Sequence record: PX871048.2
DNA: 43,596 bases
Direction: 5' to 3' (one strand)
Source: a phage
This document shows positions 1-43,596 of this stretch, one piece after another. The position numbers were made by a program, and so were the translations under genes. Under the pieces are notes generated by a model. The model ran no database searches and was not told where the DNA came from. It was given only the letters and a program-made list of their open reading frames with translations. How positions within the stretch are numbered: position 1 is the stretch's first letter; the number at the start of each line of letters is the position of its first letter.

Positions 1-2337
1 ATGGCTGATGTAGCTAGTTTAGTTGTAAAGGTATCAGAGCAAGGCGCGAAAGCTACATCTGACCGCCTTGATAATCTCTCCAAGTCGGCAAAAGTAGCAG
101 GGGCAGCCGTAGCTGGCCTCGCTTTCATCGTCGCCGCTACCGCGTACAAGGCCGCACAGGAACTGGTAGACTCCCAACGGCAACTGGACAAGATGTCCGC
201 CAGCCTGAAAACGCTAACCGGAAGCACGCAGGGTGCAAGACAGGCGTTAAGCATCCTGCAAGACTTCGCGCGCGACACTCCGTATGGCCTTGAACAGGCG
301 GTGGAGGGATTCCGCAAACTTGTGGCGCTTGGTCTTACACCGTCAGAAGAAGCGTTGCGCTCCTACGGAAACACCGCCGCCGCTATGGGTAAAGACCTAA
401 ATCAGATGATTGAGGCCGTTGCGGACGCCAGTACATTTGAATTTGAGCGCCTTAAAGAATTCGGCATCAAGGCCAAGCAAAACAAAGACGATGTTGAATT
501 TACATTCCAGGGCACTACTACGGTGGTTAAGAAGAGCGCTGCCGACATCGAGCAATACCTGCTCAACATTGGTAACGTAAACTTCGCGGGGGCTATGGCG
601 GACCAGGCCAACACACTTAACGGGGCCATCGCCAGTGCCAGCGATTCCTGGTCGCAGTTAAAAATGACACTGGCTACCAGCCTTGATGTTGGTGCTCTTG
701 CGGGGCCTATCCGGTACATCGATGATTTAATCCAGGAACTTAACGCACAGGTAGCATCCGGTGAACTCGCCGCCGAGATGCGTATGTGGGGTGTCATCGC
801 GTCGGAAGTAGGAAGCGCGATAGAGATGTCGTTCGATGCGGCATTTGGTTTCGTAGGTGATGCGATAAATGGACTTAATGAACTTTGGGATTTTAGCAGT
901 AAAAGTATCACCGACAGCGGCGAACAAACGGCGACAACCATCGCGGAATCAGCTGCCGATGCGCTCGATTTCATCGCAGAAGAATTTACCGCGATGGAGC
1001 GCTTCTTTGAAGATATGGTTAAAGGGGCACAGGGCGCCGGGCGACTAGTGAAAGCAGCCTTCACACCGGGGGAATCTGTAGACGTCGCAAAAAACATTAA
1101 CTTCCAGCTGGGTATGGCACTGGATACTCAGCGTGATGTTGCGGACCTGACCCGTAAAAGTTTCCGCGAACAGGTGGAGGCCCAGCAAAATATTGTCGCG
1201 CTTAAACGCGCAGCATATGACATCGACAAAGAAGCCGCTAAGGAAGAAGGGCTTAGTAAATTTAAGGTAACTGGTACTGGTGGCGGGTCCGAAGATGATA
1301 ACGCTAGCGCAAAAGCCGCCAAGAAAGCTGCGGATGCGTTCGAGCGCCAGAAGAAAGCCGCTGAGGATTTCTACTACCAGTCGATTCATCTCAATGATGA
1401 CGTATTCCAGAAAATAGAAGCCAACCAGGAACAGCAGTTAACCAAGCTACAGGAGTTTTACGGCAATCAGCTTCTTAGCGACCAGCAATACGAAAACGCC
1501 AAAACTCAGATTATGCTGGAAGCGGATACTGCTCGCCAGGAGGAACTCGCTAAGCGAGAGAAAGAAAGGCAGGAAAAGAACCAGAAAGGCGAGGACTTCA
1601 TGGCTCAGATTATGGGCCAGAACGCCGCTGAGCTTGAGCTTCTGGAGATTCAGGAGCAACAAAAACTTGACGTTGCAGACAAATACCGCGAACAGAACCT
1701 TATTAACGAGGAGCAGTACCAAGCAGCGGTTAACGCGATAAATGACCAGTACGCATTGAAACGCGCCAACGCGACAGGTAATGCTTTCGGGATGATGGCG
1801 GATAATATTAAGTCGTCTCTCGGCGAAGCGTCTACGGCGTACAAAGCGTTTGCTATCGCCCAGGCCACCATAGCCACATACACATCCGCTATAGAGGCAT
1901 ATAAGTCCGCGTCCGCGATTCCTATTGTCGGCTGGGTGCTCGGCCCGGTGGCTGCTGCCGCAGCCGTAGCAGCGGGTCTGGCGAACATTGGTAAGATTCG
2001 CTCCGCACGTGAACAGGGGGGTAACCTAGCCGCCGGTCAGTTATCTACCATCGCAGAACGAAACAAACCAGAAGTTATCATGCCAGCAGGCGCATCGCGT
2101 GTTCGCACCGCACAGCAAATGAAAGAGATTATGGGCGAGAACGGCAACAAGTCAGGCGGTGACAGCGTTACAATCGTCAACAACACCACCGGACGTGTTG
2201 ATTCCGCCGTTACAGAGCGTGACGACGAAGGGCGGTTACGTGTTATCATCAGCGAAACAGTATCGGCGGCGTTACAAGACAGCAACAGTGCAATCTCTAA
2301 GTCACGCCGTGCTACACGAAACCAGCCGGGGTATTAA
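1..2337 (+). CDS. tail tape measure protein
   Basis: 778-aa ORF, long A/E/K/Q-rich coiled-coil-like stretches, internal hydrophobic segment GWVLGPVAAAAAVAAGLANIG, sits between putative chaperone ORFs (window end) and tail genes. Confidence 0.8.
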   Translation: MADVASLVVKVSEQGAKATSDRLDNLSKSAKVAGAAVAGLAFIVAATAYKAAQELVDSQRQLDKMSASLKTLTGSTQGARQALSILQDFARDTPYGLEQAVEGFRKLVALGLTPSEEALRSYGNTAAAMGKDLNQMIEAVADASTFEFERLKEFGIKAKQNKDDVEFTFQGTTTVVKKSAADIEQYLLNIGNVNFAGAMADQANTLNGAIASASDSWSQLKMTLATSLDVGALAGPIRYIDDLIQELNAQVASGELAAEMRMWGVIASEVGSAIEMSFDAAFGFVGDAINGLNELWDFSSKSITDSGEQTATTIAESAADALDFIAEEFTAMERFFEDMVKGAQGAGRLVKAAFTPGESVDVAKNINFQLGMALDTQRDVADLTRKSFREQVEAQQNIVALKRAAYDIDKEAAKEEGLSKFKVTGTGGGSEDDNASAKAAKKAADAFERQKKAAEDFYYQSIHLNDDVFQKIEANQEQQLTKLQEFYGNQLLSDQQYENAKTQIMLEADTARQEELAKREKERQEKNQKGEDFMAQIMGQNAAELELLEIQEQQKLDVADKYREQNLINEEQYQAAVNAINDQYALKRANATGNAFGMMADNIKSSLGEASTAYKAFAIAQATIATYTSAIEAYKSASAIPIVGWVLGPVAAAAAVAAGLANIGKIRSAREQGGNLAAGQLSTIAERNKPEVIMPAGASRVRTAQQMKEIMGENGNKSGGDSVTIVNNTTGRVDSAVTERDDEGRLRVIISETVSAALQDSNSAISKSRRATRNQPGY

Positions 2338-2340
2338 CCA

Positions 2341-3723
2341 ATGAGTGATTTGAGATTCCCTATGTCCCTTCGACCAATAGTGTCGAAGGGGTACTCCCAA
2401 ACGCGAGGGAGTAATATCTGGCGTACAGAAGTGCAAGGCGGCGTTCCGCGTCAGGGCCGAGACACATACTTCGAACCGGTGCCGATTAGCGTTACCCTGG
2501 TTGTGTCGTCACTAGGCCGCCAGGCTTTCTATAGCTTTCTGAATAACATAGACGGCGGGGCGTCTTCGTTCATCATGCCTCACGATACCGGTTTAGGTAT
2601 CGAAGACCACCAGGTTCTTATTACGTCTGATATTAGCGATAGCACTGACGATGGTAAGAACTGGGTGATTACGTTCACTGCTACGGCAGAGAGAACAGCG
2701 ATTCAGGAAGATACATGCTTTACGAAGAATCTGCCAGATTTGTTCGGTTGCTACGGCGATTATTTAGGTAGTTTTCTGAAAATATACGCGAACTATGAGA
2801 CTACGTTCCCGCGCATCTGGAGCGATGAAGGGCCCGCAGGATACCCGCCGATTAACCTTCTGGCGTCCGCCCTGGATAGCCGCATTGTGTACGACGGGCC
2901 GCAGGTTTATTACATCAACCGAAACGGCAATCTTGTGCAGTCCGCGGCTAATGAATGGCCTCTTACGTTTATTGATGGTGTCGCTGTCGGGCGTGTGCCG
3001 CCAGAAGGTGCCTCGCGCAATTTGTACATAAATTCGGAAACATGGGCAACTGGACTCCAAACATCTGTGCGGAATAATGCCGAAGTATCACCTCGCGGCG
3101 ATATAACTATGGCGGAAGTCACTGCGACAACTTCAAACTCTGAGCATTTCGCTAACGACAGGGCAATAGGGGTGCAGCAAGATGAGCTGTATTCATATTC
3201 AATATTTGTAAAAGCCGCTAGCGACCCACTAAACCTTTACCTAAGGGTGACAGCGGGCACCGTAGCGAGCACAATGTTCAACCCTGTTACTGGCGCATTT
3301 GTCGCGAACTTAGGAGTTAATTTTGTATCAAAAAATGCCGTTAGGGTTTCCGAGGACACATATAGGGTAACAATGGTCTTCCGGGCTGGCGCAACTAGAA
3401 ACTCTGTTATCCGTGTGCAGCTTGCATCTAGTGTGTCCCCAATATTCGCGGGTACTGGGGGAAATGGCATTTATGTATGGGGGGCGCAGTTAGAGAAATC
3501 GGCAAATACTACCAGTTACATACAGACATCAGCTATTGCAGGAGATAGAGTATCGGCATCGGCAAAAGTAGTAATGAGCGGCGCAACGAGCATTGATATT
3601 ACCTATTCCGATGGTTCTGTGGTAAACGTTCCGTCTGTTAACGGCTACGCCACCATTCCGCAGGCCGATTCTGCGTGGGGGAGTAAATATATCACTCGCA
3701 TTGATTTTAACGTGGACGGTTAA
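2341..3723 (+). CDS. tail structural protein (position suggests distal tail protein)
   Basis: 460-aa ORF starting 4 nt after tape measure stop; synteny only. Confidence 0.5.
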   Translation: MSDLRFPMSLRPIVSKGYSQTRGSNIWRTEVQGGVPRQGRDTYFEPVPISVTLVVSSLGRQAFYSFLNNIDGGASSFIMPHDTGLGIEDHQVLITSDISDSTDDGKNWVITFTATAERTAIQEDTCFTKNLPDLFGCYGDYLGSFLKIYANYETTFPRIWSDEGPAGYPPINLLASALDSRIVYDGPQVYYINRNGNLVQSAANEWPLTFIDGVAVGRVPPEGASRNLYINSETWATGLQTSVRNNAEVSPRGDITMAEVTATTSNSEHFANDRAIGVQQDELYSYSIFVKAASDPLNLYLRVTAGTVASTMFNPVTGAFVANLGVNFVSKNAVRVSEDTYRVTMVFRAGATRNSVIRVQLASSVSPIFAGTGGNGIYVWGAQLEKSANTTSYIQTSAIAGDRVSASAKVVMSGATSIDITYSDGSVVNVPSVNGYATIPQADSAWGSKYITRIDFNVDG

Positions 3724-3726
3724 CTT

Positions 3727-4242
3727 ATGAGCCAGGAATCAGTAGAAGCCGCCTATCGCCGCAAGCTGGCCTCAAATCCCGACGGCGAACTGGACTACAT
3801 TACTCTTGAAATAACGCACCCGCTTCTCTCGAAGCGGTGGTTGCTTGTGCGCGGGACGTCTGACCTGACGGCAACGTTAGAGACCGGAGAAGTAGTTACG
3901 TTTGAGGCCACACCAATGGAGGCTAAAGGGGCCGCCAACAATAACGACATGGACCAGCGGTCGTCGTTCGCATTACCTGATATTGGTAACCAGTTAGATG
4001 ATGAGATGGACAGGATACCACCGGATAATACGGTGTTGCCTAAGTTTATATTCCGCCGTTTCGTCAGCACAGACTTAACCTATCCAGCGGATGGGCCTGT
4101 TGTTTACGAATTGCAGTCGATAAACCAGGAAAAGGGGATATTCACAGCTGACGTCGGCGTCCCTATGTTGAACCAAAGAGCCACCGGTGAACTAATGACC
4201 CCTTCGGTAATCCCATTGTTGCGTGGTGTTTTGTCTACATGA
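3727..4242 (+). CDS. minor tail protein
   Basis: 171-aa ORF tightly packed in tail operon. Confidence 0.45.
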   Translation: MSQESVEAAYRRKLASNPDGELDYITLEITHPLLSKRWLLVRGTSDLTATLETGEVVTFEATPMEAKGAANNNDMDQRSSFALPDIGNQLDDEMDRIPPDNTVLPKFIFRRFVSTDLTYPADGPVVYELQSINQEKGIFTADVGVPMLNQRATGELMTPSVIPLLRGVLST

Positions 4243-4604
4243 ATATTAATTCTTATACTGGGTTGCCGTACGATTTTCGCCGTCGTAATTGCTGGCACCA
4301 CGTGCGTAACGTTCGTACCGACGCTGGTCTTTTTACGCCAGAGTTTAACGTCGCTTCACCAACACAGATTAACGACGCCTTCGAAGAAGGCCATAAAGAC
4401 ACTAAAGGCCTCGTACGCGTAGAAACTCCGCAAAACTTCGATGCCGTGCTGATGGCGACACGGCACAGAAACCGTGTAATCTGGCACGCTGGCGTATATT
4501 ATGATGGTATGGTCAGTCATTGCGAGTTAGCAAGTCGCCAGGTACGGTTAGACCGACTGGAAGACTTGCGCGAAACTTATGCGGAGATAGAATTTTGGCG
4601 CTGA
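4239..4604 (+). CDS. tail assembly protein, possibly NlpC/P60-like (Cys/His motif NCWHH)
   Basis: 121-aa ORF overlapping neighbours by 4 nt; Cys and His residues spaced like a small peptidase domain; weak. Confidence 0.35.
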   Translation: MNINSYTGLPYDFRRRNCWHHVRNVRTDAGLFTPEFNVASPTQINDAFEEGHKDTKGLVRVETPQNFDAVLMATRHRNRVIWHAGVYYDGMVSHCELASRQVRLDRLEDLRETYAEIEFWR

Positions 4605-6184
4605 TATTACATTACACCCGTAACGAAGACGGTACTTTTGACCGCAAACGGTATAACGTACCTCCGATGGAATACGTCGTTGCTAACATCCCAGACGGGG
4701 TACCTGTGCGTATTTACCGCGGCGAGATTGGTGATGATACAGACGTAACGGAAAACTTCGAAGCGCTGAAAGAAGATGACGTTTTCCATATCATCGAGGG
4801 CGCTGGCGGCGGTGGTGGTTTTCTTGGTAAACTCCTGGACCCTTTGGGTGTGCTTAAATTTGTTACCAAGTTGATTTCTCCGTCGCAGAAAACGCCTAAA
4901 ACGAGTTTAGCGAACCAGCAGGCGGAGTCTCCAAACAACAGCCTGACGGACCGAAACAATAAACCGCGTCCGTATGAACGGTCGTATGATATTTGCGGCA
5001 GGGTCCAGACTATCCCTAATGACCTCATGACTACGTATAAGGTCTTCAATGACGCAGGTGTGGTAGTCGAATACGGCTACTATGACGCCGGTCGTGGGTA
5101 TCTTGATATTAAAGCCGAAGACATCACCGACGGCGATACTAAAGTGCAGGAGATTACAGGAACTTCTGTAGCGGTATACGCCCCATTTACATCCCCTAAC
5201 AATACAAATACGCCTCAGCTTCTGGTGGGGGACCCTATCAATCAGAATCTGTACATAACTATTGCCTCGAACGAGGTAGATGGGGCCGTTCTTAAAGCGC
5301 AGAACGATATCAGGGTTAATCCCAGTGATACCGGTGAGATTTCATTGCAGGGGGCAACTGGTGTCGTCCGCGATAACACTGGCGACTCTGCTTTCTCTGA
5401 GATTTTATCGGTTGGGGACATAGCTGTTTTTAACCTTATTCTGGTAAAAGACGTGGCTAACGTCAGTGGTAGCTATACTGTTACATACGTAGATGACTTT
5501 GAGGTAAGAGTAGCCGCCGGAGGGGTGTTGTCAGAATGGCAAAAATTGCCATCGGGGTTCACTCCTTTAACGCAAGGTACCGAAGCATGGATTTCACCGT
5601 CGAACACTTACGATAAGTCGTTAACGGACTGGACTACTTTAAACCGCCTGGAAGTTGAACGCGTAGTAGCCAACATCGCGGCCGCGAATGGTATGTATAA
5701 AGACAACGGCAGTAAATTGCGCACGTCGGTAACTGTCGAGCTTCAGTATCAACTCCTTGATGAAACTGGCGTGCCGTACGGGGATGTTTACTCAAAACAG
5801 GCCGTTATATCAGGTCGTTCTGCGGATTACACAGGTGTTACTATTTACGCCGACTTGCCCATGCGGTCGAAAGTTAGGGTACGGGCCCGCCGTGTTACTA
5901 ACCTTGACCTTAGTTTCGAGGGGACCGTGGTAGACGAGGTTTCCTACATCAACCTTTATGGGCAGGTACGCGACACTACACCGCATTACGGCAACCGTAC
6001 TACCGTGCACTCCGCACGTAAGCGGTACGCGACACTACACCGCATTACGGCAACCGTACTACCGTGCACTCCGCACGTAAGCAGACGCCGCGGGCCGCGG
6101 AGATTAAGCAGCCGCAACTACGTATGGTTGCCACAGAGATGGTGTACAAATACCTCGGCAACGGCGTATTCGACACGGTTATGA
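4520..6184 (+). CDS. large tail-tip / host-specificity protein, N-terminal part; frame broken by 59-bp tandem duplication
   Basis: ORF reads in frame through repeat copy 1 (..TTVHSARK) then enters out-of-frame sequence and stops at 6184; true start probably TTG about 4595 or ATG 4667 rather than 4520. Confidence 0.55.
   Translation: MRVSKSPGTVRPTGRLARNLCGDRILALILHYTRNEDGTFDRKRYNVPPMEYVVANIPDGVPVRIYRGEIGDDTDVTENFEALKEDDVFHIIEGAGGGGGFLGKLLDPLGVLKFVTKLISPSQKTPKTSLANQQAESPNNSLTDRNNKPRPYERSYDICGRVQTIPNDLMTTYKVFNDAGVVVEYGYYDAGRGYLDIKAEDITDGDTKVQEITGTSVAVYAPFTSPNNTNTPQLLVGDPINQNLYITIASNEVDGAVLKAQNDIRVNPSDTGEISLQGATGVVRDNTGDSAFSEILSVGDIAVFNLILVKDVANVSGSYTVTYVDDFEVRVAAGGVLSEWQKLPSGFTPLTQGTEAWISPSNTYDKSLTDWTTLNRLEVERVVANIAAANGMYKDNGSKLRTSVTVELQYQLLDETGVPYGDVYSKQAVISGRSADYTGVTIYADLPMRSKVRVRARRVTNLDLSFEGTVVDEVSYINLYGQVRDTTPHYGNRTTVHSARKRYATLHRITATVLPCTPHVSRRRGPRRLSSRNYVWLPQRWCTNTSATAYSTRL
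5965..6082 (+). repeat. perfect 59-bp tandem direct duplication (5965-6023 and 6024-6082)
   Basis: two adjacent identical 59-nt copies; flanking bases differ; 59 is not a multiple of 3. Confidence 0.9.
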
Positions 6185-7206
6185 CACCGAATACTCAGGC
6201 GATTCAGTCCTTAATCCGTCTTGCCCGCGACCCGGTAGTAGGTAATCTCAACCTAACCACATCCAATATGGACAAGTTGTTAGCGACTCAGAACGAGATA
6301 GAAAACTATTTCGGTAACGCAGAGGCTGGTCAATTCTGCTACACTTTTGACGATTATAAAATGACTATGCAGGACATAATCAGCACAATAGCCGACGCTA
6401 TTTTCTGCACACCATATCGTAAAGGGCAAGACATATTACTGGATTTCGAGCGCCCTCGTATGGGGCCGGAGATGGTATTCACCCACCGCAGCAAAACTAC
6501 CGCGGCGGAGAAGTGGACGCGCACGTTTAACGACGCACAGGTATACGATAGTCTCAAGTTTTCATACATCGACCCAGATACTAACGTCAAAGAGACTATT
6601 AGCATCCCGGCCGAAGGAGGTGTTAATACCGAAACGTACGACTCTAAGGGTATCCGTAACTATCGACAGGCGTACTGGGCAGCTTATCGACGTTACCAGA
6701 AAAACTTGTTGAAGAAAGTCACGGTGTCCTTTACGGCGACAGAAGAAGGAGTTTTTGTGCTGCCTGGTCGCGCAATAAGCGTCGTTAAAGGTTCGCGCGT
6801 AGCGCCTCAAGACGGCTATGTTGTTGCCGTTAATGGTCTTACTCTGACTTTATCACAGCCGGTTACTTTTACCCCCGGAGACGACCACTCATTGATTCTT
6901 AAGAAGCGTGACGGTGGTGTTCAAAGTGTTGCCGTTGTGCCCGGAAGCCACGACCGTGAAGTGGTTATGCTCTCTGCGCCTCAGGAGGCGATATACACAG
7001 GGAATAGCGCACTAAAAACTGAGTTTTCATTCGGCAACGAAGCAAGGCATAATGCTCAGATGATTCTTGTTTCTACAGTTGACCCTGGAGACGACAGAAC
7101 GGTTAAGATTACTGGGATTAACTACGAAGCAGATTTCTATAAATACGACGGCGTCGCACCTTTCGGTAGCGGTTTCTCCGGCGGATTCAGCAACGGTTTT
7201 AGTTAA
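6064..7206 (+). CDS. large tail-tip / host-specificity protein, C-terminal part (starts inside repeat copy 2)
   Basis: 380-aa ORF; its frame equals the frame of the upstream ORF if one repeat copy is deleted (..HSARKQTPRAAEIKQ..). Confidence 0.55.
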   Translation: MHSARKQTPRAAEIKQPQLRMVATEMVYKYLGNGVFDTVMTPNTQAIQSLIRLARDPVVGNLNLTTSNMDKLLATQNEIENYFGNAEAGQFCYTFDDYKMTMQDIISTIADAIFCTPYRKGQDILLDFERPRMGPEMVFTHRSKTTAAEKWTRTFNDAQVYDSLKFSYIDPDTNVKETISIPAEGGVNTETYDSKGIRNYRQAYWAAYRRYQKNLLKKVTVSFTATEEGVFVLPGRAISVVKGSRVAPQDGYVVAVNGLTLTLSQPVTFTPGDDHSLILKKRDGGVQSVAVVPGSHDREVVMLSAPQEAIYTGNSALKTEFSFGNEARHNAQMILVSTVDPGDDRTVKITGINYEADFYKYDGVAPFGSGFSGGFSNGFS

Positions 7207-7218
7207 AGAGGACTCTAT

Positions 7219-9033
7219 ATGTCAAGCGGATGCGGTGACGTTTTAAGCCTGGCGGATTTACAAACCGCCAAGAAACACCAGATTTTCGAAGCCGAGGTTA
7301 TCACCGGTAAATCCGGCGGCGTTGCTACGGGTGCCGATATTGATTACGCAACCGATGCTGTTACAGGGCAAACCCAGAAAACACTCCCCGCCGTGTTGCG
7401 TGATGCCGTATTTACTCCGGTTGCGTGGGATTTCTCTACAGGCGGTACGTTAACAGTTAATGACCGCAACAAAGTGGTTTATGACCCGGTGAGCAAAACG
7501 TGGTACTCGTATGCAGGTACGTTGCCGGTTGTTGTCCCGGCATCGTTTAACCCGGTTGGTAATGCTAACTGGAAGCCACAGACCGACCCTGACTTACGAC
7601 AGGATTTAGCGGCTACTACCGCGCAGAAAGGAGCAAGCCTTGTCGGATATAAATCACCAGTAGCAGGCTCCGTAGCTACGACCTTGCAGTCAAAAGAATC
7701 GGAATACGTCTCTGTGTATGACTTCGGGGCGAAAGCTGAACCCGGATTTGATAATGCCACGGCATTTGCATTAGTAAAAACTGCCGCGGAAGCAGGTATT
7801 ACAATTTTGTTCCCAGCTGGGACTTATGAAACATCATCCGAGCTTACATTCACGTCAGCAGTTAAACTTGTGGGTATGCCTGGTACACGTATTAAGATAA
7901 CTGCACCAGGAAAAGCTCATGTCATGTGCATTGACCTTCGCGGCCCAGTTGGTGATTACTGGGGTTACGGGGTGCACCTGGAAAACTTCATTCTTGACGG
8001 TAATGGTAATGCGGTAGATGGATTATCTCTGCGCGGTGTTATCTCATCACGCTTTGTTAATATACGTGCTACTAACGTTACTCGTGCCGGTTTACATCGT
8101 TGGTGGACTCAATTATGTACCTTTGAGAATTTCCAGTGCTCATCTAACGTTGAAGCATTTACTACTACACCTGTTTACGGAATCCTCACTGACTGTGAGT
8201 TTGATACCGGAAATGACCGTGGAAGCTCTGCAGATACGATTACTAACCCAGAAATAGAGCATGTATCCGGTACAGGCATATGTGGGGTGTTTGAGTCAAA
8301 CTCCGTATACATAAACGGTACATCTGAAGGTAATAATATCGGAATAGCTTTCGGTAATACTGATAGCCGAAACCAGTCTGTTAGTAATACTGTAATAGGT
8401 ATGGACCTTGAGGTTAACACGGCTACAGATATTCTACTTTATTCGAACACCTATGCTAACGACTTCATTGGTTTGAAGGCAGGATATAACTCTCCTAGCA
8501 TCCAGGTACAAGGTTCTTTTGGGAATAAGTGGCTTGGCGGTTCATGTGCTGGTATTGATTTTTATAGCGAGTCCCATGATAACAGAGTGTATGGTGTTTC
8601 ACTGTTAGGCGAGGGGGCTGTAATAACAGATGCGGGGAGCCGCAACAAATACACTGATTGTTTTAATATTTCTACAGCAGCGGTCTCTGTATCAACAAAC
8701 CCTTACCCAAACCGCGGTAATAATGTTCTTGCTGCGAATGCCACCGCAACGATTGACCCTTACCGAGATAATCTTACTGTTGTTACCGCAACAAGTAGCC
8801 CTATTAATATTGTGTCCTCAACTACACCACTGGACGGCGCAAGAATGGATTTGGTAATCCATAATACAACTGGGTCGGATACCTTAGTTATCAACTGGTC
8901 TTCTGCGTTCAGGGTTGCTGGTTTTACAGCCCCCGCTGCCGGGAGACATCGTGGTATTTCCCTGGTCTATGATGCCAACTATGGCTACTGGTGTGTTGTT
9001 GGGATGGCAACGGCTGACGCAGTTAGCGTATAA
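7219..9033 (+). CDS. tailspike / tail fiber with pectate-lyase-like beta-helix (putative depolymerase)
   Basis: 604 aa; RBS AAAGAGG upstream; N-terminal anchor-like region then SVYDFGAKAEPGFDNATAF..LFPAGTYE typical of right-handed beta-helix glycanases; from memory. Confidence 0.7.
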   Translation: MSSGCGDVLSLADLQTAKKHQIFEAEVITGKSGGVATGADIDYATDAVTGQTQKTLPAVLRDAVFTPVAWDFSTGGTLTVNDRNKVVYDPVSKTWYSYAGTLPVVVPASFNPVGNANWKPQTDPDLRQDLAATTAQKGASLVGYKSPVAGSVATTLQSKESEYVSVYDFGAKAEPGFDNATAFALVKTAAEAGITILFPAGTYETSSELTFTSAVKLVGMPGTRIKITAPGKAHVMCIDLRGPVGDYWGYGVHLENFILDGNGNAVDGLSLRGVISSRFVNIRATNVTRAGLHRWWTQLCTFENFQCSSNVEAFTTTPVYGILTDCEFDTGNDRGSSADTITNPEIEHVSGTGICGVFESNSVYINGTSEGNNIGIAFGNTDSRNQSVSNTVIGMDLEVNTATDILLYSNTYANDFIGLKAGYNSPSIQVQGSFGNKWLGGSCAGIDFYSESHDNRVYGVSLLGEGAVITDAGSRNKYTDCFNISTAAVSVSTNPYPNRGNNVLAANATATIDPYRDNLTVVTATSSPINIVSSTTPLDGARMDLVIHNTTGSDTLVINWSSAFRVAGFTAPAAGRHRGISLVYDANYGYWCVVGMATADAVSV

Positions 9034-9037
9034 AACT

Positions 9038-9064
9038 AAGGCCCCGTCTGGGGCCTTTTTTTTT
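9038..9064 (+). terminator. rho-independent terminator (GGCCCC-GTCT-GGGGCC plus T9)
   Basis: GC hairpin followed by T-run directly after tailspike stop. Confidence 0.75.
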
Positions 9065-9202
9065 CTACTCTTCTGATAACTTCTCCAGTACAAACGCCAG
9101 TTGCGCGTTGGCGGCGTCTCTTTGCTGCCGTAATCGTAGGACCTCTTCTTCAAGTTCCTTGATACGTTTTTGCAATGCTGGAATCGGGGCTATGATGTTC
9201 AT
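9065..9202 (-). CDS. small coiled-coil protein (45 aa)
   Basis: ATG overlaps stop of upstream minus gene as ATGA; below track size cutoff. Confidence 0.3.
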   Translation of the reverse strand: MNIIAPIPALQKRIKELEEEVLRLRQQRDAANAQLAFVLEKLSEE

Positions 9203-9384
9203 TTCTTACCTTCGCTTTTCTTGAAACTGCGCTTTATATCCGGCGGAGTGTAGCATCGTGAATTTTCGTACTTACCGTCCGAGCTTACCAAAACAAAGCT
9301 GTTGCCGTCTTTTGATATGTACTCGATGGTGAAAGTATTGAATGAATGTACGCTGTATATTTCGTCTCCAACATTAAGTTTCAT
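9199..9384 (-). CDS. hypothetical protein
   Basis: 61-aa ORF, 4-nt overlap with helicase gene. Confidence 0.4.
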   Translation of the reverse strand: MKLNVGDEIYSVHSFNTFTIEYISKDGNSFVLVSSDGKYENSRCYTPPDIKRSFKKSEGKK

Positions 9385-10811
9385 TTCTTACTCCTACGTT
9401 TCATGTAATTAAGCAGCTCTTCCTGTACAGATTTCTTCTCATCTGTACGCGCGGCAACAACCTCGTCCAGCGTGTCTTTAGCAACGATGTGATAGAGAAA
9501 CACCGGGCGCTCGTGGCCTGCCTGTTTCTGGCGGACCGGGCCTATACGCTCGACAACCTGCAAATAGTGCTCAAGGTTCCAGCCTTGCGAGATGAACGCC
9601 AGATGATGTCCGCCATCCTGTAAATTCAAACCATGCCCGGCTGACGCAGGGTGTACGCATAAGATTTCTATTTCGCCGCGGTTCCACGCTTCCATCTGCT
9701 TATTACCCTTAGCACCTTTGGCAAACGCCTGTGCTTGCGGGAATCGTTTAAGGATGCGCTCCAGTTCGTGCTTGAACTGATAGGCTACCAGTAGCGGCGC
9801 GCCCTGTAACTCCTCAACAATTGACTCCAGCGCATCCAGTTTCGTGTCGTGCACTTTCTCCCAGTCTTTTGTCGCTTCTCCGTCTGGTCCCGACACATAT
9901 ACGGCACCGGATGCAATCTGCAAACACTTCGACGTCTTCGCTGCCGCGTTAGCTGCCTCAACTTCTCCGCTCTCCAGTTCCGCAAATAACTTCTCCTCCA
10001 TATCTATGTACGCCTGACGCGCTTTCTTCGGCAGGTCGATTTCAACAGGTACGATAACCGGCGCTTCGCATCCGAACCACTCAGCGGCGTCAATCGTGAG
10101 ACTGATGTCCTTCATCTTCTGGTGGATTTCAGTATCCGCACCCGGGCGGGCGTGGTACTCACGTGCCATAGCCGATTTGCCTTTTTGCACCGAGTTAAAC
10201 CAGCGGTCGGTGAATGCCGTGTACGATGAACCAAGTCGCTCGCCTGCGTCGATAAACCAGTTCTGCCCCCACAGGTCTTTGAGGCCGTTTGGCGACGGCG
10301 TACCTGTCAGGTTAATGAACCGCTTAACCTTGCCGAACGCCACTTTGCTGAGTGCCTTCGCGCGCTTGCTGCCGCCAGAACGGCTACGGAAAGATTTAAG
10401 TTTCGTGCTTTCATCGGCAACGATAACCGTAAAAGGCCAGTCGTCTTTGCCGTAGTAGTCAATCAGCCACTCGATAACTTCGTAGTTCGTACACACTACG
10501 TTAGCATCCGACTCCAGCGCCGCGATGCGGCGCTTCTCTGAACCAGTCGCATCGACGACACGCAGACAAGGGAAGTTCCAACGTGCCTGTTCCGCGGGCC
10601 ACGTACCTGACGCAACACGTAAAGGGGCAAGAATTAACACTCGGTCGTCGTCATTAAGTTGCCCATTACGGAACAGTCGATTGAGAACCCACAACGTTGA
10701 CCCCGACTTGCCGCTGCCCATCGAAGCCCAAATATTACAGCGAGGGTGCCGCAGCATGAACGAAGTCATGAGCTTTTGGTACTCTCGACGGATAAATTTA
10801 GACATAATCAA
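9381..10811 (-). CDS. SF2 (SNF2/DEAD-like) DNA helicase
   Basis: Walker A SMGSGKSGST, Walker B VIVADEST, 476 aa. Confidence 0.75.
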   Translation of the reverse strand: MIMSKFIRREYQKLMTSFMLRHPRCNIWASMGSGKSGSTLWVLNRLFRNGQLNDDDRVLILAPLRVASGTWPAEQARWNFPCLRVVDATGSEKRRIAALESDANVVCTNYEVIEWLIDYYGKDDWPFTVIVADESTKLKSFRSRSGGSKRAKALSKVAFGKVKRFINLTGTPSPNGLKDLWGQNWFIDAGERLGSSYTAFTDRWFNSVQKGKSAMAREYHARPGADTEIHQKMKDISLTIDAAEWFGCEAPVIVPVEIDLPKKARQAYIDMEEKLFAELESGEVEAANAAAKTSKCLQIASGAVYVSGPDGEATKDWEKVHDTKLDALESIVEELQGAPLLVAYQFKHELERILKRFPQAQAFAKGAKGNKQMEAWNRGEIEILCVHPASAGHGLNLQDGGHHLAFISQGWNLEHYLQVVERIGPVRQKQAGHERPVFLYHIVAKDTLDEVVAARTDEKKSVQEELLNYMKRRSKK

Positions 10812-11002
10812 CCCTTAACGTAGAGCACCAGCTCTTTACGCCCGAACGCCGTAACGTTACCCGTTACATCTTCGATAACCAGTTTACCGTTCGACTCGAC
10901 GAACACCGTATCAACGGCAACCGGACGTCGGGTCTTAACGTTGAAAATCATGTCGCCCGGTACGATGTCACGTGCGGGTTTGCGGTCATATTCGTGTTTC
11001 AT
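10808..11002 (-). CDS. hypothetical protein
   Basis: 64-aa ORF overlapping helicase start by 4 nt; RBS AAGGA. Confidence 0.45.
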   Translation of the reverse strand: MKHEYDRKPARDIVPGDMIFNVKTRRPVAVDTVFVESNGKLVIEDVTGNVTAFGRKELVLYVKG

Positions 11003-11041
11003 TTCTCAATTCCTTATAGTTAAGGCCCCGAAGGGCCTGTA

Positions 11042-11296
11042 TTAGTTAGATAATTCGCCTTGAACTTGCTTAATAAGTTCTCTGGCCGTTGTGAAGTCTA
11101 CGGACAGCCCTTTAGCGACGTCTTCCGCAAGCACCTTGTGGCCAACTGACCCGAAGCCCAGGATACGGTTTACTTCCGAAACCTTCATAGACCATGAGTA
11201 ATTAACTGACGCCCCTGTGTATTTACCGATACGAACAGATGAATCGATTGAACCAATAATCATGGTGTTTACTGACAGTTGAAGTTCGATAGCCAT
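11042..11296 (-). CDS. hypothetical protein
   Basis: 84-aa ORF directly downstream of minus promoter at about 11331-11359. Confidence 0.45.
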   Translation of the reverse strand: MAIELQLSVNTMIIGSIDSSVRIGKYTGASVNYSWSMKVSEVNRILGFGSVGHKVLAEDVAKGLSVDFTTARELIKQVQGELSN

Positions 11297-11297
11297 T

Positions 11298-11612
11298 TTA
11301 TAATTCCTTATATTGTTGAGGTATGTGCTTACTATAATAGTCTGCTATTAGGGTGTCAATCTGTTTTATCGAACCAACGACAAAAACATTCGCGCCACGT
11401 TTACGCATCCGCTCGTGCTCGCGTAACTGGTGTGGGTCTGGCTTCGTGCTTTCATCTTTCTTAACCTCAACGAACCAGATGATGCCGCCGGGGAGGATTA
11501 CCAACAGGTCGGGCGCTCCGTTTCGGCCCTCATACACTATCTTACGAACGAGGCCCCCCAGGGCCTCGAATCGGTCTTTCGCGTATTTCTGTACGCGGCC
11601 CTCTTTAGTCAT
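11298..11612 (-). CDS. VRR-NUC domain nuclease
   Basis: PD-(D/E)XK-like GAPDLLVILPGG..VEVKK motif; start taken at ATG 11612 (MTKEG), coupled to upstream micro-ORF via ATGA. Confidence 0.6.
   Translation of the reverse strand: MTKEGRVQKYAKDRFEALGGLVRKIVYEGRNGAPDLLVILPGGIIWFVEVKKDESTKPDPHQLREHERMRKRGANVFVVGSIKQIDTLIADYYSKHIPQQYKEL
11331..11359 (-). promoter_or_regulatory. sigma70-type promoter, class II (TTGACA-17-TATAGT) with AATAG-N4-CTATT palindrome in spacer
   Basis: minus-strand reading TTGACA CCCTAATAGCAGACTAT TATAGT. Confidence 0.55.
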
Positions 11613-11761
11613 GGGCGTAGAACCCAAGTAAGGAAAGCCCCTCCTAGAACGGCAACACCGACAAACTTAAAGAACAGGCCATAACAGAACATCGTGGCTA
11701 TTCCCGCCCCGAGTAACAGTGCAAGCATGGTTACTATTGCCCAAAATACAAACATTGTCAT
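11609..11761 (-). CDS. small membrane protein (50 aa, two hydrophobic segments)
   Basis: ATGA overlaps at both ends; hydrophobic; below track cutoff. Confidence 0.4.
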   Translation of the reverse strand: MTMFVFWAIVTMLALLLGAGIATMFCYGLFFKFVGVAVLGGAFLTWVLRP

Positions 11762-11847
11762 AATACACACCCCTCACGTTTCGTGTGCTCAATCCCGCAG
11801 CGCGGACAGATTCGACAGTCTTCTTCATAGAACCAGTAGATTTTCAT
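11758..11847 (-). CDS. 29-aa peptide with C-x2-C-x2-C motif
   Basis: ATGA overlap with both neighbours; MKIYWFYEEDCRICPRCG.. Confidence 0.3.
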   Translation of the reverse strand: MKIYWFYEEDCRICPRCGIEHTKREGCVL

Positions 11848-11975
11848 TCCAGCACCCACAGATAAATTGCGATGAACATACCTAATACGGCTACAATCAT
11901 GCCGTATTGGCCCTCGTGACAGTAGACACCGGCGGCAAATCCCGCCAGTACTGTGATAATCAGTTTACTTAGCAT
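11844..11975 (-). CDS. small membrane protein (43 aa)
   Basis: start overlaps last codons of polymerase gene; hydrophobic. Confidence 0.35.
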   Translation of the reverse strand: MLSKLIITVLAGFAAGVYCHEGQYGMIVAVLGMFIAIYLWVLE

Positions 11976-14238
11976 AACGGTACACCTCTCCCCCAGCCCA
12001 TGTTAACGGGAACCCTTCGGCCCACTCAGGTAATGAGCATAGCAGGTCACCCATCTCTTTAACCGTGTACTCTGGCGTGTCTGGCGTTTCGGCAACACAT
12101 TCGTCATGTACGTGGAGTACAATTGGGTAGCCCGCCGCCTCGACCGTCAGGAGTCCGTTAACCAGTAAATCACGGCACAACGCCTGGATGATGTTTTCAC
12201 ACAATTTTCCGCCGTGTGTGTACAAAGTTGTCCACTGGCGGGTGGTCTGATTTTCGCCCTGGTATTTAATGCGAACGTTAGTTGTTACACGCCCGTCCTC
12301 GTCGGTCTCTTTAGTGACGCTTAAGCCTATGCCAGGGTAGGACATGATGCGCCCCGACGGCAGCTCCACGCACAACCACCAACCTGGCACAAAGTTACCT
12401 TGTCTGTCTTTCTCCTTAGTACGCCAGATGCGAATAGCTCTGTCGCCGTTGGGGCGGACTCTGGCCCCCGCCCAAAACTCTCGTCCCGGATTTCTAATTG
12501 CAGCAATCACCGAATCCTTAAGGTCGTTCCAGAATTTCACTGTTTCCGGATGGGCCTCACGCCACATGCGCTTGATAGCATCGCAAGTGCGCCAGACTTC
12601 TTTAGGCAGCACATAAGAGGCCCGTTCATCCTTTTTACCGGGTTTTGGGGGCCGCTTAGCCTCCTGAATCCGCGCCCATTCATAGCCTCGGGCAGTGGCG
12701 GCCCATATATGGTCAGGGAATGTTCCCCGCATTGTCTCCGTCATTTTAAAGAGGTCCAGCCCGTAAGTTTTAGCCATAGTCATGAAGGCCCCCACGCCCC
12801 CCTCGTAGCCGAGGCCGAGCTCGCAACATTTCCCGACCTGTCGCAGGTCTTTACGGGTGGCTTTCAGTTCTATGGGGTCCATACCAAACATCTTGCCCGC
12901 AGTGGCGCAATAAATATCAATCCCCGCGCGGAACGTCTCAAGCGCGGATGTCTCCCCCGCGGTCCAGGCCAACCCGCGCCCTTCTACGTTTGAGTAGTCG
13001 GCAACGAGCAACTTATTACCCTTTTCAGGGATGATGCAACTGCGAACAGTCGAGGCTGTCAGCTTGGATACGTCGAAACGACGGTGCGCCCGACCCTTTA
13101 GCAGCAGATTGATGCCGAACGATAGGGGGTTGAGACGACGGTTCCAGTCTTCGTCGGACTCCCACGGCTGGCGCACAAGTTTCTTTTCCTCGTTAGTCGG
13201 GTCGTCGTGGTAGTACCCGCGCGACAGGTTCTGCGGTTGGAACCCTTTACCCGCAAATCGTAAAGTGCGCTTTGCCCCACCGTACTGGATGCAACCGCGG
13301 CGGCGGCCGTCTTTGGACCGTCCTAGCAGGAGCGGTTTGTATTTTGTCGACGCCGTGGAGGCCGCGCCGAGGCGCATCTCAATGATTGTGCGCGCATCGT
13401 CAGGTAAGTCGTCGTCCTCTAGCAAACCTTCGAGCGTTGCTTTCTGTGCATTATAGATATTGTAGGCCGGTGCCAGCTCCCGAAGGATTGGCAGGAAGTC
13501 TTTACCCGTTAGCTTCCCGCCAAATTTAGCCCTGGCCTCGTTTTTTAGCTCTTGCTTGTGGCGTTCAACTGCTGCTACCGCCGCCTCAGCAAGAGCCGCA
13601 TCAACAAAGAAGCCTCGGTCGTTGATTAACTGGTCAAGTTCAAGTACACGGTCCTCGAAATCGGAGTTACCCCAACGTGGCAGCTTATGGAAGACTTCAC
13701 GCATCGCTGTGATGTCGCTCACGGCATACTTGATGAACAGGGCCCACTCGTCAGGGTGAGTTTCTGCGGTGTAGCGGCGGATTTTGTAGTTCTTCGGCGT
13801 CGGTTTAGAGAAACGCTTAATCAGCGCCTTGCCGCGTTTATCTTTTGCATTGTCGGCGGATACGCCCAGCACTTCGCACAATGCGTCAAGTGACCCCGGC
13901 AGCGCGTGACGAAACGCCCAAATCATCGTATCAATGGTGTTGCTTACCGGAATATCAAAGTCCCAGCAGTGCTTCATGACGAGCCTGTCGAACATTGAGC
14001 CGTTGTGCCACACCATCTTAATACGACTGTTTGGCTTAACCAGGCGGCGCAAGGCGCGATGCAAATCCCCCGGCATGTCGCTGCCGTCAGTGCAGTCCCA
14101 TACCTGAACAGGCTCGTCATCAAAAGCATAGGTGCAGATGAGCACTTCGGTAGTCGGGTGTTCGGCGTAAGCATAGGAGCCGACTTTCTTCAAATCGGCT
14201 TCGGAGAAGGTTTCAAAGTCTAAGAACAGATAACTCAT
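11965..14238 (-). CDS. family A DNA polymerase with 3-prime-5-prime exonuclease domain
   Basis: Exo I motif LDFETFS; polymerase motif A LLVADYSNVEGR, motif B RQVGKCCELGLGYEGG, motif C HVHDE; 757 aa. Confidence 0.9.
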   Translation of the reverse strand: MSYLFLDFETFSEADLKKVGSYAYAEHPTTEVLICTYAFDDEPVQVWDCTDGSDMPGDLHRALRRLVKPNSRIKMVWHNGSMFDRLVMKHCWDFDIPVSNTIDTMIWAFRHALPGSLDALCEVLGVSADNAKDKRGKALIKRFSKPTPKNYKIRRYTAETHPDEWALFIKYAVSDITAMREVFHKLPRWGNSDFEDRVLELDQLINDRGFFVDAALAEAAVAAVERHKQELKNEARAKFGGKLTGKDFLPILRELAPAYNIYNAQKATLEGLLEDDDLPDDARTIIEMRLGAASTASTKYKPLLLGRSKDGRRRGCIQYGGAKRTLRFAGKGFQPQNLSRGYYHDDPTNEEKKLVRQPWESDEDWNRRLNPLSFGINLLLKGRAHRRFDVSKLTASTVRSCIIPEKGNKLLVADYSNVEGRGLAWTAGETSALETFRAGIDIYCATAGKMFGMDPIELKATRKDLRQVGKCCELGLGYEGGVGAFMTMAKTYGLDLFKMTETMRGTFPDHIWAATARGYEWARIQEAKRPPKPGKKDERASYVLPKEVWRTCDAIKRMWREAHPETVKFWNDLKDSVIAAIRNPGREFWAGARVRPNGDRAIRIWRTKEKDRQGNFVPGWWLCVELPSGRIMSYPGIGLSVTKETDEDGRVTTNVRIKYQGENQTTRQWTTLYTHGGKLCENIIQALCRDLLVNGLLTVEAAGYPIVLHVHDECVAETPDTPEYTVKEMGDLLCSLPEWAEGFPLTWAGGEVYRYAK

Positions 14239-14253
14239 TATTTTGACCCTTAG

Positions 14254-14276
14254 TAAAAAGGCCCAATAAAGGGCCT
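14254..14276 (-). terminator. hairpin plus T-tract (partial terminator/attenuator between SSB-like gene and polymerase)
   Basis: AGGCCC-AATAAA-GGGCCT followed on minus strand by TTTTT. Confidence 0.5.
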
Positions 14277-14296
14277 TAATTAAACAGATTCAGATA

Positions 14297-14929
14297 TTAA
14301 CCACGGCGACGACGTTCGCGGCGCGGTGCTTCATCTTCTTCGTCGTCTTCCAGGTCGTCGGTGCTCGCTACTACACTGGAGCCGCCGAAGCGTTTACCTT
14401 CGCCCATATACTTGATGCCGAGGATGGTAGCGCACAGGTTTTTCCAATCTTTGTGCCACCATAATTCTACAGATACGTTTGCGATACATCCGCTATATAC
14501 CTGCTCGCCTTCTATTTCTTTCCCGTCGATGTTGAAATCAGGCTCGGTTTGTTTTTCACCTTTAGCCGATGTCATAATCACCGGTTGGCGGTTGTTTGTA
14601 GCGCGGAAATACAGACCTTCTTCAAAATCCTCAATCGGATTATCTCGCATTGCCAGGTCACGTACACAGCACTTGTCCGCGTGGTGGTCTACGCCGTAGT
14701 TGGCCTTCATCCATTTTTCAGCCGCAGCGGTCCCGATCGCCTCTGTTACAACTTCCAGTGCGGTGTCGTAAAGCGCGTCGATTTGAGGGTGGTCAGGCTG
14801 CATAAGAACCGTAACCTGGTATTTGCCTTTAATCAGTTTACCGGTTTTCTTGTCCTCAGAGTCGGCAGCACGTTCAAATACGTTAACCCATGCAGTGTTT
14901 ACTCTACGCAGATTCAGTTTAATACCCAT
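14297..14929 (-). CDS. ssDNA-binding protein-like (DUF2815-type) with acidic C-terminal tail
   Basis: 210 aa, C-terminus DDLEDDEEDEAP; usual neighbour of Cas4-like exonuclease and PolA in phage replication modules. Confidence 0.55.
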   Translation of the reverse strand: MGIKLNLRRVNTAWVNVFERAADSEDKKTGKLIKGKYQVTVLMQPDHPQIDALYDTALEVVTEAIGTAAAEKWMKANYGVDHHADKCCVRDLAMRDNPIEDFEEGLYFRATNNRQPVIMTSAKGEKQTEPDFNIDGKEIEGEQVYSGCIANVSVELWWHKDWKNLCATILGIKYMGEGKRFGGSSVVASTDDLEDDEEDEAPRRERRRRG

Positions 14930-14987
14930 CGTGATTTCTCGCTTTTAAGTTTCGTTTACTCCGGGAACTGCCCGGCCAGTGATTAGA

Positions 14988-15016
14988 AATATAATAGCTA
15001 ACTATTCAGGTGTCAA
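14988..15016 (-). promoter_or_regulatory. sigma70-type promoter, class II (TTGACA-17-TATATT) with AATAG-N4-CTATT palindrome
   Basis: minus-strand reading TTGACA CCTGAATAGTTAGCTAT TATATT; leader contains hairpin CCGGGAACTGCCCGG. Confidence 0.55.
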
Positions 15017-15279
15017 CCCTTCCAGCCAGTTATTTTCTCAACTATCAGTACGTATTCGAAAGGCCACTCCAAATTCTGTACCCATTTAATTTCCTTTGTC
15101 GAGTCCAGTTGCTCGGGGTCTACCGTTTCATACTTAATCGCAACGTAGACCGTGAGTGGGAGAAGGATAATTAGAAGCGGCACTAACATTGCCCAGTAAC
15201 AAACAAATGCCACAAACCCACCAAAAACCCTGAACGTTTTACGAATCATTCCAAATCCTCCTCTGTTACCTGATTCCAC
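15013..15279 (-). CDS. small membrane protein
   Basis: 88 aa with two hydrophobic helices (FGGFVAFVCYWAMLVPLLIILLPLTVYVAI). Confidence 0.45.
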   Translation of the reverse strand: MESGNRGGFGMIRKTFRVFGGFVAFVCYWAMLVPLLIILLPLTVYVAIKYETVDPEQLDSTKEIKWVQNLEWPFEYVLIVEKITGWKG

Positions 15280-16496
15280 TCAGGCCGTTTGTCGTCTGCC
15301 GTTGTGACACATGGCGCGCCTGGCTTACGGGTAATAAACGGCTCAAGCGCGGCCATCTCATCCGCCGAAAGAACTTTTGCTGCCTCCGTAGGGGACATCA
15401 ATACCTCTTTTTTGAGAATGTCGCCGTGTGACACTTCAATCGCATCGGCATCTTTCCACGCACGATTACCTGGGCGGCCTTCAACGAGTTTGTACCCCGG
15501 CACTTTCTTACCAGAATACAAAGCGGCGGCCATAGCTTTCTCAACCTTGTCGATGTGCTGGCGCAACAACGGCAACTTCTCATACTCAGCTACGAGTTGC
15601 TCAGGCGTAAGTTCCAGTGCAAAGTCGTCCTCCAGTTCTTCCGCCAGCACCGCGTTAACCGTCTTTGTACGCGCGGCGCACTGTTCAGAGAACCGGCACC
15701 ACTGGCAACCATCGACCGACGGCTTGAAGTCCGACGCTTTAAGGTTCTTCTTGCCGCGGAAATAGGCATCAAGAGCTAACAGCGCGCGTTTGCGTGCGAA
15801 CTTAGCGAACAGTTCCAGACCTTCAACCGAGATGTCCCACTCCGACGCACCCCCAGCGTACGGCTGGAAGATGACCAGACGAACAACTGTGATGTTATAT
15901 CGTCTCTTGAGGCGGCGATAAACACCGAGAGCGTATAGCATAAGCTGTTTGTTTTCTTTCGCTTCGACACGATGCCGTCCGGTTTTCAGGTCACCAATAA
16001 TGAGCATGTGCGCGTCGGTGTTCGCCAGTTCCTGAACAGCAACAAGGTCGGCGGTTCCGAACGTCTCAACGCCTTCATACCCAGGATGCAACACCTCAGT
16101 GAGATTTACGCGCATTTCTAGCTTGGCGTAAGTCGCTACATCGATAATCGCTTTGCAGTAGTCGGTGTGCTTGCGCACCTGCTCAATCATGTCGGCCGTA
16201 ATCAGTACCGCGCCTTTCATAGGGCTGATTAGAGCCTTAATCTGGCCTTTACCCTCGTCCAGCACGTAAGCACCTACTTCACGCTCTAACGGCAACGCAG
16301 TGCCTTTGATGTACTGGTTTAGATGGACCTCTGCTATAGTGTGGCACGCGGTTCCCGTAACGGCGGATTTACCAGATGTATTAGGAATATCTTTTTCACA
16401 GGCCAGTGATGCGGCACAACTCAGCCACTTTTTAGCCCCAGACGGCGACAGCAGGGCGTGCACATCGTTATTGCCGCCGCGTTCCTTTAAAATCAT
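15246..16496 (-). CDS. PD-(D/E)XK exonuclease, Cas4/RecB-like (DUF2800-type) with C-terminal Cys cluster
   Basis: IIGDLKTG..VEAKENKQLMLYALGVY nuclease motifs; C-terminal CQWCRFSEQC; start set at ATG 16496 (MILKERGG) with GGAG RBS. Confidence 0.7.
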   Translation of the reverse strand: MILKERGGNNDVHALLSPSGAKKWLSCAASLACEKDIPNTSGKSAVTGTACHTIAEVHLNQYIKGTALPLEREVGAYVLDEGKGQIKALISPMKGAVLITADMIEQVRKHTDYCKAIIDVATYAKLEMRVNLTEVLHPGYEGVETFGTADLVAVQELANTDAHMLIIGDLKTGRHRVEAKENKQLMLYALGVYRRLKRRYNITVVRLVIFQPYAGGASEWDISVEGLELFAKFARKRALLALDAYFRGKKNLKASDFKPSVDGCQWCRFSEQCAARTKTVNAVLAEELEDDFALELTPEQLVAEYEKLPLLRQHIDKVEKAMAAALYSGKKVPGYKLVEGRPGNRAWKDADAIEVSHGDILKKEVLMSPTEAAKVLSADEMAALEPFITRKPGAPCVTTADDKRPEWNQVTEEDLE

Positions 16497-16765
16497 GCTC
16501 TGTTCTCCCACTGGTCGATTAAATGTCGTGTCTTGTGGCCGCAATGTAAGGCCCATCCATACATCGACTCGAAGACATAAAAGTCAGGTTTGGCGAATGT
16601 CGTGCGCTTAATCTGCGACACGTGACGGCCTATATCTTCAGGGCGCGGTACTTTGCCTAAGTACGCCATCTCTTCCATCTGGTGTGCACCGGACGGCGCA
16701 CGCAACAGCCATAGCGCCTCTGTGTTATCCCGCCTGTCCACGGCGCGGTAGAGTTGGTAAATCAT
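16493..16765 (-). CDS. hypothetical protein
   Basis: 90-aa ORF, ATGA-coupled to exonuclease gene. Confidence 0.45.
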   Translation of the reverse strand: MIYQLYRAVDRRDNTEALWLLRAPSGAHQMEEMAYLGKVPRPEDIGRHVSQIKRTTFAKPDFYVFESMYGWALHCGHKTRHLIDQWENRA

Positions 16766-17004
16766 TCGGCGTCCCTCGCTTCCAGCATTGCATCAGCCAT
16801 GATGTACGCCTTTTGCGCTACTTGCGCGGTGTTCCCTGCAGCTACAGGGTGAACTGCATCCGCTGGGTAACTAGCAAGCCACCCTTGAAGGGCTTTAGCC
16901 GCGAAATAATCGCGTAATGTCATGCCATCTTCCGTAGTCCAATCTGAGTTGAAGCCCACGTTACCCAACATAGGGAAAGCCTGTCCGCCTGTATTTTTAC
17001 GCAT
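16762..17004 (-). CDS. hypothetical protein
   Basis: 80-aa ORF, RBS GAGGG. Confidence 0.45.
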   Translation of the reverse strand: MRKNTGGQAFPMLGNVGFNSDWTTEDGMTLRDYFAAKALQGWLASYPADAVHPVAAGNTAQVAQKAYIMADAMLEARDAE

Positions 17005-17047
17005 AATTCCGACCCTCAGTTAAAGCGGCCCGAAGGCCGCGGGATAG

Positions 17048-17512
17048 TTATTCTTCTTCGAAATACTTGTTCTTGATTGCCGTCAGGCGTTCCAGGTATT
17101 CGGCCAGGTCTTCGTCTTTAATCGCGGCAATCTTCATCTTCTTACCGGTGAACTCTTCCAGCAGTTCGTCAGAATCATCACACGCGGCGTCGCTAGGGCC
17201 TTCGTTGATCGCATCGTCGATAGCCTGAATCTGGTCGCGCAGAGACTGGTAATCGACTTCTTCTTTCTCTTCTTCCGGCTCTGGCGTTGGTTCCTCTACT
17301 TTAGCTTTACGCGGCTTGCGTTTCGGCTTCTCTTCTTCTTCTGCCGGTTTAGTGTCAACGATGTCTTCACCTTCGACCGGGATTTCTTTTGTTGCAACAG
17401 TAGGCGTGATTGTTGCAGTTTCAGCAACGACAACTTGTTTCGCACTGTTCGCGGCAATCAGTTCATGCGCAACTACGAAACGTTCCAGTAATACTAAGAA
17501 TTTCTCTAACAT
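17048..17512 (-). CDS. acidic protein, first gene of replication operon
   Basis: 154 aa, E/D-rich with basic KPKRKPRKAK patch; RBS GAGAGGAG; downstream of promoter at about 17544-17572. Confidence 0.5.
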   Translation of the reverse strand: MLEKFLVLLERFVVAHELIAANSAKQVVVAETATITPTVATKEIPVEGEDIVDTKPAEEEEKPKRKPRKAKVEEPTPEPEEEKEEVDYQSLRDQIQAIDDAINEGPSDAACDDSDELLEEFTGKKMKIAAIKDEDLAEYLERLTAIKNKYFEEE

Positions 17513-17543
17513 TATTTATTCTCCTCTCGTTTGGTATGTGCCA

Positions 17544-17572
17544 ACTATAATAGCGAACTATTCACTTGTCAA
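17544..17572 (-). promoter_or_regulatory. sigma70-type promoter, class II (TTGACA-17-TATAGT) with AATAG-N4-CTATT palindrome
   Basis: minus-strand reading TTGACA AGTGAATAGTTCGCTAT TATAGT; divergent from HTH regulator gene. Confidence 0.6.
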
Positions 17573-17591
17573 TGGGCTTTTCTAAAATAAT

Positions 17592-17605
17592 TAATATGGT
17601 ACTAT
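17592..17605 (+). promoter_or_regulatory. imperfect operator copy (AATAT-GGTA-CTATT) overlapping -10 TACTAT upstream of HTH gene
   Basis: shares TACTATTCA core with class I promoters; weak -35. Confidence 0.4.
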
Positions 17606-17636
17606 TCACATATCAACTAACTAAGGAGTAATTGAC

Positions 17637-17852
17637 ATGCAACCATCTGAACTAGGCATCCGTGTAGAACAGCGCCGTAAAGAACTCGGTATCTCTCAGC
17701 GCCGTCTGGCGGTCCTGACCGGGGTTTCCCAGGGCGCAATTAACCAGCTTGCGCTCGGTGTAACTCAGGACGTCCGCCCGGCGACGCTGTTTAAACTGGC
17801 GGAAGTGCTGCAAGTAGACGCCAAGTGGCTGGCGTTCGGTGAAGGGGCTTAA
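17637..17852 (+). CDS. XRE-family (Cro/CI-type) helix-turn-helix transcriptional regulator
   Basis: 71 aa, LGISQRRLAVLTGVSQGAINQLALG HTH signature; RBS AAGGAG; divergent from replication operon. Confidence 0.8.
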   Translation: MQPSELGIRVEQRRKELGISQRRLAVLTGVSQGAINQLALGVTQDVRPATLFKLAEVLQVDAKWLAFGEGA

Positions 17853-17868
17853 CGCCCCTTTCTTTTTA
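17841..17868 (+). terminator. rho-independent terminator (AGGGGC-TTAAC-GCCCCT plus T-run)
   Basis: hairpin spanning stop codon followed by TTTCTTTTT. Confidence 0.65.
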
Positions 17869-17869
17869 C

Positions 17870-20137
17870 CTATTCCAAATCCTCCTCTGTCACTATCAGC
17901 ATTTCATTCGGCTCGTATATTGTCTTCGGAATCTTGTTATCCGTTATCCTGGTATTAAGCCTGTAACGACCAGGGATTATCTGATTGTTTTCGTCAGTAC
18001 CCGGAACAAGATACCCGGCCTCGACCATTTTCTTAATCTTCCCTCGCTCTATGGCTTCTTTGGAGTTAAACGCCTTCGCATTGGGGTCGGACTGTGCGAG
18101 CTTATTTGCGGCGGCTACCGTGATACCTTCGTTGCCGTTGTAGGTTCCTTCCGCCAGTTCAAACGCGGCCAGTATCGTGGCCTCGGAACTGTTGACGGCG
18201 TTCTCTACGGTTTTACGTACGTTTTCTTTACCTTCCTTTGTTAGCCCTTCTTCGCGCTCTTTTTCCTCGTCGGTTTTGAACGGTTCGAAACCCCACGGCA
18301 TCAGCACAAGCGCCTTGTGTGGTTCAGGCAGGTCGAGGTTTACTATTGTGCCGTATTCCTCTGTGCTACCGAGGAACTCAACAGCGCGGTACTCTTTCGG
18401 CGGCGGCGCTTCACGGAACTGTACCGACTCAAGCACCATACCAACCGTCTTCTGTTGAGGCCCGTGCTTAAATTTCGAGTGGTATACGTTTATCTGGCGG
18501 TCGGTCGCGCGTTCAATTGTCAGTTCCACGTCGACGCCAGCATACAGCGCCCCACTACCACGGGCTTTCTTTCCACCCTTCGGCGTATGGTGAACAACGC
18601 CTACCGCGGCTTTAGTCGCGTCACGCACTTCTTTCAGGATGGCGATAACTTTACCCATGCCGATTGCCGTTGATGAGCTGTTCTCGTCGAACTTATCAAT
18701 AGTCAGTGCCAGGGTCTGGTTGAGGGTGTCAAACGCGACCATGCCAATTGGCTCGTCGCCAGCAGTTTCGCGCATTAACTTAATCAGGCTCTTCAGTTTG
18801 CCGACTTCGCCCATATCGATGACATGTACGTAATCTTTACCCTCTGCGCCGTATTTAGCAGCGAGCGCGTCAATACGTGTACGTGTGGCCGCGCCGCCCT
18901 CACCGTCGATATAGAAGTGGTGGCAACGCTGCGTATCAGCTCCCGCAAACCGGTATCCTGCGGCGCTAAGGTACATCATCCCCAGTGTATAAAACGATTT
19001 GTACGTGCCAGATTCCCCGACGATATCCCAGATACAATCTGATGGCATGTACCCTTCAACGACGAAATCAGCCTTTACCGGTTCCGGTAACTCATCCTCC
19101 TCTGAGTCCTCGTCGTCTTCCAGGTCGTCGAGGCTGCATGAAACTGATTCACGCGCGCCCCAGCCAATTGCCTCAGCGACTTCACTGAACGGCAGCCCAG
19201 TCGCATCGCACGCATACTTCCACACCTCTTTCGGTGACATGCCTTCGGTTGCCGTAATGTCGGTGTCGTGAATCATGGTTACGTTAGGCGCTTCATATCC
19301 TTCGCGTGGGAAGCACAGCAGGAAGTCGTCCGGGCGCGGGGTAGGGTCACTGTAGTTTTCGGCGTGTTCTGGTGTGGCTGGCATTTTCAGGCCGCGGGGC
19401 GTCAGGACTCCGCCGTACTCGAACGCCAGTGCTTCGAACGCATCAGTAAACGCTGTGCGCAGTTCTTCCGGTATCTGGTAGTCAGATGCGCTGCTCACCT
19501 CGTAATCCGGGGTGCCTTCCAGTAACTCGTCCGGGTCAATCAGGTCGTTGCGGCGCGACCAGATAACGGTAGCGCCGACAGGAGGCAGGTACATCGGCTG
19601 GGACAGGGTAAAACCGCTGCGGTCGGCGCCCATGCCCTTGAAGAAGTGCTCCAGCAGACCGTGGCGGACGCGGATGATATCACCGCCTTCTACCGGGCGC
19701 GCCAGCGGCATGACGACACGGAAACGCGGCGATTCGTCAGTGTGCGATGCCGTAGTGTACAGGCACAACGCTACACGACTGCGCTTAACCAGACGCACAG
19801 CCTCCTGATACTCTTCCGGTGTTGCGCTGTCGAAGTCCAGATACGCCAGCGACGATTCGCTTACAGACGCGTCACAACGGTAGAAGAAGCCTTTACGCGC
19901 TTGCTTAAAGTCACCGGTTTCCGGGTCTTTTACGGTGCTGTGCGTTGAGTCGCACGCGGCGGTAATGTAGCCCGGCGCGGTCTTTGGGTTAATCCCGTCA
20001 CGAACAGCATCTAGCGGCTGGATTAACTCTTTCAGGTCGTCCAGTGTTGCCGTGTGCGTGGTTCTGACGTTTATATCCTTTTTCTCCGCCCGCGCGTTGC
20101 GACGAGACCATGAATAGGATAAAATTACATCGGACAT
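17870..20137 (-). CDS. DNA primase / replicative helicase (primase-polymerase-like N-terminus, RecA-like ATPase C-terminus)
   Basis: 755 aa; Walker A-like GESGTYKS; RBS GAAGGAA. Confidence 0.65.
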   Translation of the reverse strand: MSDVILSYSWSRRNARAEKKDINVRTTHTATLDDLKELIQPLDAVRDGINPKTAPGYITAACDSTHSTVKDPETGDFKQARKGFFYRCDASVSESSLAYLDFDSATPEEYQEAVRLVKRSRVALCLYTTASHTDESPRFRVVMPLARPVEGGDIIRVRHGLLEHFFKGMGADRSGFTLSQPMYLPPVGATVIWSRRNDLIDPDELLEGTPDYEVSSASDYQIPEELRTAFTDAFEALAFEYGGVLTPRGLKMPATPEHAENYSDPTPRPDDFLLCFPREGYEAPNVTMIHDTDITATEGMSPKEVWKYACDATGLPFSEVAEAIGWGARESVSCSLDDLEDDEDSEEDELPEPVKADFVVEGYMPSDCIWDIVGESGTYKSFYTLGMMYLSAAGYRFAGADTQRCHHFYIDGEGGAATRTRIDALAAKYGAEGKDYVHVIDMGEVGKLKSLIKLMRETAGDEPIGMVAFDTLNQTLALTIDKFDENSSSTAIGMGKVIAILKEVRDATKAAVGVVHHTPKGGKKARGSGALYAGVDVELTIERATDRQINVYHSKFKHGPQQKTVGMVLESVQFREAPPPKEYRAVEFLGSTEEYGTIVNLDLPEPHKALVLMPWGFEPFKTDEEKEREEGLTKEGKENVRKTVENAVNSSEATILAAFELAEGTYNGNEGITVAAANKLAQSDPNAKAFNSKEAIERGKIKKMVEAGYLVPGTDENNQIIPGRYRLNTRITDNKIPKTIYEPNEMLIVTEEDLE

Positions 20138-20195
20138 GTGTATATTCCTTCAGCAAGTAATTTAGCCTCGGCGTTCACCGCGTCGGGGCTTTCTT

Positions 20196-20486
20196 TTAAC
20201 GTTTAGCCAGACATTCCATTAAATGTGAATATTTTCTGTAATAGCAAGGAACTAAATCACACCCAAAATAATGATAAACATAAGCCAAGTGGTCAGTAAC
20301 ATCTATAGCGGCTGACATTGTGCTAAGACGGCGAAGGCTAATCAACTGTAATTCTTCCGTAATGCAAAATGGTTCATACGTATCAAGTTTGCAAGAAACG
20401 TTAAAACACAGAGCATAGCCGTCTTGTGCGGAGTAGACCAGAAATGCGCTGTCGTTCTCTTTATCGTGAAAAATTACACCTTTCAT
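20196..20486 (-). CDS. hypothetical protein
   Basis: 96-aa ORF, ATGA-coupled to upstream HTH gene. Confidence 0.45.
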   Translation of the reverse strand: MKGVIFHDKENDSAFLVYSAQDGYALCFNVSCKLDTYEPFCITEELQLISLRRLSTMSAAIDVTDHLAYVYHYFGCDLVPCYYRKYSHLMECLAKR

Positions 20487-20653
20487 TTCACATTCTCCTT
20501 AACCCACGCTTCTACTTTATTTCGGTCAAACGTACCCGGCATACGGCGGCCCATTACTTTAACGCTGCAATCAGGAAACTTCCCGCTTTTAATCCAGTTA
20601 TTTATTGTCTGACGAGTAACTCCGATTAATTCTGCAACCTCGTTTATAGTCAT
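20483..20653 (-). CDS. AlpA/excisionase-like HTH DNA-binding protein
   Basis: MTINEVAELIGVTRQTINNWIKSGKFP; start set at ATG 20653 with AGGAG RBS (track start 20743 rejected). Confidence 0.55.
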   Translation of the reverse strand: MTINEVAELIGVTRQTINNWIKSGKFPDCSVKVMGRRMPGTFDRNKVEAWVKENVK

Positions 20654-20758
20654 TTCACGATCTCCTGTGTAAGATGTAGTGAAGTATAAAGCGGTAACTT
20701 TGTAAAAGCAACCAAAACAACACACAAAGCCACTAAGATACAAAAGATGCTACTGGGA

Positions 20759-20787
20759 TTGACTTTTACTTAAAAATGTGCTAAGCT
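20759..20787 (+). promoter_or_regulatory. promoter TTGACT-17-TGnTAAGCT (extended -10) driving structured element A
   Basis: same hexamers, spacing and TGn as the promoter at about 33037-33065. Confidence 0.45.
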
Positions 20788-20891
20788 TCACTGAGCTTGT
20801 GAGATATCGCAAGCGACCGCGGAGCGGCAGGGAACGCAACGCGTGCCATTAGGCACTTGAGTGTAGTTCCGCTGGCGCTTTCGGAAGGGCC
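20782..20891 (+). ncRNA. candidate structured RNA element A (paralog of 33060-33168)
   Basis: about 75 percent identical to copy B with conserved blocks GAGCTTGTGA, AAGCGACCGCGG, TTCGGAAGGGCC and a covarying hairpin GTGCC-ATTA-GGCAC vs GGAC-GTAA-GTCC; no ORF. Confidence 0.35.
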
Positions 20892-21066
20892 AAAGTCTAT
20901 TGTTAATCCCGCCTAAATACCCAAGTCACTGATAATTAAAGTTTCTATAGTTGCCGTAAGCGAGGTAGAGAGTACTTCACTCCGCTGTGGTGGGCTAACG
21001 CCCACCCACTGCGTTGCGTACTCTTTTAAGAAACGAAAGAATCACAACGGCAACGTAACTATTCTC

Positions 21067-21095
21067 TTGCACACCCCAACATAATAGGATACTAT
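21067..21095 (+). promoter_or_regulatory. sigma70-type promoter, class I (TTGCAC-17-TACTAT) with AATAG-N4-CTATT palindrome over -10
   Basis: TTGCAC ACCCCAACATAATAGGA TACTAT; identical 33-mer at 42676-42707 on minus. Confidence 0.65.
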
Positions 21096-21129
21096 TCACT
21101 TATCGAAACGAGACAGAGGAGTGAGGGTT

Positions 21130-21321
21130 ATGTTTAAAAAGGGTCAGTTGGTTAAAAGTGCCGACGGTAAACACGGCATAATTGAATTAAAATCATCTTT
21201 ATTTCCCGGGCAGTACGTAGTGACTGTGCAAAAGGTGAGAGGTGTAAATTCGAAAACATACGTAGCAGAGAGGAACTTAGAACTCATCGGCAACAATTTT
21301 AAATTCAAAGGGGCGAAGTGA
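21130..21321 (+). CDS. hypothetical early protein
   Basis: ATG with GAGGAG RBS; 63 aa. Confidence 0.5.
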   Translation: MFKKGQLVKSADGKHGIIELKSSLFPGQYVVTVQKVRGVNSKTYVAERNLELIGNNFKFKGAK

Positions 21322-21521
21322 TGGAAGAATTATTTGAAGAACTGAAACATCATAAACTGGAGAAAGTACATTTCCAGGTAAACAGGTACGAGGTTGTTAT
21401 TTTAGATGGAAAAACAATTATCACAGATTCTGCCAGGAGAATGCTTCATATTCTACGCTTCATACGAACGGCATCGAATCATGATGCTCGTGCCTACGAC
21501 TCTGAGGGAGGTTGCCGTTAA
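21321..21521 (+). CDS. hypothetical early protein
   Basis: ORF in track, start ATG 21321. Confidence 0.45.
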   Translation: MEELFEELKHHKLEKVHFQVNRYEVVILDGKTIITDSARRMLHILRFIRTASNHDARAYDSEGGCR

Positions 21522-21712
21522 TGAGAATTCGTATAACTGATGTTGATTATGTTCCGCCGCCGGATTATGGCGACCCTTCGTTACGTGACTTCGGTATCTC
21601 AGTCGGAGATGAGTTCGAGGTCACATTCAGTAATGTTTATGGTCACCTAGTTGAACACCGTGGCGAGGAACTGTTAATACGCGACCGTGAATGCGAAGTT
21701 CTGGAGGACTAA
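21521..21712 (+). CDS. hypothetical early protein
   Basis: ATG 21521 with GGAGGGAGG RBS. Confidence 0.5.
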   Translation: MRIRITDVDYVPPPDYGDPSLRDFGISVGDEFEVTFSNVYGHLVEHRGEELLIRDRECEVLED

Positions 21713-21715
21713 GTT

Positions 21716-21859
21716 ATGAGAGAAGCATTCGAACGGTGGGCGGTAGTCGAGGGTCTGCCGGTTAACAAGGGTTCAAAGAAAGAGTACCTGAATGTTAAGA
21801 CGCGTCTCGCGTGGCGGGCGTGGAAAGCTGGTGTTTTGTTTATCGCGAATCAGAGGTGA
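21716..21859 (+). CDS. hypothetical protein (47 aa)
   Basis: tight spacing between flanking genes; below track cutoff. Confidence 0.35.
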   Translation: MREAFERWAVVEGLPVNKGSKKEYLNVKTRLAWRAWKAGVLFIANQR

Positions 21860-21862
21860 GAT

Positions 21863-22057
21863 ATGAGCGAGTGGGTTAAGTGTAGTGAGCGGATGCCGAT
21901 GGCGTGCCGTGACGTAATAATAACCGACATGGATATGGTTTCCAGAGTGGCATGGTTCAACGATAGAAATGACGCCTGGTATGTCACAGGGGTTGGGTGG
22001 TTTTCACGTGATGAAGTGACGCACTGGATGCCGTTACCAGAGCCGCCTGATGTGTGA
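21863..22057 (+). CDS. DUF551-like phage protein
   Basis: ERMP..VTHWMPLPEPP C-terminal signature; from memory. Confidence 0.55.
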   Translation: MSEWVKCSERMPMACRDVIITDMDMVSRVAWFNDRNDAWYVTGVGWFSRDEVTHWMPLPEPPDV

Positions 22058-22099
22058 TGTTATATTGTAACAATAGTTTGGGATTTTACTGAGTGACTT

Positions 22100-22130
22100 A
22101 CGCTGCTACACAGCAGCGTATCATTTTTCT
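22100..22130 (+). terminator. rho-independent terminator (ACGCTGCT-ACAC-AGCAGCGT plus T-run)
   Basis: 8-bp stem then TCATTTTTCTCATTTTT. Confidence 0.6.
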
Positions 22131-22190
22131 CATTTTTGTTCTATTTCACCAAACGCAACAATCGAAGCGACTATTGCAGGAGATGCAATA

Positions 22191-22364
22191 ATGGTTACTA
22201 AAGAACAGGCCGAACGACTAATCACGTTAATCGACACGATGATTGATGTGAAAACCGATTCAGCAACGGCAACAGAGGAATCCAGTACCTGGTCGCTTGA
22301 AGAAAGAGAAGCAGAAGCGGAGCGCGAGTTACAGGCGTTCATCGATTCAATAACACACCAATAA
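22191..22364 (+). CDS. hypothetical protein (57 aa)
   Basis: AGGAG RBS 6 nt upstream of ATG; replaces spurious antisense track ORF 22130..22381. Confidence 0.4.
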   Translation: MVTKEQAERLITLIDTMIDVKTDSATATEESSTWSLEEREAEAERELQAFIDSITHQ

Positions 22365-22371
22365 AATTTAC

Positions 22372-22400
22372 TTGCACACACAGATATAATAGACTACTAT
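22372..22400 (+). promoter_or_regulatory. sigma70-type promoter, class I (TTGCAC-17-TACTAT) with palindrome
   Basis: TTGCAC ACACAGATATAATAGAC TACTAT; leader begins ATCGAAACGAGAGGAG. Confidence 0.65.
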
Positions 22401-22429
22401 TCAGTTATCGAAACGAGAGGAGAGAGAAG

Positions 22430-22567
22430 ATGGGCTGGTACGGTAGCTGGGCATTAGGTGAACTGGTAGACGCTTACGAAATAATGGGTAGCACTTCGGT
22501 GTGCGACGGTGACACTAAATCGCTGCTAGTCGGGGTCGATGAGAAAAGGGGTGAAGACGATGAATAA
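22430..22567 (+). CDS. hypothetical protein (45 aa)
   Basis: first ORF after promoter, RBS GAGGAGAG. Confidence 0.4.
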   Translation: MGWYGSWALGELVDAYEIMGSTSVCDGDTKSLLVGVDEKRGEDDE

Positions 22568-22715
22568 TTTCGTGGTGCAAGCAATGTACGCTGAGGAAAT
22601 GGCAAAAAGTATGTTAGAGCAAACATTACATTTCGCTAAGCTGCAAGGGTTCGACGTACAGACAGTAGGCGACGAAATAGTATTGACCGAGAAGTCGGAG
22701 AACGGCGATGAGTAA
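22560..22715 (+). CDS. hypothetical protein (51 aa)
   Basis: overlaps neighbours by 8 nt each side. Confidence 0.35.
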   Translation: MNNFVVQAMYAEEMAKSMLEQTLHFAKLQGFDVQTVGDEIVLTEKSENGDE

Positions 22716-23184
22716 CAACGACGCAGTAATCGAGTTCCTGCTTAACCAACTACGGCAGCAGTTAACTAACAACCCGTACAAGCAACAGTGCGAAGACCTG
22801 GCGCATGAGGTGCTGTCACTTAAGAATCAGTTACGTGACGCGTCGGAGCTGGTGGCTGAGTTACAGAGCGAGTTACAACATCAGATTGACCTGGCGGCAG
22901 GCGTGTATAGATGGTCTACCGCGCATTTCGACGAGAAAGGTAAAGTCTTCAAGGTCGAGAGTGGGGTTAAGACAGAGCAATCCGGTTGCCGGAAGGAAGA
23001 TACCCAGGGATGCGAGCATGATTGGGTGCTAGATGAAAAAGGGGACTACTTCATTTGCGCTAAATGCGGTAAGCAAGAATCGGAATTGAGCGATTGCCAA
23101 CACGCTAATACCGTCGGTTTGCGCAAAGGCTTTGCGCCGGGTTTTACTAAAAAGTGTCTTGATTGCGGGGCTAAACTGAAATGA
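22708..23184 (+). CDS. zinc-ribbon protein (two CxxC pairs)
   Basis: 158 aa; CAKCG..CLDCG. Confidence 0.5.
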   Translation: MSNNDAVIEFLLNQLRQQLTNNPYKQQCEDLAHEVLSLKNQLRDASELVAELQSELQHQIDLAAGVYRWSTAHFDEKGKVFKVESGVKTEQSGCRKEDTQGCEHDWVLDEKGDYFICAKCGKQESELSDCQHANTVGLRKGFAPGFTKKCLDCGAKLK

Positions 23185-23384
23185 CCAGCATCTTATTTAT
23201 CTGGGTACTGTCCGCAGGCCAGATGCACCTGGCGGCATCAGAAACGTTTTACTCGATGGAGGCGTGCCAGTCAGCAGCACGCGCCGCAGAGAACGCGCAC
23301 TTTCTGTTTCAGGGCGATAAGCCCGACGATTCAGAGGTACGCGCTATCTGCTCACCTAAGCGACTTGGTAAACAGGAGAAGTGA
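23181..23384 (+). CDS. hypothetical protein with N-terminal hydrophobic segment
   Basis: 67 aa, ATGA overlap. Confidence 0.45.
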   Translation: MTSILFIWVLSAGQMHLAASETFYSMEACQSAARAAENAHFLFQGDKPDDSEVRAICSPKRLGKQEK

Positions 23385-23386
23385 TT

Positions 23387-23659
23387 ATGGTACAGAGATA
23401 CGATTTAAAAGAAGACTGTGTTACAGGGCATATTGACTTAGAGAAAGACGCAGACGGTGACTGGGTGCGTTATGGGGACTACAAGGAACTGGACGGCAGT
23501 TTCCAGGACTACATAACCGCTACGGACATGGAAATCGAGGGGCTTGTGTCAAGACTGGCAGAAGTAAACGCTGAGTTACAGAAATACAAAGACCAGTTCC
23601 CGGATTACGTCGAGTGCGCGAACTGTGGGTCAATTACACATGTGGAAGGGGTGGTGTGA
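23387..23659 (+). CDS. hypothetical protein (MVQRY paralog 1)
   Basis: start ATG 23387 after GGAGAAG RBS. Confidence 0.5.
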   Translation: MVQRYDLKEDCVTGHIDLEKDADGDWVRYGDYKELDGSFQDYITATDMEIEGLVSRLAEVNAELQKYKDQFPDYVECANCGSITHVEGVV

Positions 23660-23841
23660 TGGTACAGAGATATGAAGTTAGAGGGAGTGAAATTGGAAGT
23701 GGCGCGGATTGGGTCGCGGTCGTTACCTATGCGGATTACGTAAAACTTGAGCTTAAGTTACGTAGGCTTGCCAAACAGGTGATAGACCGCCAGTGCGACT
23801 GGAAGACGTATGAATTAGCGCGCGAGATTCTCGACCTATGA
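23659..23841 (+). CDS. hypothetical protein (MVQRY paralog 2)
   Basis: starts ATGGTACAGAGATA like the preceding gene; start moved to 23659. Confidence 0.45.
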   Translation: MVQRYEVRGSEIGSGADWVAVVTYADYVKLELKLRRLAKQVIDRQCDWKTYELAREILDL

Positions 23842-24131
23842 GCCTCGCAACTGACATCCTGAAACGAAGCGGCCTTACGCCGCTATCACCGAGAGCGAAC
23901 ACCCGGATATACAAGCGCCGCCGTAATTCGCTATACTCTGAGATTCAGGCCAGACGCAAAGCTGTCCGAGCCTGTGGATTCCAGAACGGGAAGGCCGTGA
24001 ACCTCGGTGAGTTTAAAACAAAGGAACGCGCCGCAATCGCTAATCGGCTATTTAATTACTGGAAATCGCTGGGGTACGATGATATTCCGACGAAACCGCA
24101 GAGACGGCAATACATCTGGAGACACAAATAA
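23838..24131 (+). CDS. basic protein, function unknown
   Basis: 97 aa, K/R-rich. Confidence 0.45.
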   Translation: MSLATDILKRSGLTPLSPRANTRIYKRRRNSLYSEIQARRKAVRACGFQNGKAVNLGEFKTKERAAIANRLFNYWKSLGYDDIPTKPQRRQYIWRHK

Positions 24132-24206
24132 ACCGTTATTAGGATAATTCCTACCCGTGGTATCCTCCAGTTACTGCATACTTAATACGCACCTGGAGGA
24201 TTCATC

Positions 24207-24515
24207 TTGGATAAATTTACTGAAACAGTGACAGGCTGGCTTCTGGCTGCCGCGCTAGCCGGAGGGGTAATCGGGCTACGACAACATAAGTCCGCTATTT
24301 CCGGCCCTATCGACGGATTCTGCTTTATCGCAACTGGCTTCACTTGCGCTGTATTTGGCGCACCTCTTGCCGCTCAATGGTTTGGAATCACGGGCGACCG
24401 TGAAATCGCTGGCCTGGGCTTCATTATCGCTATTCTCTGGATGCCTATCTATTCCCGTCTCTCCGGTATCGTTGCCGGAGAATACATCGCGCGTCGAGGA
24501 GGCACAGATGAATGA
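24207..24515 (+). CDS. putative holin (three predicted TM segments)
   Basis: TTG start after GGAGGA RBS; 102 aa; immediately upstream of endolysin. Confidence 0.55.
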   Translation: MDKFTETVTGWLLAAALAGGVIGLRQHKSAISGPIDGFCFIATGFTCAVFGAPLAAQWFGITGDREIAGLGFIIAILWMPIYSRLSGIVAGEYIARRGGTDE

Positions 24516-24780
24516 GTTATTCTGGTTCGGCGGTATGCTGGCAATCGGGGGTACATCGCTGTTTAATGTGTACCATCCCAGCGTTGATGACGGGCTGTTC
24601 GGCCGGGTGCTCTATATCCTGACTGCTATCGTCTGCGCCGCCGGATGTATCCACCTGTTACAGGGCAGCATGTCACCAACACTGCCCGAGACATTAATCA
24701 CATTAGTTGCGCTACGCCAGATTCGCCAGGCGTGGTTATCGTACGGAGGACATAAGCGTGTCTCGAAACATTTCAGATAA
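24508..24780 (+). CDS. putative second holin/antiholin (two TM segments)
   Basis: ATG 24508 after GAGGAGG; 90 aa membrane protein between holin and endolysin. Confidence 0.45.
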   Translation: MNELFWFGGMLAIGGTSLFNVYHPSVDDGLFGRVLYILTAIVCAAGCIHLLQGSMSPTLPETLITLVALRQIRQAWLSYGGHKRVSKHFR

Positions 24781-25243
24781 TGGATTGCATTTCACCGCTG
24801 CGTTCGAGGGATTCCGCGGGACTGCGTATCGTGCTACGCCTAACGAGAAGTACCTTACCATAGGCTACGGTAATTACGGCCCGCATGTTAAGGCGGGGCA
24901 AACCATCACGCCGGGGCAAGGCCTCCTGTTACTGAATCGCGATATGGCTAAGGCCGTAGCTGCGGTTGATGCAGCAGCGCACCATTCGCTTACACAGGCA
25001 CAGTTCGATGCAGTGTGCGACCTGGTGTATAACGCAGGTGCCGGCGTGATTGCCGCTACCACTGGTACGGGTAAGGCGCTGCGCACAGGCGATATTGCGA
25101 CGCTGCGGGCTAAGCTAGCGCTGTTCATAAACCAGAACGGCAAACCGCTACTCGGCTTGCGTCGCCGTACAGCCGGGAGACTGGCATTATTTGACGGTAA
25201 ACCGTGGCAAGAGGCTGAGGCTATTGGGAGGGCTGTTAAATGA
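24758..25243 (+). CDS. endolysin, GH24 phage lysozyme family
   Basis: FEGFRG..YLTIGYG and C-terminal LGLRRRTAGRLALF resemble T4/P22-type lysozymes; GTG start 24758 after GGAGGA. Confidence 0.7.
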   Translation: MSRNISDNGLHFTAAFEGFRGTAYRATPNEKYLTIGYGNYGPHVKAGQTITPGQGLLLLNRDMAKAVAAVDAAAHHSLTQAQFDAVCDLVYNAGAGVIAATTGTGKALRTGDIATLRAKLALFINQNGKPLLGLRRRTAGRLALFDGKPWQEAEAIGRAVK

Positions 25244-25370
25244 TGGACGAATATGAAGGCGTTTAGTAAACTTATCCCTACGCTGCTTGTGCTTGCATAC
25301 TAAGCCCCGGTAAACCTGAAGCAGCAGCCCAAGCGGTGGAGACTGCGTAGGGTTCAGGGGCTTATGACCG

Positions 25371-25402
25371 AAACCCGGACCGCGAATCCGGGTTTTATTT
25401 TA
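25371..25402 (+). terminator. rho-independent terminator (ACCCGGA..TCCGGGT plus TTTTATTTT)
   Basis: hairpin plus T-run after lysis genes. Confidence 0.7.
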
Positions 25403-25475
25403 CCAATTGACACCTAAGACTAATCCGACGATACTTAAATCACCTCCTGTTCTATCCCTCTGCTCTCCAGTTTTA

Positions 25476-25509
25476 TCCCGGCCCTGACCCAGCCGGGATT
25501 TTTTTTATC
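25476..25509 (+). terminator. second rho-independent terminator (CCCGGC..GCCGGG plus T9)
   Basis: tandem to previous terminator. Confidence 0.75.
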
Positions 25510-25528
25510 CATTTTCTGCTATGACTAG

Positions 25529-25557
25529 TTGACTATTACCCTCGACCCTATTATATT
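25529..25557 (+). promoter_or_regulatory. sigma70-type promoter TTGACT-17-TATATT
   Basis: consensus-like hexamers; leader begins ATCGACAACGAGA like the leaders at 21067 and 22372. Confidence 0.55.
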
Positions 25558-25590
25558 TACTCCATCGACAACGAGAACGGAGTAGAGAAG

Positions 25591-25668
25591 ATGAGTAACT
25601 TCCATAACGAACATGTGATGCAGTTCTACCGCAATAATCTGAAAACTAAAGGAGTGTTTGGAAAATGA
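25591..25668 (+). CDS. hypothetical peptide (25 aa)
   Basis: GGAG RBS; ATGA-coupled to next ORF. Confidence 0.3.
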
Positions 25669-25814
25669 AAATCACAGATATCGAAGCATTCAAAGACGCA
25701 CAACTGATGGCACGTATCGCCGTTAGTAACCTTAGTAGCAGTATCCCCGCTGACGCGTTCTGGTTCGCTGCGATGCAGACACTTAAAGCAGCATATGCAG
25801 GAGAGAAGAAATGA
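25665..25814 (+). CDS. hypothetical protein (49 aa)
   Basis: ATGA overlaps at both ends. Confidence 0.35.
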
Positions 25815-26008
25815 AAGTTAAAGCAGCTAAAATTCTCTGGTTACCCGCCCTTGACTATGTGACAGAGGGTAAAGTGTATGACGTATACAACCCGAAAACT
25901 ACTGGTTTTGGTTATATAGTTGCCGATGACGGCTGTGATATTTACATAGACTTTGGTAGCGATGAAGGTGATGGTTTCCACGGCGTTAAATGGGAGATTG
26001 TCGAATGA
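25811..26008 (+). CDS. hypothetical protein
   Basis: 65-aa ORF in track. Confidence 0.45.
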   Translation: MKVKAAKILWLPALDYVTEGKVYDVYNPKTTGFGYIVADDGCDIYIDFGSDEGDGFHGVKWEIVE

Positions 26009-26160
26009 GCGAACAAACACCAATCAGCCAACCGTTACGAGTAGGCCGTAAAGTCAGTCACATCCCGTTCCCGACACGCGAGGAACTGATGAAACGTAAC
26101 AGTTTCCCGGGACCGGACAAGAACAAGTATCTCAATCGCATGTGGGGAGAGAAGAAATGA
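26005..26160 (+). CDS. hypothetical protein (51 aa)
   Basis: ATGA overlap with upstream and downstream genes. Confidence 0.35.
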   Translation: MSEQTPISQPLRVGRKVSHIPFPTREELMKRNSFPGPDKNKYLNRMWGEKK

Positions 26161-26393
26161 CTGACCGTGAATACGAAAAGATGATGGTAGAGGCTGTTAA
26201 CGGCGGCATAGACATCAGCCACGTGATGCACGTCCTGAATACTAAAATCGCTGTAGCGGAGCAAATGGTTGAGTCGCTTTATGAGACGCGCCGTGAACTG
26301 ATTAACCGCTTCAACCTAAATAAGGGGCGCGCTATTTCTGATGATTTCGATGGTGATTACCGAAATGGTGATTTTTATGAGGGAGCCGAATAA
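26157..26393 (+). CDS. hypothetical protein
   Basis: ATG 26157 (MTDREYEK) after GGGGAGAGAAG. Confidence 0.45.
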   Translation: MTDREYEKMMVEAVNGGIDISHVMHVLNTKIAVAEQMVESLYETRRELINRFNLNKGRAISDDFDGDYRNGDFYEGAE

Positions 26394-26632
26394 TGCCTAA
26401 AATCACAATCGCATCGCTGGAGCGCCGTATTCTGGTGCTTGAGTCAGAGAAACAGACGTTAGGCGGGCAACTGTCAATTAATGGTGAGTTTCAACTGGAG
26501 GCGTTTAAGTTGTTGCTTGATAAGTTGAAAGCGGACGAAAAGCCTTGCGAGCACGATTACTACCTACATGTGGTTGGTGGATTACATCGGGCCACGTGCA
26601 TCAAATGCGGTAAAGCGTATGGAGTCGCCTAA
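26393..26632 (+). CDS. zinc-ribbon protein
   Basis: CEHDYYLHVVGGLHRATCIKCG. Confidence 0.45.
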   Translation: MPKITIASLERRILVLESEKQTLGGQLSINGEFQLEAFKLLLDKLKADEKPCEHDYYLHVVGGLHRATCIKCGKAYGVA

Positions 26633-26801
26633 GCCGGTAGTTATTGAGGGCGTCCTGTGGAAACCTTACTCGGTTAACCACATCGACGCCGACGGGAAGA
26701 AGTTCAGCTTCTACATTTTTGCAATTAGCCGGGAGCACGCCGCTTGTGTGGTAGACGATATACGAGAAACGGCGTGGCTTGGTGATGAGATAGTGGGGTA
26801 A
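26617..26801 (+). CDS. hypothetical protein (start uncertain, 26568 or 26617)
   Basis: ORF in track, alternative internal ATG. Confidence 0.35.
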
Positions 26802-26805
26802 GAGT

Positions 26806-26889
26806 ATGAGTCTAGAGGTGGTTATCGGTCTGGTTGGTCTTAGTTACTTCGTTGGGCTGTTGGTCGGGTTTATGTGGGGTAGATACTAA
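26806..26889 (+). CDS. small hydrophobic peptide (27 aa)
   Basis: single TM-like segment; TAATG overlap with next gene. Confidence 0.3.
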   Translation: MSLEVVIGLVGLSYFVGLLVGFMWGRY

Positions 26890-27170
26890 TGGCACGCACT
26901 GTTGCATCGAGATTCACTGATATTGAATCTGCGATAGAAGAAGCTGTTTATAGCAAATTCTGTAACCCCTCTGCGACCCATAACTATGGGGTTATTATTA
27001 AATACGGCAAGTTTGAAATCAGGAGAGTGCGCGCCGGTCGTCCGCACGAGTTTTTATGGACCACAGAAAGCCTCATCCCGCGATGCCACGTTTACACAAG
27101 CGGTGCACATACGATTTTTGTAGACCTGGACAAGAAAGATATTACTGTCACTAAAGGAGAGACAAATTGA
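26889..27170 (+). CDS. hypothetical protein
   Basis: 93-aa ORF. Confidence 0.45.
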   Translation: MARTVASRFTDIESAIEEAVYSKFCNPSATHNYGVIIKYGKFEIRRVRAGRPHEFLWTTESLIPRCHVYTSGAHTIFVDLDKKDITVTKGETN

Positions 27171-27403
27171 TTACCAGCATCCCTAAACTGATCGAAGAGT
27201 ACGGCAATATGTCTGAGACATGCCGACAAACCGGCATCAGCGAAATGACGATTGCGAAGTACCGCAACGACGTGAACTGCGAGCGACATGTAATTTATAA
27301 CAACCGTCTGATGACACACGTTAAGACAAGCCCGGTGTTATTCACGCGCCGTGGTATCACTAAAACTGAGCAACGCATTGCTAAAGAGGAGAGCGGGGAA
27401 TGA
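27167..27403 (+). CDS. HTH DNA-binding protein, candidate late-gene regulator
   Basis: NMSETCRQTGISEMTIAKY HTH-like segment; last sizeable gene before the late-operon control region. Confidence 0.4.
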   Translation: MITSIPKLIEEYGNMSETCRQTGISEMTIAKYRNDVNCERHVIYNNRLMTHVKTSPVLFTRRGITKTEQRIAKEESGE

Positions 27404-27501
27404 AATTGCTAATCATCCCTAACGCTTGGGCTATCGCTGTAGCTAACGACCACTACGGCGGCGACGGTAAAAGAGCACCGCGACACGGCCTATATAACTG
27501 A
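27400..27501 (+). CDS. hypothetical peptide (33 aa)
   Basis: ATGA-coupled; below cutoff. Confidence 0.3.
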   Translation: MKLLIIPNAWAIAVANDHYGGDGKRAPRHGLYN

Positions 27502-27504
27502 TAC

Positions 27505-27530
27505 AAGCCCTCTACGGAGGGCTTTTCTGT
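27505..27530 (+). terminator. rho-independent terminator (AGCCCTC-TACG-GAGGGCT plus T-run)
   Basis: hairpin then TTTTCTGT. Confidence 0.6.
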
Positions 27531-27542
27531 ACATCCCGCCCA

Positions 27543-27624
27543 ATCCCCTTATATAATCCCTTTAGACGCGCAGGGCGCGTCTGGTGCGCTCTGATGGTCA
27601 GACGCATATGCAAGGGGATTATAT
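27543..27624 (+). promoter_or_regulatory. late-operon control region: TATAAT-like box, 10-bp inverted repeat ATATAATCCC/GGGATTATAT flanking perfect hairpin AGACGCGC-AGG-GCGCGTCT
   Basis: symmetric structure immediately upstream of small terminase start. Confidence 0.4.
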
Positions 27625-28171
27625 GAAGCTGAAACTCAAGCAGCCATCGCCAGAGGTGGTGCAAGCTGCACATGAAGAAGCTGTTAGCGCAAACCGTCGC
27701 CGTAAACGACCGCGCGGTGAACAGAGCCTTTATCAATCGTCCCGTAATTCCGCAGCGTTGTGGGACACGGACTATTGCGACGAATTGATTCGTTTCTTCG
27801 ACCGCACGTCATGGGAGGCTATGCCGACCGGTGCGCACGGAGACTACAAAGCAGTCATTGCGGATAAACCGCCATCACTGGCTCGCTTCGCCTTACACAT
27901 CGGTGTCACTATCCCGATTATTAAGCTGTGGCTGCGTGAGATTCCGGCTTTCGCAGAAGCCTATGAAACTGCACAGGCGCTGGAAGAGGCGTATTTCACC
28001 GAGACCGGGGCCGCCGGTATCTCGGCTACGTTTGCCGCCGCGAAGCTGGGCCTCGGAAAAGAGAAACCAGTTGAATCAAGCGAAGAAACTGCACCTACTG
28101 AGATTATTTTCAGTGTTGCAGAGCCCGTGGGTAAAATCGTAACAACGAATATGGGTGAGGTAGAGGAATGA
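27623..28171 (+). CDS. terminase small subunit
   Basis: 182 aa directly upstream of and overlapping large terminase; RBS AAGGGGA; start 27623. Confidence 0.55.
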   Translation: MKLKLKQPSPEVVQAAHEEAVSANRRRKRPRGEQSLYQSSRNSAALWDTDYCDELIRFFDRTSWEAMPTGAHGDYKAVIADKPPSLARFALHIGVTIPIIKLWLREIPAFAEAYETAQALEEAYFTETGAAGISATFAAAKLGLGKEKPVESSEETAPTEIIFSVAEPVGKIVTTNMGEVEE

Positions 28172-29418
28172 GTATTCAGCTATCCGCCCCGCAGGCACTG
28201 TTCCTGAATTGCGATAACAAATACAAGGCCTATGTCGGCGGCTTCGGCAGCGGCAAGACATTTGTCGGCTGTCTGGACCTGCTTACTTTTATGCTAAAGC
28301 ATCCCGGTACGCGCCTCGGTTACTTCGGACCAACATACCCGGCCATCCGCGACATCTTCTACCCGACATTCGAGGAAGCGGCTAACCTGCTCGGCCTCGA
28401 TGTTCTGGTTAAATCCGGAGATAAAGAGGTTGTTGTTACCCGCGGTAAGACGGTGCTCGGAACTGTTATCTGCCGCTCGATGGATAACCCCGGCTCGATA
28501 GTCGGCTTCAAAATCGCGGCTGCGGTCGTGGATGAGCTGGACGTATTGAGCCGCGAGAAAGCTGAGCTGGCGTGGAACAAAATCGTAGCCCGTATGCGTC
28601 TTGTTATTCCTGGCGTAACCAACCACATCTCTGTAACCACGACGCCGGAAGGGTTCAAGTTCGTCTACGCCAAGTTCAAAGAGAATCCGACACCGAGTTA
28701 TTCAATGGTGCAGGCTTCCACTCACGAGAACGCGCGGTTCCTGCCGCCTGACTACATTAGTTCGCTGACCGAGACTTACCCCGCGCAACTGATTAACGCG
28801 TACCTGAACGGGGAGTTCGTCAACCTGACATCCGGCAGCGTGTACTACGCCTATGACCGCCGTAAGCATCGCAGCAAAGAGACAATTCAACCGGGCGACA
28901 CGTTGTACATCGGGCAGGACTTCAACGTTACGAAGAACGCCAGCGCCGTGTATGTACAGCGTAAAGATGGCTGGCACGCGGTGGCGGAACTGAAGGGTCT
29001 GTTCGATACGCCAGACACCGTGCGTGTAATTACTGAGAAGTGGAAGTCCCAAGGACACCGCATCGTCGTTTACCCCGACGCCAGCGGCAAGAACCGCAAG
29101 ACAAACTCGGCATCAATCTCAGATATCGCATTACTCCAGCAGGCCGGTTTTGATGTTCGCGCTAAACCAGCCAACCCTCCGGTTAAAGACCGTGTTTTAG
29201 CAGTGAATACCGCGCTGGAAAAAGGTAAGCTGTGGGTTAATGACCACTTATGCCCGGAGATAGCCAAGACGCTGGAGCAGCAGGCATACGACGATAACGG
29301 AGAGCCCGCTAAAGACGGCGTTATCGACCATATGGCGGATGCTCTCGGCTATCCTGTAGTTTACGAGATGCCGGTGGTTAAACCAGTAATCAACATCCCG
29401 GTGACTTTCGCACTTTAA
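28168..29418 (+). CDS. terminase large subunit
   Basis: Walker A GGFGSGKT, Walker B AAVVDELD, nuclease-like C-terminus; 416 aa. Confidence 0.85.
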   Translation: MSIQLSAPQALFLNCDNKYKAYVGGFGSGKTFVGCLDLLTFMLKHPGTRLGYFGPTYPAIRDIFYPTFEEAANLLGLDVLVKSGDKEVVVTRGKTVLGTVICRSMDNPGSIVGFKIAAAVVDELDVLSREKAELAWNKIVARMRLVIPGVTNHISVTTTPEGFKFVYAKFKENPTPSYSMVQASTHENARFLPPDYISSLTETYPAQLINAYLNGEFVNLTSGSVYYAYDRRKHRSKETIQPGDTLYIGQDFNVTKNASAVYVQRKDGWHAVAELKGLFDTPDTVRVITEKWKSQGHRIVVYPDASGKNRKTNSASISDIALLQQAGFDVRAKPANPPVKDRVLAVNTALEKGKLWVNDHLCPEIAKTLEQQAYDDNGEPAKDGVIDHMADALGYPVVYEMPVVKPVINIPVTFAL

Positions 29419-29430
29419 GAGGATTATTCA

Positions 29431-30903
29431 ATGTTAACTATGAACGGTCAGAATCAGGGTGTTAAGACAAAACACCAGGAATGGCTGCAGCACTTCAATA
29501 AATGGCAGAAGGTTCGCCATGCTCTGGAAGGCGACCTTATTCGCTATCTTCGCAACGTCGGGAAGAATGAGCCTGACCCGACCTACGCGGCCCAGCGCCA
29601 GGAAGAATACGAGAACGGCGCCATCTGCTACAACTTCACCAAACGTACCCTGGCGGGGATGGTCGGCAGCGTTATGCGTAAAGACCCCGAGCAGATTATC
29701 CCGCCTGAACTGGAGTACCTGTTGCGCAACGCCGACGGTTCCGGTGTCGGGCTGTGGCAGCACGCGCAGGATACGCTAATGGAGATTGACTCAGTGGGCC
29801 GTGGCGGGTTGCTGGTGGACGCCCCGGAGACAGCCGCAGCAACGGCGGCAGAGCAGAACGCAGGGTTGTTAAACCCGGTCATCGCATTCTACACCGCAGA
29901 GAACATCATCAACTGGCGGCTGACACGCATCGGTTCAGTTAACCGCGTGACGATGGTCGTGCTGCGCGAGGCATGGGAGTACTCAGAACCTGGCGCGGAA
30001 TTTGATACCAAGTTCGGCGAGCAATACCGCGTCCTTGACCTGATTGACGGTCGCTACCGCCAGCGCATCTATCGCTTCGATGCCGAAGGTGGCGCTCAGG
30101 ATGAAGTAATCGAAATATTCCCGGAGCTTGGCGAACAGTTGCGCGGCAAAATCCCGTTCACGTTCATTGGGGCAAGCAACAACGATGCAACCATTGACGA
30201 CGCACCTTTGCTGCCGTTGGCTGAGCTTAATATTGGGCATTTCCGCAACAGCGCGGACAATGAGGAATCCAGCTTCGTTGTAGGGCAGCCCACTCTGTTC
30301 ATCGCCCCTGGCGAGAACATGAGCGTGGAACAGTGGAAAGAAGCCAACCCTCACGGCGTGCGCATGGGGTCGCGCTCAGGCCATAACATCGGTTACGGCG
30401 GCAACGCGTTTCTGGTTCAGGCCGGAGAGAACAACCTCGCCAAACAGAACATGCTGGATAAAGAGAATCAGGCCATCCAGATTGGTGCGCAGCTTATCAC
30501 GCCGACGCAGCAGATTACCGCTGAATCAGCCCGCCTGCAACGTGGCGCTGATACATCCGTAATGGCAACCATTGCGCGTAACGTAAGCATGGCATACACA
30601 GAGGCGTTGCGTTGGGTGGCTGCTATGCTTGGGCTGCGTGAAGGCACGGAGATTGAGTTCAAACTGAACATGGAGTTCTTCCTGCAACCGATGACGGCGC
30701 AAGACCGCGCACAGTGGATGGCAGACATTAACGCTGGTTTACTGCCAGCAACCGCCTACTACTCCGCGCTGCGTAAGGCCGGGGTAACTGACTGGACCGA
30801 CGAGGATATTCAGAACGCTATCGAAGACGCACCGCTGCCGTTAGGCGCCGCTTCTCAGGTAGCAGGAGAAATTCCGCAGTCGGCGCAGCAACAGCAGGAG
30901 TAA
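29431..30903 (+). CDS. portal protein
   Basis: 490 aa immediately after large terminase. Confidence 0.7.
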   Translation: MLTMNGQNQGVKTKHQEWLQHFNKWQKVRHALEGDLIRYLRNVGKNEPDPTYAAQRQEEYENGAICYNFTKRTLAGMVGSVMRKDPEQIIPPELEYLLRNADGSGVGLWQHAQDTLMEIDSVGRGGLLVDAPETAAATAAEQNAGLLNPVIAFYTAENIINWRLTRIGSVNRVTMVVLREAWEYSEPGAEFDTKFGEQYRVLDLIDGRYRQRIYRFDAEGGAQDEVIEIFPELGEQLRGKIPFTFIGASNNDATIDDAPLLPLAELNIGHFRNSADNEESSFVVGQPTLFIAPGENMSVEQWKEANPHGVRMGSRSGHNIGYGGNAFLVQAGENNLAKQNMLDKENQAIQIGAQLITPTQQITAESARLQRGADTSVMATIARNVSMAYTEALRWVAAMLGLREGTEIEFKLNMEFFLQPMTAQDRAQWMADINAGLLPATAYYSALRKAGVTDWTDEDIQNAIEDAPLPLGAASQVAGEIPQSAQQQQE

Positions 30904-30936
30904 AGAAAAAGGCCCCTTAAGGGGCCTTAGTTTTAT
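30904..30936. terminator. bidirectional terminator (perfect palindrome AAGGCCCCTTAAGGGGCCTT flanked by A/T runs)
   Basis: serves + portal gene and convergent minus moron gene. Confidence 0.7.
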
Positions 30937-31178
30937 CGCACTCTCATAAATAGCTTACCTTTGCGTTGCAACAAATCCATACCGACAGCACCTTCGCCAG
31001 ATTTGTTCGGACGGCGCATTAAACTAAAGTTCCATACTCTAGCTTTTGAAGCATCTTTCGCATTGCACACCCAAAGTCTACCATTTTCTCTTAGGTCAAA
31101 TAAGTCCGATATACTGAGATTATTAACCGGTATGAAACCGCCAATGAACTCACGTTCGCAACTAGGTAATTCCTGCAT
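30933..31178 (-). CDS. moron-like hypothetical protein (81 aa) antisense within late module
   Basis: own class I promoter and AGGAGGG RBS, own terminator. Confidence 0.5.
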   Translation of the reverse strand: MQELPSCEREFIGGFIPVNNLSISDLFDLRENGRLWVCNAKDASKARVWNFSLMRRPNKSGEGAVGMDLLQRKGKLFMRVR

Positions 31179-31203
31179 ACACCCTCCTGTTTAAGTTAAC
31201 TGA

Positions 31204-31232
31204 ATAGTACCCTATTATATTGGTGTCTGCAA
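31204..31232 (-). promoter_or_regulatory. sigma70-type promoter, class I variant (TTGCAG-17-TACTAT) with palindrome
   Basis: minus-strand reading TTGCAG ACACCAATATAATAGGG TACTAT. Confidence 0.6.
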
Positions 31233-31276
31233 ATATTATTTTTATGCGTTACACTGGCGATACTACAGGAGGGCAT

Positions 31277-32320
31277 ATGAGCTTACTTACATCCCTAATT
31301 AGCCACCAGATATGGCTACAACGCACCGCATCCGGCGAGGTGAAAGACCTTGCGCCGTTCATTCAGGAAATGCGGGACGAAATCAAACGGCAGGTGTTGC
31401 TGTTCGGCGACGACGGTCGCAGCACCGCGCGACTGAATAAACTGTTACGTGACCTCGAAGAAGCACTGACCGGGCTTACAGGCGACTGGCAAACGAAGCT
31501 GACAGAAGACCTAAAGGAACTGGCGGCGTATGAGGCCGAGTGGAACGTGAAGACACTGACGACTAACGTTAACGCGGAATTTGTTACGCCTACCGCCGAA
31601 CAGGTGTGGGCCGCTGCCGAGTTTCAGCCCTTATCATTAAGTGACAAGCCCGTTGATTTCGCCAAGCTGATGGATGGCTGGGGTGAAACAGAAGTATCGC
31701 GACTGGTAACTGGTGTTAAGATGGGTTTCGTTCAAGGCCAAACCACACGGCAGATTGTTAAAAATGTCGTTGGCGCTGGCGGACTGGCGGACATCTCTGA
31801 GCGCAACGCAGCTACGGTAACCCGCACCGCGCTGTCGCACATATCCAACGAAGCACGCAACGAGACGTACCGTCAGAACGACGACATCATCGAGAAATAT
31901 GAATGGGTATCGACGCTTGACAGCCGTACCAGTACGATTTGCAGAGCCAGGGACGGAATGACGTGGGAAATCGGTAAGGGGCCGATGCCCCCCGCCCATT
32001 TTGGCTGCCGAAGCACCACAGCACCTGTAATCAGTTCAGAATTCGACTTCCTCGATAAAGACGCAAAACGTGCAGCTAAGGGTGCGGACGGCGGAACTCA
32101 GGTAAGCGTGGACACCTCTTACTACGAGTTCCTAAAACAACAACCGGCATGGTTTCAGGATGAAGCACTCGGTCCTGTTCGCGGTAAGATTTTCCGCAAC
32201 AGCGGTATATCGCCGGAAGAGTTTCGCGTAATATCTGTAGATGGTTTCGGGAATCCGCTTACGCTTAAGCAGATGGCGGAACTCGATAAACGTGTTGCTG
32301 ATTATCTGAAAGGGGAATAA
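31277..32320 (+). CDS. head morphogenesis protein (Mu F-like minor head protein)
   Basis: position after portal; CxxC-like STICRARDG..HFGCRST; RBS CAGGAGGG. Confidence 0.6.
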   Translation: MSLLTSLISHQIWLQRTASGEVKDLAPFIQEMRDEIKRQVLLFGDDGRSTARLNKLLRDLEEALTGLTGDWQTKLTEDLKELAAYEAEWNVKTLTTNVNAEFVTPTAEQVWAAAEFQPLSLSDKPVDFAKLMDGWGETEVSRLVTGVKMGFVQGQTTRQIVKNVVGAGGLADISERNAATVTRTALSHISNEARNETYRQNDDIIEKYEWVSTLDSRTSTICRARDGMTWEIGKGPMPPAHFGCRSTTAPVISSEFDFLDKDAKRAAKGADGGTQVSVDTSYYEFLKQQPAWFQDEALGPVRGKIFRNSGISPEEFRVISVDGFGNPLTLKQMAELDKRVADYLKGE

Positions 32321-32781
32321 TGATGGGCTTTTTCAAAGTAACTGACGTACCTTCGCGTCGCGTTGTCCAGTTTGCTCGCGTGTCTGGCTCCGGTGAGAAC
32401 GTGGTGTCTATTGGGGACGAAAGTGTACTAGGTACGCCAGTAGATGATATGCCGTTTGCAGATAAGACCGGTATTGCGCTACCCGCCGCGGGGATGCTTT
32501 ACGAGATTCCGTATCTGGCTGACGCCGGCGACGTGTATTTCTCTGTGCAACCGCAGGACACGGAACTGGCAGACGGCAGCGCAACTATCACTGTCGAAGT
32601 TAAGGCGGGCAAAGCACCGTATGCGCTGACCTGGTACAAAGACGGGAAGGAAGTGGTAAATGCCCCTGAAGAGGCCTTGTCTCTGACAGTTAATGCGGTC
32701 GGCGAATACTTCGTTAAAGTTACTGATGCCGATGGTGTGGAGGCTGTTAGTAAAGCGGCGAAGGTCATTAAGCCAGAATAA
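32320..32781 (+). CDS. Ig-like domain protein (possible capsid decoration)
   Basis: C-terminal YALTWYKDGKEV..GEYFVKVTDADG resembles Ig-like domains. Confidence 0.45.
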   Translation: MMGFFKVTDVPSRRVVQFARVSGSGENVVSIGDESVLGTPVDDMPFADKTGIALPAAGMLYEIPYLADAGDVYFSVQPQDTELADGSATITVEVKAGKAPYALTWYKDGKEVVNAPEEALSLTVNAVGEYFVKVTDADGVEAVSKAAKVIKPE

Positions 32782-32784
32782 ACT

Positions 32785-32810
32785 GAAGCCCCGTTAAGGG
32801 GCTTTATTTC
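32785..32810. terminator. bidirectional terminator (AAGCCCC-GTTA-AGGGGCTT)
   Basis: hairpin plus T-rich tail; also ends the convergent minus small gene. Confidence 0.65.
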
Positions 32811-32819
32811 CATCAGAGT

Positions 32820-32915
32820 TCACCATTCCCCTCTATCTGCATCCTCAACCCCGCTAATAGCCCACACAAACAATCCTAAATTAACCAGTAACACAAATGA
32901 AATTGCTATCATCAT
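32820..32915 (-). CDS. small membrane peptide (31 aa), moron
   Basis: GGAGGTGG RBS then ATG; single TM; track start 33005 lies upstream of the promoter so internal ATG used. Confidence 0.45.
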   Translation of the reverse strand: MMIAISFVLLVNLGLFVWAISGVEDADRGEW

Positions 32916-32941
32916 AACCACCTCCACTAGGCATTTACTGA

Positions 32942-32970
32942 ATAGTACGCTATTATGTTGGGGTGTGCAA
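32942..32970 (-). promoter_or_regulatory. sigma70-type promoter, class I (TTGCAC-17-TACTAT) with palindrome
   Basis: minus-strand reading TTGCAC ACCCCAACATAATAGCG TACTAT. Confidence 0.65.
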
Positions 32971-33022
32971 ACTATTTGTTTACGTATTCCAGTTATTCCG
33001 CTCAATTGTAAATGTTGGAATA

Positions 33023-33038
33023 AACTATTCGAATAGTT
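33023..33038. promoter_or_regulatory. perfect 16-bp palindrome AACTATTCGAATAGTT (reversed half-site order) overlapping -35 of element B promoter
   Basis: exact inverted repeat. Confidence 0.5.
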
Positions 33039-33065
33039 GACTTTTCACTAAAAATATGATAAGCT
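33037..33065 (+). promoter_or_regulatory. promoter TTGACT-17-TGnTAAGCT driving structured element B
   Basis: same architecture as 20759-20787. Confidence 0.45.
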
Positions 33066-33168
33066 CCACCTGAGCTTGTGAAGTATGAACAAGCGACCGC
33101 GGCGCGGGCAGGTAACGGAGCGGGACGTAAGTCCTGAGTGTAGTTACGCTGACGCGTTCGGAAGGGCC
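33060..33168 (+). ncRNA. candidate structured RNA element B (paralog of 20782-20891)
   Basis: conserved blocks and compensatory stem changes relative to copy A; no ORF. Confidence 0.35.
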
Positions 33169-33243
33169 GTACCCTATTGCTTGTGTAAAAAGTAACTGGT
33201 TTACTGAGATTACGCCGTTTCTATGTTTAAATGATAAGGACTA

Positions 33244-33272
33244 GCGCCCCGCTTTATGGCGGGGCTTTACTT
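33244..33272 (+). terminator. rho-independent terminator (GCGCCCCGC-TTTATG-GCGGGGC plus T-rich)
   Basis: hairpin between element B and spanin start. Confidence 0.55.
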
Positions 33273-33289
33273 ATCGAGAAAGGAGAAAC

Positions 33290-33676
33290 ATGAATCTTAA
33301 AGCAACTGTCGTAGCGGGGGCATGTTTCATCATCCTGGCTTACGCACACGGCATCTACCAGTACCGCAGCGGCTGGAACGAAGGCCGGGCTAATCTAGCT
33401 TCACAGCAACAGCGGAAAGCACAGACCGAGTTAGCGAAGAAAACACAACGGCAGCAGCAGGACGAATCGAAGGCCGCGGCCGCTGACAACGAAGGCAAGA
33501 CGAAATCAGAGGTAATTACCCGTGAAGTCGTTAAGTACATTAAAACGCCTGGCCGCAGCGTGTGCACTTTCGACGATGCTCGCGTCCTGCTCAAGTCCCG
33601 CGCCGTCACCAACGCCAATTCCATCCCCGGATACGACAATGATGCAGCCGCCGTGCAAGCTGGCACCGCCAAGTAG
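33290..33676 (+). CDS. i-spanin (Rz-like)
   Basis: N-terminal TM (ATVVAGACFIILAYAHGIY), Q/K/E-rich periplasmic segment, overlapping lipoprotein gene in +1 frame; RBS AGGAG. Confidence 0.65.
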   Translation: MNLKATVVAGACFIILAYAHGIYQYRSGWNEGRANLASQQQRKAQTELAKKTQRQQQDESKAAAADNEGKTKSEVITREVVKYIKTPGRSVCTFDDARVLLKSRAVTNANSIPGYDNDAAAVQAGTAK

Positions 33677-33785
33677 CGACGCGGACGAGGATTTGGCTAT
33701 CGACGTTCAGAACGCCGAATGCGTACGGCAACTGAGACTGAAAGTGTTCATGTTGCAGGATTACGTGAGGAATATTCTGGAATAG
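33522..33785 (+). CDS. o-spanin (Rz1-like outer-membrane lipoprotein)
   Basis: GTG start after GAGGT RBS; signal peptide with lipobox LAS-C; Pro-rich mature part; overlaps and extends past the Rz-like gene. Confidence 0.65.
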   Translation: MKSLSTLKRLAAACALSTMLASCSSPAPSPTPIPSPDTTMMQPPCKLAPPSSDADEDLAIDVQNAECVRQLRLKVFMLQDYVRNILE

Positions 33786-33867
33786 TTGCCTTGCATGTTG
33801 GAATAATTTATTCTTGACATGTAAATCCGGGTGGCCCGGGTTCCAACGTCCAGGGGACATACTGACT

Positions 33868-34569
33868 ATGAATCGTTTTTTACGTTATCCGTTCCAGGAA
33901 GAAGCTGGGGCAGAAGATAAAGCCGGTGGCGGTGGCGCACCGAAAATGTTCACCGCTGAAGAAGTTCAGGCGCTGATTGAGAAAGAAGTCGCCGGGCTTA
34001 AGGCTAATCAGGAAGCGTTGCTGGCGGAGAAGAAAGAAGCCGCTCGCAAAGCAAAAGAGGCCGAAGAAGAACGGCAGCGCGCACACCAGGAGGCGTTAAA
34101 AGCCGCTGGTAAGATGGACGAGTTCGAAAAAACGATTCGTAGCCAGTATGACCCGGTGTTAGCCGAGAAAGATGGTCGCATCTCCAGAATGGCAGAGCGC
34201 ATCCTCGGCAGCGAACGTAAAGCGGTGTTAGGCTCTTTCGCGGGTGACTTTATCACCCCGGAAGCAGTGGACATCCTGGCTCCGTTCGTTAAGACTGAGT
34301 TTGAAGGCGATGACGTGGTTACTAAGTTTGTCGGCGCAGACGGCAACGTAATCACGACTGACCCGGAACAGTTCCGCAAATACCTGCGTGAACACAAAGC
34401 GTTTTCGCATTTGATTAAAGCAAATGCAGCTTCCGGCGGCGGGGCTTCCGGTAGCAAAGGCGGCGGGGCCGCACCAGCGTTTAAAGACATGAGCGAAGCG
34501 GAGCGTTTAGCTCTGTATAAATCGAACCCTGCCGAATTTGAACGGCAACTTAAAGCCCTGAGGAAATAA
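33868..34569 (+). CDS. scaffolding protein
   Basis: 234 aa, charged helical A/E/K-rich, immediately upstream of major capsid gene; start ATG 33868. Confidence 0.55.
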   Translation: MNRFLRYPFQEEAGAEDKAGGGGAPKMFTAEEVQALIEKEVAGLKANQEALLAEKKEAARKAKEAEEERQRAHQEALKAAGKMDEFEKTIRSQYDPVLAEKDGRISRMAERILGSERKAVLGSFAGDFITPEAVDILAPFVKTEFEGDDVVTKFVGADGNVITTDPEQFRKYLREHKAFSHLIKANAASGGGASGSKGGGAAPAFKDMSEAERLALYKSNPAEFERQLKALRK

Positions 34570-34571
34570 TA

Positions 34572-35621
34572 ATGGCAATTACCACTATCGGCGATATCGT
34601 AACTGGCAACATCCCGGTCCTGGCGTCTTACATGACCGAGGACCCGGTAGAAAAAACCGCGTTCTTCCAGTCTGGTATCCTTACCCCGACTCCGTACGCT
34701 GCCGAGATTGCTCGTGGCCCATCCAACGTCGCTAATATTCCTTTCTGGAAAGCGATTGATACCTCTATCGAGCCAAACTACTCGAACGACGTATATCAGG
34801 ACATCGCTACCCCGCGTAACGTGCAGACCGGCGAGATGATGGCGCGCGTTGCGTATCTGAACGAAGGTTTCGGTCAGGCAGACCTGACTGTAGAACTGAC
34901 CAGCCAGAACCCTCTGCAATCCGTGGCATCTCGTCTGGATAACTTCTGGCAGCGTCAGGCGCAACGCCGTCTGATTGCTACCGCGCTCGGTCTGTACAAC
35001 GACAACGTAGCTGCTACCGACGCATACCACGAGCAGAACGACATGGTAATCGACGTGTCTGCTACTCTGGGCTTCGACTCCGGCGCATTCATCGACGCTA
35101 CCCAGACTATGGGTGATGCGCTGATGGGCAACGGCGGCGAAGTGCTAGGTGCTATCGCGATGCACAGCTTCGTTTATGCGCAGGCTCGTAAGCAGCAGCT
35201 TATTGACTTCATCCGCGACGCCGACAACAACACCATGTTCGCCACCTACCAGGGCTACCGCGTGATTGTTGACGACAGCATGACCGTAGTCGGTACTGGC
35301 CCGGGCCGTAAGTTCATCTCCATCATCTTCGGCAACGGCGCTATCGGTTATGGTGAAGGCAGCCCGTCCAACCCGCTGGAATACGAACGTGAAGCGTCTC
35401 GCGGCAACGGCGGTGGTGTAGAAACCCTGTGGACCCGTAAGACCTGGTTGCTGCACCCACTGGGCTACAGCTTCACCAGCGCAGTAATCACTGGCAACGG
35501 CACCGAGACCGTCGCACGCTCCGCTTCCTGGCAGGACCTGGCGAACGCCTCCAACTGGAACCGTGTGGTTGAACGTAAGCATGTACCGATTGCCTTCCTG
35601 GTAACTGGTGTCGGGGCTTAA
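34572..35621 (+). CDS. major capsid protein
   Basis: 349 aa after scaffold, followed by strong hairpin; high-expression codon look. Confidence 0.7.
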   Translation: MAITTIGDIVTGNIPVLASYMTEDPVEKTAFFQSGILTPTPYAAEIARGPSNVANIPFWKAIDTSIEPNYSNDVYQDIATPRNVQTGEMMARVAYLNEGFGQADLTVELTSQNPLQSVASRLDNFWQRQAQRRLIATALGLYNDNVAATDAYHEQNDMVIDVSATLGFDSGAFIDATQTMGDALMGNGGEVLGAIAMHSFVYAQARKQQLIDFIRDADNNTMFATYQGYRVIVDDSMTVVGTGPGRKFISIIFGNGAIGYGEGSPSNPLEYEREASRGNGGGVETLWTRKTWLLHPLGYSFTSAVITGNGTETVARSASWQDLANASNWNRVVERKHVPIAFLVTGVGA

Positions 35622-35635
35622 GGTTAAGCTATAAT

Positions 35636-35660
35636 CGAGAGGGACTTCGGTCCCTCTTTT
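35636..35660 (+). terminator. hairpin terminator/attenuator (GAGAGGGAC-TTCG-GTCCCTCT plus T-run)
   Basis: after capsid gene. Confidence 0.6.
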
Positions 35661-35680
35661 CATTTACTAAGAGGTAAATT

Positions 35681-35980
35681 ATGGCCAAGACCGGAAAAGG
35701 CTTGCCGCGCAGCCTTCAGAATGTCGATTTCGGCGACTTTGATATCCCTGTCGCACCAGCTACTACCAGCGTAGTTGGTGGCGTTAAAAAGTCAGCTACT
35801 GTAGCCGCACCAGCGGCCATTACCGCTGGTGCGGGGGTGCAGTCCGCCGCCGCTCCGACTAAGGAAGAGTTCGATGCTCTTGTTGCGGAGTACAACAAAC
35901 TCCGAACCGATGTTACCGCGCTGCGCACTACCGTAGCAAATCTGTTGACTGCGCTTAAAAACGCTGGAACTGTAAGCTAA
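35681..35980 (+). CDS. hypothetical head-associated protein
   Basis: 99-aa Ala-rich ORF, RBS AAGAGG. Confidence 0.45.
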   Translation: MAKTGKGLPRSLQNVDFGDFDIPVAPATTSVVGGVKKSATVAAPAAITAGAGVQSAAAPTKEEFDALVAEYNKLRTDVTALRTTVANLLTALKNAGTVS

Positions 35981-35992
35981 AGGAGCTTAAAA

Positions 35993-36346
35993 ATGGTTGA
36001 TGTAATTAAACGCCGCATTACCGGTGTCTCCGACGACTCCCCTGCCGATGGTCAGGTAGAAATCGACATGGCGAATATCTCGCCAGCATCTTTTTCTACC
36101 GCGCTTGCGGCTACTACCGCGGTTACCGCACCTAACGCGTTAACCCTTACCGTTGCGGTAACTGGCGGTCTGGCTCCTTATTCCTACCAGTGGTATAAGA
36201 ATAACAACGCCATCGCAGGCGCTACCGAGGCTACGTACACCAAGGCCACTACTGTTGCTAATACCGACTCCGGCACGTATAAAGTGGTTGTTCACGATGT
36301 GTATGGTAATATTATCTCCAGCAGCACTGTAGCAACTGTGTCTTAA
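35993..36346 (+). CDS. Ig-like domain protein
   Basis: PYSYQWYKNNNAIAGATEATYT..DSGTYKVVVHD resembles Ig-like fold motifs. Confidence 0.5.
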   Translation: MVDVIKRRITGVSDDSPADGQVEIDMANISPASFSTALAATTAVTAPNALTLTVAVTGGLAPYSYQWYKNNNAIAGATEATYTKATTVANTDSGTYKVVVHDVYGNIISSSTVATVS

Positions 36347-36382
36347 TACAACGGCCCTTCGGGGCCGTAATAAGGAAAGGTC

Positions 36383-36562
36383 ATGGCAGATAATTATGTA
36401 ATCCGCGAAAAGTACACCCACGTTGACGTTGTTGACGGTCAGGTGATGCCTGTTCGCGGTGTTGTAGAAGCGGAAGAACTGGTTGCAACACAACCGGACA
36501 ACGAAGAAGCGCACAACAACGGCGGTGGTACTAAGCGTCGTCGCCGTAAGTCAGAGGAATAA
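36383..36562 (+). CDS. hypothetical protein (59 aa) with basic C-terminus
   Basis: RBS AAGGAAAGG; below cutoff. Confidence 0.35.
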   Translation: MADNYVIREKYTHVDVVDGQVMPVRGVVEAEELVATQPDNEEAHNNGGGTKRRRRKSEE

Positions 36563-36565
36563 TTT

Positions 36566-37078
36566 ATGCCGCTAATCGTGGAAACGGGGGCAATCGTCCC
36601 GAATGCTGATTCGTACATCTCACTAGCGGACGCCCGCGCGTTAGCGGCTAATTATGGCCTTGAGCTACCGGAAGACGATACCGCTGCGGAAGTAGCTTTG
36701 CGCAACGGCGCTACTTATGTCGGGCTTGCAGAACCTCAGATGTGTGGTCGCCGTGTGTCCGCCGAACAGTCTCTCGCATACCCTCGCACTGGCGTGACGT
36801 TGAATGGGTTCCCTGTAGCTAACAACGCCATTCCAAAACAGGTGATTCTTGCGCAGGTAATCGCTGCCGCTACGTATGGCGCGGGGACTGAGGTACGGGC
36901 TAACTCAGACGGGCGCTCCGTGCAGACTGAGCGTGTCGAGGGCGCGGTAACAGTGACCTACTTCAACAACGGCAGCAGTGGTGCTACGACCGCGATTACC
37001 GCTGCTGACGACGCCTTACGCCCGTTACTGTGTGGCGGTCTTAACAATGGCTTCTCGTTTAACGTGTACCGGGGTTAA
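36566..37078 (+). CDS. head-tail connector (gp6-like adaptor)
   Basis: N-terminal YISLADARALA resembles head-tail connector proteins; synteny. Confidence 0.45.
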   Translation: MPLIVETGAIVPNADSYISLADARALAANYGLELPEDDTAAEVALRNGATYVGLAEPQMCGRRVSAEQSLAYPRTGVTLNGFPVANNAIPKQVILAQVIAAATYGAGTEVRANSDGRSVQTERVEGAVTVTYFNNGSSGATTAITAADDALRPLLCGGLNNGFSFNVYRG

Positions 37079-37080
37079 AA

Positions 37081-37695
37081 ATGGCGAAGACTAAAACAGA
37101 GATATTTACGCTAATCGGATCCGAGCTACCCGACAACACAACCGGGCTTATCACGCCAGCGAAGTTACGCGGGGTGCTAACACAGATGGCGGACTCGCCT
37201 ATTTACGCCACTCCCGGTGTTAAAGAGGTTGAGGTACTACGCGCGGCATCTACTGTCGTCCAGGCCCCGTCCGCGGTTGATACCGCGTTGCAACTAACCT
37301 TCGGTGCCGCGCAAGGTAGCACCGCTGACCCGGTTATGATTAACGCGGTGGGTCTGGTAACTTTCAATACCGCGGGCAACTATGCCGTTCGCATTAAGCT
37401 ACAGGCCGGGAGAACAGGGGCTAGTGGCACGTCTATTTTGTTATCGCGCATTCTGGTAAACGGCTCGCAATACGGCTCACCGGCAGCTACGAAACTGGTT
37501 AGCGCGGAAACCACCATCCCTATTGAATCCCGAGTGGTGATTAACCCAACAGCGGGGCAAACATTTGCCGTTCAGATTATGCGTGACAGCGCCGGGACGA
37601 ACTTCGGCGGCGTATACCCGCAGGCCGCAACCGTAACCGCGTGGGGTACAGCGCCTTCAGCATTACTGGTTATCTCGAGACTGGAGGCCGCGTAA
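37081..37695 (+). CDS. structural protein (head-tail joining region)
   Basis: 204 aa, synteny. Confidence 0.45.
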   Translation: MAKTKTEIFTLIGSELPDNTTGLITPAKLRGVLTQMADSPIYATPGVKEVEVLRAASTVVQAPSAVDTALQLTFGAAQGSTADPVMINAVGLVTFNTAGNYAVRIKLQAGRTGASGTSILLSRILVNGSQYGSPAATKLVSAETTIPIESRVVINPTAGQTFAVQIMRDSAGTNFGGVYPQAATVTAWGTAPSALLVISRLEAA

Positions 37696-38054
37696 TGAGC
37701 ACCGCCTTTAGTAAACGTATGCAGGGCGTGGGTACACGACTACTAACCAAATTCGGCAGCACGGTATCTCTGGTTCGCGCTGGCTCGAAAGTGTGGGATG
37801 AAGTTCTCGGCGAATACATCTGGACCGCAGATGAGGTGCTGCCGTTGAAAGCAGTACCTGTTCCGGTTAACGCGGGCTTGGTTAACGGTACGACGATTCA
37901 GGCCGGAGACATGATTGTTAAAGCGGATTACAGTGTAGTTCCTAAGATGGAAGACAAGGTGCAATTCGGCGGTGAGCAGTGGTCGGTAGTAGCCATCGAG
38001 AAGAAGATGGTTAACGATGACGTTGTGGCTTACTTTATTCAGGTGAGAAAATGA
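37695..38054 (+). CDS. head closure / neck protein
   Basis: TAATG overlap; RBS GGAGG; 119 aa. Confidence 0.45.
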   Translation: MSTAFSKRMQGVGTRLLTKFGSTVSLVRAGSKVWDEVLGEYIWTADEVLPLKAVPVPVNAGLVNGTTIQAGDMIVKADYSVVPKMEDKVQFGGEQWSVVAIEKKMVNDDVVAYFIQVRK

Positions 38055-38446
38055 GTTTCGCGCTTGATGTATCTAAGTTCGTCGAGAAGGCGAAGAAGAA
38101 TCCCGAGAAGGTGATGCGTCAGGTGTCTATCAAACTGTTTTCCGCTATTATAAAGGCGAGTCCGGTGGACACTGGGCGTTTTCGTATGAACTGGATGGCA
38201 TCTGGCGGAACTCCGGCTTCTGGAACTACAGATGCTACCGACAAGTCCGGCAACACTGCAACCGGGAATGTCACAAATTTCGTACTGAAAGCCGCAGACT
38301 GGAAGGAGTTCACGCTGACCAATAACCTGCCGTATGCGCAACGGCTGGAGTACGGTTGGTCACAACAGGCCCCAGCCGGGATGGTCAGGACTAACGTGTC
38401 TCGCTTCCAGCAACTAATTAACGAAGAAGCCAACAAGGTGAAATGA
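38051..38446 (+). CDS. tail completion / neck protein
   Basis: 131 aa, synteny. Confidence 0.45.
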   Translation: MSFALDVSKFVEKAKKNPEKVMRQVSIKLFSAIIKASPVDTGRFRMNWMASGGTPASGTTDATDKSGNTATGNVTNFVLKAADWKEFTLTNNLPYAQRLEYGWSQQAPAGMVRTNVSRFQQLINEEANKVK

Positions 38447-38859
38447 TGGGCTACTTTGAGGACTTAACAAAAGCGTTTGACGTGCCGCTGGTATCGTTCG
38501 GAACCGCCAACGGCATCAAGGTTGCGCTTGAAAACATCGACGCGCCAACGTCAACCAATACCCCGTATCTGGCAAGTTACATGTTGCTCGCTGATACGGA
38601 GCAGGCGGATTTGTTCTTCACGGAACAACGCTCAGGTGTTTATCAGGTCGACATTAACTACGCATCGGTGAAAGGTAGCGCGCCAATCAATAAAATGGCA
38701 GACTTACTTAACACGGCATTCAAAGCAGGTAAGTCATTTTCACGTAACGACATCTGCGCCGAGGTTCAATCGGTTAGCCTGGGGCCACTGATTGTAGAAA
38801 ACGGATGGGCCAAACGACCATTGTCAATTAACTTTATTGCATTCACCAAGAGGCTGTGA
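38443..38859 (+). CDS. tail terminator-like protein
   Basis: 138 aa immediately before major tail gene. Confidence 0.4.
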   Translation: MMGYFEDLTKAFDVPLVSFGTANGIKVALENIDAPTSTNTPYLASYMLLADTEQADLFFTEQRSGVYQVDINYASVKGSAPINKMADLLNTAFKAGKSFSRNDICAEVQSVSLGPLIVENGWAKRPLSINFIAFTKRL

Positions 38860-40028
38860 ATATGGCTACAACTCCTTTTAAGGGCGCGAATACCGCGCAA
38901 TTCTATGTGGCGGAAGTGACCCCGGGCGTAACACCAAGTAACCCGGTATGGTCGCCGTTGCGCAACACTGGCGGCGTTCCTGCGGTAACCCGCGATGCGC
39001 TGACCTCCAACGAACTGGACGGCAGCCGTGAAACTACGTCCATCCGCACTGGTAACAAGCAGGTCAGCGGAGAGTATGCCATTGAGCTTAGCTCCCGTAG
39101 TCAGGATGATTTCCTCGCTGGTGCGATGACATCTACGTGGCAGGATGGGGTAGAGATTACGGGTGCAGAAATTACGGTCGCCCCCGTAGGTAAAACATTC
39201 ACCCGCGCCGCTGGTAGCTTCATTACCGACGGTGTAGAAGTTGGCGACCTGATTGCGTTCACCGACTTAACCGGCGACAACGCAAAACCGTTTATCGTGA
39301 CCGCGGTTTCTGCTCTTGTAGTTACGGGCGCGGGCATTCAGCACACGCTGACAGCAGAGACTGTAACCACCGACGCTAAAACCGGCGACAAACTGGAAAC
39401 CGGTAACGCATGTAAGACGTTCTCCATCCTGACATGGTTCAAAGGACAGTGCGGGAACCCTGACGCGTACATGTTGACCAAAGGCGTGGAAATCTCCGGT
39501 TTCACCATTGAACAGGCCGTAAACGCGATGGTGACAGGCAGCTTCCCGTTCATCGGTCTGAGTCAGGAAATTCTTTCCACACCGCCAGCAGGTTCTGATT
39601 TCTCTCAGGTGACGTTTACTGATGAGCCGTTCTCCTCTGTAGATGTGTCTGTGTTCGACGGTTCTACGCCGTTGCGTTGCGATACTCTGACCATCACCAA
39701 CGACAACGGCGCATCTGCTCAGTTCGAACTCGGCAACAGCAGCGTTGCGTTCGTGGAACGAGGTCGCGCGGCTAACACCTTCTCCATCTCCGGCAAGCTG
39801 TACGACATGGCGATGATTCAGAAGTTTATCAACGAACAGCAGGTAGAGATTAACTCTATTCTGGCGGGGGTAAACGGTGCTATGTCTTTCAGTTTGAAAC
39901 GTGCCGAACTTACGGCGGTCACACCAGAAATATCTGGCCCGGAATCAATTACCCAAAGTATAGAAGGGCAGTCCACAGGCAATCAGTACCAGTCGTCTAT
40001 TGTTATCCAGCGTATCACCTACGCATAA
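38856..40028 (+). CDS. major tail (tube) protein
   Basis: 390 aa, last gene before strong terminator. Confidence 0.55.
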   Translation: MNMATTPFKGANTAQFYVAEVTPGVTPSNPVWSPLRNTGGVPAVTRDALTSNELDGSRETTSIRTGNKQVSGEYAIELSSRSQDDFLAGAMTSTWQDGVEITGAEITVAPVGKTFTRAAGSFITDGVEVGDLIAFTDLTGDNAKPFIVTAVSALVVTGAGIQHTLTAETVTTDAKTGDKLETGNACKTFSILTWFKGQCGNPDAYMLTKGVEISGFTIEQAVNAMVTGSFPFIGLSQEILSTPPAGSDFSQVTFTDEPFSSVDVSVFDGSTPLRCDTLTITNDNGASAQFELGNSSVAFVERGRAANTFSISGKLYDMAMIQKFINEQQVEINSILAGVNGAMSFSLKRAELTAVTPEISGPESITQSIEGQSTGNQYQSSIVIQRITYA

Positions 40029-40032
40029 AACT

Positions 40033-40056
40033 AAGGCCCCGAAAGGGGCCTTTTTC
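40033..40056. terminator. bidirectional terminator (AAGGCCCC-GAAA-GGGGCCTT plus T-run)
   Basis: ends + late operon and minus accessory island. Confidence 0.75.
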
Positions 40057-40263
40057 TCACTCACTTTTGAATGGCATTTCGTAGAAGTTAGTTAACTGAC
40101 CTCTGTCACTCCGTTCTGTCATCTCTTTTGTCGCCTCTTCCTTGCTACCTACGGCGTAAATATCAACCCACTCATCCCATTCTTCGTCATATACGCGGAT
40201 AACGTATATTGCCCCCATTGTGCCTTCACGCATTTGGGTAAATCCCCAGGATTCTATTGGCAA
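40057..40263 (-). CDS. hypothetical acidic protein (start uncertain)
   Basis: 68-aa ORF, last gene of minus island. Confidence 0.4.
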   Translation of the reverse strand: MPIESWGFTQMREGTMGAIYVIRVYDEEWDEWVDIYAVGSKEEATKEMTERSDRGQLTNFYEMPFKSE

Positions 40264-40795
40264 CCGTGGCCGCGGTTAATGTAATCTCACCAGGAATGAT
40301 GGCGACGTCATGGCATACTACCCCATCAATATCGTACAGGTAGCCACGGCTATCCCCGTCAAACGTGTAGCCGTCTCGGTGCAAGCGGACGATTCGCACG
40401 TCATGCCCAGCGGCGACGATAGGGGCAACTTCACTGGCAAACCCACCGTCGGACACCACAAAAACTTCGTCGCCGTCAGGCAAGTTTTCAGCGAGATACT
40501 TACCGAAATAATCATTGCCAAGTACAGGCTTAATGAATTGCTCCGAGATAGCAATCATGAACTGACGTCGCGACAACCCATTAAGGAAACATTCTGGCTT
40601 TTCTTTCCGTGCCCGGTCGTCGTAGCCGTCGAGAAATTCGTGGTAAGCATCCGGGCCTAACGCTGCCCGAGCAATATTGAACATTGGATTCTTGAAACTG
40701 GTAGTTCCTTTCGCAAAGCCCATTTCTACCATCGCCATAGCAAGCGTGTCTTTCCCGCAACCCGCAGGGCCATTAAGGATAATTACCTTAGCCAT
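40226..40795 (-). CDS. P-loop nucleotide kinase, dNMP kinase-like
   Basis: Walker A LNGPAGCGKDT and VSDGGFASE..VRIVRLHRDG resemble T4 gene 1-type dNMP kinase; from memory. Confidence 0.55.
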   Translation of the reverse strand: MAKVIILNGPAGCGKDTLAMAMVEMGFAKGTTSFKNPMFNIARAALGPDAYHEFLDGYDDRARKEKPECFLNGLSRRQFMIAISEQFIKPVLGNDYFGKYLAENLPDGDEVFVVSDGGFASEVAPIVAAGHDVRIVRLHRDGYTFDGDSRGYLYDIDGVVCHDVAIIPGEITLTAATVANRILGIYPNA

Positions 40796-41280
40796 TATTT
40801 ATTGCTCCCGTGTGATTTTAAGTGTGTAGAGTTCCCGTTACAGTCGTATTCAGTAACCGCGTGCGTAGTGACTCCTAAGCCGCGGAAATGCTTAATCACC
40901 GCGGGCGAGTCGTCGAATGCGCACAATATTCTCTCCAGCCCGATAGCACGCAACACCTCTTCTTTAATTACGATGTCTTTTCTGTTGTCGTGTTTGCTGC
41001 GCATGATTAGCTGATAAAATTCGACGCGGTGGCGCTGCAGCCACATTCTGGTTTCTTTTTCTGCATCATCACTGCGGCCCGTTAAAATAATAACGGCATA
41101 GCGACGATTAAGGGCGTTACACAGTTCGATGTTATCTTTAATGGGCGCGTCATCTTTGCAGGCCATGTTAAAAGGCTTCCACGCCCATGTTTCGTTGTAG
41201 TTATCTTTCGGTAGCAGGTGTAAACGATGAGTACCGTCCGCCAATGTCCCGTCTAAATCGAAAATCACAATATCTTTCAT
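40795..41280 (-). CDS. HAD-superfamily phosphatase
   Basis: N-terminal FDLDGTL motif plus downstream ILTGR and FDD motifs. Confidence 0.6.
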   Translation of the reverse strand: MKDIVIFDLDGTLADGTHRLHLLPKDNYNETWAWKPFNMACKDDAPIKDNIELCNALNRRYAVIILTGRSDDAEKETRMWLQRHRVEFYQLIMRSKHDNRKDIVIKEEVLRAIGLERILCAFDDSPAVIKHFRGLGVTTHAVTEYDCNGNSTHLKSHGSNK

Positions 41281-42407
41281 CCCAGCATCTCCGGTGAAAT
41301 AGTTAAACGTGCAACCTCACCATATTCGGCGCTATAAGTAATTACATTTGCACTGCGCCCTGACATCCAACCGCCGCGTGAGGCATAGGCGTCTTTAGCC
41401 GCTAAGGTTCGGTGTTGCTCAACAATCATGTTACGGCTTTCTACAATCTTCTGATGGTGCAGGTGGCCTACGTGGGCGTAGCTGTAAACACTCTCTCCGA
41501 ACGCTTTGCGGAACTTAGCAATCATTACCGGTTCGATAGCGTCGAATCGTGCTTTATGCCCGTGATGGAAGAACAGCGTCGTTTTGCCGTGTTGCACCAT
41601 CTTGTAAACATCCGGCGACGTATCGACGAACACACGAGGCTCATTGTCGTACAGCGTGCTGAACATCTCAGCCAGCCAAATCATTCCGCTTTCGTCGTGG
41701 TTCCCTTGCACGATAAGCAAGCGAACATTTTTATGCTTAACGAGTGCCATATCAACAACACGGCGGACCATACGAATCATGTAGCGGACCAGTTTCTGAT
41801 AGCGCGTGTCCGCGTCAAGAACATGACCACTCGCTGGCGTAACCGCATCCAGGCTATCGAAGTGTGCAAGGTCACCTAGCAGATTAATAACACCCGTTCC
41901 TGCATCCGGCGCTTTCTGAAACGCAGCATCGAACCAGCGAGAGAACAGGTCTTCCGCAATCTTCATATCCCAGTCGTCGCCGCTCTCGTCGGCCCAGGCC
42001 AGCATACCGAGATGGAAATCAGACACAGTGTAAAGGTTGAGTAGTTTATCGTCGCGTTTAGCGCGGGCGGCTTTAACAGGCGCAACTGGCGTAATCTCTG
42101 ACTTCATGCCTTCGATTACGGCTTTCATCAACTCGACCTGACGTTCGGCGTCAGTGTCTGTCTTAACCCATTGCAACTTAGTGTTGCCGGACTCATCCAC
42201 CAGGGACGACGTCCCTTTAATCTTGTAGCCGTCAGGAACAAGGTGACTAACGTCACGCCCGTGACCCACGCCTTTCTTGGCCAGCTTCGCTTTACGGATA
42301 CGAATAACGCGGTCTGAGATGCCGTATTTACGGGCAATGTCGATATTCTTCATCCCGGCGTTCAATTCTTCCTGTAACTGTTCGTCGGTTATTTTCTTCC
42401 GGGCCAT
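41277..42407 (-). CDS. calcineurin-like metallophosphoesterase with N-terminal HTH
   Basis: DFHLG, GDLAHFD, GNHD, HHGH, GHLHH motifs; N-terminus IDIARKYGISDRVIRIRK. Confidence 0.6.
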   Translation of the reverse strand: MARKKITDEQLQEELNAGMKNIDIARKYGISDRVIRIRKAKLAKKGVGHGRDVSHLVPDGYKIKGTSSLVDESGNTKLQWVKTDTDAERQVELMKAVIEGMKSEITPVAPVKAARAKRDDKLLNLYTVSDFHLGMLAWADESGDDWDMKIAEDLFSRWFDAAFQKAPDAGTGVINLLGDLAHFDSLDAVTPASGHVLDADTRYQKLVRYMIRMVRRVVDMALVKHKNVRLLIVQGNHDESGMIWLAEMFSTLYDNEPRVFVDTSPDVYKMVQHGKTTLFFHHGHKARFDAIEPVMIAKFRKAFGESVYSYAHVGHLHHQKIVESRNMIVEQHRTLAAKDAYASRGGWMSGRSANVITYSAEYGEVARLTISPEMLG

Positions 42408-42445
42408 GCTTATGTCCTCATGTGTAGGATTTGTCCTATACTAGC

Positions 42446-42637
42446 TTACTTCTCGTTAACATTCGAGTTGCAAGCCCAGATTAAAATAAAGACCCACGGC
42501 AGCAGAGCCCAGCCAAGAAACAGGTTAGCCATGAATATTGCCAACTTCGCTTTATGGCCACGCATATGGGCTACTAAAAACGGGATAAAATAAACTAAAA
42601 CGATAATGATTAAGAAGAACATAGTAATGCCAGTCAT
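42446..42637 (-). CDS. superinfection-immunity-like small membrane protein
   Basis: YFIPFLVAHMRGHKAKLAIFMANLFLGWALLPW matches the conserved pattern of Imm-type proteins; RBS CAGGAG; own promoter. Confidence 0.55.
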   Translation of the reverse strand: MTGITMFFLIIIVLVYFIPFLVAHMRGHKAKLAIFMANLFLGWALLPWVFILIWACNSNVNEK

Positions 42638-42675
42638 GGTGTAGCTCCTGTTTGAGTTAACATTGTTGGTGTAAG

Positions 42676-42707
42676 TGAATAGTATCCTATTATGTTGGGG
42701 TGTGCAA
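42676..42707 (-). promoter_or_regulatory. sigma70-type promoter, class I (TTGCAC-17-TACTAT), identical 33-mer to promoter at 21067
   Basis: minus-strand reading TTGCACACCCCAACATAATAGGATACTATTCAC. Confidence 0.65.
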
Positions 42708-42814
42708 GTAATGTGTTAGAATTATTTTGCGCCTAGTGTCGCACACGAAAAGCGGGTGGTTCCCGTCTGGCGCATTCACATTAACCAGTAACCTCTTAAC
42801 CAAAGGATTAAAGA

Positions 42815-43231
42815 ATGAAACTTTCTGATTTTTATTACGAAGCTGAGGCAGAAAAAGGCGCCCGTATGCCGATCCCACTGAAAGACGGCACCGATTCAGG
42901 GGAGTGGCTGAACGTTGTTTCACCGGAGGCAGACGTTGCCGTTAAAGCTATGAGGGCGTTTACACTTGCGTACCGCGCGGCATTAGGTAAATTGAAACCG
43001 CTTCGTGATAAATGCGAGGAACTGAAAGATTTCTCGGAATACAATATCAAGATGGAAGACGCCGCAACGGACCTTAACCGCCAGTTAGCGCTTGAACTGG
43101 TTAACGGTTGGAGTCTCGACGATGAATTTAATAAAGAGAACCTGAATACTCTTTTCTCACAATATAAACGACTCGCTGAACACGTTGTTGTTTTCCACAA
43201 TGAACAGCTACGCCAATTGCAGGAAAAGTAG
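42815..43231 (+). CDS. tail assembly chaperone (G-like)
   Basis: 138 aa directly upstream of tape measure gene across the window junction; RBS AAAGGA. Confidence 0.45.
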   Translation: MKLSDFYYEAEAEKGARMPIPLKDGTDSGEWLNVVSPEADVAVKAMRAFTLAYRAALGKLKPLRDKCEELKDFSEYNIKMEDAATDLNRQLALELVNGWSLDDEFNKENLNTLFSQYKRLAEHVVVFHNEQLRQLQEK

Positions 43232-43236
43232 ACGCG

Positions 43237-43596
43237 TTGCTCCAGTTTGCCCGTTGGAACTTCATAACCCGCCACAAACGGCGGGAGTTTGACAGTATCG
43301 CAGATGGGCATAAAGCCGCGCTAATTGCTATGGGGGCTATGCAAGACGCGCCGGAAGCAACGCAGGACACCGGGCCGGAATGCCCCCCTGAACTATTAAC
43401 CACCTTCGAGAAGTACCGGGAAATCAAATTTACCCGCCGAGTGGATGACGACGGCATCAAGATGTACCCGCGCGAACAGTTAAGATGGTCGGATTTAGTG
43501 GCATACAGCACCGTTTCAGGCCAGAATATAGGCATGTTTGAATCTGACATCATCATGAGCTTAGACGCTATTTTCGAGGGTAGAAACGATGGCTGA
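43237..43596 (+). CDS. possible -1 frameshift extension of tail assembly chaperone (T-like) or separate ORF
   Basis: -1 frame open from about 43204; AGGAAAAG lies just before the G-frame stop; ORF ends at last base of window. Confidence 0.35.
   Translation: MLQFARWNFITRHKRREFDSIADGHKAALIAMGAMQDAPEATQDTGPECPPELLTTFEKYREIKFTRRVDDDGIKMYPREQLRWSDLVAYSTVSGQNIGMFESDIIMSLDAIFEGRNDG

Follow-up and report, generated by a model that had tools for sequence, protein, structure and literature searches.

Contingency loci carry many copies of units of 1-10 nt, and the copy number varies within populations. Spontaneous tandem duplications arise in phage genomes, some phages possess short exact direct terminal repeats (DTRs), and an ATGA overlap of stop and start codons is the classic arrangement for termination-reinitiation.

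Repeats can also be produced by assembly. Contigs from de Bruijn graphs have end overlaps that equal maxK (MEGAHIT, metaSPAdes) or maxK-1 (IDBA_UD), which are normally trimmed with tools such as APC.pl (PMC10914622), and circular phage contigs routinely carry such overlaps and need trimming (bioRxiv 10.64898/2026.07.08.737226). Internal repeats of ~79 bp in short-read-only assemblies of przondoviruses were noticed through their misfit with read depth or annotation and proved to be artefacts by Sanger sequencing (PMC10438801). For the gene affected here, a described counterpart is gp14 of phage Sf11, an 828-aa 'baseplate hub 2 protein' that was found in virions by mass spectrometry; each virion contains three copies, and the model traces residues 81-827 as one chain (9OCC; PMC12724387).

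The window, by which we mean the whole stretch of 43,596 nt that was analysed, is a complete, circularised genome of a Kagunavirus (Guernseyvirinae; a Jersey-like E. coli siphophage). Its closest record over the repeat region is 96.8% identical, and elsewhere in the genome the nearest records show ~88-91% identity. Tandem Repeats Finder (TRF) reports a tandem pair of 59-nt copies in which 5965-6023 equals 6024-6082 (100% identity, 2.0 copies, score 236). The unit, GGTACGCGACACTACACCGCATTACGGCAACCGTACTACCGTGCACTCCGCACGTAAGC, is free of internal repeats of at least 6 nt, and the junction between the copies at 6023/6024 reads CACTCCGCACGTAAGC|GGTACGCGACACTACA. The features of the locus are as follows.

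5965..6023, plus strand: copy 1 of the 59-nt unit, read in the native frame as codons 457-476 of the hub gene
6024..6082, plus strand: copy 2 of the 59-nt unit, missing from all relatives; proposed to be an untrimmed contig-end overlap
4595..6184, plus strand: ORF1, 529 aa, 58.4 kDa, with 476 N-terminal residues of hub 2 and 53 out-of-frame residues
6064..7206, plus strand: ORF2, residues 472-850 of the same hub 2 protein, with its GTG inside copy 2
6181..6184, plus strand: ATGA, made up of an ATG in the ORF2 frame (6181-6183) and the ORF1 stop TGA (6182-6184), which overlap

The period-59 identity stops at the exact borders of the pair, with 0 extra bases on either side, and the junction is therefore devoid of microhomology. 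Over the whole window the expectation of such a repeat by chance is ~1e-31, and because the second-longest exact direct repeat in the 43,596 nt measures only 21 nt, a chance origin is excluded. TRF also lists a row of period 31 at 5981-6075 (61% matches, 24% indels), which is a by-product of the 59-nt duplication.

Since 59 = 3x19+2, the second copy shifts the reading frame, and as written the hub gene breaks at codon 476/477. Deletion of one copy gives a single open frame of exactly 850 aa (93.6 kDa), a length like that in the relatives. Across the site the one-copy protein reads ...TTVHSARKQTPRAAEIK..., and the two-copy reading would include the out-of-frame residues RYATLHRITATVLPCTPHVSR.... 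A first-pass annotation, made from the letters of the window, had described two identical 59-nt copies with differing flanks, a shift of frame with ORF2 taking up the frame of copy 1, and one protein of about 850 aa once a copy is removed; our analysis of the borders and open reading frames agrees on all three. Its ORF at 4520..6184 keeps its stop, but the start is moved: homology to the CDS of relatives places it at TTG 4595, with a GGAG 8-11 nt upstream. The ATGA overlap is probably a chance product of the frameshift and would matter only if the duplication were real. On the plus strand, neither a promoter nor a terminator is newly made by the duplication.

The interrupted gene is predicted from homology to encode a gpJ-like 'baseplate hub 2' tail-tip protein of the kind represented by lambda gpJ and Sf11 gp14. 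The intact protein matches phrog_469 ('tail protein') at E = 1e-248 over residues 287-838, a match that spans the break, and phrog_31 ('central tail fiber J') at E = 2e-22. In phmmer comparisons it matches Sf11 gp14 (9occ_E) at E = 5e-22 and residues 311-533 of lambda J (8IYK) at E = 3e-5, and its N-terminal residues 30-198 and C-terminal residues 525-831 both align to the single chain 9occ_E. The earlier claim that a large tail-tip gene is interrupted thus stands on homology to phrog_469, Sf11 gp14 and lambda gpJ. Pfam gave only a sub-threshold match to TT_ORF2a, which we treated as noise. An AlphaFold2 model of the intact protein was unusable (mean pLDDT 30, pTM 0.25, from an alignment of 29 sequences at 85-99% identity).

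The surrounding genes form a tail-tip module at 1..9033, which opens with the tape-measure protein (TMP) and the distal tail protein (DTP).

1-2337, plus strand: TMP
2341-3723, plus strand: DTP
3727-4242, plus strand: hub 1 (DUF1833)
4239-4604, plus strand: gpK-like gene
4595-7206, plus strand: hub 2 (split)
7219-9033, plus strand: tailspike

Hub 2 follows TMP, DTP, hub 1 and the gpK-like gene and precedes the tailspike, and the gene order of this stretch mirrors Sf11 gp18-gp13 (PMC12724387). The likeness to the siphophage hubs lambda gpJ and Sf11 gp14 is therefore one of sequence homology together with synteny (TMP, DTP, hub 1, hub 2, tailspike). Because it is homologous to Sf11 gp14 and stands in the same gene order, the hub 2 protein is the structural core of the tail tip, and a separate tailspike gene lies downstream. 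In contrast to lambda gpJ, the gene of the window is without the C-terminal fibre and receptor-binding region (850 aa versus 1132 aa), and unlike both Sf11 gp14 and lambda gpJ it is written as two out-of-frame ORFs. The family is made up of single polypeptides of ~830-850 aa; the window departs from this as written and agrees with it once one 59-nt copy is deleted.

Relatives carry a single copy of the unit. In the five full-coverage top DNA matches, 2942 nt of the record are aligned with 3001 nt of the query, a difference of 59, and a DNA alignment has a 59-column gap in GZMU_E2010, Ro145c2YLVW and Schulenburg. When one copy is removed, all 2553 nt of the reconstruction align gap-free with GZMU_E2010, Henuyfy11N and a Logan contig. 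An IMG/VR contig that is 92-96% identical to the window has a single, exact 59-mer whose flanks are the same as those of the one-copy reconstruction, and the duplication must therefore be younger than the last substitution in this segment. That contig is the one match to the exact unit in IMG/VR, and metagenome_contigs gave none; the copy-copy junction, searched as an exact or a degenerate pattern, is absent from IMG/VR. A second assembly of this phage was sought through exact look-ups of 10 window proteins and, in a contig index, of the tailspike; neither route returned one.

The proteins tell the same story. A search at E <= 1e-30 gave 821 homologues, and each of the 120 listed is one chain, 826-851 aa long; the closest public homologues among the matches listed differ from the intact protein at 6/850 residues. 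All 43 homologues that were retrieved read ...TTVHSARKQTPRAAEIKQ... uninterrupted. Among 1.84 billion cluster representatives, searched exhaustively, there were 1223 homologues, and in the best 150 of these (28-59% identity) residues 457-516 are crossed inside one protein. Of the first 80 distant representatives, 75 have a best matched stretch that covers residues 450-520, the other five being long multi-stretch proteins or a fragment that ends at 382. The first-pass annotation had pointed to homologues split at this boundary as the finding that would speak against it; what came back were single chains, both in the 120 listed and in the best 150 of 1223, with no natural split near residue 477 in the latter. 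A search among 5.8 billion proteins gave no match to the 53 out-of-frame residues that end ORF1.

The two ends of the record also carry a redundancy.

1..8, plus strand: ATGGCTGA, record start, at the tape-measure ATG
43589..43596, plus strand: ATGGCTGA, record end, at the stop of the tail-assembly-chaperone ORF 43237-43596

The first 8 nt of the record are thus the same as its last 8 nt. In phage Schulenburg the chaperone and tape-measure genes overlap there, and the 8-mer occurs once at the junction. Because the record starts with an ATG and ends with a stop, has an 8-nt terminal redundancy, and the 8-mer is single in relatives, we conclude that gene boundaries were used to re-cut the circular genome after assembly, with the redundancy ignored and 8 redundant bases left behind. 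The re-cutting could perhaps be the work of whoever prepared the window rather than of the assembler's user; the mechanism would be unchanged, and the 8-nt redundancy is for that reason indirect evidence.

Could the 59-mer instead be a genuine physical DTR of the virion DNA, kept at both ends of the sequence and then joined? Such a repeat, joined end to end, would give the same sequence. It would, however, interrupt a conserved structural gene in mid-coding sequence, where the relatives read straight through, and this position inside a conserved ORF is what makes a DTR implausible. Related records, moreover, open at many positions and several are flagged as circular, as permuted genomes predict. 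A search of the literature on DTRs, packaging or termini in Kagunavirus gave nothing usable. We give this explanation next to no credence.

The second 59-nt copy is most probably an untrimmed assembly end-overlap that was internalised when the circular genome was re-cut. Under this proposal, a circularly closed contig from a short-read de Bruijn graph would have had the same 59 nt at both ends as its k-mer overlap. The genome would next have been re-cut to begin at the tape-measure ATG, and the old contig ends would have been joined untrimmed, so that a terminal overlap became an internal perfect tandem duplication. The junction would by chance have fallen inside the gpJ-like baseplate hub 2 gene and shifted its frame. 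We infer that the original contig ended at 6023|6024, and likewise which assembler and k value may lie behind a 59-nt overlap. The true genome would be ~43,529 nt long, with one intact 850-aa hub gene.

A hypothetical contig made of window[6024..43588]+window[1..6023] is 43,588 nt long, and its first 59 nt equal its last 59 nt; extension to 60 breaks the identity. Such a contig, rotated untrimmed, therefore gives exactly the sequence seen. The value 59 is contained in the MEGAHIT k-list of 21,29,39,59,79,... (PMC10914622). It would be MEGAHIT's maxK only with reads of <79 nt; an IDBA_UD maxK of 60 would likewise give a 59-nt overlap. Exact copies without microhomology, a re-cut record and colinearity that returns when one copy is removed all fit a contig-end overlap. 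Among the 45 Henuyfy11N CDS with a tblastn match on the window, the hub gene is the sole one split over two frames. The assembly is otherwise clean, and its lesion sits in a core structural gene; a viable phage should not carry such a frameshift of a core virion protein as its majority genotype.

The same observations bear on a genuine, very recent 59-bp tandem duplication, arising by replication slippage or illegitimate recombination and truncating or inactivating the hub gene. The genotype would then be a defective or minority variant caught as the consensus, or one kept by complementation in a mixed lysate. Both copies are the lineage's own allele of the unit and are identical, as a young event predicts; a very recent real duplication would, like an assembly overlap, be 100% identical and absent from relatives, and nothing in the sequence by itself contradicts it. 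Were it real, it would stand as a rare case of a natural frameshift in an essential tail-hub gene. As the majority genotype it should be lethal or strongly deleterious, because the frame is shifted in a core virion protein that every homologue examined has as a single chain. The junction, moreover, has zero microhomology, the length of 59 coincides with an assembler end-overlap value, the record was re-cut after assembly, and the search with the out-of-frame tail found a comparable frameshift in no other assembly. We therefore regard a genuine duplication as unlikely, though it is the alternative with the best claim after an untrimmed overlap.

That the repeat is both real and functional is highly improbable. 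As a reversible ON/OFF hub switch, two copies would be the OFF state and homologous deletion between the 59-nt repeats would lead to ON; perfect repeats of this length would presumably revert to one copy at appreciable frequency. As a viable split gene, ribosomes ending at TGA 6184 would re-initiate at ATG 6181, and both pieces would assemble. The ATGA overlap does stand in the right frame, but re-initiation at ATG 6181 could yield a 341-aa fragment without residues 477-509, and no Shine-Dalgarno sequence was found before GTG 6064, ATG 6124 or ATG 6139, the ORF2 starts. Rescue by a programmed -1 ribosomal frameshift was rejected as well, a slippery heptamer X XXY YYZ being absent from 5965-6184 in any frame.

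Variation in copy number among relatives, by which a phase-variable locus would be recognised, was not seen: every relative examined has one copy. The unmatched out-of-frame tail, the missing degenerate junction and the lack of a natural split among the best 150 distant homologues speak against a switch and a split gene alike. With contingency loci and slipped-strand phase variation the locus shares a change in repeat copy number that toggles the frame, but here there are two copies of a 59-nt unit of unique sequence, unlike a short-repeat contingency tract, and no variation in any relative. A switch on host recognition, as the first-pass annotation had entertained, is unsupported because the protein is a structural hub without the lambda-type C-terminal receptor-binding part, and the phage has a separate tailspike. 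A two-copy toggle, in which the pieces were possibly expressed through the ATGA at 6181-6184 and recombination restored the intact gene, strikes us as equally far-fetched. Among the three explanations that the annotation had set side by side, the assembly artefact is thus the favoured one, a slipped-strand mutation is less so and the reversible switch finds no support.

An untrimmed end-overlap also has the closest precedents. Like the k-mer end overlaps of circular de Bruijn contigs, the second copy is an exact duplicate, of a length typical of assembler k values, with no biological junction signature, and its removal restores a normal genome, as in those systems (PMC10914622; bioRxiv 10.64898/2026.07.08.737226). 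It differs in being internal rather than terminal, which needs the extra step of rotation or re-cutting without trimming. The przondovirus case is alike in its short exact repeats within otherwise good phage assemblies; those phages, however, belong to a T7-like group with real DTRs nearby, the repeats measure 79 nt rather than 59, and they were verified experimentally, whereas ours is deduced.

A nearer parallel is Escherichia phage vB_EcoS-Ro145c2YLVW (MH051334), whose J/hub gene is annotated as two CDS owing to a 114-nt insert at 1969-2082. Within the insert, 51 nt imperfectly repeat the 51 nt that come next (49/51), and another ~63 nt resemble an adapter: 40/56 positions agree with the Illumina universal adapter in reverse complement, a score of 59.5 where 500 shuffles reached at most 31.5. 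This is probably a contig-end artefact, degraded adapter included, that passed into the record. Both phages belong to the same genus and have the same gene split by a duplicated stretch at an apparent former contig end, but the Ro145c2YLVW insert is 114 nt long and imperfect, and it falls near codon 92 rather than 477. A second deposited Kagunavirus genome thus has this type of error in the same gene.

The 59-nt duplication is most likely no real biological feature, and its value lies in data quality and in a correction of the record to ~43,529 nt. As written, the record yields two spurious 'tail protein' ORFs and a genome that is 59 nt (plus 8 nt) too long; uncorrected, it wrongly suggests a tail gene that is truncated or can be switched. 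A flagging rule for phage databases follows from this: an exact tandem duplicate of assembler-k length, without microhomology, in a rotated circular genome.

Some minor observations were made along the way. The tailspike gene is a mosaic: it is 96.7% identical to GZMU_E2010 over its first 1682 nt, the extent of the GZMU_E2010 locus, and its match to Henuyfy11N and the Logan contig is limited to the first ~390 nt (86%). This pattern fits a conserved N-terminal adaptor whose downstream receptor-binding part has been exchanged. The N-terminal ~55% of TMP (window 1-1340) has no tblastn match to the Henuyfy11N TMP, and the C-terminal 331 residues are 90% identical; this marks a further mosaic boundary within the tail module. 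Two sites, 14340-14360 and 19110-19130, share the exact 21-nt repeat TCGTCGTCTTCCAGGTCGTCG and lie within the minus-strand ORFs 14297-14929 and 17870-20137. Another exact 21-nt repeat, CTATTATGTTGGGGTGTGCAA, is found at 32950-32970 and 42687-42707, and TGAATAGTA precedes both copies; these sites are outside plus-strand ORFs of at least 90 aa, each stands upstream of a plus-strand gene block, and they are promoter-like.

Follow-up and report, generated by a model that had tools for sequence, protein, structure and literature searches.

What does the gene at positions 7219-9033 contribute to the way this phage selects its host, and by which chemistry would its product act on the bacterial surface? 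The window, i.e. the whole stretch of 43,596 nucleotides analysed here (PX871048.2), covers the entire genome of a small siphophage of the genus Kagunavirus (Guernseyvirinae), and a preliminary description had seen in this gene a tailspike and likely polysaccharide depolymerase. We put the probability at roughly 0.7 that the product is the single tailspike of this Kagunavirus, a trimer in which an anchor carries a beta-helix cassette that would cleave Escherichia O-antigen as an endoglycosidase.

The tailspike gene and its genomic setting

The open reading frame named at the outset was recovered exactly, down to its ends, strand and start codon, and it is flanked by two expression signals:

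7219-9033, plus strand: tailspike coding sequence, ATG start, 604 amino acids and stop codon (list of open reading frames)
7207-7212, plus strand: Shine-Dalgarno sequence AGAGGA, 6 nt 5' of the ATG (reading of the sequence)
9038-9066, both strands: intrinsic terminator AAGGCCCC-GTCT-GGGGCCTT followed by T9 (terminator scan and reading of the sequence)

The terminator is a strong one, with a stem-loop (9038-9057) that begins 5 nt past the tailspike stop codon and runs directly into the T9 tract; its 8-bp stem includes 6 G-C pairs, scores on the plus and minus strands alike and separates the tail genes from the replication genes, two blocks that converge on it. Short open reading frames that overlap the tailspike gene on both strands had no support and were disregarded.

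Megablast places positions 9100-34000 of the window at 87-91% identity to Kagunavirus-type Escherichia and Shigella phages, the best match being Henuyfy11N (90.8% over 81%). The open reading frames 5' of the tailspike match phrog_469 and phrog_31 (tail protein, central tail fiber J), so that the tailspike gene sits directly downstream of a J-like tail-tip gene, and exactly this locus is the tailspike slot of Kagunavirus (PMC11990801). On its 3' side, across the terminator, follows the convergent replication block with helicase and DNA polymerase genes, and the same order (J-like gene, tailspike, replication block) is found in phages GZMU_E2010 and KMB36.

The interpretation as a tailspike is further supported by its homologues. 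Residues 77-602 match phrog_18522, a 'tail protein' family, at E 6.3e-180 and over profile positions 80-611 of 612; a word-indexed protein database returned 1618 homologues at E<=1e-5, and an exhaustive representative library 1204 clusters at E<=1e-3, 57 of them at E<=1e-30. Judged by these searches, the tailspike signature is matched far more than chance would allow. Only two records match the gene by megablast over its full length, both from Kagunavirus-like phages in which a 604-aa protein annotated 'tailspike' occupies the slot after the J-like gene: vB_EcoS_GZMU_E2010 (PV845598), with 96.7% DNA and 97% amino acid identity over the full length, and hz69 (ON556632), with 92.7% DNA identity over the whole gene and 94% amino acid identity in the receptor-binding domain. 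On sequence grounds, then, the gene is an ordinary one of which near-identical copies are already deposited. NCBIfam holds no model for the protein; our literature search found no paper naming GZMU_E2010 or vB_EcoM_JN03, and the one paper found to mention hz69 is silent on its receptor. Outside the tailspike, the window is a different mosaic from GZMU_E2010 and hz69, and a homing endonuclease gene beside the helicase gene (~500 bp, L001 9399-9896) is present in GZMU_E2010 and absent from the window. The flanks of that gene lie almost contiguous in the window at about 10800-10826.

Some further observations concern the record as a whole. At 5965-6082 the J-like gene (about 4595-7206) contains a perfect tandem duplication of 59 bp (2.0 copies, 100% match), which shifts the frame and splits the gene into two open reading frames (4520-6184 and 6064-7206), whereas GZMU_E2010 has a single copy of the 59-bp unit and one intact 850-aa coding sequence. 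As its length cannot be divided by 3 and the J-like gene should be essential, the duplication is probably an assembly or circularisation artefact rather than a real mutation; if so, the true genome length would be 43,537 bp. The first base of the window is the ATG of a 778-aa open reading frame (1-2337), which probably encodes the tape measure protein, to judge from the annotation of the first feature in the corresponding stretch of GZMU_E2010. Since it spans a full Kagunavirus gene set, the window has the appearance of a complete genome that was rotated to begin at a gene. The lowest GC content of the genome (0.44-0.46) lies at about 20000-23000, where a switch from minus- to plus-strand genes and a sign change in GC skew coincide with it.

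A conserved anchor and an exchangeable cassette

Comparison with KMB36, a Kagunavirus with a different spike, fixes the module boundaries of the gene:

7219-7608, plus strand: N-terminal anchor module, aa 1-130 (megablast, tblastn, BLASTN against KMB36, phrog)
7447-7554, plus strand: PF18668 Tail_spike_N (TSP1/Gp66 N-terminal), a small beta domain inside the anchor, aa 77-112 (Pfam)
7609-9032, plus strand: exchangeable receptor-binding cassette, aa 131-604 (BLASTN against KMB36, GC content, distribution)
7609-7710, plus strand: neck or linker, aa 131-164, leading to the helix cap (hhalign and profile search of PDB sequences)

BLASTN against KMB36 gives 78% identity through 7608, none over 7609-9032 and 89% from 9033 onwards. 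In megablast, about 200 genomes of Kagunavirus and Jerseyvirus align with the gene over its nucleotides 1-390 only, each within its own tailspike gene and with an identity of about 82-88% among the Escherichia-phage matches listed, so the 'anchor-like' N-terminal domain of the preliminary description is real. By tblastn, Jersey- and Kaguna-type tailspikes show 62-85% amino acid identity over stretches that range from residues 1-113 to 1-149, and phrog tail spike families cover residues 1-114 to 1-172. PF18668 just passes its cut-off of 25 bits (25.1 bits, E 1.9e-5). The anchor has a GC content of 51.5%, close to the 50.9% of the genome, and the cassette one of 45.3%. From the KMB36 breakpoints, the conserved nucleotides 1-390 and the GC shift it follows that residues 1-130 are an anchor conserved in the subfamily, and that this attachment module is separable from a variable part, residues 131-604, which is a horizontally exchanged receptor-binding cassette.

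At its upstream end the cassette starts with the neck (aa 131-164), which to judge from the alignments is a likely recombination junction, and downstream it is bounded by the terminator. Cassette exchange together with a terminator-like downstream motif is general for the receptor-binding proteins of lytic coliphages, and the conserved, terminator-like 'motif three' downstream of their genes has been proposed as a recombination hotspot (PMC10408124). The terminator at 9038-9066 may correspond to this motif. DNA similarity to KMB36 and other Kagunavirus genomes resumes, past the variable cassette, just where the terminator sits.

Predicted fold

An AlphaFold2 monomer model, built from an alignment of 70 sequences, reached a mean pLDDT of 87.2 and a pTM of 0.74, and only residues 1-40 fell below 50. 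It consists of a beta domain (~66-120), a short helical neck and two larger parts:

7711-8688, plus strand: right-handed parallel beta-helix with three-strand rungs, about aa 165-490, putative domain for glycan binding and catalysis
8713-9030, plus strand: C-terminal beta-sandwich, aa 499-604 (strands of the model at 499-596)

The central domain thus has the right-handed parallel beta-helix of phage tailspikes in the model, as the preliminary description had anticipated from two peptides that to its reader resembled the start of beta-helix depolymerases. A prediction without a beta-helix would have spoken against that description, and none was obtained. These peptides, SVYDFGAKAEPGFDNATAF (residues 165-183) and ITILFPAGTYETSS (residues 194-207), fall at the start of a match to PF12708 (Pect-lyase_RHGA_epim) and on the first predicted rungs. 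The Pfam match spans residues 164-330 and stays below the gathering score of 27 (E 7.5e-5, 23.1 bits), and a precomputed PF12708 match is carried by most homologues. In the C-terminal domain the block-mean pLDDT is 84-96 as far as residue 600 and 79 over the final four residues; conservation of W560, P572, Y584 and W591 is 80% or higher among 50 aligned sequences. By analogy with other spikes, this beta-sandwich probably stabilises the trimer and possibly adds glycan contacts.

Foldseek ranked CBA120 TSP3 (E 2e-13) before CBA120 TSP1 and the Sf6 tailspike, and a viral structure library returned tailspikes and pectate-lyase-superfamily proteins only. The fold comparison list comprised (values as listed):

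AlgE4 A-module, 35.0
phi29 gp12, 33.3
Dettilon tailspike, 31.9
Geobacillus phage E2 ORF18, 31.5
RbmB lyase, 31.1
K5 lyase, 29.6
CBA120 TSP2, 29.3
HK620 TSP, 27.7
CBA120 TSP3, 27.3

Sequence links to tailspikes of solved structure

A single-sequence search of PDB sequences gave nothing meaningful, and relatives emerged there only by profile search. With the family profile, Sf6 gp14 (E 3e-22), a fragment of the Sf6 tailspike (E 2e-19) and CBA120 TSP3 (E 6e-18, profile positions 57-261) were found, the solved tailspikes being matched over the neck and first rungs only. In agreement, hhalign paired residues 124-293 with residues 116-301 of the Sf6 tailspike at 98.5% probability, and neither hhalign nor the profile search found anything significant against Sf6 past residue 293 (Sf6 301), a point before the active-site rungs. 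Because the matches to Sf6 and CBA120 TSP3 are confined to neck and first rungs, the neck is, as far as sequence comparison goes, a widely shared junction segment.

The tailspike of Sf6, a Shigella phage endorhamnosidase (PDB 2VBK, 7SG7), therefore resembles the window protein in two ways, by homology of neck and first rungs and by the same overall architecture of beta-helix and C-terminal beta-sandwich, but its catalytic region shows no detectable sequence homology to the window protein, with a structure-based identity of about 14%. An assignment to the Sf6-type endorhamnosidases finds no support, as homology does not extend to the catalytic rungs with the Glu/Asp pair of Sf6, and mapping catalytic residues through the Sf6 profile alignment failed where that alignment ends, at residue 293. 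With CBA120 TSP3 (PDB 5W6F, 6NW9), which is specific for E. coli O77, Foldseek finds similarity both in the N-terminal domain of PF18668 type and along the beta-helix. Neither the PDB profile search nor hhalign detected a solved relative of the catalytic part of the cassette family by sequence.

One cassette on several virion types

The cassette is found on at least four different N-terminal modules, listed here with the identity to the window cassette:

Guernseyvirinae anchor (window, GZMU_E2010, hz69): 94-97%
Kuttervirus TSP2 (SPTD1, PhiSH19, PM10, SE14 and others): 45%, with the JN03 spike (not assigned to a TSP number) at 52%
P22 head-binding domain PF09008 (Salmonella, Citrobacter and E. 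coli prophages): 44-56%
816-aa spike of the T1-like phages Msk and OzMSK: 42%

Among these, TSP2 of SPTD1 (Kuttervirus, Ackermannviridae) is the relative for which function has been studied. BLASTP aligns window residues 77-597 with TSP2 residues 197-723 (43% identity, 534 columns, E 3e-138), so that homology extends over the whole cassette, i.e. neck, helix and C-terminal domain, and TSP2 keeps the acidic residues E347, E370, D396, E398 and D404, to which we return below. It differs in that the 729-aa TSP2 of SPTD1 and PhiSH19 has another N-terminal module and belongs to the branched TSP complex of a myovirus. When the C-terminal part of CBA120 TSP2 was replaced by residues 250-729 of SPTD1 TSP2, spotting changed from E. 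coli O157 to Citrobacter sedlakii, and SPTD1 deprived of its native TSP2 cassette lost spotting on C. sedlakii (PMC9965104). From this swap, which involves a segment homologous to window residues 77-597, it follows that the cassette family is an experimentally validated, transferable determinant of host range. To carry the specificity of SPTD1 TSP2 itself (C. sedlakii ATCC 51493) over to the window spike is not justified at 43% identity.

The tailspikes of P22-like (Lederbergvirus-type) prophages in E. coli QML220601, Salmonella enterica and Citrobacter are 53-56% identical over residues ~78-603. They are 592-602 aa long and share the motifs NGTSEGN and GMDLEVN with the window protein, whereas their N-terminus is the podovirus head-binding domain PF09008 and not the Guernseyvirinae anchor. 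The variant of the window itself is known from only three phage genomes, and it is rare in sequenced E. coli, as just 1 of 5426 complete genomes, that of the yak isolate QML220601, carries a DNA-detectable relative, encoded by a P22-like prophage and 53% identical in amino acids. As to the T1-like phages, the 42% identical cassettes are encoded at 28869-30206 in OzMSK (PQ659294) and at 20586-21923 in Msk (MW057918). Both infect rough laboratory E. coli, which lack O-antigen, with LptD as the proposed receptor, yet encode a glycan-directed spike.

A candidate active site made of carboxylates

Conservation was profiled over 50 sequences, namely the query and 49 cluster representatives (50%-identity clusters) that span the cassette, the most distant of them at ~27% identity to the query. 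Two sites stand out:

8326-8328, plus strand: codon of Glu370 in the motif NGTSEGN, candidate catalytic carboxylate, conserved in 50/50
8404-8412, plus strand: codons of Asp396-Leu-Glu398 in the motif GMDLEVN, candidate catalytic residues, E398 conserved in 50/50 and D396 in 47/50

D404 (96%), D396 (94%) and E347 (92%) are the other conserved acids in this set, so that the conserved polar residues round the putative site (E347, E370, D396, E398, D404) are all carboxylates, and in the segment 340-410 there is no His, Lys, Arg or Tyr with 80% conservation in the 50 sequences. In three consecutive rungs of the model, the second strand (345-347, 368-370 and 396-398) has E347, E370 and E398, respectively, as its last residue, which should place the three above one another on a single face of the helix. 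Hence we propose Glu370 and Glu398 as candidate catalytic carboxylates and Asp396 as a candidate auxiliary residue.

Carboxylates only, placed on adjacent rungs, are the pattern of the characterised tailspike endoglycosidases of P22, Sf6 and HK620, and this resemblance speaks for a hydrolase rather than for a lyase or a spike that only binds. Beta-helix lyases, like the AlgE4 motif, are expected to present a basic, Tyr or His residue as catalytic base or carboxylate neutraliser. A scenario where the beta-helix is of the polysaccharide lyase or epimerase type and acts by beta-elimination on a uronic-acid glycan thus appears quite improbable to us, given that the polar residues of the putative site are carboxylates throughout, that residues 340-410 offer no well-conserved His, Lys, Arg or Tyr, and that the only link at the sequence level to a characterised enzyme leads to the Sf6 endorhamnosidase. 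Even less probable, to our minds, is a spike that uses the beta-helix as a mere scaffold for glycan binding, i.e. a non-enzymatic adhesin. Two invariant glutamates and three acids conserved at 92% or more persist down to ~27% identity and on several virion types, an invariance that would be hard to explain by the binding of different glycans; moreover, recognition and enzymatic processing of O-antigen are described for the tailspikes of the Kagunavirus isolates examined in PMC11990801.

As for the kind of putative hydrolase, 'GH28-related' is the name NCBI gives to some homologues. At E<=1, PF18668 and PF12708 were the only Pfam models to match the window protein. The GH28 family has its motifs in the order NTD, DD, GHG and RIK. 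The single resemblance to the last of these, R224-I-K226, lies on the first rungs and upstream of the conserved acids, which is the wrong order, and GH28 was set aside. The cassette family, with its 57 clusters at 50% identity (E<=1e-30), has neither a solved structure nor an assigned enzyme class. It may be tentatively envisaged, though we would not call it probable, that it constitutes an unclassified glycoside hydrolase family built on the Glu370/Glu398 pair, and that the variant of the window is directed at an O-serogroup of E. coli not yet covered by any described phage depolymerase.

Which polysaccharide?

The preliminary description had held that the substrate cannot be read from the sequence, and we concur: host entries, literature, E. 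coli genomes and phrog matches were followed, and none of these four routes gave a substrate. The host entries of GZMU_E2010 and hz69 state no serotype, and the passages searched in the paper on Ackermannviridae TSP subtypes give no receptor for a subtype that could be linked to the cassette. The O-antigen of QML220601 was left aside as a guide, as an identity of 53% would not transfer specificity. A phrog match to a tailspike with 'colanic acid degradation' was discarded, being weak (E 1.6e-4) and restricted to neck and first rungs (residues 123-207).

The substrate class can be approached by analogy. Virions with P22-like and Kuttervirus TSPs have, where receptors are characterised, mostly O-antigens as receptors, and because the relatives of the cassette sit in P22-like prophages and among Kuttervirus TSPs, O-antigen is the most likely class. 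The same architecture could instead serve a capsule depolymerase directed at a K-antigen or another exopolysaccharide, and Kagunaviruses K1G and K1H do use the K1 capsule. We nonetheless regard a capsular substrate as unlikely, since the relatives at 43-56% identity reside in P22-like prophages (Salmonella, Citrobacter, E. coli) and in Kuttervirus TSP2, and neither the Pfam scan nor the PDB sequence searches showed any similarity to endosialidases. Dependence on a glycan receptor as such appears to be general in Guernseyvirinae (PMC11990801).

Proposed mode of action and significance

Taken together, we favour the O-antigen-cleaving endoglycosidase and envisage its action as follows. The tailspike would be the single receptor-binding protein of this Kagunavirus siphophage. 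Residues 1-130 would fix it to the tail tip beside the J-like central fibre protein, and residues 131-604 are predicted to form the short neck, the beta-helix (~165-490) and the beta-sandwich (499-604). The spike is expected to assemble as a homotrimer, as do all its characterised relatives. The glycan bound by its helix would be the repeating polysaccharide on the surface of the Escherichia host, most probably the O-antigen, which the spike would cleave as an endoglycosidase, by a hydrolase rather than a lyase mechanism; catalysis, as the conservation pattern suggests, would be due to Glu370 and Glu398, helped by Asp396, Glu347 and Asp404. By such cleavage the virion may advance until it reaches the outer membrane, the site at which DNA ejection would be triggered. 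In this picture the open reading frame with its signals, the module boundaries, the predicted fold, the distribution of the family and the conservation pattern come from the analysis itself; the trimer, the catalysis, the hydrolytic mechanism and the O-antigen substrate are inferred.

Conceptually, the tailspike is nothing new but one more receptor-binding cassette shuffled among siphoviruses, myoviruses and podoviruses, a process already well documented. What is added here are its exact module boundaries, a confident fold, the predicted E370/E398 pair (with D396) and the link to SPTD1 TSP2. For the phage, the tailspike is the host-range determinant, and the swap points (residues 130/131 and the stop codon), along with the likely catalytic residues, are useful for the engineering of receptor-binding proteins as well as for serogroup-specific diagnostics or depolymerase reagents.

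Follow-up and report, generated by a model that had tools for sequence, protein, structure and literature searches.

The closest described counterparts of the locus considered here are unnamed genes of related phages. Three consecutive coding sequences (CDS) of Escherichia phage hz69 are annotated as hypothetical proteins (UTQ77376-UTQ77378), and so are those of phage Snoke (CPT_Snoke_039 to 041). A run of small genes at a similar position is found in phage T7, where genes 5.3, 5.5, 5.7, and 5.9 are located between the DNA polymerase gene (gene 5) and the exonuclease gene (gene 6), and some of their products target host proteins. Many phage operons show translational coupling through ATGA stop/start overlaps, as do the trpE-trpD and trpB-trpA pairs of Escherichia coli.

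In this work, we analyze three minus-strand micro-ORFs, referred to as o1, o2, and o3, in a phage DNA sequence of 43,596 nt (record PX871048.2), called the window below. They sit between the genes for a family A DNA polymerase I and a VRR-NUC nuclease. The phage belongs to the Guernseyvirinae (Kagunavirus), and the long minus-strand operon around these genes, which is one of replication and recombination, is bracketed by a strong promoter-like site and a bidirectional terminator (Table 1). Escherichia phages AV104 and hz69 and several records labelled 'Kagunavirus' match the region of this interval at about 98% identity, and many other Guernseyvirinae (Kagunavirus, Jerseyvirus) from Escherichia and Salmonella match it at 75-90%. 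In length, the window is close to the complete genomes of these phages. The hz69 proteins share 98-100% identity with the products of o1, o2, and o3, and their sizes, order, and 4-nt overlaps are the same; the 4-nt overlaps are found in Snoke as well. Each product also matches one PHROG family over nearly the whole protein and profile: o1 phrog_10404 (E 1.7e-30), o2 phrog_38225 (E 2.5e-22), and o3 phrog_14925 (E 2.8e-32). Neither these families nor the hz69 and Snoke CDS differ materially from the window genes, which are already known as unnamed CDS and PHROG members; the finding is correct but ordinary. A literature search revealed no experimental work specific to o1, o2, or o3, and no proteomic or ribosome-profiling data on them.

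Coding status of the micro-ORFs between the polymerase and VRR-NUC genes

Table 1. Features of the polymerase to VRR-NUC region and its operon, with positions in the window.
Feature	Coordinates	Strand	Product	Details
DNA polymerase I (family A)	11965..14238	minus	757 aa	stop TAA 11967..11965
o1	11844..11975	minus	43 aa, MLSKLIITVLAGFAAGVYCHEGQYGMIVAVLGMFIAIYLWVLE	ATG 11975, stop TGA 11846..11844
o2	11758..11847	minus	29 aa, MKIYWFYEEDCRICPRCGIEHTKREGCVL	ATG 11847, stop TGA 11760..11758
o3	11609..11761	minus	50 aa, MTMFVFWAIV...WVLRP	ATG 11761, stop TGA 11611..11609
VRR-NUC / Holliday-junction-resolvase-type nuclease	11298..11612	minus	104 aa	ATG 11612
Plus-strand ORF	11694..11885	plus	63 aa	start and stop kept in 4 of 17 same-architecture loci
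Plus-strand ORF	11353..11631	plus	92 aa	start and stop kept in 5 of 17 same-architecture loci
Plus-strand ORF	11430..11684	plus	84 aa	open in 14 of 17 same-architecture loci; heavy divergence
Rejected minus-strand ORF	11667..11828	minus	53 aa, MKKTVES...	
Promoter-like site, strong	15016..14988			operon bracket
Terminator, bidirectional	9038..9057			operon bracket
Promoter-like site, weak	11737..11764	plus		score 9/12
'-10' of the weak site	11759..11764	plus		reverse complement of conserved ATTATG at the o2/o3 junction

The interval between the polymerase and VRR-NUC genes measures 352 nt rather than the 340 given in the first-pass annotation. As that annotation had proposed, it is filled on the minus strand by ORFs of 43, 29, and 50 codons, which can be read directly from the window sequence. 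Its further claim that each of them starts in an ATGA overlap holds for the o1/o2, o2/o3, and o3/VRR-NUC junctions, but the polymerase and o1 genes share an 11-nt overlap, in which the o1 ATG lies within the TATGCT of the polymerase gene end (...CGT TAT GCT AAG TAA; polymerase end ...TATGCTAAGTAA). The nuclease at the far side matches phrog_93 (8.6e-33) and phrog_5702 (5.2e-20), and the VRR-NUC label is the one used in hz69.

By chance, a comparable chain of ORFs tiled the region in only 17 of 5000 dinucleotide shuffles under liberal criteria, and conservation in relatives is stronger evidence than this result. We compared 46 loci, comprising the window, 3 GenBank loci, and 42 IMG/VR loci. The dN/dS values were 0.21 for o1, 0.13 for o2, and 0.18 for o3, next to 0.11 for the polymerase C-terminus and 0.15 for VRR-NUC. 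Stops or frameshifts in relatives had been named beforehand as the observation that would count against the micro-ORFs; no internal stop occurred in the distinct sequences of o1 (36), o2 (41), or o3 (22), nor in those of the polymerase C-terminus and VRR-NUC (42 each). The overlaps are conserved as well, since nearly every locus with an o1/o2, o2/o3, or o3/VRR-NUC junction keeps ATGA, with GTGA in a few.

The alternative frames behave differently: dN/dS is at least 0.76 in the two other sense frames and in two of the three antisense frames, and all five contain stops in some or all sequences. The low dN/dS of the remaining antisense frame is an artefact of wobble positions common with the real frame; stops close it in every sequence or in every sequence except one. 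The low ratios in the proposed frames only, together with the open frames, bear out the view that the three minus-strand micro-ORFs are real genes. As judged from these codon comparisons, purifying selection acts on the amino-acid sequences of o1, o2, and o3, and we are nearly certain that all three encode proteins.

The opposite assignment would make the plus-strand ORFs (63, 84, and 92 aa) the genes and treat the minus-strand micro-ORFs as accidents. In its favor, the plus-strand ORFs are longer and appear in a naive ORF track. Their starts are lost or stops gained in relatives, as the retention counts in Table 1 indicate, their divergence is high, and the antisense frames either contain stops or have dN/dS above 0.78. 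Even the 84-aa ORF, which stays open most often, shows heavy divergence, in line with a position opposite a real gene. The reading of these ORFs as genes is already refuted by the frame tests and by conservation in relatives, so that its probability is practically negligible; the earlier description of them as antisense to the minus-strand arrangement was accurate. A minus-strand ORF of 53 aa was also rejected, as in many loci it is cut short at 21-28 aa or has no ATG, and dN/dS exceeds 1 in its frames.

The chain of ATGA overlaps is in itself unremarkable and reflects the ordinary compact style of the phage genome. In hz69, 4-nt overlaps occur at 19 of 67 same-strand junctions and overlaps of any length at 37 of 67; at three separate places, three 4-nt overlaps follow one another directly, and 19 of 76 genes encode products of 60 aa or less. 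Given how frequent such overlaps are genome-wide, the chain may represent compact packing without any special regulatory design.

Architectures of the interval and its predicted translation

Eight architectures were found among the 46 loci. The arrangement of the window, o1-o2-o3, is present in 17 loci and o1-o2 in 13. An o1N::o2 fusion is followed by o3 in 2 loci and stands alone in 4, while a 67-aa CxxC protein, designated X, is found in o1-o2-X-o3 (4 loci) and o1-o2-X (2 loci). The remaining loci carry o1-o2 with an HNH endonuclease or an HNH remnant (2 loci) or with a 25-aa transmembrane (TM) ORF (2 loci). Thus counted, o2 is present in all 46 loci, o1 is missing from 6, and o3 occurs in 23. 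The interval is a cassette hot spot, and the pattern across close relatives identifies the genes as separable cassettes, with o2 near-universal and the presence or absence of o1 and o3 mutually independent.

In the six loci without o1, a 116-nt deletion leaves only the first 7 codons of o1, fused in frame to o2, and the product begins MLSKLII-YYFREEDC.... The length of this deletion is not a multiple of 3 because o1 and o2 lie in different frames, and the in-frame joining is strong evidence that o2 must be translated. The reverse arrangement is also found: on three contigs, two of which were read (L046 and L047, from different samples), o2 is deleted, and residues 1-15 of o1 are fused in frame to residues 24-50 of o3 at a GCCGCG microhomology. 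The fused gene remains ATGA-linked to VRR-NUC. The existence of this natural lineage indicates that o2 is not strictly essential.

To compare start sites, the anti-Shine-Dalgarno duplex energy was calculated for the 18 nt 5' of each start and expressed as a median over the 46 loci; the reference medians are -6.9 kcal/mol for the annotated starts of hz69 and -2.2 kcal/mol for random 18-mers. The start of o1 (-6.6 kcal/mol) is preceded by a good Shine-Dalgarno-like sequence, GGGGGAGAGGTG, inside the polymerase 3' end, and that of o3 (-8.5 kcal/mol) by a good Shine-Dalgarno site, GAGGGGTG, inside the o2 3' end. The latter site would serve whichever gene comes next, be it o3, X, the HNH gene, the short TM ORF, or VRR-NUC, and the VRR-NUC start reaches -8.8 kcal/mol when it directly follows o2. 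The fused o1N::o2 start has a median of -6.1 kcal/mol. No Shine-Dalgarno site, and hence no ribosome-binding site of its own, is present at the o2 start after o1 (-3.7 kcal/mol) or at the VRR-NUC start after o3 (-3.1 kcal/mol), although weak complementarity of this kind alone is no proof of dependence on reinitiation. The lack of own sites suggests that o2 and VRR-NUC probably depend on reinitiation at ATGA.

We propose that the interval would be translated as two units, each made of a Shine-Dalgarno site and a coupled pair: o1 followed by o2, then o3 followed by VRR-NUC. The site in the polymerase 3' end would drive o1, and ribosomes ending o1 would reinitiate at the overlapping ATG of o2; GAGGGGTG would drive o3 in the same manner, with reinitiation at the VRR-NUC ATG. 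In relatives lacking o1, o2 with its 7 codons of o1 would use the o1 start directly, and in relatives lacking o3, where VRR-NUC follows o2, the nuclease gene would stand directly behind the o2 Shine-Dalgarno site. On this scheme, o1 and o3 may be regarded as cassettes that separate a gene from its Shine-Dalgarno site and relay ribosomes through ATGA. Based on the conserved ATGA/GTGA junctions, start-site complementarity, and the lack of any strong promoter or terminator in the interval, we consider coupling of this form moderately likely.

A rival reading holds that the ORFs are mere ribosome relays or spacers that bridge the polymerase stop to the VRR-NUC start and set a low, coupled level of the nuclease, their peptides being functionless. 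It would agree with the unbroken ORF chain that leads into the VRR-NUC ATG in every architecture, deletion and fusion variants included, and with the missing Shine-Dalgarno site of VRR-NUC whenever o3 precedes it. However, the dN/dS range of 0.13 to 0.21 points to selection on amino acids, of a strength similar to that on the flanking enzymes, and the short architectures place VRR-NUC directly behind a Shine-Dalgarno site, where a relay is not needed. We therefore regard functionless peptides as very unlikely and retain the view that o1 and o3 are protein-coding cassettes.

Putative properties of the micro-proteins

The first-pass annotation described two of the ORFs as hydrophobic, in agreement with GRAVY values of 1.47 for o1 and 1.74 for o3 against -0.43 for o2. 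The o1 protein contains two hydrophobic segments flanking a conserved CHEGQYG, and o3 is almost entirely hydrophobic, with the small-residue motifs GAGIA and GGAF; hydropathy in 11-residue windows reaches 3.1 in these proteins. AF2 predicts o3 as a single helix over residues 2-48 (pLDDT 91.5), and the hydrophobic segments are long enough for a bilayer. The predicted 47-residue helix would be compatible with one span as well as with a hairpin. Location in the membrane is very likely for both, and they may be treated as putative small membrane proteins. An origin of o1 and o3 as paralogues by tandem duplication was rejected, as hhalign gave a probability of 0.5% and E 0.11, the sole aligned part being an AG(F/I)AA..C motif.

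The two proteins would insert into the inner membrane and act as accessory host-interaction factors, for example in exclusion or in the modulation of membrane proteins. Their dispensability among near-identical phages makes such a function more plausible than a part in the replisome. Another possibility is that o1 and o3 are toxin-like or selfish membrane peptides, of the type I toxin or holin kind, under antisense control from the plus strand. Hok/TisB-type peptides are small and hydrophobic, and o1 and o3 resemble them in both respects; a weak plus-strand promoter-like site is also present in the interval. The '-10' of this site, which scores 9 of 12, is merely the reverse complement of the conserved ATTATG (Table 1). 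The interval has no Rfam match, to an antisense RNA or any other element, and no strong promoter or terminator was found within it, so an own promoter and antisense RNA for o1 and o3 are missing. Moreover, the ORFs are probably coupled to essential operon genes instead of being regulated separately, and the endolysin gene of hz69 is annotated far from the operon (record 38225-38710). We consider toxin-like or holin-like peptides highly improbable, and accessory host-interaction factors remain our preferred interpretation of o1 and o3.

The o2 protein contains the C-x2-C-x2-C motif reported earlier (C11, C14, and C17), with a CPRCG knuckle followed by H21 and C27. All 46 loci keep C14 and C27; C17 and H21 each differ in a single locus, and C11, the first cysteine of the motif, is R or F in 6 of 46. 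Four candidate ligands are left: C14, C17, H21, and C27. The protein resembles CPxCG zinc-ribbon or zinc-knuckle modules, such as those of COX5B, Nop10, and RNA polymerase subunit M, in that a beta-strand-like YWFYEED precedes C-P-R-C-G; in contrast, it has only 29 aa, half a classical ribbon, and its matches have E of at least 0.4. Zinc-ribbon knuckles (COX5B, Nop10, RpoM) were the sole resemblances in a PDB sequence search (best E 0.4, non-significant), the best Pfam match had a non-significant E of 0.22, and the AF2 model was unusable (pLDDT 58.5). On the basis of the conserved residues, we lean slightly toward o2 binding zinc. It would then be a cytoplasmic zinc-knuckle-like micro-protein working with replication or recombination proteins or with their nucleic-acid substrates.

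It can also be imagined that o1, o2, and o3 form one membrane-tethered unit, in which a zinc-knuckle head, o2, is held by o1 and/or o3 and possibly localizes replication or recombination. The membrane proteins p1 and p16.7 of phage phi29 have such a localizing function, and the analogy is encouraged by the adjacency and probable coupling of the three genes within a replication operon. Natural frameshift fusions exist as well, joining o1 and o2 into products of 72-73 aa (P0167, P0170 to P0172, and P0174) or o2 and o3 into products of 79 aa (P0013, P0058, and P0087). These fusions are rare, however, and the one inspected (L048) has a homopolymer run lengthened from G4 to G5, which may be a sequencing error; o1 and o3 are also independently missing in many close relatives that keep o2. 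A tethered unit is therefore unlikely, and we continue to treat o2 as a separate cytoplasmic protein.

The specific physiological roles of o1, o2, and o3, drawn from composition, context, and distribution, are tentative at best. An extended proposal, rather doubtful in its entirety, would view the interval as a landing pad for micro-gene cassettes (o1, o3, the 25-aa TM ORF, the 67-aa CxxC protein, and HNH endonucleases). Each would enter precisely between a gene and the Shine-Dalgarno site serving it, take over that site, and pass ribosomes on via ATGA. In the same proposal, the 29-aa o2 would assist the polymerase/resolvase module throughout the subfamily as a zinc-knuckle cofactor, and o1 and o3, as micro-proteins of the membrane, would be directed against host or competitor functions. 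If this were true, accessory genes could be gained and lost without disturbing the expression of o2 and the nuclease. The overall account, combining coding genes, cassettes, coupling, and roles as proposed, is likely.

Distribution and comparison with known systems

GenBank phage records with o2 number about 445, those with o1 about 224, and those with o3 about 122; all of them belong to Guernseyvirinae, and presence does not follow host genus. Searches of 5.8 billion proteins gave 98 (o3) and 76 (o1) protein clusters, nearly all of them full-length matches with at least 76% identity, and many on contigs of 40-45 kb; no homologues of o1 and o3 outside close relatives were found. A 33-aa extended o2 query, run exhaustively with HMMER against 1.84 billion representatives, yielded the family only, the sole non-family match being a repetitive junk protein (P0176), and none of the three proteins has a Pfam family. 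As far as these searches reach, o1, o2, and o3 are restricted to Guernseyvirinae. Within this group, the polymerase C-terminus of phage LSPA1 shares 99% identity with that of the window, but identity is only 67% in o1 and 76% in VRR-NUC, which puts recombination breakpoints at gene boundaries.

The value of these results lies chiefly in annotation, as the minus-strand micro-ORFs, not the plus-strand ORFs, should be called here. The o2 gene in particular is under-annotated, being absent from the annotation of several RefSeq genomes, including those of the type phage Jersey, LSPA1, and K1ind1. Isolation of Guernseyvirinae for phage therapy of E. coli and Salmonella is widespread, and knowledge of conserved micro-proteins in their replication operon, putative membrane proteins and a zinc-knuckle-like one, is useful, if unsurprising. 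The eight architectures, with their unbroken coupled chain into the nuclease gene, illustrate neatly how small accessory genes can be exchanged in nature inside an operon without breaking downstream translation, and the pattern of Shine-Dalgarno sites and reinitiation leads to clean experimental predictions.

Among known systems, Dhillonvirus phage Teewinot has the same synteny of DNA polymerase I, Holliday junction resolvase, and helicase genes. A single 200-aa ORF lies between its polymerase and resolvase genes, and micro-ORFs like o1-o3 are absent from this interval; the micro-ORFs are thus seen in Guernseyvirinae only. Phage T7 is similar in placing a run of tiny, dispensable genes between family A DNA polymerase and nuclease genes of a lytic replication module. 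The likeness to genes 5.3-5.9 is one of layout; searches with o1, o2, and o3 returned Guernseyvirinae alone, and the T7 proteins are soluble, whereas two of the three in the window are hydrophobic. In translation, the locus resembles the trp operon in that its 4-nt stop/start overlaps are kept across relatives and that the downstream genes o2 and VRR-NUC lack Shine-Dalgarno complementarity. It differs from trp-type coupling in that o1 and o3 own good Shine-Dalgarno sites, so that two of the four junctions, and no more, look reinitiation-dependent.

Mobile genes between the polymerase and VRR-NUC genes

The interval between the polymerase and VRR-NUC genes serves mobile genes as a landing site, and in some relatives it contains HNH-type homing endonuclease ORFs, one of them a remnant and another lying between the polymerase gene and o1, the first of three minus-strand micro-ORFs (o1 and o3, hydrophobic; o2, Cys-rich). 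The cassette named X, a CxxC protein, occurs both with and without o3 and is joined to its neighbors by ATGA-coupled junctions at both ends; its sole resemblance, to the A2L zinc-ribbon, is weak (Pfam, E 0.0047, below the Pfam cut-off). In L028 and L039, a short hydrophobic ORF unrelated to o3 takes the place of the latter, and its junction with VRR-NUC is tight (TGATG or TAATG).

Features of the interval in related loci (L-numbers, locus coordinates) and of the downstream operon (window coordinates)
Feature	Locus or strand	Coordinates	Remarks
HNH-type homing endonuclease ORF, 168 aa	L027	2008-2505	polymerase to VRR-NUC interval
HNH-type homing endonuclease remnant, 43 aa	L044	2370-2492	polymerase to VRR-NUC interval
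HNH-type homing endonuclease ORF, 235 aa	L029	1441-2148	between polymerase and o1; N-terminus MKKCSRCG
Cassette X, 67 aa	L005, L006, L018, L034	~2161-2355	after o2; MSNKPFSKKLAALVDMPEWEF...CAGCTHKGVYY...
Cassette X, 67 aa	L024, L040	~2310-2504	after o2
Short hydrophobic ORF, ~23-25 aa	L028; L039	2424-2501; 2430-2501	o3 position; MTMLTTIMIIVAVFLGVAVLSKVTD; MITIIAVLVALLLGAAIFSRIIG
Natural in-frame fusion o1(1-15)::o3(24-50)	L046; L047	1501-1629; 1501-1629	joined at GCCGCG microhomology
o2::o3 fusion, 79 aa	L048	1501-1740	one additional G
Promoter-like site	(-)	11359..11331	within VRR-NUC 3' end; TTGACA-17-TATAGT, 11/12 positions matched
Helicase	(-)	ends 9381	first in second 4-nt-overlap chain
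61-aa ORF	(-)	9199..9384	second in chain
45-aa coiled-coil ORF	(-)	9065..9202	last in chain; weakly resembles DUF1192 and ZapB
Bidirectional terminator		9038..9057	after 45-aa ORF, facing tailspike gene

Fusions, a mosaic breakpoint and the annotation of o2

The o1::o3 fusion, in which o2 is wholly deleted and the ATGA link to VRR-NUC is kept, is present on three contigs, of which the two that were read come from different samples. In L048, the GAGGGGTG Shine-Dalgarno site near the end of o2 (3' end) has the extra G in its GGGG stretch, joining o2 to o3; this fusion, which the fusion protein P0058 resembles, could be genuine or could stem from a sequencing error in the homopolymer. Salmonella phage LSPA1 (L003 1687-2599) shares 99% identity with the window in the polymerase C-terminus, vs 67% in o1 and 76% in VRR-NUC, a pattern that places its mosaic breakpoint at the polymerase/o1 boundary.

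In several subfamily reference genomes, including those of phage Jersey (NC_021777; L051 1201-1287), LSPA1 and K1ind1, the 29-aa o2 is intact yet unannotated. An alternative-frame ORF of 53 aa (MKKTVESVRAAGLS..., 11667..11828, minus strand), overlapping o2 and o3, was rejected as spurious because many relatives have it only in truncated form or without a start codon, and purifying selection on it was not seen.

Downstream part of the operon

The promoter-like site lies upstream of an 84-aa gene at 11296, and the phage Jersey record annotates a promoter at the equivalent position. The operon is closed by a second run of 4-nt overlaps (9065..9384, minus strand). At 10803..11002 (minus strand), a 64-aa gene directly adjoins the SNF2-type helicase, whereas in the near-identical Escherichia phage hz69 a 684-nt DNA cytosine methyltransferase gene separates the two; the window phage thus lacks this methyltransferase.

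Follow-up and report, generated by a model that had tools for sequence, protein, structure and literature searches.

Which protein reads the palindrome that recurs in the promoters of a virulent phage, and what would its binding achieve? The stretch of DNA analysed here (43,596 nt; hereafter the window) comes from a virulent E. coli phage of the genus Kagunavirus (Guernseyvirinae) that shares about 92% identity with phage AV104. Just upstream of a small gene at 17637-17852, the region 17538-17640 contains one exact and one single-mismatch copy (17549-17562 and 17593-17606) of the palindrome AATAG-N4-CTATT (AATAGNNNNCTATT), as an earlier sequence-only reading had described. Kagunaviruses and Jerseyviruses are common phage-therapy and biocontrol candidates whose gene regulation is essentially unstudied; in the searchable literature on their transcription we found nothing experimental (binding, footprint, transcript start or expression), and the sole published mention assigns the motif to an RNA polymerase that these phages apparently do not encode. 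We consider it likely that AATAG-N4-CTATT is the operator of the 71-aa 434-Cro-like protein encoded at 17637-17852, which would bind it as a dimer, repress many promoters and set the timing of their use. This reading builds on how the sites are arranged and conserved, on the family to which the protein belongs and on the association of homologues with related operators.

The palindrome and its promoters

Exact matches to AATAG-N4-CTATT occur eight times in the window (11336, 14993, 17549, 21083, 22388, 31203, 32941 and 42678), against a mean of 0.05 expected from dinucleotide shuffles, none of which reached eight in 100 trials, and the motif is the most over-represented 5-Nx-5 palindrome of the window. 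All eight lie inside predicted sigma-70-type promoters, which bears out the earlier count of at least eight. Four further matches have one mismatch (6297, 17593, 25524 and 33032); the last three also fall within predicted promoters, and the one at 6297, inside a tail gene, fits the roughly one chance match expected. The 14-bp palindrome is found, then, within at least eight and probably eleven predicted promoters of host type, and some promoters of the window are without it. The promoter-associated sites are as follows.

17549-17562, no strand assigned: putative operator O1, AATAGCGAACTATT, exact; in the spacer of a leftward class II promoter (-35 17572-17567, -10 17549-17544)
17593-17606, plus strand: putative operator O2, AATATGGTACTATT, one mismatch; overlaps the regulator's own predicted promoter
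14993-15006, no strand assigned: exact site, class II; minus-strand promoter (-35 15016-15011, -10 14993-14988) predicted to drive an Enc34-type ssDNA-binding protein gene (14297-14929) and the DNA polymerase gene (11965-14238)
11336-11349, no strand assigned: exact site, class II, in the 3' end of ORF 11298-11627; minus-strand promoter (-35 11359-11354, -10 11336-11331) predicted to drive 11042-11296 and the helicase gene 9381-10811
21083-21096, plus strand: exact site, class I (-35 TTGCAC 21067-21072, -10 TACTAT 21090-21095); predicted promoter heads the first rightward small-gene operon (ATG at 21130)
22388-22401, plus strand: exact site, class I (-35 22372-22377, -10 22395-22400); predicted promoter heads the second rightward operon, extending to the holin and endolysin genes
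31203-31216, minus strand: exact site, leftward class I (-35 TTGCAG 31232-31227, -10 31209-31204); predicted promoter drives an 81-aa gene (30933-31178) amid the structural gene block
32941-32954, minus strand: exact site, leftward class I (-35 32970-32965, -10 32947-32942); predicted promoter drives a 31-aa hydrophobic peptide ORF (32915-32820)
42678-42691, minus strand: exact site, leftward class I (-35 42707-42702, -10 42684-42679); predicted promoter drives the superinfection-immunity gene 42446-42637 and the repair exonuclease/phosphatase, polynucleotide kinase and kinase genes (40226-42407)
25524-25537, plus strand: class III near-site, ACTAGTTGACTATT, one mismatch; on the -35 TTGACT of TTGACT-17-TATATT (25529-25557), upstream of a small-gene and terminase block
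33032-33045, plus strand: class III near-site, AATAGTTGACTTTT, one mismatch; on the -35 of TTGACT-17-TAAGCT (33037-33065), predicted to head a structured leader RNA upstream of the late genes

The putative operators overlap predicted core promoter elements, either the -10 or the -35 hexamer, in three registers. Class I promoters have the form TTGCAC/TTGCAG-17-TACTAT (plus strand 21067-21095 and 22372-22400; minus strand 31232-31204, 32970-32942 and 42707-42679), and the palindrome extends from about -19 to -6, across the -10 hexamer TACTAT and the spacer half adjoining it, the CTAT of the hexamer being supplied by the right half-site. Class II promoters (TTGACA-17-TATAGT/TATATT; minus strand 17572-17544, 15016-14988 and 11359-11331) have it at about -25 to -12, almost wholly in the spacer, its last T doubling as the initial T of the -10 hexamer TATAGT. 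Class III, added here, has the palindrome centred on the -35 hexamer TTGACT, at about -40 to -27, the hexamer being formed by the central TTGA and the CT of the right half-site. The sequence-only reading had distinguished the first two classes and a 6-bp shift of the palindrome between them. Classes and shift both stand; the registers needed correction, since in class I the palindrome covers the -10 hexamer, as proposed, and not the start site, and the third class had been missed.

Several of these features suggest that the palindrome is an element separate from the core hexamers and from RNA polymerase recognition, namely its occurrence in three registers, its position in the class II spacer, and the invariance of its half-sites as opposed to its variable centre and flanks. 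The spacer of a sigma-70 promoter contains no bases that sigma-70 reads. A MerR-type activation from the class II site was rejected because the spacer there already has the optimal 17 bp between consensus hexamers, and a role as an RNA hairpin because the palindromes lie upstream of the predicted transcript starts. A similar density inside coding regions was the outcome that the sequence-only reading had named as speaking against an operator; in AV104, five of seven sites are fully intergenic, although intergenic DNA makes up only 6.7% of the genome, and of the other two, one shares 5 nt with the end of a coding sequence and the other is situated within a coding sequence, at its 3' end.

The regulator gene and the conservation of its putative operators

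The gene that follows O1 and O2 and its terminator are located as follows.

17637-17852, plus strand: gene for a 71-aa XRE/434-Cro-like helix-turn-helix (HTH) protein, the proposed repressor (Pfam HTH_3, E 1.1e-12)
17841-17861: intrinsic terminator after the regulator gene

Its best sequence match in the Protein Data Bank is 434 Cro (E 1.9e-6), likewise a protein of 71 aa, and the AF2 model (pLDDT 77) has five helices and returns 2cro as the top fold match (TM 0.73/0.78), in agreement with the Cro/CI-like identity assigned from sequence at the outset. The exact site O1 and the weaker site O2 flank the regulator's own predicted promoter. T5 and G6 of O2 together with TACTAT would form an extended -10 element, TGgTACTAT, at 17597-17605, to which we provisionally assign that promoter, TAAAAT being the other candidate -10. 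Such an arrangement matches what would be expected for autoregulation.

Conservation was followed across about 40 Kagunavirus contigs, in which 145 orthologous sites were anchored by their flanks. Among the loci of the analysis as a whole, L006 and L007 duplicate L003 and L002. Both half-sites are exact in 140 of the 145; the central tetranucleotide takes four to seven different values per orthologous site, with AATAG and CTATT invariant. The sites at 14993, 21083 and 22388 are exact in 34/36, 41/41 and 28/31 flank-anchored orthologues, respectively. O1 has both half-sites invariant in 38 unique Kagunavirus sequences that vary in the central 4 bp and in the spacer length to the -35 hexamer, and O2 differs among Kagunaviruses only in L037 and L044, where central bases are changed. 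The near-site at 25524 is likewise conserved in Kagunavirus, and its Jerseyvirus counterpart, AATAGTTGACTAGT, has the mismatch on the opposite half-site. On the protein side, the helix-turn-helix GVSQGAINQLALGVTQDVR is invariant among regulator homologues only 77-80% identical overall, and L044, a phage with such a homologue, keeps five exact palindromes.

Beyond the genus, the Jerseyvirus SETP13 has the same palindrome, with six exact sites (seven as TAATA-N6-TATTA). In Cornellvirus genomes, the strict AATAG-N4-CTATT was not found, and a looser AWTAS-N4-STAWT occurs at five sites against 0.44 expected; two candidate replacement operators in that genus were rejected, CGCTA-N4-TAGCG because its copies lie inside structural genes and GAATA-N3-TATTC for want of a promoter link. 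The Jerseyvirus regulator orthologue is only about 50% identical to that of the window. Its recognition helix, QSLITHL, is closer to the Cornellvirus QSAISHL than to QGAINQL of the window, yet of these two genera only Jerseyvirus has the exact palindrome, and a simple recognition-helix code across the three genera was therefore rejected.

More distant homologues provide a blind test of the association. The homologous-protein search returned only close relatives (77-97%), so distant ones were taken from pattern scans of IMG/VR; a contig scan with the XRE alignment gave a single locus, on a Jerseyvirus-like contig. Within the 320 nt upstream of the homologue at 31 non-Guernseyvirinae loci, found by protein similarity alone, A[AT]TAG-N4-CTA[AT]T occurs 17 times, against 0-3 matches for other gaps (0-9). 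All 13 loci with the helix QGLI[GSA]Q have ATTAG-N4-CTAAT or AATAG-N4-CTAAT upstream, with the same 4-bp gap, and loci with other helix variants have related 5-N4-5 palindromes, in a sample that covers few independent lineages (one prophage-like contig family, L065 and the Guernseyvirinae). These distant homologues are repressors of CI type, accompanied by a divergent cro-like gene. Judged from these upstream regions, the motif family tracks the phage-encoded protein family in unrelated contigs, and the 71-aa 434-Cro-like protein is the most likely binder of the palindrome. Every computational test available is in agreement with the original proposal of a single repressor operator placed in many promoters, and with the neighbouring XRE/Cro-like gene as the source of the repressor.

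Alternative binders and roles

Another phage protein had also been considered as binder, encoded by the following gene.

20483-20653, minus strand: gene for a 56-aa HTH_17 (excisionase/AlpA-type) protein (Pfam HTH_17, E 2e-9)

Binding by this protein, or by an unrecognised small protein of the phage, appears improbable to us. The distribution of HTH_17 does follow the strict palindrome, as the protein is conserved at 62-100% in Kagunavirus and at about 77% in Jerseyvirus and has no detectable homologue in Cornellvirus genomes, and the XRE recognition helices fail to track the motif over these three genera. However, in the Kagunavirus contig L040 two ORFs, a zinc-ribbon one of 47 aa and one of 149 aa, stand in place of the HTH_17 gene, and six exact palindromes are still present within +/-10 kb. 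Within Kagunavirus, identity among HTH_17 alleles falls as low as 62%, with no change in the half-sites; the gene's own predicted promoter region, which we place at TTGCTT-17-TATACT (about 20716-20688), contains no palindrome; and XRE homologues elsewhere have a near-identical palindrome without any link to HTH_17. 'Excisionase' is here a family name only, and excisionase-type winged helices usually act as monomers on direct repeats, a binding mode at odds with a 14-bp dyad. The protein was also considered as a candidate AlpA/Q-type antiterminator, which would call for an N-terminal extension contacting RNA polymerase, a binding element between the -35 and -10 hexamers and a terminator further on to be bypassed. 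Its HTH_17 domain fills the whole 56 aa, leaving no such extension provided that translation begins at the RBS-preceded ATG at 20653.

Sharing of the motif between phages of E. coli (Kagunavirus) and of Salmonella (Jerseyvirus), hosts with most transcription factors in common, could also reflect a host DNA-binding protein exploited by the phage. We regard this as very unlikely: Cornellviruses infect Salmonella too, yet are without the strict motif, the motif family follows a phage-encoded protein in unrelated contigs, and we know of no enterobacterial regulator with an AATAG-N4-CTATT consensus. There is equally little chance that the block is a promoter for a phage or modified host RNA polymerase, or a duplicated promoter sequence with no separate binder. 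That class I promoters share a long common block, TTGCACACCCCAACAT plus the palindrome, fits such a view, as does the published account of Kagunavirus fBC-Eco01, in which the same sequence element, with the PHIRE consensus tgAATAGTa-ccTATTat-T, was found in seven copies and read as promoters for a phage-encoded RNA polymerase (PMC9825357). In the window, however, the element is dyad-symmetric, a symmetry that a promoter does not need, and is nested in three registers within ordinary sigma-70 -35/-10 pairs at 17-bp spacing, three of which match 11 of 12 consensus bases; its half-sites are conserved and the neighbouring spacer bases variable; and the annotations of the close relatives AV104, K1G and SETP13 contain neither an RNA polymerase gene nor a sigma gene.

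It is also conceivable, if improbable, that the XRE protein is indeed the binder and serves mainly in dosage compensation, superinfection immunity or activation rather than in an early-to-late switch. The near-consensus class II promoters would be very strong on multi-copy templates, cross-repression between Kagunavirus and Jerseyvirus is conceivable because they share the operator, and imperfect sites are also found at two promoters heading late-region transcription. Activation is disfavoured because a core hexamer is overlapped in all three registers.

Proposed mechanism and comparison with known systems

In the repressor reading that we prefer, a regulator dimer would bind the 14-bp dyad and, because each operator copy interlocks with a core promoter hexamer, regulator and host sigma-70 RNA polymerase would exclude each other at the promoter. 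The regulator would be made from its own extended -10 promoter with the weaker, single-mismatch operator. As it accumulates, it would turn down the eight promoters with perfect operators, that is, three near-consensus replication/recombination promoters, two of rightward early operons and three leftward accessory-gene promoters that sit antisense within the late region; at higher levels, its own promoter and the two others with imperfect operators would be turned down as well. One 71-aa protein and a 14-bp site would then explain how most promoters are controlled in a virulent phage that has neither a polymerase nor a sigma factor of its own, and the protein would be a clear instance of a Cro-type domain put to use outside lysogeny. 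Together with promoters that embed the operator in three positions, the two would make a compact and orthogonal repressor-operator pair for synthetic circuits or for the engineering of these phages.

More tentatively, the Guernseyvirinae, a subfamily of strictly virulent siphoviruses much used in phage-therapy work, might run their temporal programme on unmodified host RNA polymerase by two devices. One would be the stand-alone Cro-like repressor, its operator fused to core hexamers in three registers at about eleven promoters and graded, with perfect copies at early and replication promoters and imperfect ones at its own and late-region promoters. The other would be two structured leader RNAs close to promoters (20788-20914 and 33066-33191), which may resemble the HK022 put RNAs in letting polymerase pass terminators on its way into the early and late operons; at the gathering threshold, Rfam assigns no family anywhere in the window, and at E up to 1 the stretch 20740-21080 yields nothing but noise. 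With an operator common to Kagunavirus and Jerseyvirus, the repressor could possibly also give cross-immunity between co-infecting virulent phages.

The closest parallel is with the 434 repressors. 434 Cro and CI bind 14-bp operators of 5-N4-5 layout, with conserved outer and variable central bases. Besides size, HTH_3 family and five-helix fold, the window's system resembles them in its putative operator, a 14-bp dyad with 5 conserved outer and 4 variable central bp that overlaps -10 or -35 elements, and in the A at operator position 1, which, by comparison with established knowledge of 434, accompanies the conserved Gln that starts the recognition helix. The half-site differs (AATAG, against ACAAG/ACAAT in 434), and so does the setting: a stand-alone 71-aa HTH protein of a virulent phage with 8-11 putative operators dispersed genome-wide in three promoter registers, with no tripartite OR and no integrase, CI or other lysogeny gene listed in the annotated relatives AV104, K1G and SETP13. 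A literature search found no experimental work on Cro-like proteins of virulent phages.

Prophage-like IMG/VR contigs (L067-L079; helix GVSQGLIGQIE) have ATTAG-N4-CTAAT, at some sites AATAG-N4-CTAAT, in the region between cI and cro, at a distance of 30-90 nt upstream from the gene. Their HTH domains are 40-45% identical to that of the window, and the geometry (5-N4-5) and four of five half-site bases are the same. However, these repressors are 150-260 aa long, have a C-terminal domain and are accompanied by a divergent cro-like gene, and so belong to classical immunity regions, whereas the window protein is a DNA-binding domain alone with sites spread genome-wide. The C proteins of restriction-modification systems (C.AhdI, C.BclI), also small HTH_3 proteins and among the fold matches of the regulator model, bind palindromic boxes over their own promoter and time expression after entry into a new cell, but their action is confined to a single operon and includes activation besides repression. 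Scattered operators are known from P1 C1 and from the 'stoperators' of mycobacteriophage L5 gp71, where one repressor acts at many sites in many transcription units to maintain lysogeny; there the sites are asymmetric and the proteins unrelated, whereas here the sites are symmetric and embedded in the promoters of a virulent phage. The proposed repressor and its operators would represent a familiar type of switch, here on an unusually wide scale.

The palindrome and its promoter registers

The window covers the whole or nearly the whole genome of a member of Kagunavirus (Guernseyvirinae), a genus of virulent siphoviruses infecting E. coli. Escherichia phage AV104 is ~92% identical to it over the replication region, K1G is a related phage, and the Salmonella Jerseyviruses are relatives further off. 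The annotations of AV104, K1G and the Jerseyvirus SETP13 contain neither an RNA polymerase or sigma factor nor an integrase or CI repressor. The exact palindrome AATAG-N4-CTATT occurs eight times in the window (0.05 expected from dinucleotide-preserving shuffles), seven times in AV104 and six times in K1G; in an unbiased count it ranks first among all 5-Nx-5 palindromes in each of the three.

Palindromes in the window (pattern match)
11336: exact
14993: exact
17549: exact (O1)
21083: exact
22388: exact
31203: exact
32941: exact
42678: exact
17593: one mismatch, AATATGGTACTATT, upstream of the regulator gene (O2)
25524: one mismatch, ACTAGTTGACTATT, centred on -35 hexamer TTGACT, ~-40 to -27
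33032: one mismatch, AATAGTTGACTTTT, centred on -35 hexamer TTGACT, ~-40 to -27

When every site is read in context, the two promoter classes proposed by the sequence-only reading are borne out. Class II promoters (TTGACA-17-TATAGT/TATATT, minus strand) match 11 of 12 consensus bases, and their spacer is filled by the palindrome (~-25 to -12), whose final T opens the -10 hexamer. In class I promoters (TTGCAC/TTGCAG-17-TACTAT) the palindrome spans ~-19 to -6, so that its earlier description as overlapping the start site was slightly off; the central tetranucleotide is invariably NNTA because the CTAT of the -10 comes from the right half-site. Allowing one mismatch yields four further matches in the window, against ~1 expected by chance: that at 6297, within a tail gene, is probably the chance match, and the remaining three sit in promoters. 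Those at 25524 and 33032 form a third promoter architecture (class III), with the palindrome centred on the -35. The 25524 promoter is kept in Kagunavirus; its Jerseyvirus version reads AATAGTTGACTAGT, placing the imperfect half-site on the opposite side.

Several results indicate that the palindrome is a cis-element in its own right, apart from the promoter hexamers. It is dyad-symmetric and adopts three registers relative to them, and sigma-70 makes no base-specific contacts in the spacer, where the class II palindrome sits. Aligned regulator upstream regions from 38 distinct Kagunavirus sequences show that both O1 half-sites are invariant while the central bases vary, and that the O1-to--35 stretch differs in length and sequence. 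Among orthologous Kagunavirus sites, found via their flanks and not via the palindrome, 140 of 145 retain both half-sites exactly, with four to seven different central tetranucleotides per site. Similar density inside coding regions had been named as evidence against an operator; the check made in AV104, where intergenic DNA is 6.7% of the genome, five of seven sites are wholly intergenic and the other two touch gene 3' ends only, leaves the operator reading standing.

Several other Kagunavirus contigs also have an exact palindrome, such as AATAGGTTACTATT, after tandem GGTGTAACAGG repeats, just upstream of the terminator that lies at 22099-22120 in the window. No convincing -35 is present there in these relatives (22072-22085 equivalent), and the element may serve as a roadblock or weak promoter; at 22072-22085 of the window it has decayed to AATAGTTTGGGATT, with two mismatches.

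Candidate binding proteins

The gene at 17637-17852 (+) encodes a 71-residue HTH_3 protein, the regulator, which among all solved structures most closely matches 434 Cro, likewise of 71 residues (E 1.9e-6). 434 Cro also leads the fold matches of the regulator's AlphaFold model (pLDDT 77, five helices), at TM 0.73/0.78, ahead of repressor domains of 434 and P22, SinR and restriction-modification controller proteins. The segment GVSQGAINQLALGVTQDVR is invariant across Kagunavirus-like phages, even in regulators only 77-80% identical, and a contig encoding one of these (L044) retains five exact palindromes.

The strongest evidence for the regulator as binder is comparative. IMG/VR pattern scans using the protein alone retrieved 31 loci outside Guernseyvirinae; the 320-nt regions upstream of the homologues contain A[AT]TAG-N4-CTA[AT]T 17 times, versus 0-3 occurrences when the gap between these half-sites takes any other length in the 0-9 range. 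All 13 loci with recognition helix QGLI[GSA]Q carry such a site upstream, as does L065 (helix QGAITQ), and the homologues concerned are CI-type repressors of 150-260 residues with a divergent cro-like gene. Other helix variants are accompanied by related 5-N4-5 palindromes (AATAC/ATTAC-N4, AATAG-N4-GTATT and ATAAG-N4-CTTAT), suggesting that the whole clade reads operators of that geometry; AATAG falls inside the range of operators this clade is predicted to read.

The palindrome could instead be read by the 56-residue HTH_17 (excisionase/AlpA-type) protein encoded at 20483-20653. This protein is present in Kagunavirus and Jerseyvirus and undetectable in two Cornellvirus genomes, themselves devoid of the strict palindrome, a co-occurrence that is a fair argument in its favour. 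The regulator as binder is weakened by Jerseyvirus, which carries the exact palindrome even though its XRE protein, ~50% identical to the regulator, has a helix (QSLITHL) closer to that of Cornellvirus (QSAISHL) than to that of Kagunavirus. Cornellvirus has a looser AWTAS-N4-STAWT set (five sites versus 0.44 expected), with one site in its own XRE-divergent region. Against HTH_17 as binder, two unrelated ORFs replace its gene in the Kagunavirus contig L040 and six exact palindromes remain in 20 kb; HTH_17 also drops to 62% identity within the genus with half-sites unchanged, and the promoter region of its own gene lacks the palindrome. The 434 Cro match and the homologue-operator link favour the adjacent regulator product as the probable binder.

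The slot usually occupied by the HTH_17 gene and a 95-residue ORF is a variable cassette. In L040 (IMGVR_UViG_3300045988_014597, 12559-13144) it comprises a 47-residue zinc-ribbon-like ORF and a 149-residue ORF that matches nothing in Pfam; in other contigs the HTH_17 alleles group at distinct identity levels (100/96, 86, 77 and 62%). Scanning a bacterial genome collection with the XRE alignment gave a single match (L066, NZ_JACVEL010000022.1), a Jerseyvirus-type copy, 49% identical, on a scaffold of 18.9 kb in a Bacteroidota assembly (Taishania pollutisoli), probably phage contamination of that assembly.

Proposed control and neighbouring elements

No good -35 is present in the regulator promoter, but the T by which O2 (17593-17606) departs from the palindrome forms, with the G after it, TGgTACTAT, a putative extended -10 (17597-17605); the part this T plays in the element would account for the invariance of the imperfect half-site. 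Beside the architecture, conservation, protein family and homologue-operator link established here, we infer binding, repression, transcript starts and timing at the operators as follows: the regulator would accumulate from the extended -10 promoter and fill the eight perfect operators, shutting RNA polymerase out of each promoter, and the imperfect O2 and two class III sites would be filled last.

Units predicted to be controlled
Three replication/recombination operons: ssDNA-binding protein, DNA polymerase, exonuclease, helicase
Two rightward small early gene operons, continuing into lysis genes
Three leftward accessory units, antisense within the structural block: 81-residue unknown; 31-residue hydrophobic peptide; superinfection-immunity plus repair/kinase operon

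The operon under the 42678 operator (40226-42637, minus strand) encodes a superinfection-immunity protein, a metallophosphatase/repair exonuclease, a polynucleotide kinase and a nucleotide kinase-like protein, a set recalling the repair of RNA/DNA ends in response to host nucleases. The palindrome is missing from, among other promoters, the predicted HTH_17/primase promoter and the first of the TTGACT-17-TAAGCT promoters. In the region 17841-17870 the XRE gene is convergent with the primase-helicase gene (stop 17870), and the terminator of the XRE gene carries a T-run on the plus strand only, so that leftward HTH_17/primase transcription may continue antisense across the regulator gene; such read-through from an operator-less promoter would be a possible delay mechanism.

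Paralogous non-coding elements, each a promoter TTGACT-17-TAAGCT directly followed by a conserved structured RNA of ~105-125 nt
20759-20914 (+): early-region element, RNA 20788-20914
33037-33191 (+): late-region element, RNA 33066-33191

With a covariance model of this leader RNA, 25 copies are detected across contigs of Kagunavirus and Jerseyvirus. Their consensus structure comprises 30 pairs, with 96.8% of cells paired and compensatory changes in seven pairs; the covariation score is 0.256 versus 0.110 in shuffles, and slid controls are far lower. No Rfam family matches the leaders. The late-region copy is present in all four full genomes checked, the early-region copy in only some Kagunaviruses. 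A terminator-like hairpin follows the late-region leader immediately ahead of the late genes, and the leader could be a cis-acting, put-like antitermination leader or an sRNA. Hairpins follow both RNAs (33245-33275 and 20990-21015): GCCCCGC-TTTAT-GGCGGGGC plus TTTACTTAT lies immediately ahead of the late-gene ATG at 33290, and GTGGGC-TAAC-GCCCAC ahead of the class I promoter at 21067. Elsewhere, ~50 nt separate a strong promoter-like site (TTGACA-17-GATACT, 25407-25435) from the strong intrinsic terminator downstream of it (CCCGGC..GCCGGG plus T8, ~25479-25510), and the pair, placed between endolysin gene and class III promoter, would yield a ~70-nt transcript.

Comparison with known systems

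The motif is already in print: the fBC-Eco01 paper reports seven copies of tgAATAGTa-ccTATTat-T and takes them for promoters that a phage RNA polymerase would use; two HTH proteins are also mentioned there, with no link drawn to the motif (PMC9825357). Our literature search found no experimental transcription work on Guernseyvirinae. The promoter-leader-terminator order of the leader elements is similar to lambda PR'-tR'. By every sequence feature examined, regulator and palindrome have the character of a 434-Cro-type repressor-operator pair. The 434 Cro/CI operators are 14 bp long, with conserved outer bases and variable central ones, the same layout as the window palindrome. With neither a CI nor a lysogeny module annotated in the relatives, the regulator stands outside any CI/Cro immunity switch. 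P1 C1 and L5 gp71 are dispersed-operator repressors with asymmetric sites that serve lysogeny; the wide deployment of their operators is similar, but the proteins are unrelated to the regulator, whose putative sites are dyad-symmetric and belong to a virulent phage.

Follow-up and report, generated by a model that had tools for sequence, protein, structure and literature searches.

A Paralogous, Promoter-Proximal RNA Fold Heading Capsid and Lysis Operons of Guernseyvirinae Phages: A Probable cis-Acting Leader

Introduction

Why does the genome of a virulent siphovirus carry two similar non-coding segments, each behind its own putative promoter and each ahead of an operon, and what would an RNA made from them do? 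The window analyzed here, meaning the whole stretch of 43,596 nucleotides in record PX871048.2, is the complete 43.6-kb genome of a Kagunavirus, subfamily Guernseyvirinae; over the 601 bases around the first segment (copy A), identity to Kagunavirus NRG857CP3 is 96.8%, and this stretch has matches in 257 phage records. Among therapeutic and biocontrol phages of Salmonella and E. coli, the Guernseyvirinae (Jersey-like and K1G-like phages) are some of the most often isolated, and we know of nothing on how they time or boost late expression with the host polymerase alone. A preliminary description of the sequence proposed that the segment at 20759-20891 and a second copy at 33037-33168 (copy B) encode a candidate phage small RNA (sRNA) under selection on its structure. 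Below we examine the structure, its distribution among relatives, and the functions that its genomic setting would allow.

Results

Genomic Context of the Two Copies

Based on PHROG scans and the fully annotated relative Snoke, from which the gene map was drawn, the minus strand carries a replication cluster (helicase-primase, polymerase) that ends with a small HTH gene at 20483-20653. Copy A occupies a divergent intergenic region, as the preliminary description had it, with this HTH gene (minus strand) on one side and small genes (plus strand) on the other. The latter open operon A (21121 to 25243, plus strand), which the preliminary description took for the early operon and in which small genes of unassigned function are followed by two holins and an endolysin, the lysis genes being assigned from PHROG scans. 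The packaging and head operon (27584-32781) and operon B are likewise on the plus strand; operon B extends from 33290 to a bidirectional terminator at about 40033-40052 and encodes an Rz-like spanin, scaffold, major capsid, head-tail connectors, and tail tube.

The HTH ORF (20483-20743, minus strand) has a mechanical start at TTG 20743, while its true start is likely ATG 20653, which has AGGAG before it. From that start the product is 56 aa long and matches HTH_17 (PF12728), with no Phage_AlpA match at E values up to 0.01. A promoter-like TTGCTT-17-TATACT sequence lies upstream of this gene on the minus strand (about 20690-20720), back to back with copy A.

Both copies are present, each with its own putative promoter, and the promoter pattern TTGACT-N14-TGn-TAAGCT matches exactly only at 20759 and 33037 within the window. 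The two are indeed similar, at 80% identity (110 of 137 columns in a global alignment of 20759-20891 with 33037-33168) rather than the roughly 75% first estimated, and the four blocks described as conserved are exact in both. Two 12-mers tested, AAGCGACCGCGG and TTCGGAAGGGCC, have exact matches only at these two loci, and a covariance model (below) finds exactly two copies, at 88 and 92 bits; by 12-mers, promoter pattern, and covariance model there is no third copy in the window.

The putative promoter of copy A (20759-20787, plus strand) comprises a -35 TTGACT (20759-20764), a 17-nt spacer ending in TGc, and an extended -10, TGc-TAAGCT (20779-20787, with TAAGCT at 20782-20787); based on spacing, transcription is predicted to start at G20793 or A20794. 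The element itself (type A, 20793-20903, plus strand) is delineated by a model match of 87.8 bits, the single-sequence fold, and pair counts. It includes a 5' hairpin, P1, in which GCUUGUGA (20795-20802) pairs with UCGCAAGC (20807-20814), and a long imperfect hairpin, P2 (20817-20884), with the invariant base CCG-C-GGAGCG / CGCUUU-CGG and a tip hairpin (20843-20856) reading GTGCC-ATTA-GGCAC, as the preliminary description had noted. The tail AAGGGCC (20885-20891) follows and then CUAUUG (20897-20902). Beyond it, a long GC-rich, terminator-like hairpin that we call t_A (20966-21028, plus strand), seen in the fold of 20797-21030, ends in UCUUUU some 175-235 nt from the predicted start; this hairpin is kept in type A and E loci.

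Between t_A and the first gene of operon A (ATG 21130, within ORF 21121-21321) lies a second putative promoter, TTGCAC-17-TACTAT (21067-21095, plus strand), which is part of the locus and not of the element. It is kept in all A-locus variants and has two further copies on the minus strand. This promoter class, TTGCAC-ACCCCAACATAATAGGA-TACTAT with a conserved spacer, occurs as near-identical copies at 21067-21095 (plus), 32942-32970 (minus), and 42679-42707 (minus), which head the first gene after copy A, a 31-codon minus-strand ORF beside copy B, and the minus-strand cluster 40226-42637, respectively.

At copy B, the promoter TTGACT-N14-TGa-TAAGCT (33037-33065, plus strand) is conserved in 181 GenBank records, with a predicted start at G33072. 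The element (type B, 33072-33180, plus strand), based on a model match of 92.1 bits, its fold, and pair counts, has P1 formed by 33074-33079 with 33089-33094 and P2 at 33097-33161. Its tip hairpin (33122-33135) contains the GGAC-GTAA-GTCC of the preliminary description at 33123-33134, and its tail AAGGGCC (33162-33168) is followed by CUAUUG (33174-33179). A conserved leader spacer (33181-33245, plus strand) opens with GCUUGUG (33179-33185), a repeat of the 5' arm of P1. The spacer leads to t_B (33246-33272, plus strand), a terminator-like site found by a terminator scan, in which the hairpin GCCCCGC-UUUAU-GGCGGGGC (stem 33246-33265) precedes UUUACUU, 25 nt ahead of the spanin start codon (33290); a natural compensatory variant of the stem reads GCCCTGC/GCAGGGC. 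Thus both elements are followed by a stable GC hairpin, as had been claimed for copy A.

Upstream of copy B we also observed a perfect palindrome, GAATA-AAC-TATTC (33018-33030), centered about 48 bp before the predicted start. Its half-sites are retained in the diverged Jersey-type locus (GAATA-CTT-TATTC), and none lies upstream of copy A; the palindrome is likely the operator of some regulator.

Distribution among Relatives

Relatives were collected by IMG/VR pattern scans and by BLAST against GenBank phages, and their elements fall into two loci (A and B) and six types (A-F). Type B, at the B locus, is found in 181 records, 177 of which are at least 95% identical over 261 nt. The far more diverged type F, also at the B locus and seen in phage Jersey and E. 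coli phage buks, is found in 269 mostly Salmonella records. Together, types B and F place a B-locus copy in about 450 of the roughly 460 Guernseyvirinae records, defined by a capsid protein at least 80% identical to that of the window. The A-locus copy (types A, C, D, and E) is found only in about 50 Kagunavirus records, as judged from extra matching places. A third matching place per relative genome most likely represents a different repeated promoter, TTGCACACCCCAACATAATAGGATACTAT, of the TTGCAC class.

The covariance search of relatives that the preliminary description had proposed was run with a model built from all six types. It finds two copies in Snoke and one each in SETP13 (a Jerseyvirus), Jersey, and buks, with no match in the distant Serratia phage ZDD2, where there is no such intergenic module. 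The noncoding stretch 33001-33300 is 94-98% identical between the window and SETP13, as compared to 58-90% for the flanking genes. At the A position SETP13 has a leader unrelated to the element: about 330 nt (35990-36330 of its genome) after a TTGACA-17-TAAGTT promoter, with three UUAAGUUACU-like repeats and two GC hairpins, which may be an analogous but unrelated element.

IMG/VR pattern scans found no element outside the Guernseyvirinae beyond three chance matches, and a metagenome scan returned 37 members, all of known types, and 83 chance matches. One weak model match (23 bits, contig L167) was judged to be due to chance, lying inside an ORF of a GC-rich contig. There is no match to the element in 5,426 E. 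coli genomes. The family appears confined to the Guernseyvirinae. Rfam 15 contains no family matching at gathering score anywhere in the window and none over either copy at E values up to 10, and our literature search found neither a description of the element nor a transcriptome of these phages.

A Conserved Fold Read from the Plus Strand

Each copy folds on its own into the same architecture, a P1 5' hairpin and a long imperfect P2 with a variable tip, with z-scores against shuffled sequences of -2.5 and -2.75. Because MAFFT misaligned the variable tip in the raw sequences, it was replaced by a hand alignment with gaps written as N, which MAFFT left unchanged in its columns; this alignment comprises 25 distinct sequences of the six types, of which types C and D use a middle-helix register offset by one base. 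In this alignment, which was fitted to the structure and is thus biased toward it, and in which the tip arms were set by a hairpin finder, 92.3% of cells pair across the 25 sequences, versus 28-44% in controls with the partners displaced by one to three columns. Compensatory changes on both sides are found in 15 of the 31 proposed pairs, with only about six independent lineages behind the alignment, and the covariation score exceeded that of every column shuffle.

Some of these changes are isolated enough to be read directly. Columns 32:98, flanked by invariant neighbors, are U-A in 12 sequences, C-G in 10, and A-U in 3. In the P1 of type F all five pairs are standard, and four of the five have both bases changed relative to the other types. 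Six different sequences occur at the tip, each of them forming a hairpin. The stems thus covary well beyond the single hairpin on which selection for structure was originally proposed, and that proposal is much strengthened by the six types from relatives. Together these observations make it very probable that the element is a selected RNA structure.

The sequence that stays constant across all types is concentrated at the base of P2 (A-CCG-C-GG-N-GCG with CGC-N'-UU-CGG), in the tail AAGGG(C/U)C, and in UAUUG a few bases later; P2 as a whole comprises three tiers. Two further motifs listed as conserved in the preliminary description, GAGUGUAG and GCAGG, hold in most types and are replaced in type F, in which the internal loop reads UAGCGUAA instead of GAGUGUAG.

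Columns 30:100 and 31:99 are invariant G-U pairs, and more G-U pairs occur elsewhere. As these would be A-C mismatches on the opposite strand, the RNA is read from the plus strand, which is the direction of the predicted promoter. Since the predicted start lies 1-2 nt before P1 in all types, we infer that the element would form the extreme 5' end of its transcript.

Three further pairings were considered and set aside. A 5'-closing helix of the CCU upstream of P1 with the AGG of the tail was dropped, as the predicted start is downstream of this CCU; a small P3 hairpin after the tail is inconsistently supported by the variants; and a long-range helix joining the 5' end to sequence past the downstream hairpin occurs in single folds, where by rough estimate about one such 6-bp match is expected by chance.

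The alternative that there is no functional RNA, the segments being duplicated DNA sites for a regulator or a small protein gene, draws on the conservation of the promoter spacer and sequence blocks and on a 36-codon ORF that begins at ATG 33085 (element position 14, inside the P1 loop) and is annotated as a CDS in Snoke and further records. DNA binding, which the preliminary description had itself named as the reading that would displace an RNA, does not explain the G-U wobbles or the 15 compensatory pairs, and it is disfavored because of them. We rejected the ORF as a small protein gene: type A has no ATG for it, type D cuts it short with a stop after 19 codons, and within type B natural 1-nt indels shift its frame. 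This alternative is largely refuted already and we consider it highly improbable.

Many GenBank records place a hypothetical-protein CDS over the element, on either strand (for example, Snoke 6449-6559), and the variation in reading frame suggests that these are mis-annotations. Separately, the invariant GGAAGGG of the tail is similar to a Shine-Dalgarno (SD) sequence, and a UUG 8-10 nt later opens a mini-ORF of 1-10 codons (33161-33190 and 20884-20930). The start is CUG instead of UUG in two type F (Jersey-type) variants, and in types C and D the mini-ORF is UUG-UAA, a start followed directly by a stop.

Discussion

A Leader Acting in cis or a Separate Small RNA

In every genome examined, the element is upstream of, and co-oriented with, an operon, and both window copies precede a stable hairpin. 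At the B locus the spanin start follows 25 nt after the hairpin, which leaves no room for a further promoter between them, so operon transcripts must come from the element promoter or from further upstream. The A-locus copy indicates that the duplication landed at the head of a second operon, the one carrying the other half of the lysis cassette. Because the element is always co-oriented with an operon, because the B locus has no other promoter, and because of where the duplicate landed, we conclude that the element is probably a cis-acting leader, alongside which a short terminated RNA could also be formed.

The original proposal of a free-standing, trans-acting sRNA finds no support in this context, the element being the 5' end of a co-oriented operon leader in all genomes examined. 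Such an sRNA would be about 200-235 nt long, transcribed from its own promoter, ended by the downstream hairpin, and active on host or phage targets through base pairing or as a decoy. Consistent with this, the promoter looks strong, the hairpin of types A, B, and E is stable and followed by a U tract, conservation is extreme over all 260 nt of the B unit, spacer and hairpin included, and the second promoter past the hairpin at the A locus implies that the upstream unit there could be autonomous. However, the unit is never free-standing or antisense and always lies in tandem upstream of an operon; types F and C/D lack a proper U tract; transcripts starting at the B-locus element must continue into the spanin operon, for which there is no other promoter; among the single-stranded stretches, the one conserved best is rich in purines and resembles an SD rather than an anti-SD sequence; and the E. 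coli genomes contain no match. We therefore regard an sRNA as an unlikely explanation overall, most plausible at the A locus and in those types whose terminator is good.

A different locus is the better candidate for a true small RNA than the two-copy element. At 25407-25508 (plus strand), a promoter-like TTGACA-17-GATACT is followed by a pyrimidine-rich unit of about 65 nt that starts with AUCACCUCCUGUUCUAUCCCUCUGCUCUCC, matching the anti-Shine-Dalgarno end of 16S rRNA, and ends in a strong terminator, CCCGGC...GCCGGG plus U8. This unit has a weak Rfam match to a Betaproteobacteria toxic sRNA (25 bits, E value 0.17). The locus is conserved in 437 phage records, and SETP13 retains the CU-rich motifs along with compensatory changes in the terminator stem.

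The leader hairpins differ among types in how well they would terminate transcription. Hairpin and U tract follow the element in types A, B, and E; type F has just UU, and C and D are without an adjacent U tract. In the C/D leaders of the A locus (for example, L056 at about 500-590) we observed a (CACU)n-like, C-rich and G-poor tract around a GGUGCC-UUCG-GGCACC hairpin, with about 20-22 C versus 11-13 G per 60 nt. This composition would suit a Rho-loading site in the place where types A and E have an intrinsic terminator.

One way for a leader to use such a hairpin would be as a riboswitch-like sensor, in which a metabolite or other signal acting on the fold would set readthrough. In type B and type F the 5' arm of P1 is repeated directly after the conserved UAUU downstream of the element (GCUUGUG and GCUUUCAG, respectively), at 33074-33080 and 33179-33185 in type B and at 1709-1717 and about 1802-1810 of relative L067 in type F; the repeat is present in both although the P1 sequence differs between them, and alternative pairing could result. 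Conserved internal loops inside covarying helices and the hairpin downstream would also fit a sensor. Conversely, no Rfam riboswitch matches even at E values up to 10, the internal loops differ (GAGUGUAG in most types, UAGCGUAA in type F), a distance of about 70-80 nt separates the hairpin from the element, with no overlap, and A-locus copies have no repeat. A sensor of this kind is accordingly very improbable.

Candidate Mechanisms of the Leader

Of the ways in which a leader could act in cis, the reading we put first is polymerase-directed antitermination by a put-like RNA, an assignment by analogy to which we give roughly one chance in three. Each copy would constitute one module of a sigma-70 promoter and the 5' end of its own transcript, the first 95-110 nt or so of which would fold into P1 and the three-tier P2. 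The RNA would stay on, or act on, its own transcript and control the operon behind it, copy B acting on the spanin, scaffold, major capsid, and head-tail genes and copy A on the small genes and then the holins and endolysin. The nascent RNA would bind the transcribing host RNA polymerase, rendering it resistant to terminators in the leader and within the operon.

There are terminators to pass in both operons. Operon A has the leader hairpin (20966-21028) and, ahead of the lysis genes, a terminator at 22099-22120; operon B has its own leader hairpin (33246-33265) and, immediately past the capsid gene, a strong terminator (35637-35658), beyond which about ten more genes follow a 60-nt gap without a promoter-like site. 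The put precedent shares the promoter, the paralogous two-stem RNAs, and the terminators beyond. No known protein antiterminator is found in the Snoke annotation or in PHROG scans of the ORFs tested; boxA, GCTCTT, and ops sites are absent from both leaders, and a -10-like pause element (TA..[AT]T hexamer) is absent from the first 150 nt of either.

Several observations count against antitermination. The likeness to put is one of architecture alone, with no similarity in sequence or model match to putL or putR. The downstream hairpin is a poor intrinsic terminator in types C, D, and F, and the second promoter past the hairpin at the A locus means that readthrough is not strictly required there. 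The terminase-portal and tail operons have no copy of the element. Finally, a protein-independent RNA at a constitutive promoter gives late genes no temporal control.

About as likely as polymerase-directed antitermination, and held as tentatively, is that the leader is recognized by a protein, either a phage or host factor or RNase III, at the invariant base of P2, where the C bulge, the tandem G-U pairs, and the AAGGGCC tail would serve as its binding site. Such a protein could load onto polymerase in the manner of nut and N, regulate translation, or process or stabilize the mRNA as T7 5' hairpins and RNase III sites do. Covariation is free in the helices, but the P2 base and tail are fixed in sequence, the usual signature of a sequence-specific partner. 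P2 resembles T7 RNase III sites in offering over 20 base pairs with interruptions; P1 would lie at the very 5' terminus, a position in which hairpins protect mRNA; the operon that the element heads encodes the most abundant virion proteins; the tail combines an SD-like GGAAGGG with the UUG mini-ORF; and a small HTH_17 gene adjoins copy A. Against these points, no candidate partner was identified and boxA is absent, the HTH protein matches HTH_17 and neither AlpA nor any RNA-binding family, and the UUG is CUG in the two type F variants. Nothing separates recognition by a protein from direct binding of polymerase.

If direct binding of polymerase is the mechanism, the broader proposition would be that the element represents a second, evolutionarily unrelated class of protein-independent antiterminator RNA across a subfamily of virulent phages, which is more doubtful than the mechanism itself. 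Here the nascent fold of about 100 nt would dock on E. coli or Salmonella RNA polymerase via the invariant helix with the bulged C and tandem G-U pairs and the AAGGGCC tail, and the polymerase would be carried through intrinsic as well as Rho-dependent terminators in the capsid and lysis operons.

Significance

At the head of the Guernseyvirinae capsid operon, no non-coding sequence is better conserved than the element. Should it modify polymerase directly, it would join put as just the second RNA class of this kind, and would supply a compact, portable part for antitermination or expression. The put RNA acts via the beta' zinc-binding domain of RNA polymerase, suppressing pausing and termination, and to our knowledge has been a lambdoid curiosity for 30 years. 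If the element is instead a protein-binding or stability element, it would still mark a control point of late expression and a target for engineering or attenuating phages. The family is also well suited to experiment, as its natural compensatory variants define where pairing and where sequence matters.

Comparison with Known Systems

With the Q-dependent PR'-6S RNA-tR' region of lambda, the layout described here shares a constitutive-looking promoter, a leader of about 200 nt, and a terminator directly before lysis and head genes. However, Q and AlpA use a DNA site between -35 and -10 and require no conserved RNA fold (AlpA: PMC7969949), whereas here it is the RNA fold that stays conserved; the promoter spacer is AT-rich, similar within types A-E, and different in type F. 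The first 100 nt of the leaders also lack the -10-like pause element, and no homolog of Q, N, or AlpA occurs among the ORFs scanned.

Like lambda nutL and nutR, the two copies are paralogous promoter-proximal RNA sites heading operons with terminators. Unlike them, they have neither a boxA (CGCUCUUA-like) nor a conserved short boxB-type pentaloop hairpin, and PHROG scans and the Snoke annotation reveal no N-like protein. The 5' stabilizing hairpins and RNase III sites of T7 are similar in placing a hairpin at the 5' end of the message, here for the capsid operon, and in being long imperfect hairpins with internal loops, but the invariant P2 base and tail exceed the needs of generic double-stranded RNA recognition.

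The putL and putR RNAs of HK022, which make RNA polymerase terminator-resistant without any phage protein, form two irregular stem-loops just downstream of their promoters, are paralogous, and have terminators beyond (King et al.; structure in PMC9378689). As in HK022, there are two paralogous copies per genome, right after a sigma-70 promoter (with the start predicted in our case), composed of paired irregular stem-loops with bulges and non-canonical pairs, with terminators downstream in the operon and no dedicated phage antiterminator protein recognizable. In contrast, the element is about 95-110 nt long versus about 70 for put, its P2 has three tiers, and both copies are on one strand, heading the lysis and structural operons of a virulent siphovirus, whereas put serves the early operons of a temperate lambdoid phage. 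putL as read from HK022 has no similarity to the element, and the covariance model has no match in the two HK022 put regions at E values up to 10. The element is an undescribed RNA family, whose kind is closest to the promoter-proximal regulatory leader RNAs of phages, with a sequence and fold of its own that are unrelated to theirs.

What the first reader, a model, noticed from the sequence alone, without database searches (positions are those of the whole stretch)
21096..21130. Conserved initial transcribed sequence ATCGA(A/C)AACGAGA shared by three + strand promoters
Immediately after the -10 elements at about 21067, 22372 and 25529, the predicted transcripts all begin (T)ATCGAAACGAGA or ATCGACAACGAGA before the RBS. 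The replication-operon leader at 17513-17543 (minus) also contains AAACGAGAGGAG. A shared 5-prime leader suggests a common post-transcriptional signal.
Basis: seen in the sequence. Interest (0 to 1): 0.45.

Follow-up and report, generated by a model that had tools for sequence, protein, structure and literature searches.

The report
Shared start sequence of phage transcripts
Four promoters of this E. coli phage start their transcripts with nearly the same dozen bases (ATCGAAACGAGA), and the identical 12 bases sit at the same position in promoters of many unrelated phages but not of bacteria, so they look like an undescribed, phage-specific promoter-proximal signal.

Summary
The window is a Kagunavirus (Guernseyvirinae). 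ATCGAAACGAGA lies at 21102-21113 and 22407-22418. ATCGACAACGAGA, with one extra C, lies at 25564-25576. ATACCAAACGAGA lies at 17537-17525 on the minus strand. Each copy starts 7 nt after a sigma70-type -10 hexamer, at the predicted +1. Chance probability is about 1e-13.

In 68 related loci, 135 of 138 promoter-linked AACGAGA copies lie 11-12 nt after the -10. The leaders stay invariant while spacers, discriminators and downstream genes change, as in the PeSL promoter cassettes of T4-type phages.

The exact 12-mer also sits 6 nt after the -10 in at least 30 unrelated promoter lineages in IMG/VR. These include KVP40, Aeh1, T1-like and KFS-SE2-like phages. A reversed control gives none, and bacterial genomes show it only in prophage copies.

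It resembles the T7 A1 and A3 initial transcribed sequences. No RNA structure, 16S pairing, sRNA complement or Rfam match was found.

Best reading, at confidence 0.4: a start-site-anchored initial transcribed element that aids promoter escape and gives a U-poor 5' end. It also serves as the joint where gene cassettes are exchanged. A 5'-end RNA signal is not excluded.

The parts
21067..21095 (+). S1 promoter core: -35 TTGCAC (21067-21072), 17-nt spacer, -10 TACTAT (21090-21095). The spacer and -10 contain the palindrome AATAG-N4-CTATT (21083-21096).
21102..21113 (+). S1 motif ATCGAAACGAGA at predicted +1 to +12. It is followed by CAGA, the SD GAGGAG (21116-21121) and ATG at 21130 (63-aa protein, phrog_12538).
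22372..22400 (+). S2 promoter core: -35 TTGCAC (22372-22377), -10 TACTAT (22395-22400). It is a paralogue of S1; the 53-nt repeat is 22366-22418.
   Evidence: (D5)
22407..22418 (+). S2 motif ATCGAAACGAGA at predicted +1 to +12. It is followed directly by GGAG (22419-22422) and ATG at 22430 (45-aa ORF).
25529..25557 (+). S3 promoter core: -35 TTGACT (25529-25534), -10 TATATT (25552-25557). A terminator-like hairpin with a T-run lies just upstream, at about 25478-25508.
25564..25576 (+). S3 motif ATCGACAACGAGA at predicted +1 to +13 (one extra C). The leader continues ACGGAGTAGAGAAG to ATG at 25591, the start of a 25-aa homologue of T4 Stp.
17544..17572 (-). S4 promoter core of the replication operon: -35 TTGACA (17572-17567), -10 TATAGT (17549-17544).
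17525..17537 (-). S4 leader ATACCAAACGAGA at predicted +1 to +13, with the core AACGAGA at 17531-17525. It is followed by GGAG (17524-17521) and ATG at 17512.

Best explanation
The motif is the first 12-13 transcribed bases of a family of host-RNA-polymerase (sigma70) promoter cassettes. Each cassette consists of a -35, a -10, a 6-nt discriminator, ATCGA(C)AACGAGA, a Shine-Dalgarno sequence and an ATG. The 12-mer behaves like a third promoter element anchored to the transcription start.

Inferred mechanism: it acts in cis during initial transcription. The non-template strand is purine-rich and almost free of U, as in the T7 A1 initial transcribed sequence. That composition favours productive promoter escape over abortive cycling. 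It also gives the early mRNAs an unstructured, U-poor 5' end.

A second consequence follows from its identity between cassettes. The motif and its leader form the homology patch at which downstream genes are swapped, as at the PeSL cassettes of T4-type phages.

Shown here: the sequence, the fixed distance from the -10, the conservation, the distribution across phage families, the absence from sampled bacterial genomes outside two prophage-like copies, and the position at mosaic joints.

Inferred only: the exact transcription start and the effect on promoter escape.
For: 1. Start-site anchoring. In the window plus 68 loci fetched by protein homology (2.67 Mb counting both strands), 138 of 242 AACGAGA copies follow a -35/-10 pair, and 135 of those 138 lie 11-12 nt after the -10. 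A 14-mer scan of IMG/VR with no -10 in the pattern gave 109 contexts. Forty of them have a -10-like hexamer exactly 6 nt upstream, 4 more have one at 7 nt, and none is an RBS without a promoter.

2. Selection. The S3 leader is at least 90% invariant in 33 unique Kagunavirus and Jerseyvirus sequences, while the spacer, discriminator and coding sequence vary. The Jerseyvirus S1 orthologue keeps only AACGAGA (AGGTTAACGAGA). Serratia phage Tsm2 keeps ATCGAAACGAGA and ACCGAAACGAGA behind different promoters.

3. Occurrence in unrelated phages. Of 101 unique contexts, 57 have both a TTG at -35 and an SD with a start codon. The reversed-motif control gave 0 of 46. Thirty distinct promoter lineages carry it, and nothing is conserved after +12. 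Carriers include KVP40, Aeh1, T1-like and KFS-SE2-like phages. In bacterial genomes only 3 of 119 contexts look like promoters, and 2 of those are prophage copies.

4. Composition. The motif-bearing leaders have 14-17 purines in the first 20 nt, and the first U after +2 is at +20 to +25. T7 A1 has 15 purines and its first U at +21. The other promoters of the window have 9-14 purines.

5. Resemblance to T7. The annotated T7 A1 start reads ATCGAGAGGG and the A3 start reads ATGAAACGACAGTGAG. The A1 initial transcribed sequence supports facile escape in three promoter contexts. Purine-rich initial transcribed sequences escape well and pyrimidine-rich ones escape poorly (PMC12464699; PMC5961368).

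6. Long leaders. The 12-mer also precedes leaders of about 50 nt and about 190 nt, which argues against a pure ribosome-binding role.

7. Mosaic joints. The S3 leader precedes 12 different downstream sequences, the S2-type leader 24, and the S4 leader 9. In RB49 and phi1, PeSL crossovers map between the -10 and the SD or ATG (PMC2839356).
Against: - No transcription start has been mapped for any carrier except T7 A1.
- Conservation of an exact 12-mer in 30 lineages is more than a general need for purine richness would explain. It points to a sequence-specific partner that I could not identify.
- RNA polymerase is not known to read duplex DNA at +3 to +12 sequence-specifically.
- The motif contains two CG steps, at +3/+4 and +8/+9. 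Pyrimidine-G steps near +6 slow escape in the screen of PMC5961368.
- The 12-mer is often paired with non-consensus cores such as TTGCAT/TTGCAC with TATTAT/TACTAT. Such promoters should be less limited by escape than consensus promoters.
- If the motif were simply optimal for the host polymerase, some host promoters might be expected to use it. None were seen in the sample.
- Within Guernseyvirinae a few copies of AACGAGA plus SD occur inside operons, directly after a TAA stop and without a promoter (L009/L023, L034, L018, L065).
Confidence: 0.4

Rival explanations
1. The motif is a 5'-terminal RNA signal, the reader's post-transcriptional idea in its viable form. The RNA end pppAUCGAAACGAGA would be read in a 5'-end-dependent way. 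It could be a poor substrate for RppH or RNase E, which would stabilise early mRNAs. It could also be an entry or standby site for the 30S subunit on very short leaders.
For: The motif starts exactly at the predicted +1, as a 5'-end-dependent signal would require. Of 101 contexts across phage families, 68 have an SD and start codon within 32 nt. In the window the motif lies 0-4 nt before GGAG. The leaders are unstructured and U-poor. A few in-operon AACGAGA plus SD copies exist in Guernseyvirinae.
Against: There is no conserved structure. The possible U2C3G4/C8G9A10 mini-hairpin shows 7 variants that keep pairing and 7 that break it, which is the neutral expectation. Pairing with 16S rRNA is no better than for shuffled motifs. 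The distance to the SD or start codon varies from 3 nt to more than 190 nt across families. The unbiased 14-mer scan found no RBS-only contexts. No known factor reads this sequence.
Confidence: 0.25
2. The motif is mainly a recombination joint, and the conservation is a by-product. The promoter-leader cassettes would be kept alike by repeated recombination, as at PeSLs, and would spread between phages with the small genes they carry. The 12-mer would have little function of its own.
For: Identical leaders precede 9-24 different genes in related phages. S1 and S2 are a 53-nt repeat. The same genes occur with or without the promoter half of the cassette, with junctions at the motif. PeSL mini-circle crossovers fall between the -10 and the SD or ATG (PMC2839356). 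A T4 stp homologue sits right behind the S3 leader, which shows gene exchange between phage families.
Against: Thirty lineages share the 12-mer but have unrelated spacers, discriminators and downstream leaders, so no cassette-length homology has been transferred. Twelve bases are very short for homologous exchange. A pure crossover site would not need to sit exactly 6 nt after different -10 hexamers. Carriers infect hosts as far apart as Vibrio, Aeromonas and Escherichia.
Confidence: 0.15
3. The motif is an operator for a trans-acting protein. A host-encoded or phage-encoded DNA-binding or RNA-binding protein would sit on +1 to +12 to switch these promoters off or on at a set time.
For: The motif is an exact sequence with sharp borders and fixed phasing to the -10. 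It marks only a subset of the promoters in the window, 4 of 11.
Against: The carriers share no obvious regulator, and the phage families are unrelated. The motif is not palindromic. In this phage the obvious operator candidate is a different element, the palindrome AATAG-N4-CTATT. It occurs at every promoter, with 12 hits against 0.99 expected. A 71-aa repressor-like HTH protein is encoded at 17637-17852. No known E. coli regulator site that I could recall matches the motif; that comparison was from memory and not tested.
Confidence: 0.12
4. The leader is a target of a phage sRNA. It would pair with conserved blocks of a candidate sRNA, for example in the non-coding region 20744-21066.
For: Non-coding conserved blocks do exist near two of the promoters: the repeat at 20858-20902 and 33135-33179, 84% identical (D6).
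Against: The best duplexes of the 12-mer anywhere in the window are with its own antisense strands. Everything else falls within the range of shuffled motifs, -12 to -17.6 kcal/mol. Rfam finds nothing. The motif occurs in phages that lack these blocks.
Confidence: 0.03

Closest known systems
Initial transcribed sequences (ITS) of strong early coliphage promoters: T7 A1 and A3, and T5 N25
   Same: These sequences lie at +1 to about +20 of sigma70 promoters on the infecting DNA. The non-template strand is purine-rich and U-poor. T7 A1 starts ATCGAGAGGG and A3 starts ATGAAACGACAGTGAG, compared with ATCGAAACGAGACAGAGGAGTGAG here. The A1 ITS is shown experimentally to give facile promoter escape in several promoter contexts (PMC12464699).
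   Different: The known ITS effects are described as composition or pause effects without a defined motif (PMC5961368). Here an exact 12-mer recurs in at least 30 unrelated promoter lineages. T7 A1 and A3 match it only partly. No escape measurement exists for this sequence.
PeSL and PmSL composite promoter-terminator cassettes of T4-type phages (Arbiol 2010; Comeau 2014)
   Same: These are repeated sigma70-like early promoters that end in an SD and start codon. They are concentrated among small variable early genes and sit at sites of gene replacement. Crossovers map between the -10 and the SD or ATG (PMC2839356 and PMC4122927). The KVP40 promoters that carry the 12-mer have the stem-loop plus TTGCWT/TATTAT layout described for nt-1 and KVP40 PeSL/PmSL elements.
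   Different: PeSLs are defined in T4-type myoviruses, whereas this phage is a 43.6-kb siphophage. Only S3 has an adjacent terminator hairpin. The text of the PeSL papers names the -35, -10, stem-loop and SD, but not a conserved element at +1 to +12 and not its occurrence outside T4-type phages.
Sigma70-dependent promoter-proximal pause elements (lambda PR' type)
   Same: These are also conserved sequences in the first transcribed bases of a phage promoter, read during early transcription.
   Different: They require a -10-like hexamer (TAnnnT) on the non-template strand. ATCGAAACGAGA contains only one T and no such hexamer. No Q-like antiterminator is evident here.

Membership tests
ITS / downstream region of strong phage sigma70 promoters | Lies within +1 to +20 of a promoter with recognisable -35 and -10 hexamers | tested here: met
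   The arrangements TTGCAC-17-TACTAT, TTGACT-17-TATATT and TTGACA-17-TATAGT are each followed by 6 nt and then the motif. The start site is predicted, not mapped.
ITS / downstream region of strong phage sigma70 promoters | Purine-rich non-template strand | tested here: met
   The leaders have 14-17 purines in the first 20 nt. The mean for genome 20-mers is 10.0, and only 2.5% of them reach 15 or more. The first U after +2 is at +20 to +25.
ITS / downstream region of strong phage sigma70 promoters | Changes the abortive-to-productive ratio or the promoter escape rate | not testable with these tools
   This needs in vitro transcription or reporter assays.
PeSL mobile regulatory cassettes | Sigma70-like early promoter ending in an SD plus start codon, present in several copies | tested here: met
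   There are four copies in the window. S2 and S3 are alike from +1 to the ATG.
PeSL mobile regulatory cassettes | Stem-loop (terminator) adjacent to or overlapping the promoter | tested here: inconclusive
   S3 has a hairpin with a T-run about 20 nt upstream of its -35. S1 has a hairpin about 55 nt upstream. S2 and S4 have none adjacent.
PeSL mobile regulatory cassettes | Located at indels or gene replacements between close relatives | tested here: met
   The same leader precedes 12 (S3), 24 (S2-type), 9 (S4) and 5 (S1) different downstream sequences.
PeSL mobile regulatory cassettes | Formation of mini-circles by recombination between cassettes | not testable with these tools
   This needs inverse PCR on infected cells.
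PeSL mobile regulatory cassettes | Host genome is a T4-type myovirus | tested here: not met
   The window is a Kagunavirus, a siphophage of Guernseyvirinae.
sRNA-targeted or structured 5' leader | Conserved secondary structure, or complementarity to a trans RNA | tested here: not met
   Folding z-scores range from -0.06 to +0.79. There is no duplex beyond the shuffled range. Rfam gives no match. The mini-hairpin shows no covariation.
16S-pairing translational enhancer | Complementarity to 16S rRNA beyond the SD | tested here: not met
   Duplex energies against E. coli rrsH are no better than for shuffled motifs; 19-94% of shuffles pair at least as well.
Sigma70-dependent pause element | A -10-like hexamer TAnnnT in the initial transcribed non-template strand | tested here: not met
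   ATCGAAACGAGA and ATCGACAACGAGA contain no TAnnnT (direct reading).

The most novel reading that the evidence does not exclude
ATCGAAACGAGA is a sequence-specific promoter element anchored to the transcription start, or the 5'-terminal tag of the resulting RNA. It is shared by the host-polymerase promoters of many unrelated phages of gammaproteobacteria: Guernseyvirinae, T1-like phages, KVP40 and Aeh1, KFS-SE2-like phages and uncultured groups. A conserved host component would read it, either RNA polymerase during initial transcription or a factor that binds RNA 5' ends. Phage early transcripts would thus carry a common mark that host transcripts lack.
Probability: 0.3. Interest if true: 0.85.

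Novelty: new variant of a known kind. Interest (0 to 1): 0.68.

Why it matters
Bacterial promoters are taught as -35, -10 and a few accessory elements, and the first transcribed bases are seen as having diffuse effects that depend on composition. Here an exact 12-base sequence sits at +1 to +12 in at least 30 unrelated promoter lineages. The phages infect Escherichia, Salmonella, Serratia, Vibrio and Aeromonas. The sequence is essentially absent from bacterial promoters.

If it is read by RNA polymerase or by a 5'-end factor, three things follow:
- It would be a compact, transferable part for strong expression.
- It would be a marker for finding host-polymerase promoters and early genes in phage genomes.
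- It would be a handle on how phages make their first transcripts outcompete host RNA.

It also extends the PeSL idea, that conserved regulatory cassettes act as joints for gene shuffling, beyond T4-type phages.

Tried and rejected

2. RNA structure. The leaders fold no better than shuffles. The mini-hairpin UCG-AAA-CGA looked attractive because the S3 insertion falls in its loop and there is one double change (ATTGAAACAAGA). However, the variants split 7 pair-keeping to 7 pair-breaking, which is what transitions alone would give.

3. Pairing with 16S rRNA is no better than for shuffled motifs.

4. Pairing with other parts of the window, including the candidate sRNA region, finds only the motif's own antisense strands.

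5. Rfam at gathering thresholds gives no match in the window.

6. In-operon RBS role. One apparent case (gagcatacaaAACGAGAgggg) is third-codon wobble in a coding sequence, ACG AAA CGN GAG. Four other in-operon copies are real but confined to Guernseyvirinae. The cross-family 14-mer scan found none.

7. Antisense promoter. The reverse complement of TATCGA gives TCGATA-17-TATGTT through S1. This is better in some relatives, where the -10 is TATATT. It does not exist at S3 or in other phage families, so it cannot explain the motif.

8. Host-promoter feature. The bacterial genome scan gave hits spread at random across taxa. Three of 119 look like promoters, and 2 of those are prophage copies.

9. 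Sigma70-dependent pause, boxA, ops, and DnaA, PurR or Cra boxes were compared from memory only. None fits, and none was tested formally.

10. Literature. Full-text search for the 12-, 11- and 10-mer found no phage paper. The only Kagunavirus transcriptome paper has no start sites or promoters. The KVP40 genome paper (PMC180978) is not held.

11. T4 stp has no promoter of its own, because it overlaps the end of ndd. It is therefore uninformative for the motif.

12. tRNA scan of loci where the motif lacks a nearby ORF gave no case of the motif heading a tRNA gene.

Full report
**What the window is.** BLAST of 20000-26000 against phage records gives Kagunavirus and K1G-like phages at 88-92% identity. 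The gene order matches K1G and vB_Eco_K-01. Tail genes lie at 1-9033 on the plus strand. A replication block lies on the minus strand at 9199-20743. A run of very small plus-strand genes with the lysis genes lies at 21130-25243. More small genes, the terminase and the head genes follow from 25591. The window is essentially a whole Guernseyvirinae genome of 43.6 kb.

**The observation.** All four sites are in the sequence.
- S1 reads TTGCAC (21067-21072), a 17-nt spacer, TACTAT (21090-21095), tcactt, ATCGAAACGAGA (21102-21113), cagaGGAGtgagggtt, ATG (21130).
- S2 reads TTGCAC (22372), a 17-nt spacer, TACTAT (22395-22400), tcagtt, ATCGAAACGAGA (22407-22418), GGAGagagaag, ATG (22430).
- S3 reads TTGACT (25529), a 17-nt spacer, TATATT (25552-25557), tactcc, ATCGACAACGAGA (25564-25576), acGGAGtagagaag, ATG (25591).
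- S4, on the minus strand, reads TTGACA (17572), a 17-nt spacer, TATAGT (17549-17544), tggcac, ATACCAAACGAGA (17537-17525), GGAGaataaata, ATG (17512).

The title consensus hides a one-base indel. S1 and S2 are two copies of a 53-nt repeat, 83% identical (D5). The S2 and S3 leaders align from +1 to the ATG, although their promoter cores differ. Four of the 11 recognisable promoters of the window carry AACGAGA at +6/+7. The chance probability is about 1e-13. The other promoters (15016, 11359, 42708, 32970, 31235, 17600, 27528) have different leaders.

**Conservation within the subfamily.** I fetched 64 loci from IMG/VR through the protein encoded after S4, so their selection did not depend on the motif. 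I added four named genomes.

- In these 2.67 Mb, counting both strands, 138 of 242 AACGAGA copies follow a -35/-10 pair. Of those, 135 lie 11 or 12 nt after the -10. The distance to the start codon ranges from 9 to 21 nt.
- The S3 leader is at least 90% invariant over 33 unique sequences from Kagunavirus and Jerseyvirus. It is as conserved as the hexamers. Spacer positions fall to 30-80% and the coding sequence to 30-60%.
- The Jerseyvirus orthologue of S1 reads AGGTTAACGAGAaaagagga, so both flanks have changed and only AACGAGA is kept.
- Serratia phage Tsm2 keeps ATCGAAACGAGA and ACCGAAACGAGA behind different promoter cores.
- Relatives with only 30-40% protein identity have ATCAACAACGCAGAGG or ATCAACTTAACGAGGAG at the same place.

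The element is therefore under purifying selection.

**Mosaic joints.** The same leader precedes many different genes: 12 different downstream sequences for S3, 24 for the S2 type, 9 for S4 and 5 for S1. Some genes occur in one phage behind the full cassette and in another inside an operon that keeps only the part from AACGAGA, or from the SD, onward. This is the behaviour described for PeSL cassettes of T4-type phages. PeSLs are repeated early promoters that end in an SD and ATG, and recombination crossovers there were mapped between the -10 and the SD or ATG (PMC2839356 and PMC4122927). In this window the first gene behind S3 is a 25-aa homologue of T4 Stp, 96% identical. That is an example of such an exchange between phage families.

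**Occurrence beyond the subfamily.**
- Only about a quarter of the hits are Guernseyvirinae. Most others are unrelated contigs with their own -35, spacer, -10 and discriminator, and with an SD and ATG 8-25 nt after the motif.
- Of 101 unique contexts, 69 have TTG at -35, 68 have an SD plus start codon, and 57 have both.
- The reversed 12-mer with the same anchor gave 76 stretches in the whole collection. Of its 46 usable contexts, 7 have TTG at -35, 1 has an SD plus start codon and none has both.
- Clustering by upstream and discriminator sequence gives 30 separate promoter lineages. Apart from the hexamers, an upstream A-tract and a weak taC at -3 to -1, nothing else is conserved. In particular nothing is conserved after +12.
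- Named carriers are Vibrio phage KVP40 (three copies within 14 kb), Aeromonas phage Aeh1, T1-like Tunavirus phages and Salmonella KFS-SE2-like siphophages. In the T1-like phages the motif follows a terminator hairpin and an extended -10. A ZF40-related group and two groups with no cultured relative also carry it.
- With +2 to +5 left free in the pattern, 14 of 19 promoter contexts still read ATCGA. The 12-mer is therefore a unit.
- The S3 13-mer is mostly confined to Guernseyvirinae, with a few outside cases.

**Anchored to the promoter, not the ribosome site.** A scan with ATCGAAACGAGATA, which contains no -10, gave 109 contexts. Forty have a -10-like hexamer exactly 6 nt upstream and four more have one at 7 nt. 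The remainder look like random or coding hits, as expected for a 14-mer in this collection. No context was an RBS without a promoter. The 12-mer also heads leaders of about 50 nt and about 190 nt.

**Specific to phages.** The same pattern in one genome per bacterial species gave hits scattered over all phyla. Only 3 of 119 contexts have both promoter and RBS features. Two of those are copies of viral contexts, that is, prophages.

**RNA-level tests.** The leaders are unstructured, with z-scores from -0.06 to +0.79. Rfam finds nothing. Pairing with E. coli 16S rRNA is no better than for shuffled motifs. The only strong complements in the window are the motif's own antisense strands, so the suggested pairing with sRNA blocks is not supported. 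A possible 3-bp hairpin (U2C3G4 with C8G9A10) shows no excess of pair-keeping changes.

**Comparison with known promoters.** The annotated T7 A1 transcript starts ATCGAGAGGGACACGG and the A3 transcript starts ATGAAACGACAGTGAG. S1 reads ATCGAAACGAGACAGAGGAGTGAG. The motif leaders have 14-17 purines in the first 20 nt and no U between +3 and +19. T7 A1 has 15 purines and its first U at +21. The other promoters of the window have 9-14 purines and early U's. The A1 initial transcribed sequence supports facile escape in three promoter contexts. Purine-rich non-template initial sequences favour productive synthesis, while pyrimidine-rich ones favour backtracking and abortive release (PMC12464699). 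PMC5961368 notes the purine correlation and finds no defined motif.

**Interpretation.** The anchoring to the start site, the occurrence behind unrelated cores, the presence before long leaders and the likeness to T7 A1 and A3 favour a cis role in initial transcription, with the U-poor unstructured 5' end as a by-product (confidence 0.4). The mosaic joints show that the identical leaders also serve as exchange points.

Three points argue that more is going on than purine richness. The 12-mer is exact in 30 lineages. Its borders are sharp. It is absent from bacterial promoters. Together these suggest a sequence-specific partner that I could not identify.

The rivals are:
- a 5'-end-dependent RNA signal (0.25);
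- conservation through recombination alone (0.15);
- an operator for a trans factor (0.12);
- an sRNA target (0.03).

In this phage the likely operator is a different element, the palindrome AATAG-N4-CTATT. It occurs at every promoter, with 12 hits against 0.99 expected, and a repressor-like 71-aa HTH gene lies nearby.

**Novelty.** Conserved initial transcribed regions of phage early promoters and PeSL cassettes are both known. I found no description of this 12-mer or of its occurrence across phage families. Full-text searches for the 12-, 11- and 10-mer returned no phage paper. The PeSL and T4-like promoter papers describe elements only up to the start site, plus the SD. The library is incomplete; for example, the KVP40 genome paper is not held. 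I rate the finding as a new variant of a known kind, with a fair chance of being more than that.

Noticed in passing
window 11336-11349, 14993-15006, 17549-17562, 17593-17606, 21083-21096, 22388-22401, 25524-25537, 31203-31216, 32941-32954, 42678-42691: The palindrome AATAG-N4-CTATT overlaps the spacer or -10 of every recognisable promoter. There are 12 hits with at most 1 mismatch against 0.99 expected, and 8 are perfect. It occurs in both orientations relative to transcription. It is a candidate operator for the 71-aa repressor-like HTH protein encoded at 17637-17852 between divergent promoters.
   Followed up: partly
window 25591-25668 (+): The first gene behind the S3 leader encodes [25 protein letters not shown]. 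This is a homologue of the T4 Stp peptide, annotated as an activator of host PrrC anticodon nuclease or a restriction inhibitor (phrog_6763, E 5e-20; 96% identical to T4). It is common in T4-like phages and present in only a few Kagunavirus and other small siphophages, which suggests exchange between phage families.
   Followed up: partly
window 31235-31196, 32970-32934, 42708-42672 (all minus strand): Three more copies of the S1/S2-type promoter (TTGCAsAC..CCAAyATAATAGnnTACTATTCA) point leftward inside the structural region. They drive small minus-strand ORFs: 30933-31178, a short ORF starting near 32910, and 42446-42637. The last has a superinfection-immunity-like product (phrog_1039). Their leaders lack the motif and instead carry AAACAGGAG.
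   Followed up: partly
window 14981-14961 (minus strand): The leader of the promoter at 15016 starts CACTGGCCGGGCAGTTCCCGGAG. This is a 5'-proximal hairpin (CCGGG/CCCGG) conserved even in relatives with 30-40% protein identity. It may be a 5' stabilising stem-loop for the exonuclease, annealing-protein and polymerase operon.
   Followed up: no
window 20858-20902 and 33135-33179: A 45-nt direct repeat, 84% identical, lies in two non-coding regions, each next to an S1-type promoter. The promoters are in opposite orientations relative to the repeat. It shows no complementarity to the leader motif.
   Followed up: partly
window 21105-21077 (minus strand): The reverse complement of the start of the S1 leader gives a possible antisense promoter, TCGATA-17-TATGTT, pointing into the non-coding region 20744-21066. 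In several relatives its -10 is TATATT or TATACT.
   Followed up: partly
window 5965-6023 and 6024-6082: A perfect 59-nt tandem duplication lies at the junction of two tail-gene ORFs (4520-6184 and 6064-7206). It could be a frameshift-causing duplication, an assembly artefact or a recent slippage event.
   Followed up: no
window 9027-9064, 30902-30936, 40022-40057, 14255-14281: A family of near-identical GC hairpins (AAGGCCCC-loop-GGGGCCTT) is flanked by A-runs and T-runs on both sides. They are probable bidirectional terminators at the borders between plus-strand and minus-strand gene blocks.
   Followed up: no
window 27528-27582 (+): A promoter-like site, TGTACA-18-TATAAT, is followed by the perfect hairpin AGACGCGC-AGG-GCGCGTCT at the predicted 5' end, just upstream of the ORF 27584-28171 that directly precedes the terminase ORF (28168-29418).
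   Followed up: no
L085 (KVP40 99598-103598 region), L082, L180, L188: In KVP40-like phages the 12-mer goes with the TTGC(A/G/T)T -35 and TATTAT -10 promoter class, whose -35 lies inside a terminator stem-loop. The TTGACx / (A/G)ATAAT class has ATCAAAT-type starts instead. This parallels the TTGCAC/TACTAT class of this window.
   Followed up: partly

Follow-up and report, generated by a model that had tools for sequence, protein, structure and literature searches.

A conserved two-hairpin RNA leader predicted at the head of the late operon in Kagunavirus-like siphophages

Genes on either side of the operon junction

The window analysed here is the whole of a 43,596-nucleotide stretch of phage DNA (sequence record PX871048.2). 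About 1.2 kb around the junction upstream of its terminase genes shows 88-92% nucleotide identity to the E. coli Kagunavirus phages BUCT789, Ro145clw, K1G and K1ind1, and, as judged from sequence, the phage is a Kagunavirus-like siphophage (Guernseyvirinae). Upstream of the junction lies a plus-strand operon of small genes, with consensus promoters near 25407 and 25529 at its head. Near the end of this operon, a gene of the plus strand (27167..27403) encodes a small HTH protein of the NinH family (78 aa). An HTH-like segment had been noticed here from the letters alone, and profile searches bear it out: the product matches Pfam NinH (PF06322) at 31.7 bits, exceeding the gathering cutoff of 29.8, and phrog_268 at 1e-30, and it is annotated as NinH in relatives. 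A sequence search of the PDB with this protein gave no homologue with a solved structure. The last gene of the operon is a conserved 33-aa ORF (27400..27501, plus strand; phrog_32259 at 1.3e-18), which overlaps the ninH stop codon (ATGA), sits between ninH and a terminator, and is annotated in BUCT789. Some relatives carry an extra 297-nt gene, annotated as 'zinc finger protein', between ninH and the 33-aa ORF (in BUCT789, L001 1801-2097, corresponding to about position 27403 of the window), and alignments to relatives therefore fall into two pieces.

Downstream of the junction, the order is terS, terL and the portal gene. The small terminase gene terS (27623..28171, plus strand) encodes 182 aa, of which residues 1-167 match phrog_3064 at 1.4e-68, and the large terminase gene terL (28168..29418, plus strand) matches Pfam Terminase_6N (3.6e-21) and Terminase_6C (1.5e-11). 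The interval between the two gene groups is an ordinary boundary between a rightward early/middle operon and the packaging/structural operon, consisting of a terminator, a promoter and a 5' UTR. The regions upstream of terS were compared among 50 IMG/VR loci, 15 Dhillonvirus loci and GenBank phages at increasing distance (FSL SP-031, Tsm2, PhiSTP2, rolling, VLCpiS11a, vB_STM-ZS, ChibiTotoro, 37P2, phiEap-2, AH01, SenTO17, TS33, eiAU and Otaku), and the same layout of terminator and promoter is found in all of them.

The terminator and the predicted late promoter

The upstream operon ends with an intrinsic terminator at 27505..27531 on the plus strand, where the sequence-only reading had placed one at 27505-27530. 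It consists of an 8-bp stem (AAGCCCTC at 27505-12 and GAGGGCTT at 27517-24) closed by the loop TACG and followed by the tail TTTTCTGT to 27531, and it folds at -14.9 kcal/mol (z = -4.9). It thus combines the G+C-rich hairpin, the U-tract and the operon-end position of an intrinsic terminator. The stem has undergone a compensatory change from CTC/GAG to CGC/GCG in Jersey-type and other lineages, and the loops are variable. Because its U-tract is interrupted (UUUUCUGU), some read-through is likely. A simple terminator scan missed this element because A-U pairs were counted in the stem.

Fused to the terminator is a sigma-70-type promoter, TGTACA-18-TATAAT, with 10 of the 12 consensus matches. 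The -35-like hexamer TGTACA (27528..27533, plus strand) overlaps the end of the terminator T-tract, and the -10 hexamer TATAAT (27552..27557, plus strand) is the sigma-70 consensus and is conserved. The consensus match by itself is at chance level (5 found against 4.7 expected in 5 kb). The -35 hexamer is invariant in Kagunavirus and Jerseyvirus loci, with an 18-nt spacer, and elsewhere it is replaced by TTGCCT-17 in Cornell, Tsm2 and VLCpiS11a types or by an extended -10 (TGnTATAAT) in Dhillonvirus. Positions T1, A2, A4, A5 and T6 of the -10 hexamer are invariant among 41 distinct sequences from more than 10 lineages, Jerseyvirus having the variant TACAAT and ChibiTotoro the variant TATCAT. 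The spacer has diverged in sequence but not in length, and the distance from the -10 hexamer to the hairpin downstream is also kept. The constant -10, the lineage-specific -35, the fixed spacer length and the free spacer sequence indicate a real promoter, and the two hexamers, a spacer within the 16-18 nt usual for the class and the conservation in relatives place it in the sigma-70 class. A start site near 27564 is predicted, +1 in the window being an A at 27564. Published work on these genera yielded no mapped start site, late promoter or pac site.

The discriminator CCCTTT (27558..27563, plus strand) precedes the predicted start and would be untranscribed from this promoter; in read-through RNA it complements the Shine-Dalgarno sequence of terS. 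Within Kagunavirus it is variable (CCATTT, CCAATT, CTATTT and CCTTTT), and these changes are uncompensated. On either side of the -10 box stands a direct repeat, AATCCCCTTA / AATCCCTTTA (27542-27564), whose first copy, within the promoter spacer, differs from relative to relative (AATCACC, AATACCC, AATCCAC). Four Dhillonvirus records (L061, L062, L063 and L066) have as position 1 exactly the TATAAT of this promoter, which may be a numbering convention or a physical end. A minus-strand promoter read from the right arm of the outer inverted repeat described below was considered and rejected, since the minus strand offers no usable -35.

The sequence-only reading had proposed a late promoter with activator sites. 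A terminator followed by a conserved promoter before terS stands; no activator sites were seen, since neither the spacer nor the DNA upstream of it contains a conserved repeat. The corresponding explanation, in which the NinH-like HTH protein switches on the late promoter at the symmetric sites, would fit the position of its gene 100 nt upstream and the weak -35 with an 18-nt spacer, which make an activator conceivable, and late activators encoded beside terS exist in Gram-positive phages, RinA being an example (PMC3152322). Nevertheless, the symmetric elements lie downstream of the predicted +1, where the hairpin co-varies as an RNA helix, and NinH is non-adjacent in Dhillonvirus, Tsm2, VLCpiS11a, phiEap-2, AH01 and eiAU, all of which keep the module, so that a functional link between NinH and the module is unsupported. 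Moreover, the lambda NinH protein was reportedly described by Chakraborti and colleagues in 2020 as a nucleoid protein resembling Fis, not as a specific activator. Activation by NinH is thus a most improbable explanation.

In SPP1, pacL overlaps the promoters of gene 1. Like the SPP1 junction and the staphylococcal RinA-dependent late promoter, the present junction has a promoter directly before terS at the head of the morphogenesis operon and a small DNA-binding protein gene just before that promoter. It differs from them in that the upstream protein matches NinH only and no protein of the RinA/ArpU type, that conserved DNA repeats are absent from the promoter, and that the conserved symmetry is transcribed from the predicted start and behaves as RNA.

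The two-hairpin leader and its conservation

The perfect 8-bp-stem hairpin with an AGG loop noticed in the first reading is present at 27564..27582 on the plus strand. As DNA it reads AGACGCGC-AGG-GCGCGTCT and as RNA AGACGCGC-AGG-GCGCGUCU, and its first base is the predicted +1. This hairpin (H1) is followed by a single G and a second hairpin (H2; GUGCG-C-UCUGA-UGG-UCAGA-CGCAU, 27584..27607, plus strand), which was recognized by folding and covariation, and the two make up a predicted RNA leader of 44 nt (27564-27607). The window is enriched in perfect 8-bp hairpins, with 15 where dinucleotide shuffles give 4.4 +/- 2.5. The weight of the evidence lies in conservation, because the promoter match and the 10-bp inverted repeat discussed below are, each alone, at chance level.

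When 21 diverse sequences were folded one by one, most gave both H1 and H2. A covariance model of the two-hairpin motif (R1) finds the leader in 73 of the 74 relatives' loci examined, at 26.8-91 bits, and the leader-bearing groups comprise Kagunavirus, Jerseyvirus, Cornellvirus, Dhillonvirus, Eiauvirus and unclassified Guernseyvirinae. In the window R1 finds one copy; a second was sought there and rejected, the antisense R1 match merely mirroring the outer repeat. No match was obtained on 79 unrelated decoy loci (about 700 kb) sharing the pattern TATAATC...GATGGTC. A search of IMG/VR with the pattern TATAATC-N32-40-GATGGTC gave 120 mostly random matches, and R1 passed one of the 80 loci scanned, which is a known Dhillonvirus locus. 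The leader is absent from Klebsiella phiKp_7-2, a more distant TerS relative. When 27350-27750 was scanned with all 4227 Rfam families, there were two matches (E = 5.4 and 8.9), far under the gathering scores and regarded as noise.

Base pairs were counted over 45 distinct rows and 18 pairs, with 500 shuffles and with slid-partner controls. Standard pairs occupy 91.4% of the cells, against 78.3% in shuffled alignments and 23-56% with the partners slid, and 15 of the 18 pairs have changed on both sides (shuffle mean, 7.7); none of the 500 shuffles matched the observed values, shuffle and Wilcoxon figures alike overstating independence because the sequences are phylogenetically related. Both sides are altered in 6 of the 8 pairs of H1 and in 9 of the 10 pairs of H2, where 96.8% of cells are paired. 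The H1 stem differs from lineage to lineage (AGACGCGC in the window, AAAGGCCC in Tsm2, GUGGCCC in VLCpiS11a, GGCGGGCC in eiAU and AGGUGGU in L064), and in some lineages stems have been swapped outright while the loops persist: the H1 loop is [A/U]GG in nearly all lineages, and the H2 loop is A-UGG-U with invariant U-G-x-U columns. About 80 cells hold G·U against few A·C, and an error of register in Dhillonvirus H1 accounts for most of the non-G·U mismatches. Of 25 distinct cores, 24 are more stable when folded as the sense strand than as the reverse complement (mean, -20.1 against -16.6 kcal/mol). Covariation, G·U tolerance and sense-strand bias together indicate that the symmetry of H1 and H2 acts at the RNA level rather than at the DNA level.

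The same observations bear on the proposal that the symmetric elements are a packaging-related DNA structure, that is, a pac region or a TerS recognition site from which headful packaging starts. Pac sites are commonly located within or next to terS, the window has three copies of AGACGC (27564, 27577-82 inverted, and 27600), and the leader is co-inherited with this TerS family across genera. In addition, PhageTerm found no fixed ends in a Kagunavirus (PMC9825357), which fits headful packaging. On the other hand, evolutionary change in the hairpins keeps pairing and not sequence, with no conserved DNA repeat: the third AGACGC reads AUACGC in Jerseyvirus, where its pairing partner has changed with it, and AGACGC is wholly absent in Tsm2, VLCpiS11a and eiAU. 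That G·U is tolerated far more than A·C and that the sense strand is favoured would also be hard to explain for duplex DNA. A packaging site is accordingly judged very improbable.

H2 also bears on the start of terS, as the mechanical ORF call begins this gene at GTG 27584, inside H2. The true start is ATG 27623, preceded at a distance of 5 nt by the Shine-Dalgarno sequence AAGGGG (27612..27617, plus strand), and a G-rich element is found at this place in all lineages. An N-terminal extension of TerS from GTG 27584 through H2 was rejected, as the differences between Kagunavirus and Jerseyvirus there are all non-synonymous and pair-compensating, and in Dhillonvirus, Tsm2 and VLCpiS11a the reading frame is interrupted or runs into a stop. 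With the start codon corrected, many database records prove to open the gene inside H2. GenBank records of the SETP3 and SETP13 types (L027, L028, L038, L045 and L048) have as genome position 1 the corresponding ATG, which precedes the real start by 39 nt, and terS of FSL SP-031 is likewise annotated from this ATG. Residues ~22-30 of TerS (27686-27712) form an arginine-rich stretch, NRRRKRPRG, and the N-termini of other lineages are also basic; this stretch could be for DNA binding, or hint at binding of RNA of its own leader.

Possible roles of the leader and of the outer repeat

It is probable, on balance, that the interval is the promoter of the late operon with a structured 5' leader serving as a 5'-terminal stabiliser or a factor-binding site, and neither an activator operator nor a pac site. 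Transcription from upstream would halt at the intrinsic terminator (27505-27531), and host sigma-70 RNA polymerase would restart at the promoter fused to it (-35 at 27528-33, -10 at 27552-57, predicted +1 at ~27564). The new transcript would have a leader of 59 nt, the first 44 nt of which would be folded as H1 and H2 with a one-base separation, while the Shine-Dalgarno sequence and the terS AUG after H2 would stay single-stranded. Because the first base of H1 is the predicted +1, transcripts from this promoter should open with a flush 5' hairpin, which might protect the long late mRNA against RppH- and RNase E-mediated decay that depends on the 5' end.

Stabilisation seems the most likely role of the leader. 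Stem-loop stabilisers at the 5' terminus of mRNA, of the type found in the E. coli ompA 5' UTR, were reportedly described by Emory, Bouvet and Belasco in 1992. Such stabilisers tolerate at most about 2-4 unpaired 5' nucleotides, and the distance of H1 from the seventh base after the -10, taken as the predicted +1, is 0-3 nt throughout the 19 lineages examined. The ribosome-binding site would likewise be left open, and for each of the 19 lineages tested folding predicts greater accessibility of the stretch from the Shine-Dalgarno sequence to the AUG in the promoter transcript than in read-through RNA. Unlike ompA-type stabilisers, the leader has two hairpins with conserved triloops, neither of which the stabiliser model requires. 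A stabiliser role leaves the constant loops and the conserved H2 unexplained where the stems are entirely replaced, and both hint at a more specific function. Conservation of the triloops ([A/U]GG and A-UGG-U) suggests that the leader is in addition read by some factor or by RNA polymerase itself.

The outer inverted repeat offers a different connection between the promoter and terS. As first noticed, the TATAAT box lies within a 10-bp inverted repeat pair, whose perfect core is ATATAATCCC at 27551-60 and GGGATTATAT at 27615-24 (the right arm had been put at about 27614). The pair extends to 13 nt with 12 of 13 positions complementary, the left arm (27551..27563) covering the -10 box and the discriminator and the right arm (27612..27624) covering the Shine-Dalgarno sequence, the spacer and the AU of the AUG. 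It does not exceed what chance provides, as perfect 10-bp inverted repeats with a 20-100 nt spacer number 1 observed against 3.9 expected from shuffles of the window, and the pair degenerates in most relatives. Because the left arm precedes the predicted start site, the repeat could form only in read-through RNA. If the repeat is functional, transcripts that escape the terminator would have their Shine-Dalgarno sequence and AUG paired to the -10 box and discriminator, the terS ribosome-binding site would be buried, and TerS would be translated only from promoter-initiated transcripts.

Folding of the window agrees with such a switch: the minimum free energy fold of 27500-27660 makes a three-way junction (-66.1 kcal/mol, z = -4.5), and the unpaired probability from the Shine-Dalgarno sequence to the AUG falls from 0.55 to 0.19 in read-through RNA, returning to 0.44 when the left arm is shuffled (none of 30 shuffles gave a value as low as the native arm). 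The same left-arm dependence is predicted in L009, VLCpiS11a, 37P2 and TS33, and lineage-specific matching pairs are found (CCCAUU/AAUGGG, CUCCU/AGGAG, CCUG/CAGG and CCGUG/CACGG). However, besides the chance expectation already given, Kagunavirus loci vary most in the left arm, without compensation, most relatives have a C mismatch in the right arm, and a left-arm-specific effect is absent from Cornell-type phages, AH01, Dhillonvirus L055 and eiAU. The energy of the outer duplex is -14.1 kcal/mol in the window, -10.3 in typical Kagunavirus and down to -3 in variants, and cognate duplexes are barely better than non-cognate ones (-8.0 against -7.4 kcal/mol). A functional outer repeat is therefore a tentative idea, doubtful as a general rule; possibly the repeat is a secondary, lineage-specific refinement and no conserved property of the module.

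If a factor or RNA polymerase reads the leader, antitermination comes to mind. The put RNAs of phage HK022 suppress terminators via the zinc-binding domain of the RNA polymerase beta' subunit. The leader might be a functional analogue of put, that is, a cis-acting RNA which modifies the polymerase or recruits a phage or host factor, so that the late transcript passes the internal terminators of the ~20-kb late operon. Its position at the extreme 5' end of the only recognisable late-operon promoter is suitable for such a role, and its two hairpins with a 0-3 nt joint resemble putL, which lies at the transcript start and has two stems with a one-base joint (PMC9378689), the start site of the leader being a predicted one. 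The constancy of the loops across genera while stems are replaced, strong plus-strand terminator-like hairpins inside the operon at 30909, 33246 and 35637, and the failure of Pfam and PHROGs to recognise a Q-like gene among the upstream ORFs are in line with it. Internal terminators after capsid genes are, however, common in phages without antitermination, and the leader is shorter than put (44 against ~70 nt).

A covariance model of put (R2) built from 7 put sequences, all of the putL type, scores putL at 97 bits and recovers HK022 putR, on which it was not trained, at 39.6 bits. At 27564-27607 and at the leaders of 11 relatives' loci R2 finds nothing (best leader-region score, 7.2 bits, E = 6.4), and R1 gives no match to putL (E = 0.78). 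The comparison covered stems I and II and the conserved blocks of put (AACGGCG, UAAACCAUGCGUCGG and GGCGGGYUCAGGNNGARCGGCAAU), and these blocks, the last taken as GGCGGGYUCAGG..CGGCAAU, are absent from the leader. Since the two models fail crosswise and the put blocks are missing, the leader is not a member of the put family. H1 and putL do have a 5' stem AGACG...GGCGCGUCU in common, but the shared bases fall in a part of put that co-varies and is not conserved (AGUCG/CGACA in HK639 and phiEt88), and homology on this ground was rejected. A put-like function is possible by analogy, and it is considered rather improbable.

It is also unlikely, though a little less so, that the leader represents an undescribed class of cis-acting phage RNA, unrelated to put in sequence, which loads onto RNA polymerase or binds a phage or host protein via the [A/U]GG triloops. 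In Guernseyvirinae, Dhillonvirus and Eiauvirus, such an RNA would render late transcription resistant to terminators or would gate the synthesis of TerS.

Whatever its function, which is predicted here from sequence comparison, the leader is a well-supported structured RNA without an Rfam family, common to several genera of enterobacterial siphophages, and hence a candidate new RNA family. Phages of this kind find use in phage therapy and as synthetic-biology chassis, and are included in the BASEL collection. The timing and upkeep of late gene expression in these commonly isolated Salmonella and E. coli siphophages appear uncharacterised, and no Q-, N- or RinA-like regulator was recognised in the window. 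A small, precisely bounded RNA element with clear covariation at the head of the late operon is a convenient target for mutagenesis.

Some further observations concern the leader and the terminators. A pseudoknot joining the H2 loop to GCCAUC of terS was considered and rejected, as it is not conserved. The almost invariant apex of H2, GAUGGU (27593-27598, about +30 to +35), matches the minimal -10-like pattern nAnnnT and recalls the -10-like element proposed for sigma-dependent pausing in putL. The RefSeq record of HK022, in which putR is found at L082 1958-2024, annotates neither put site. In the window, three terminator-like hairpins (9038-9057, 30909-30928 and 40033-40052) have an identical 8-bp stem, AAGGCCCC/GGGGCCTT; the first two score as terminators on either strand and the third on the minus strand only, and the three bound the late operon and the portal gene.
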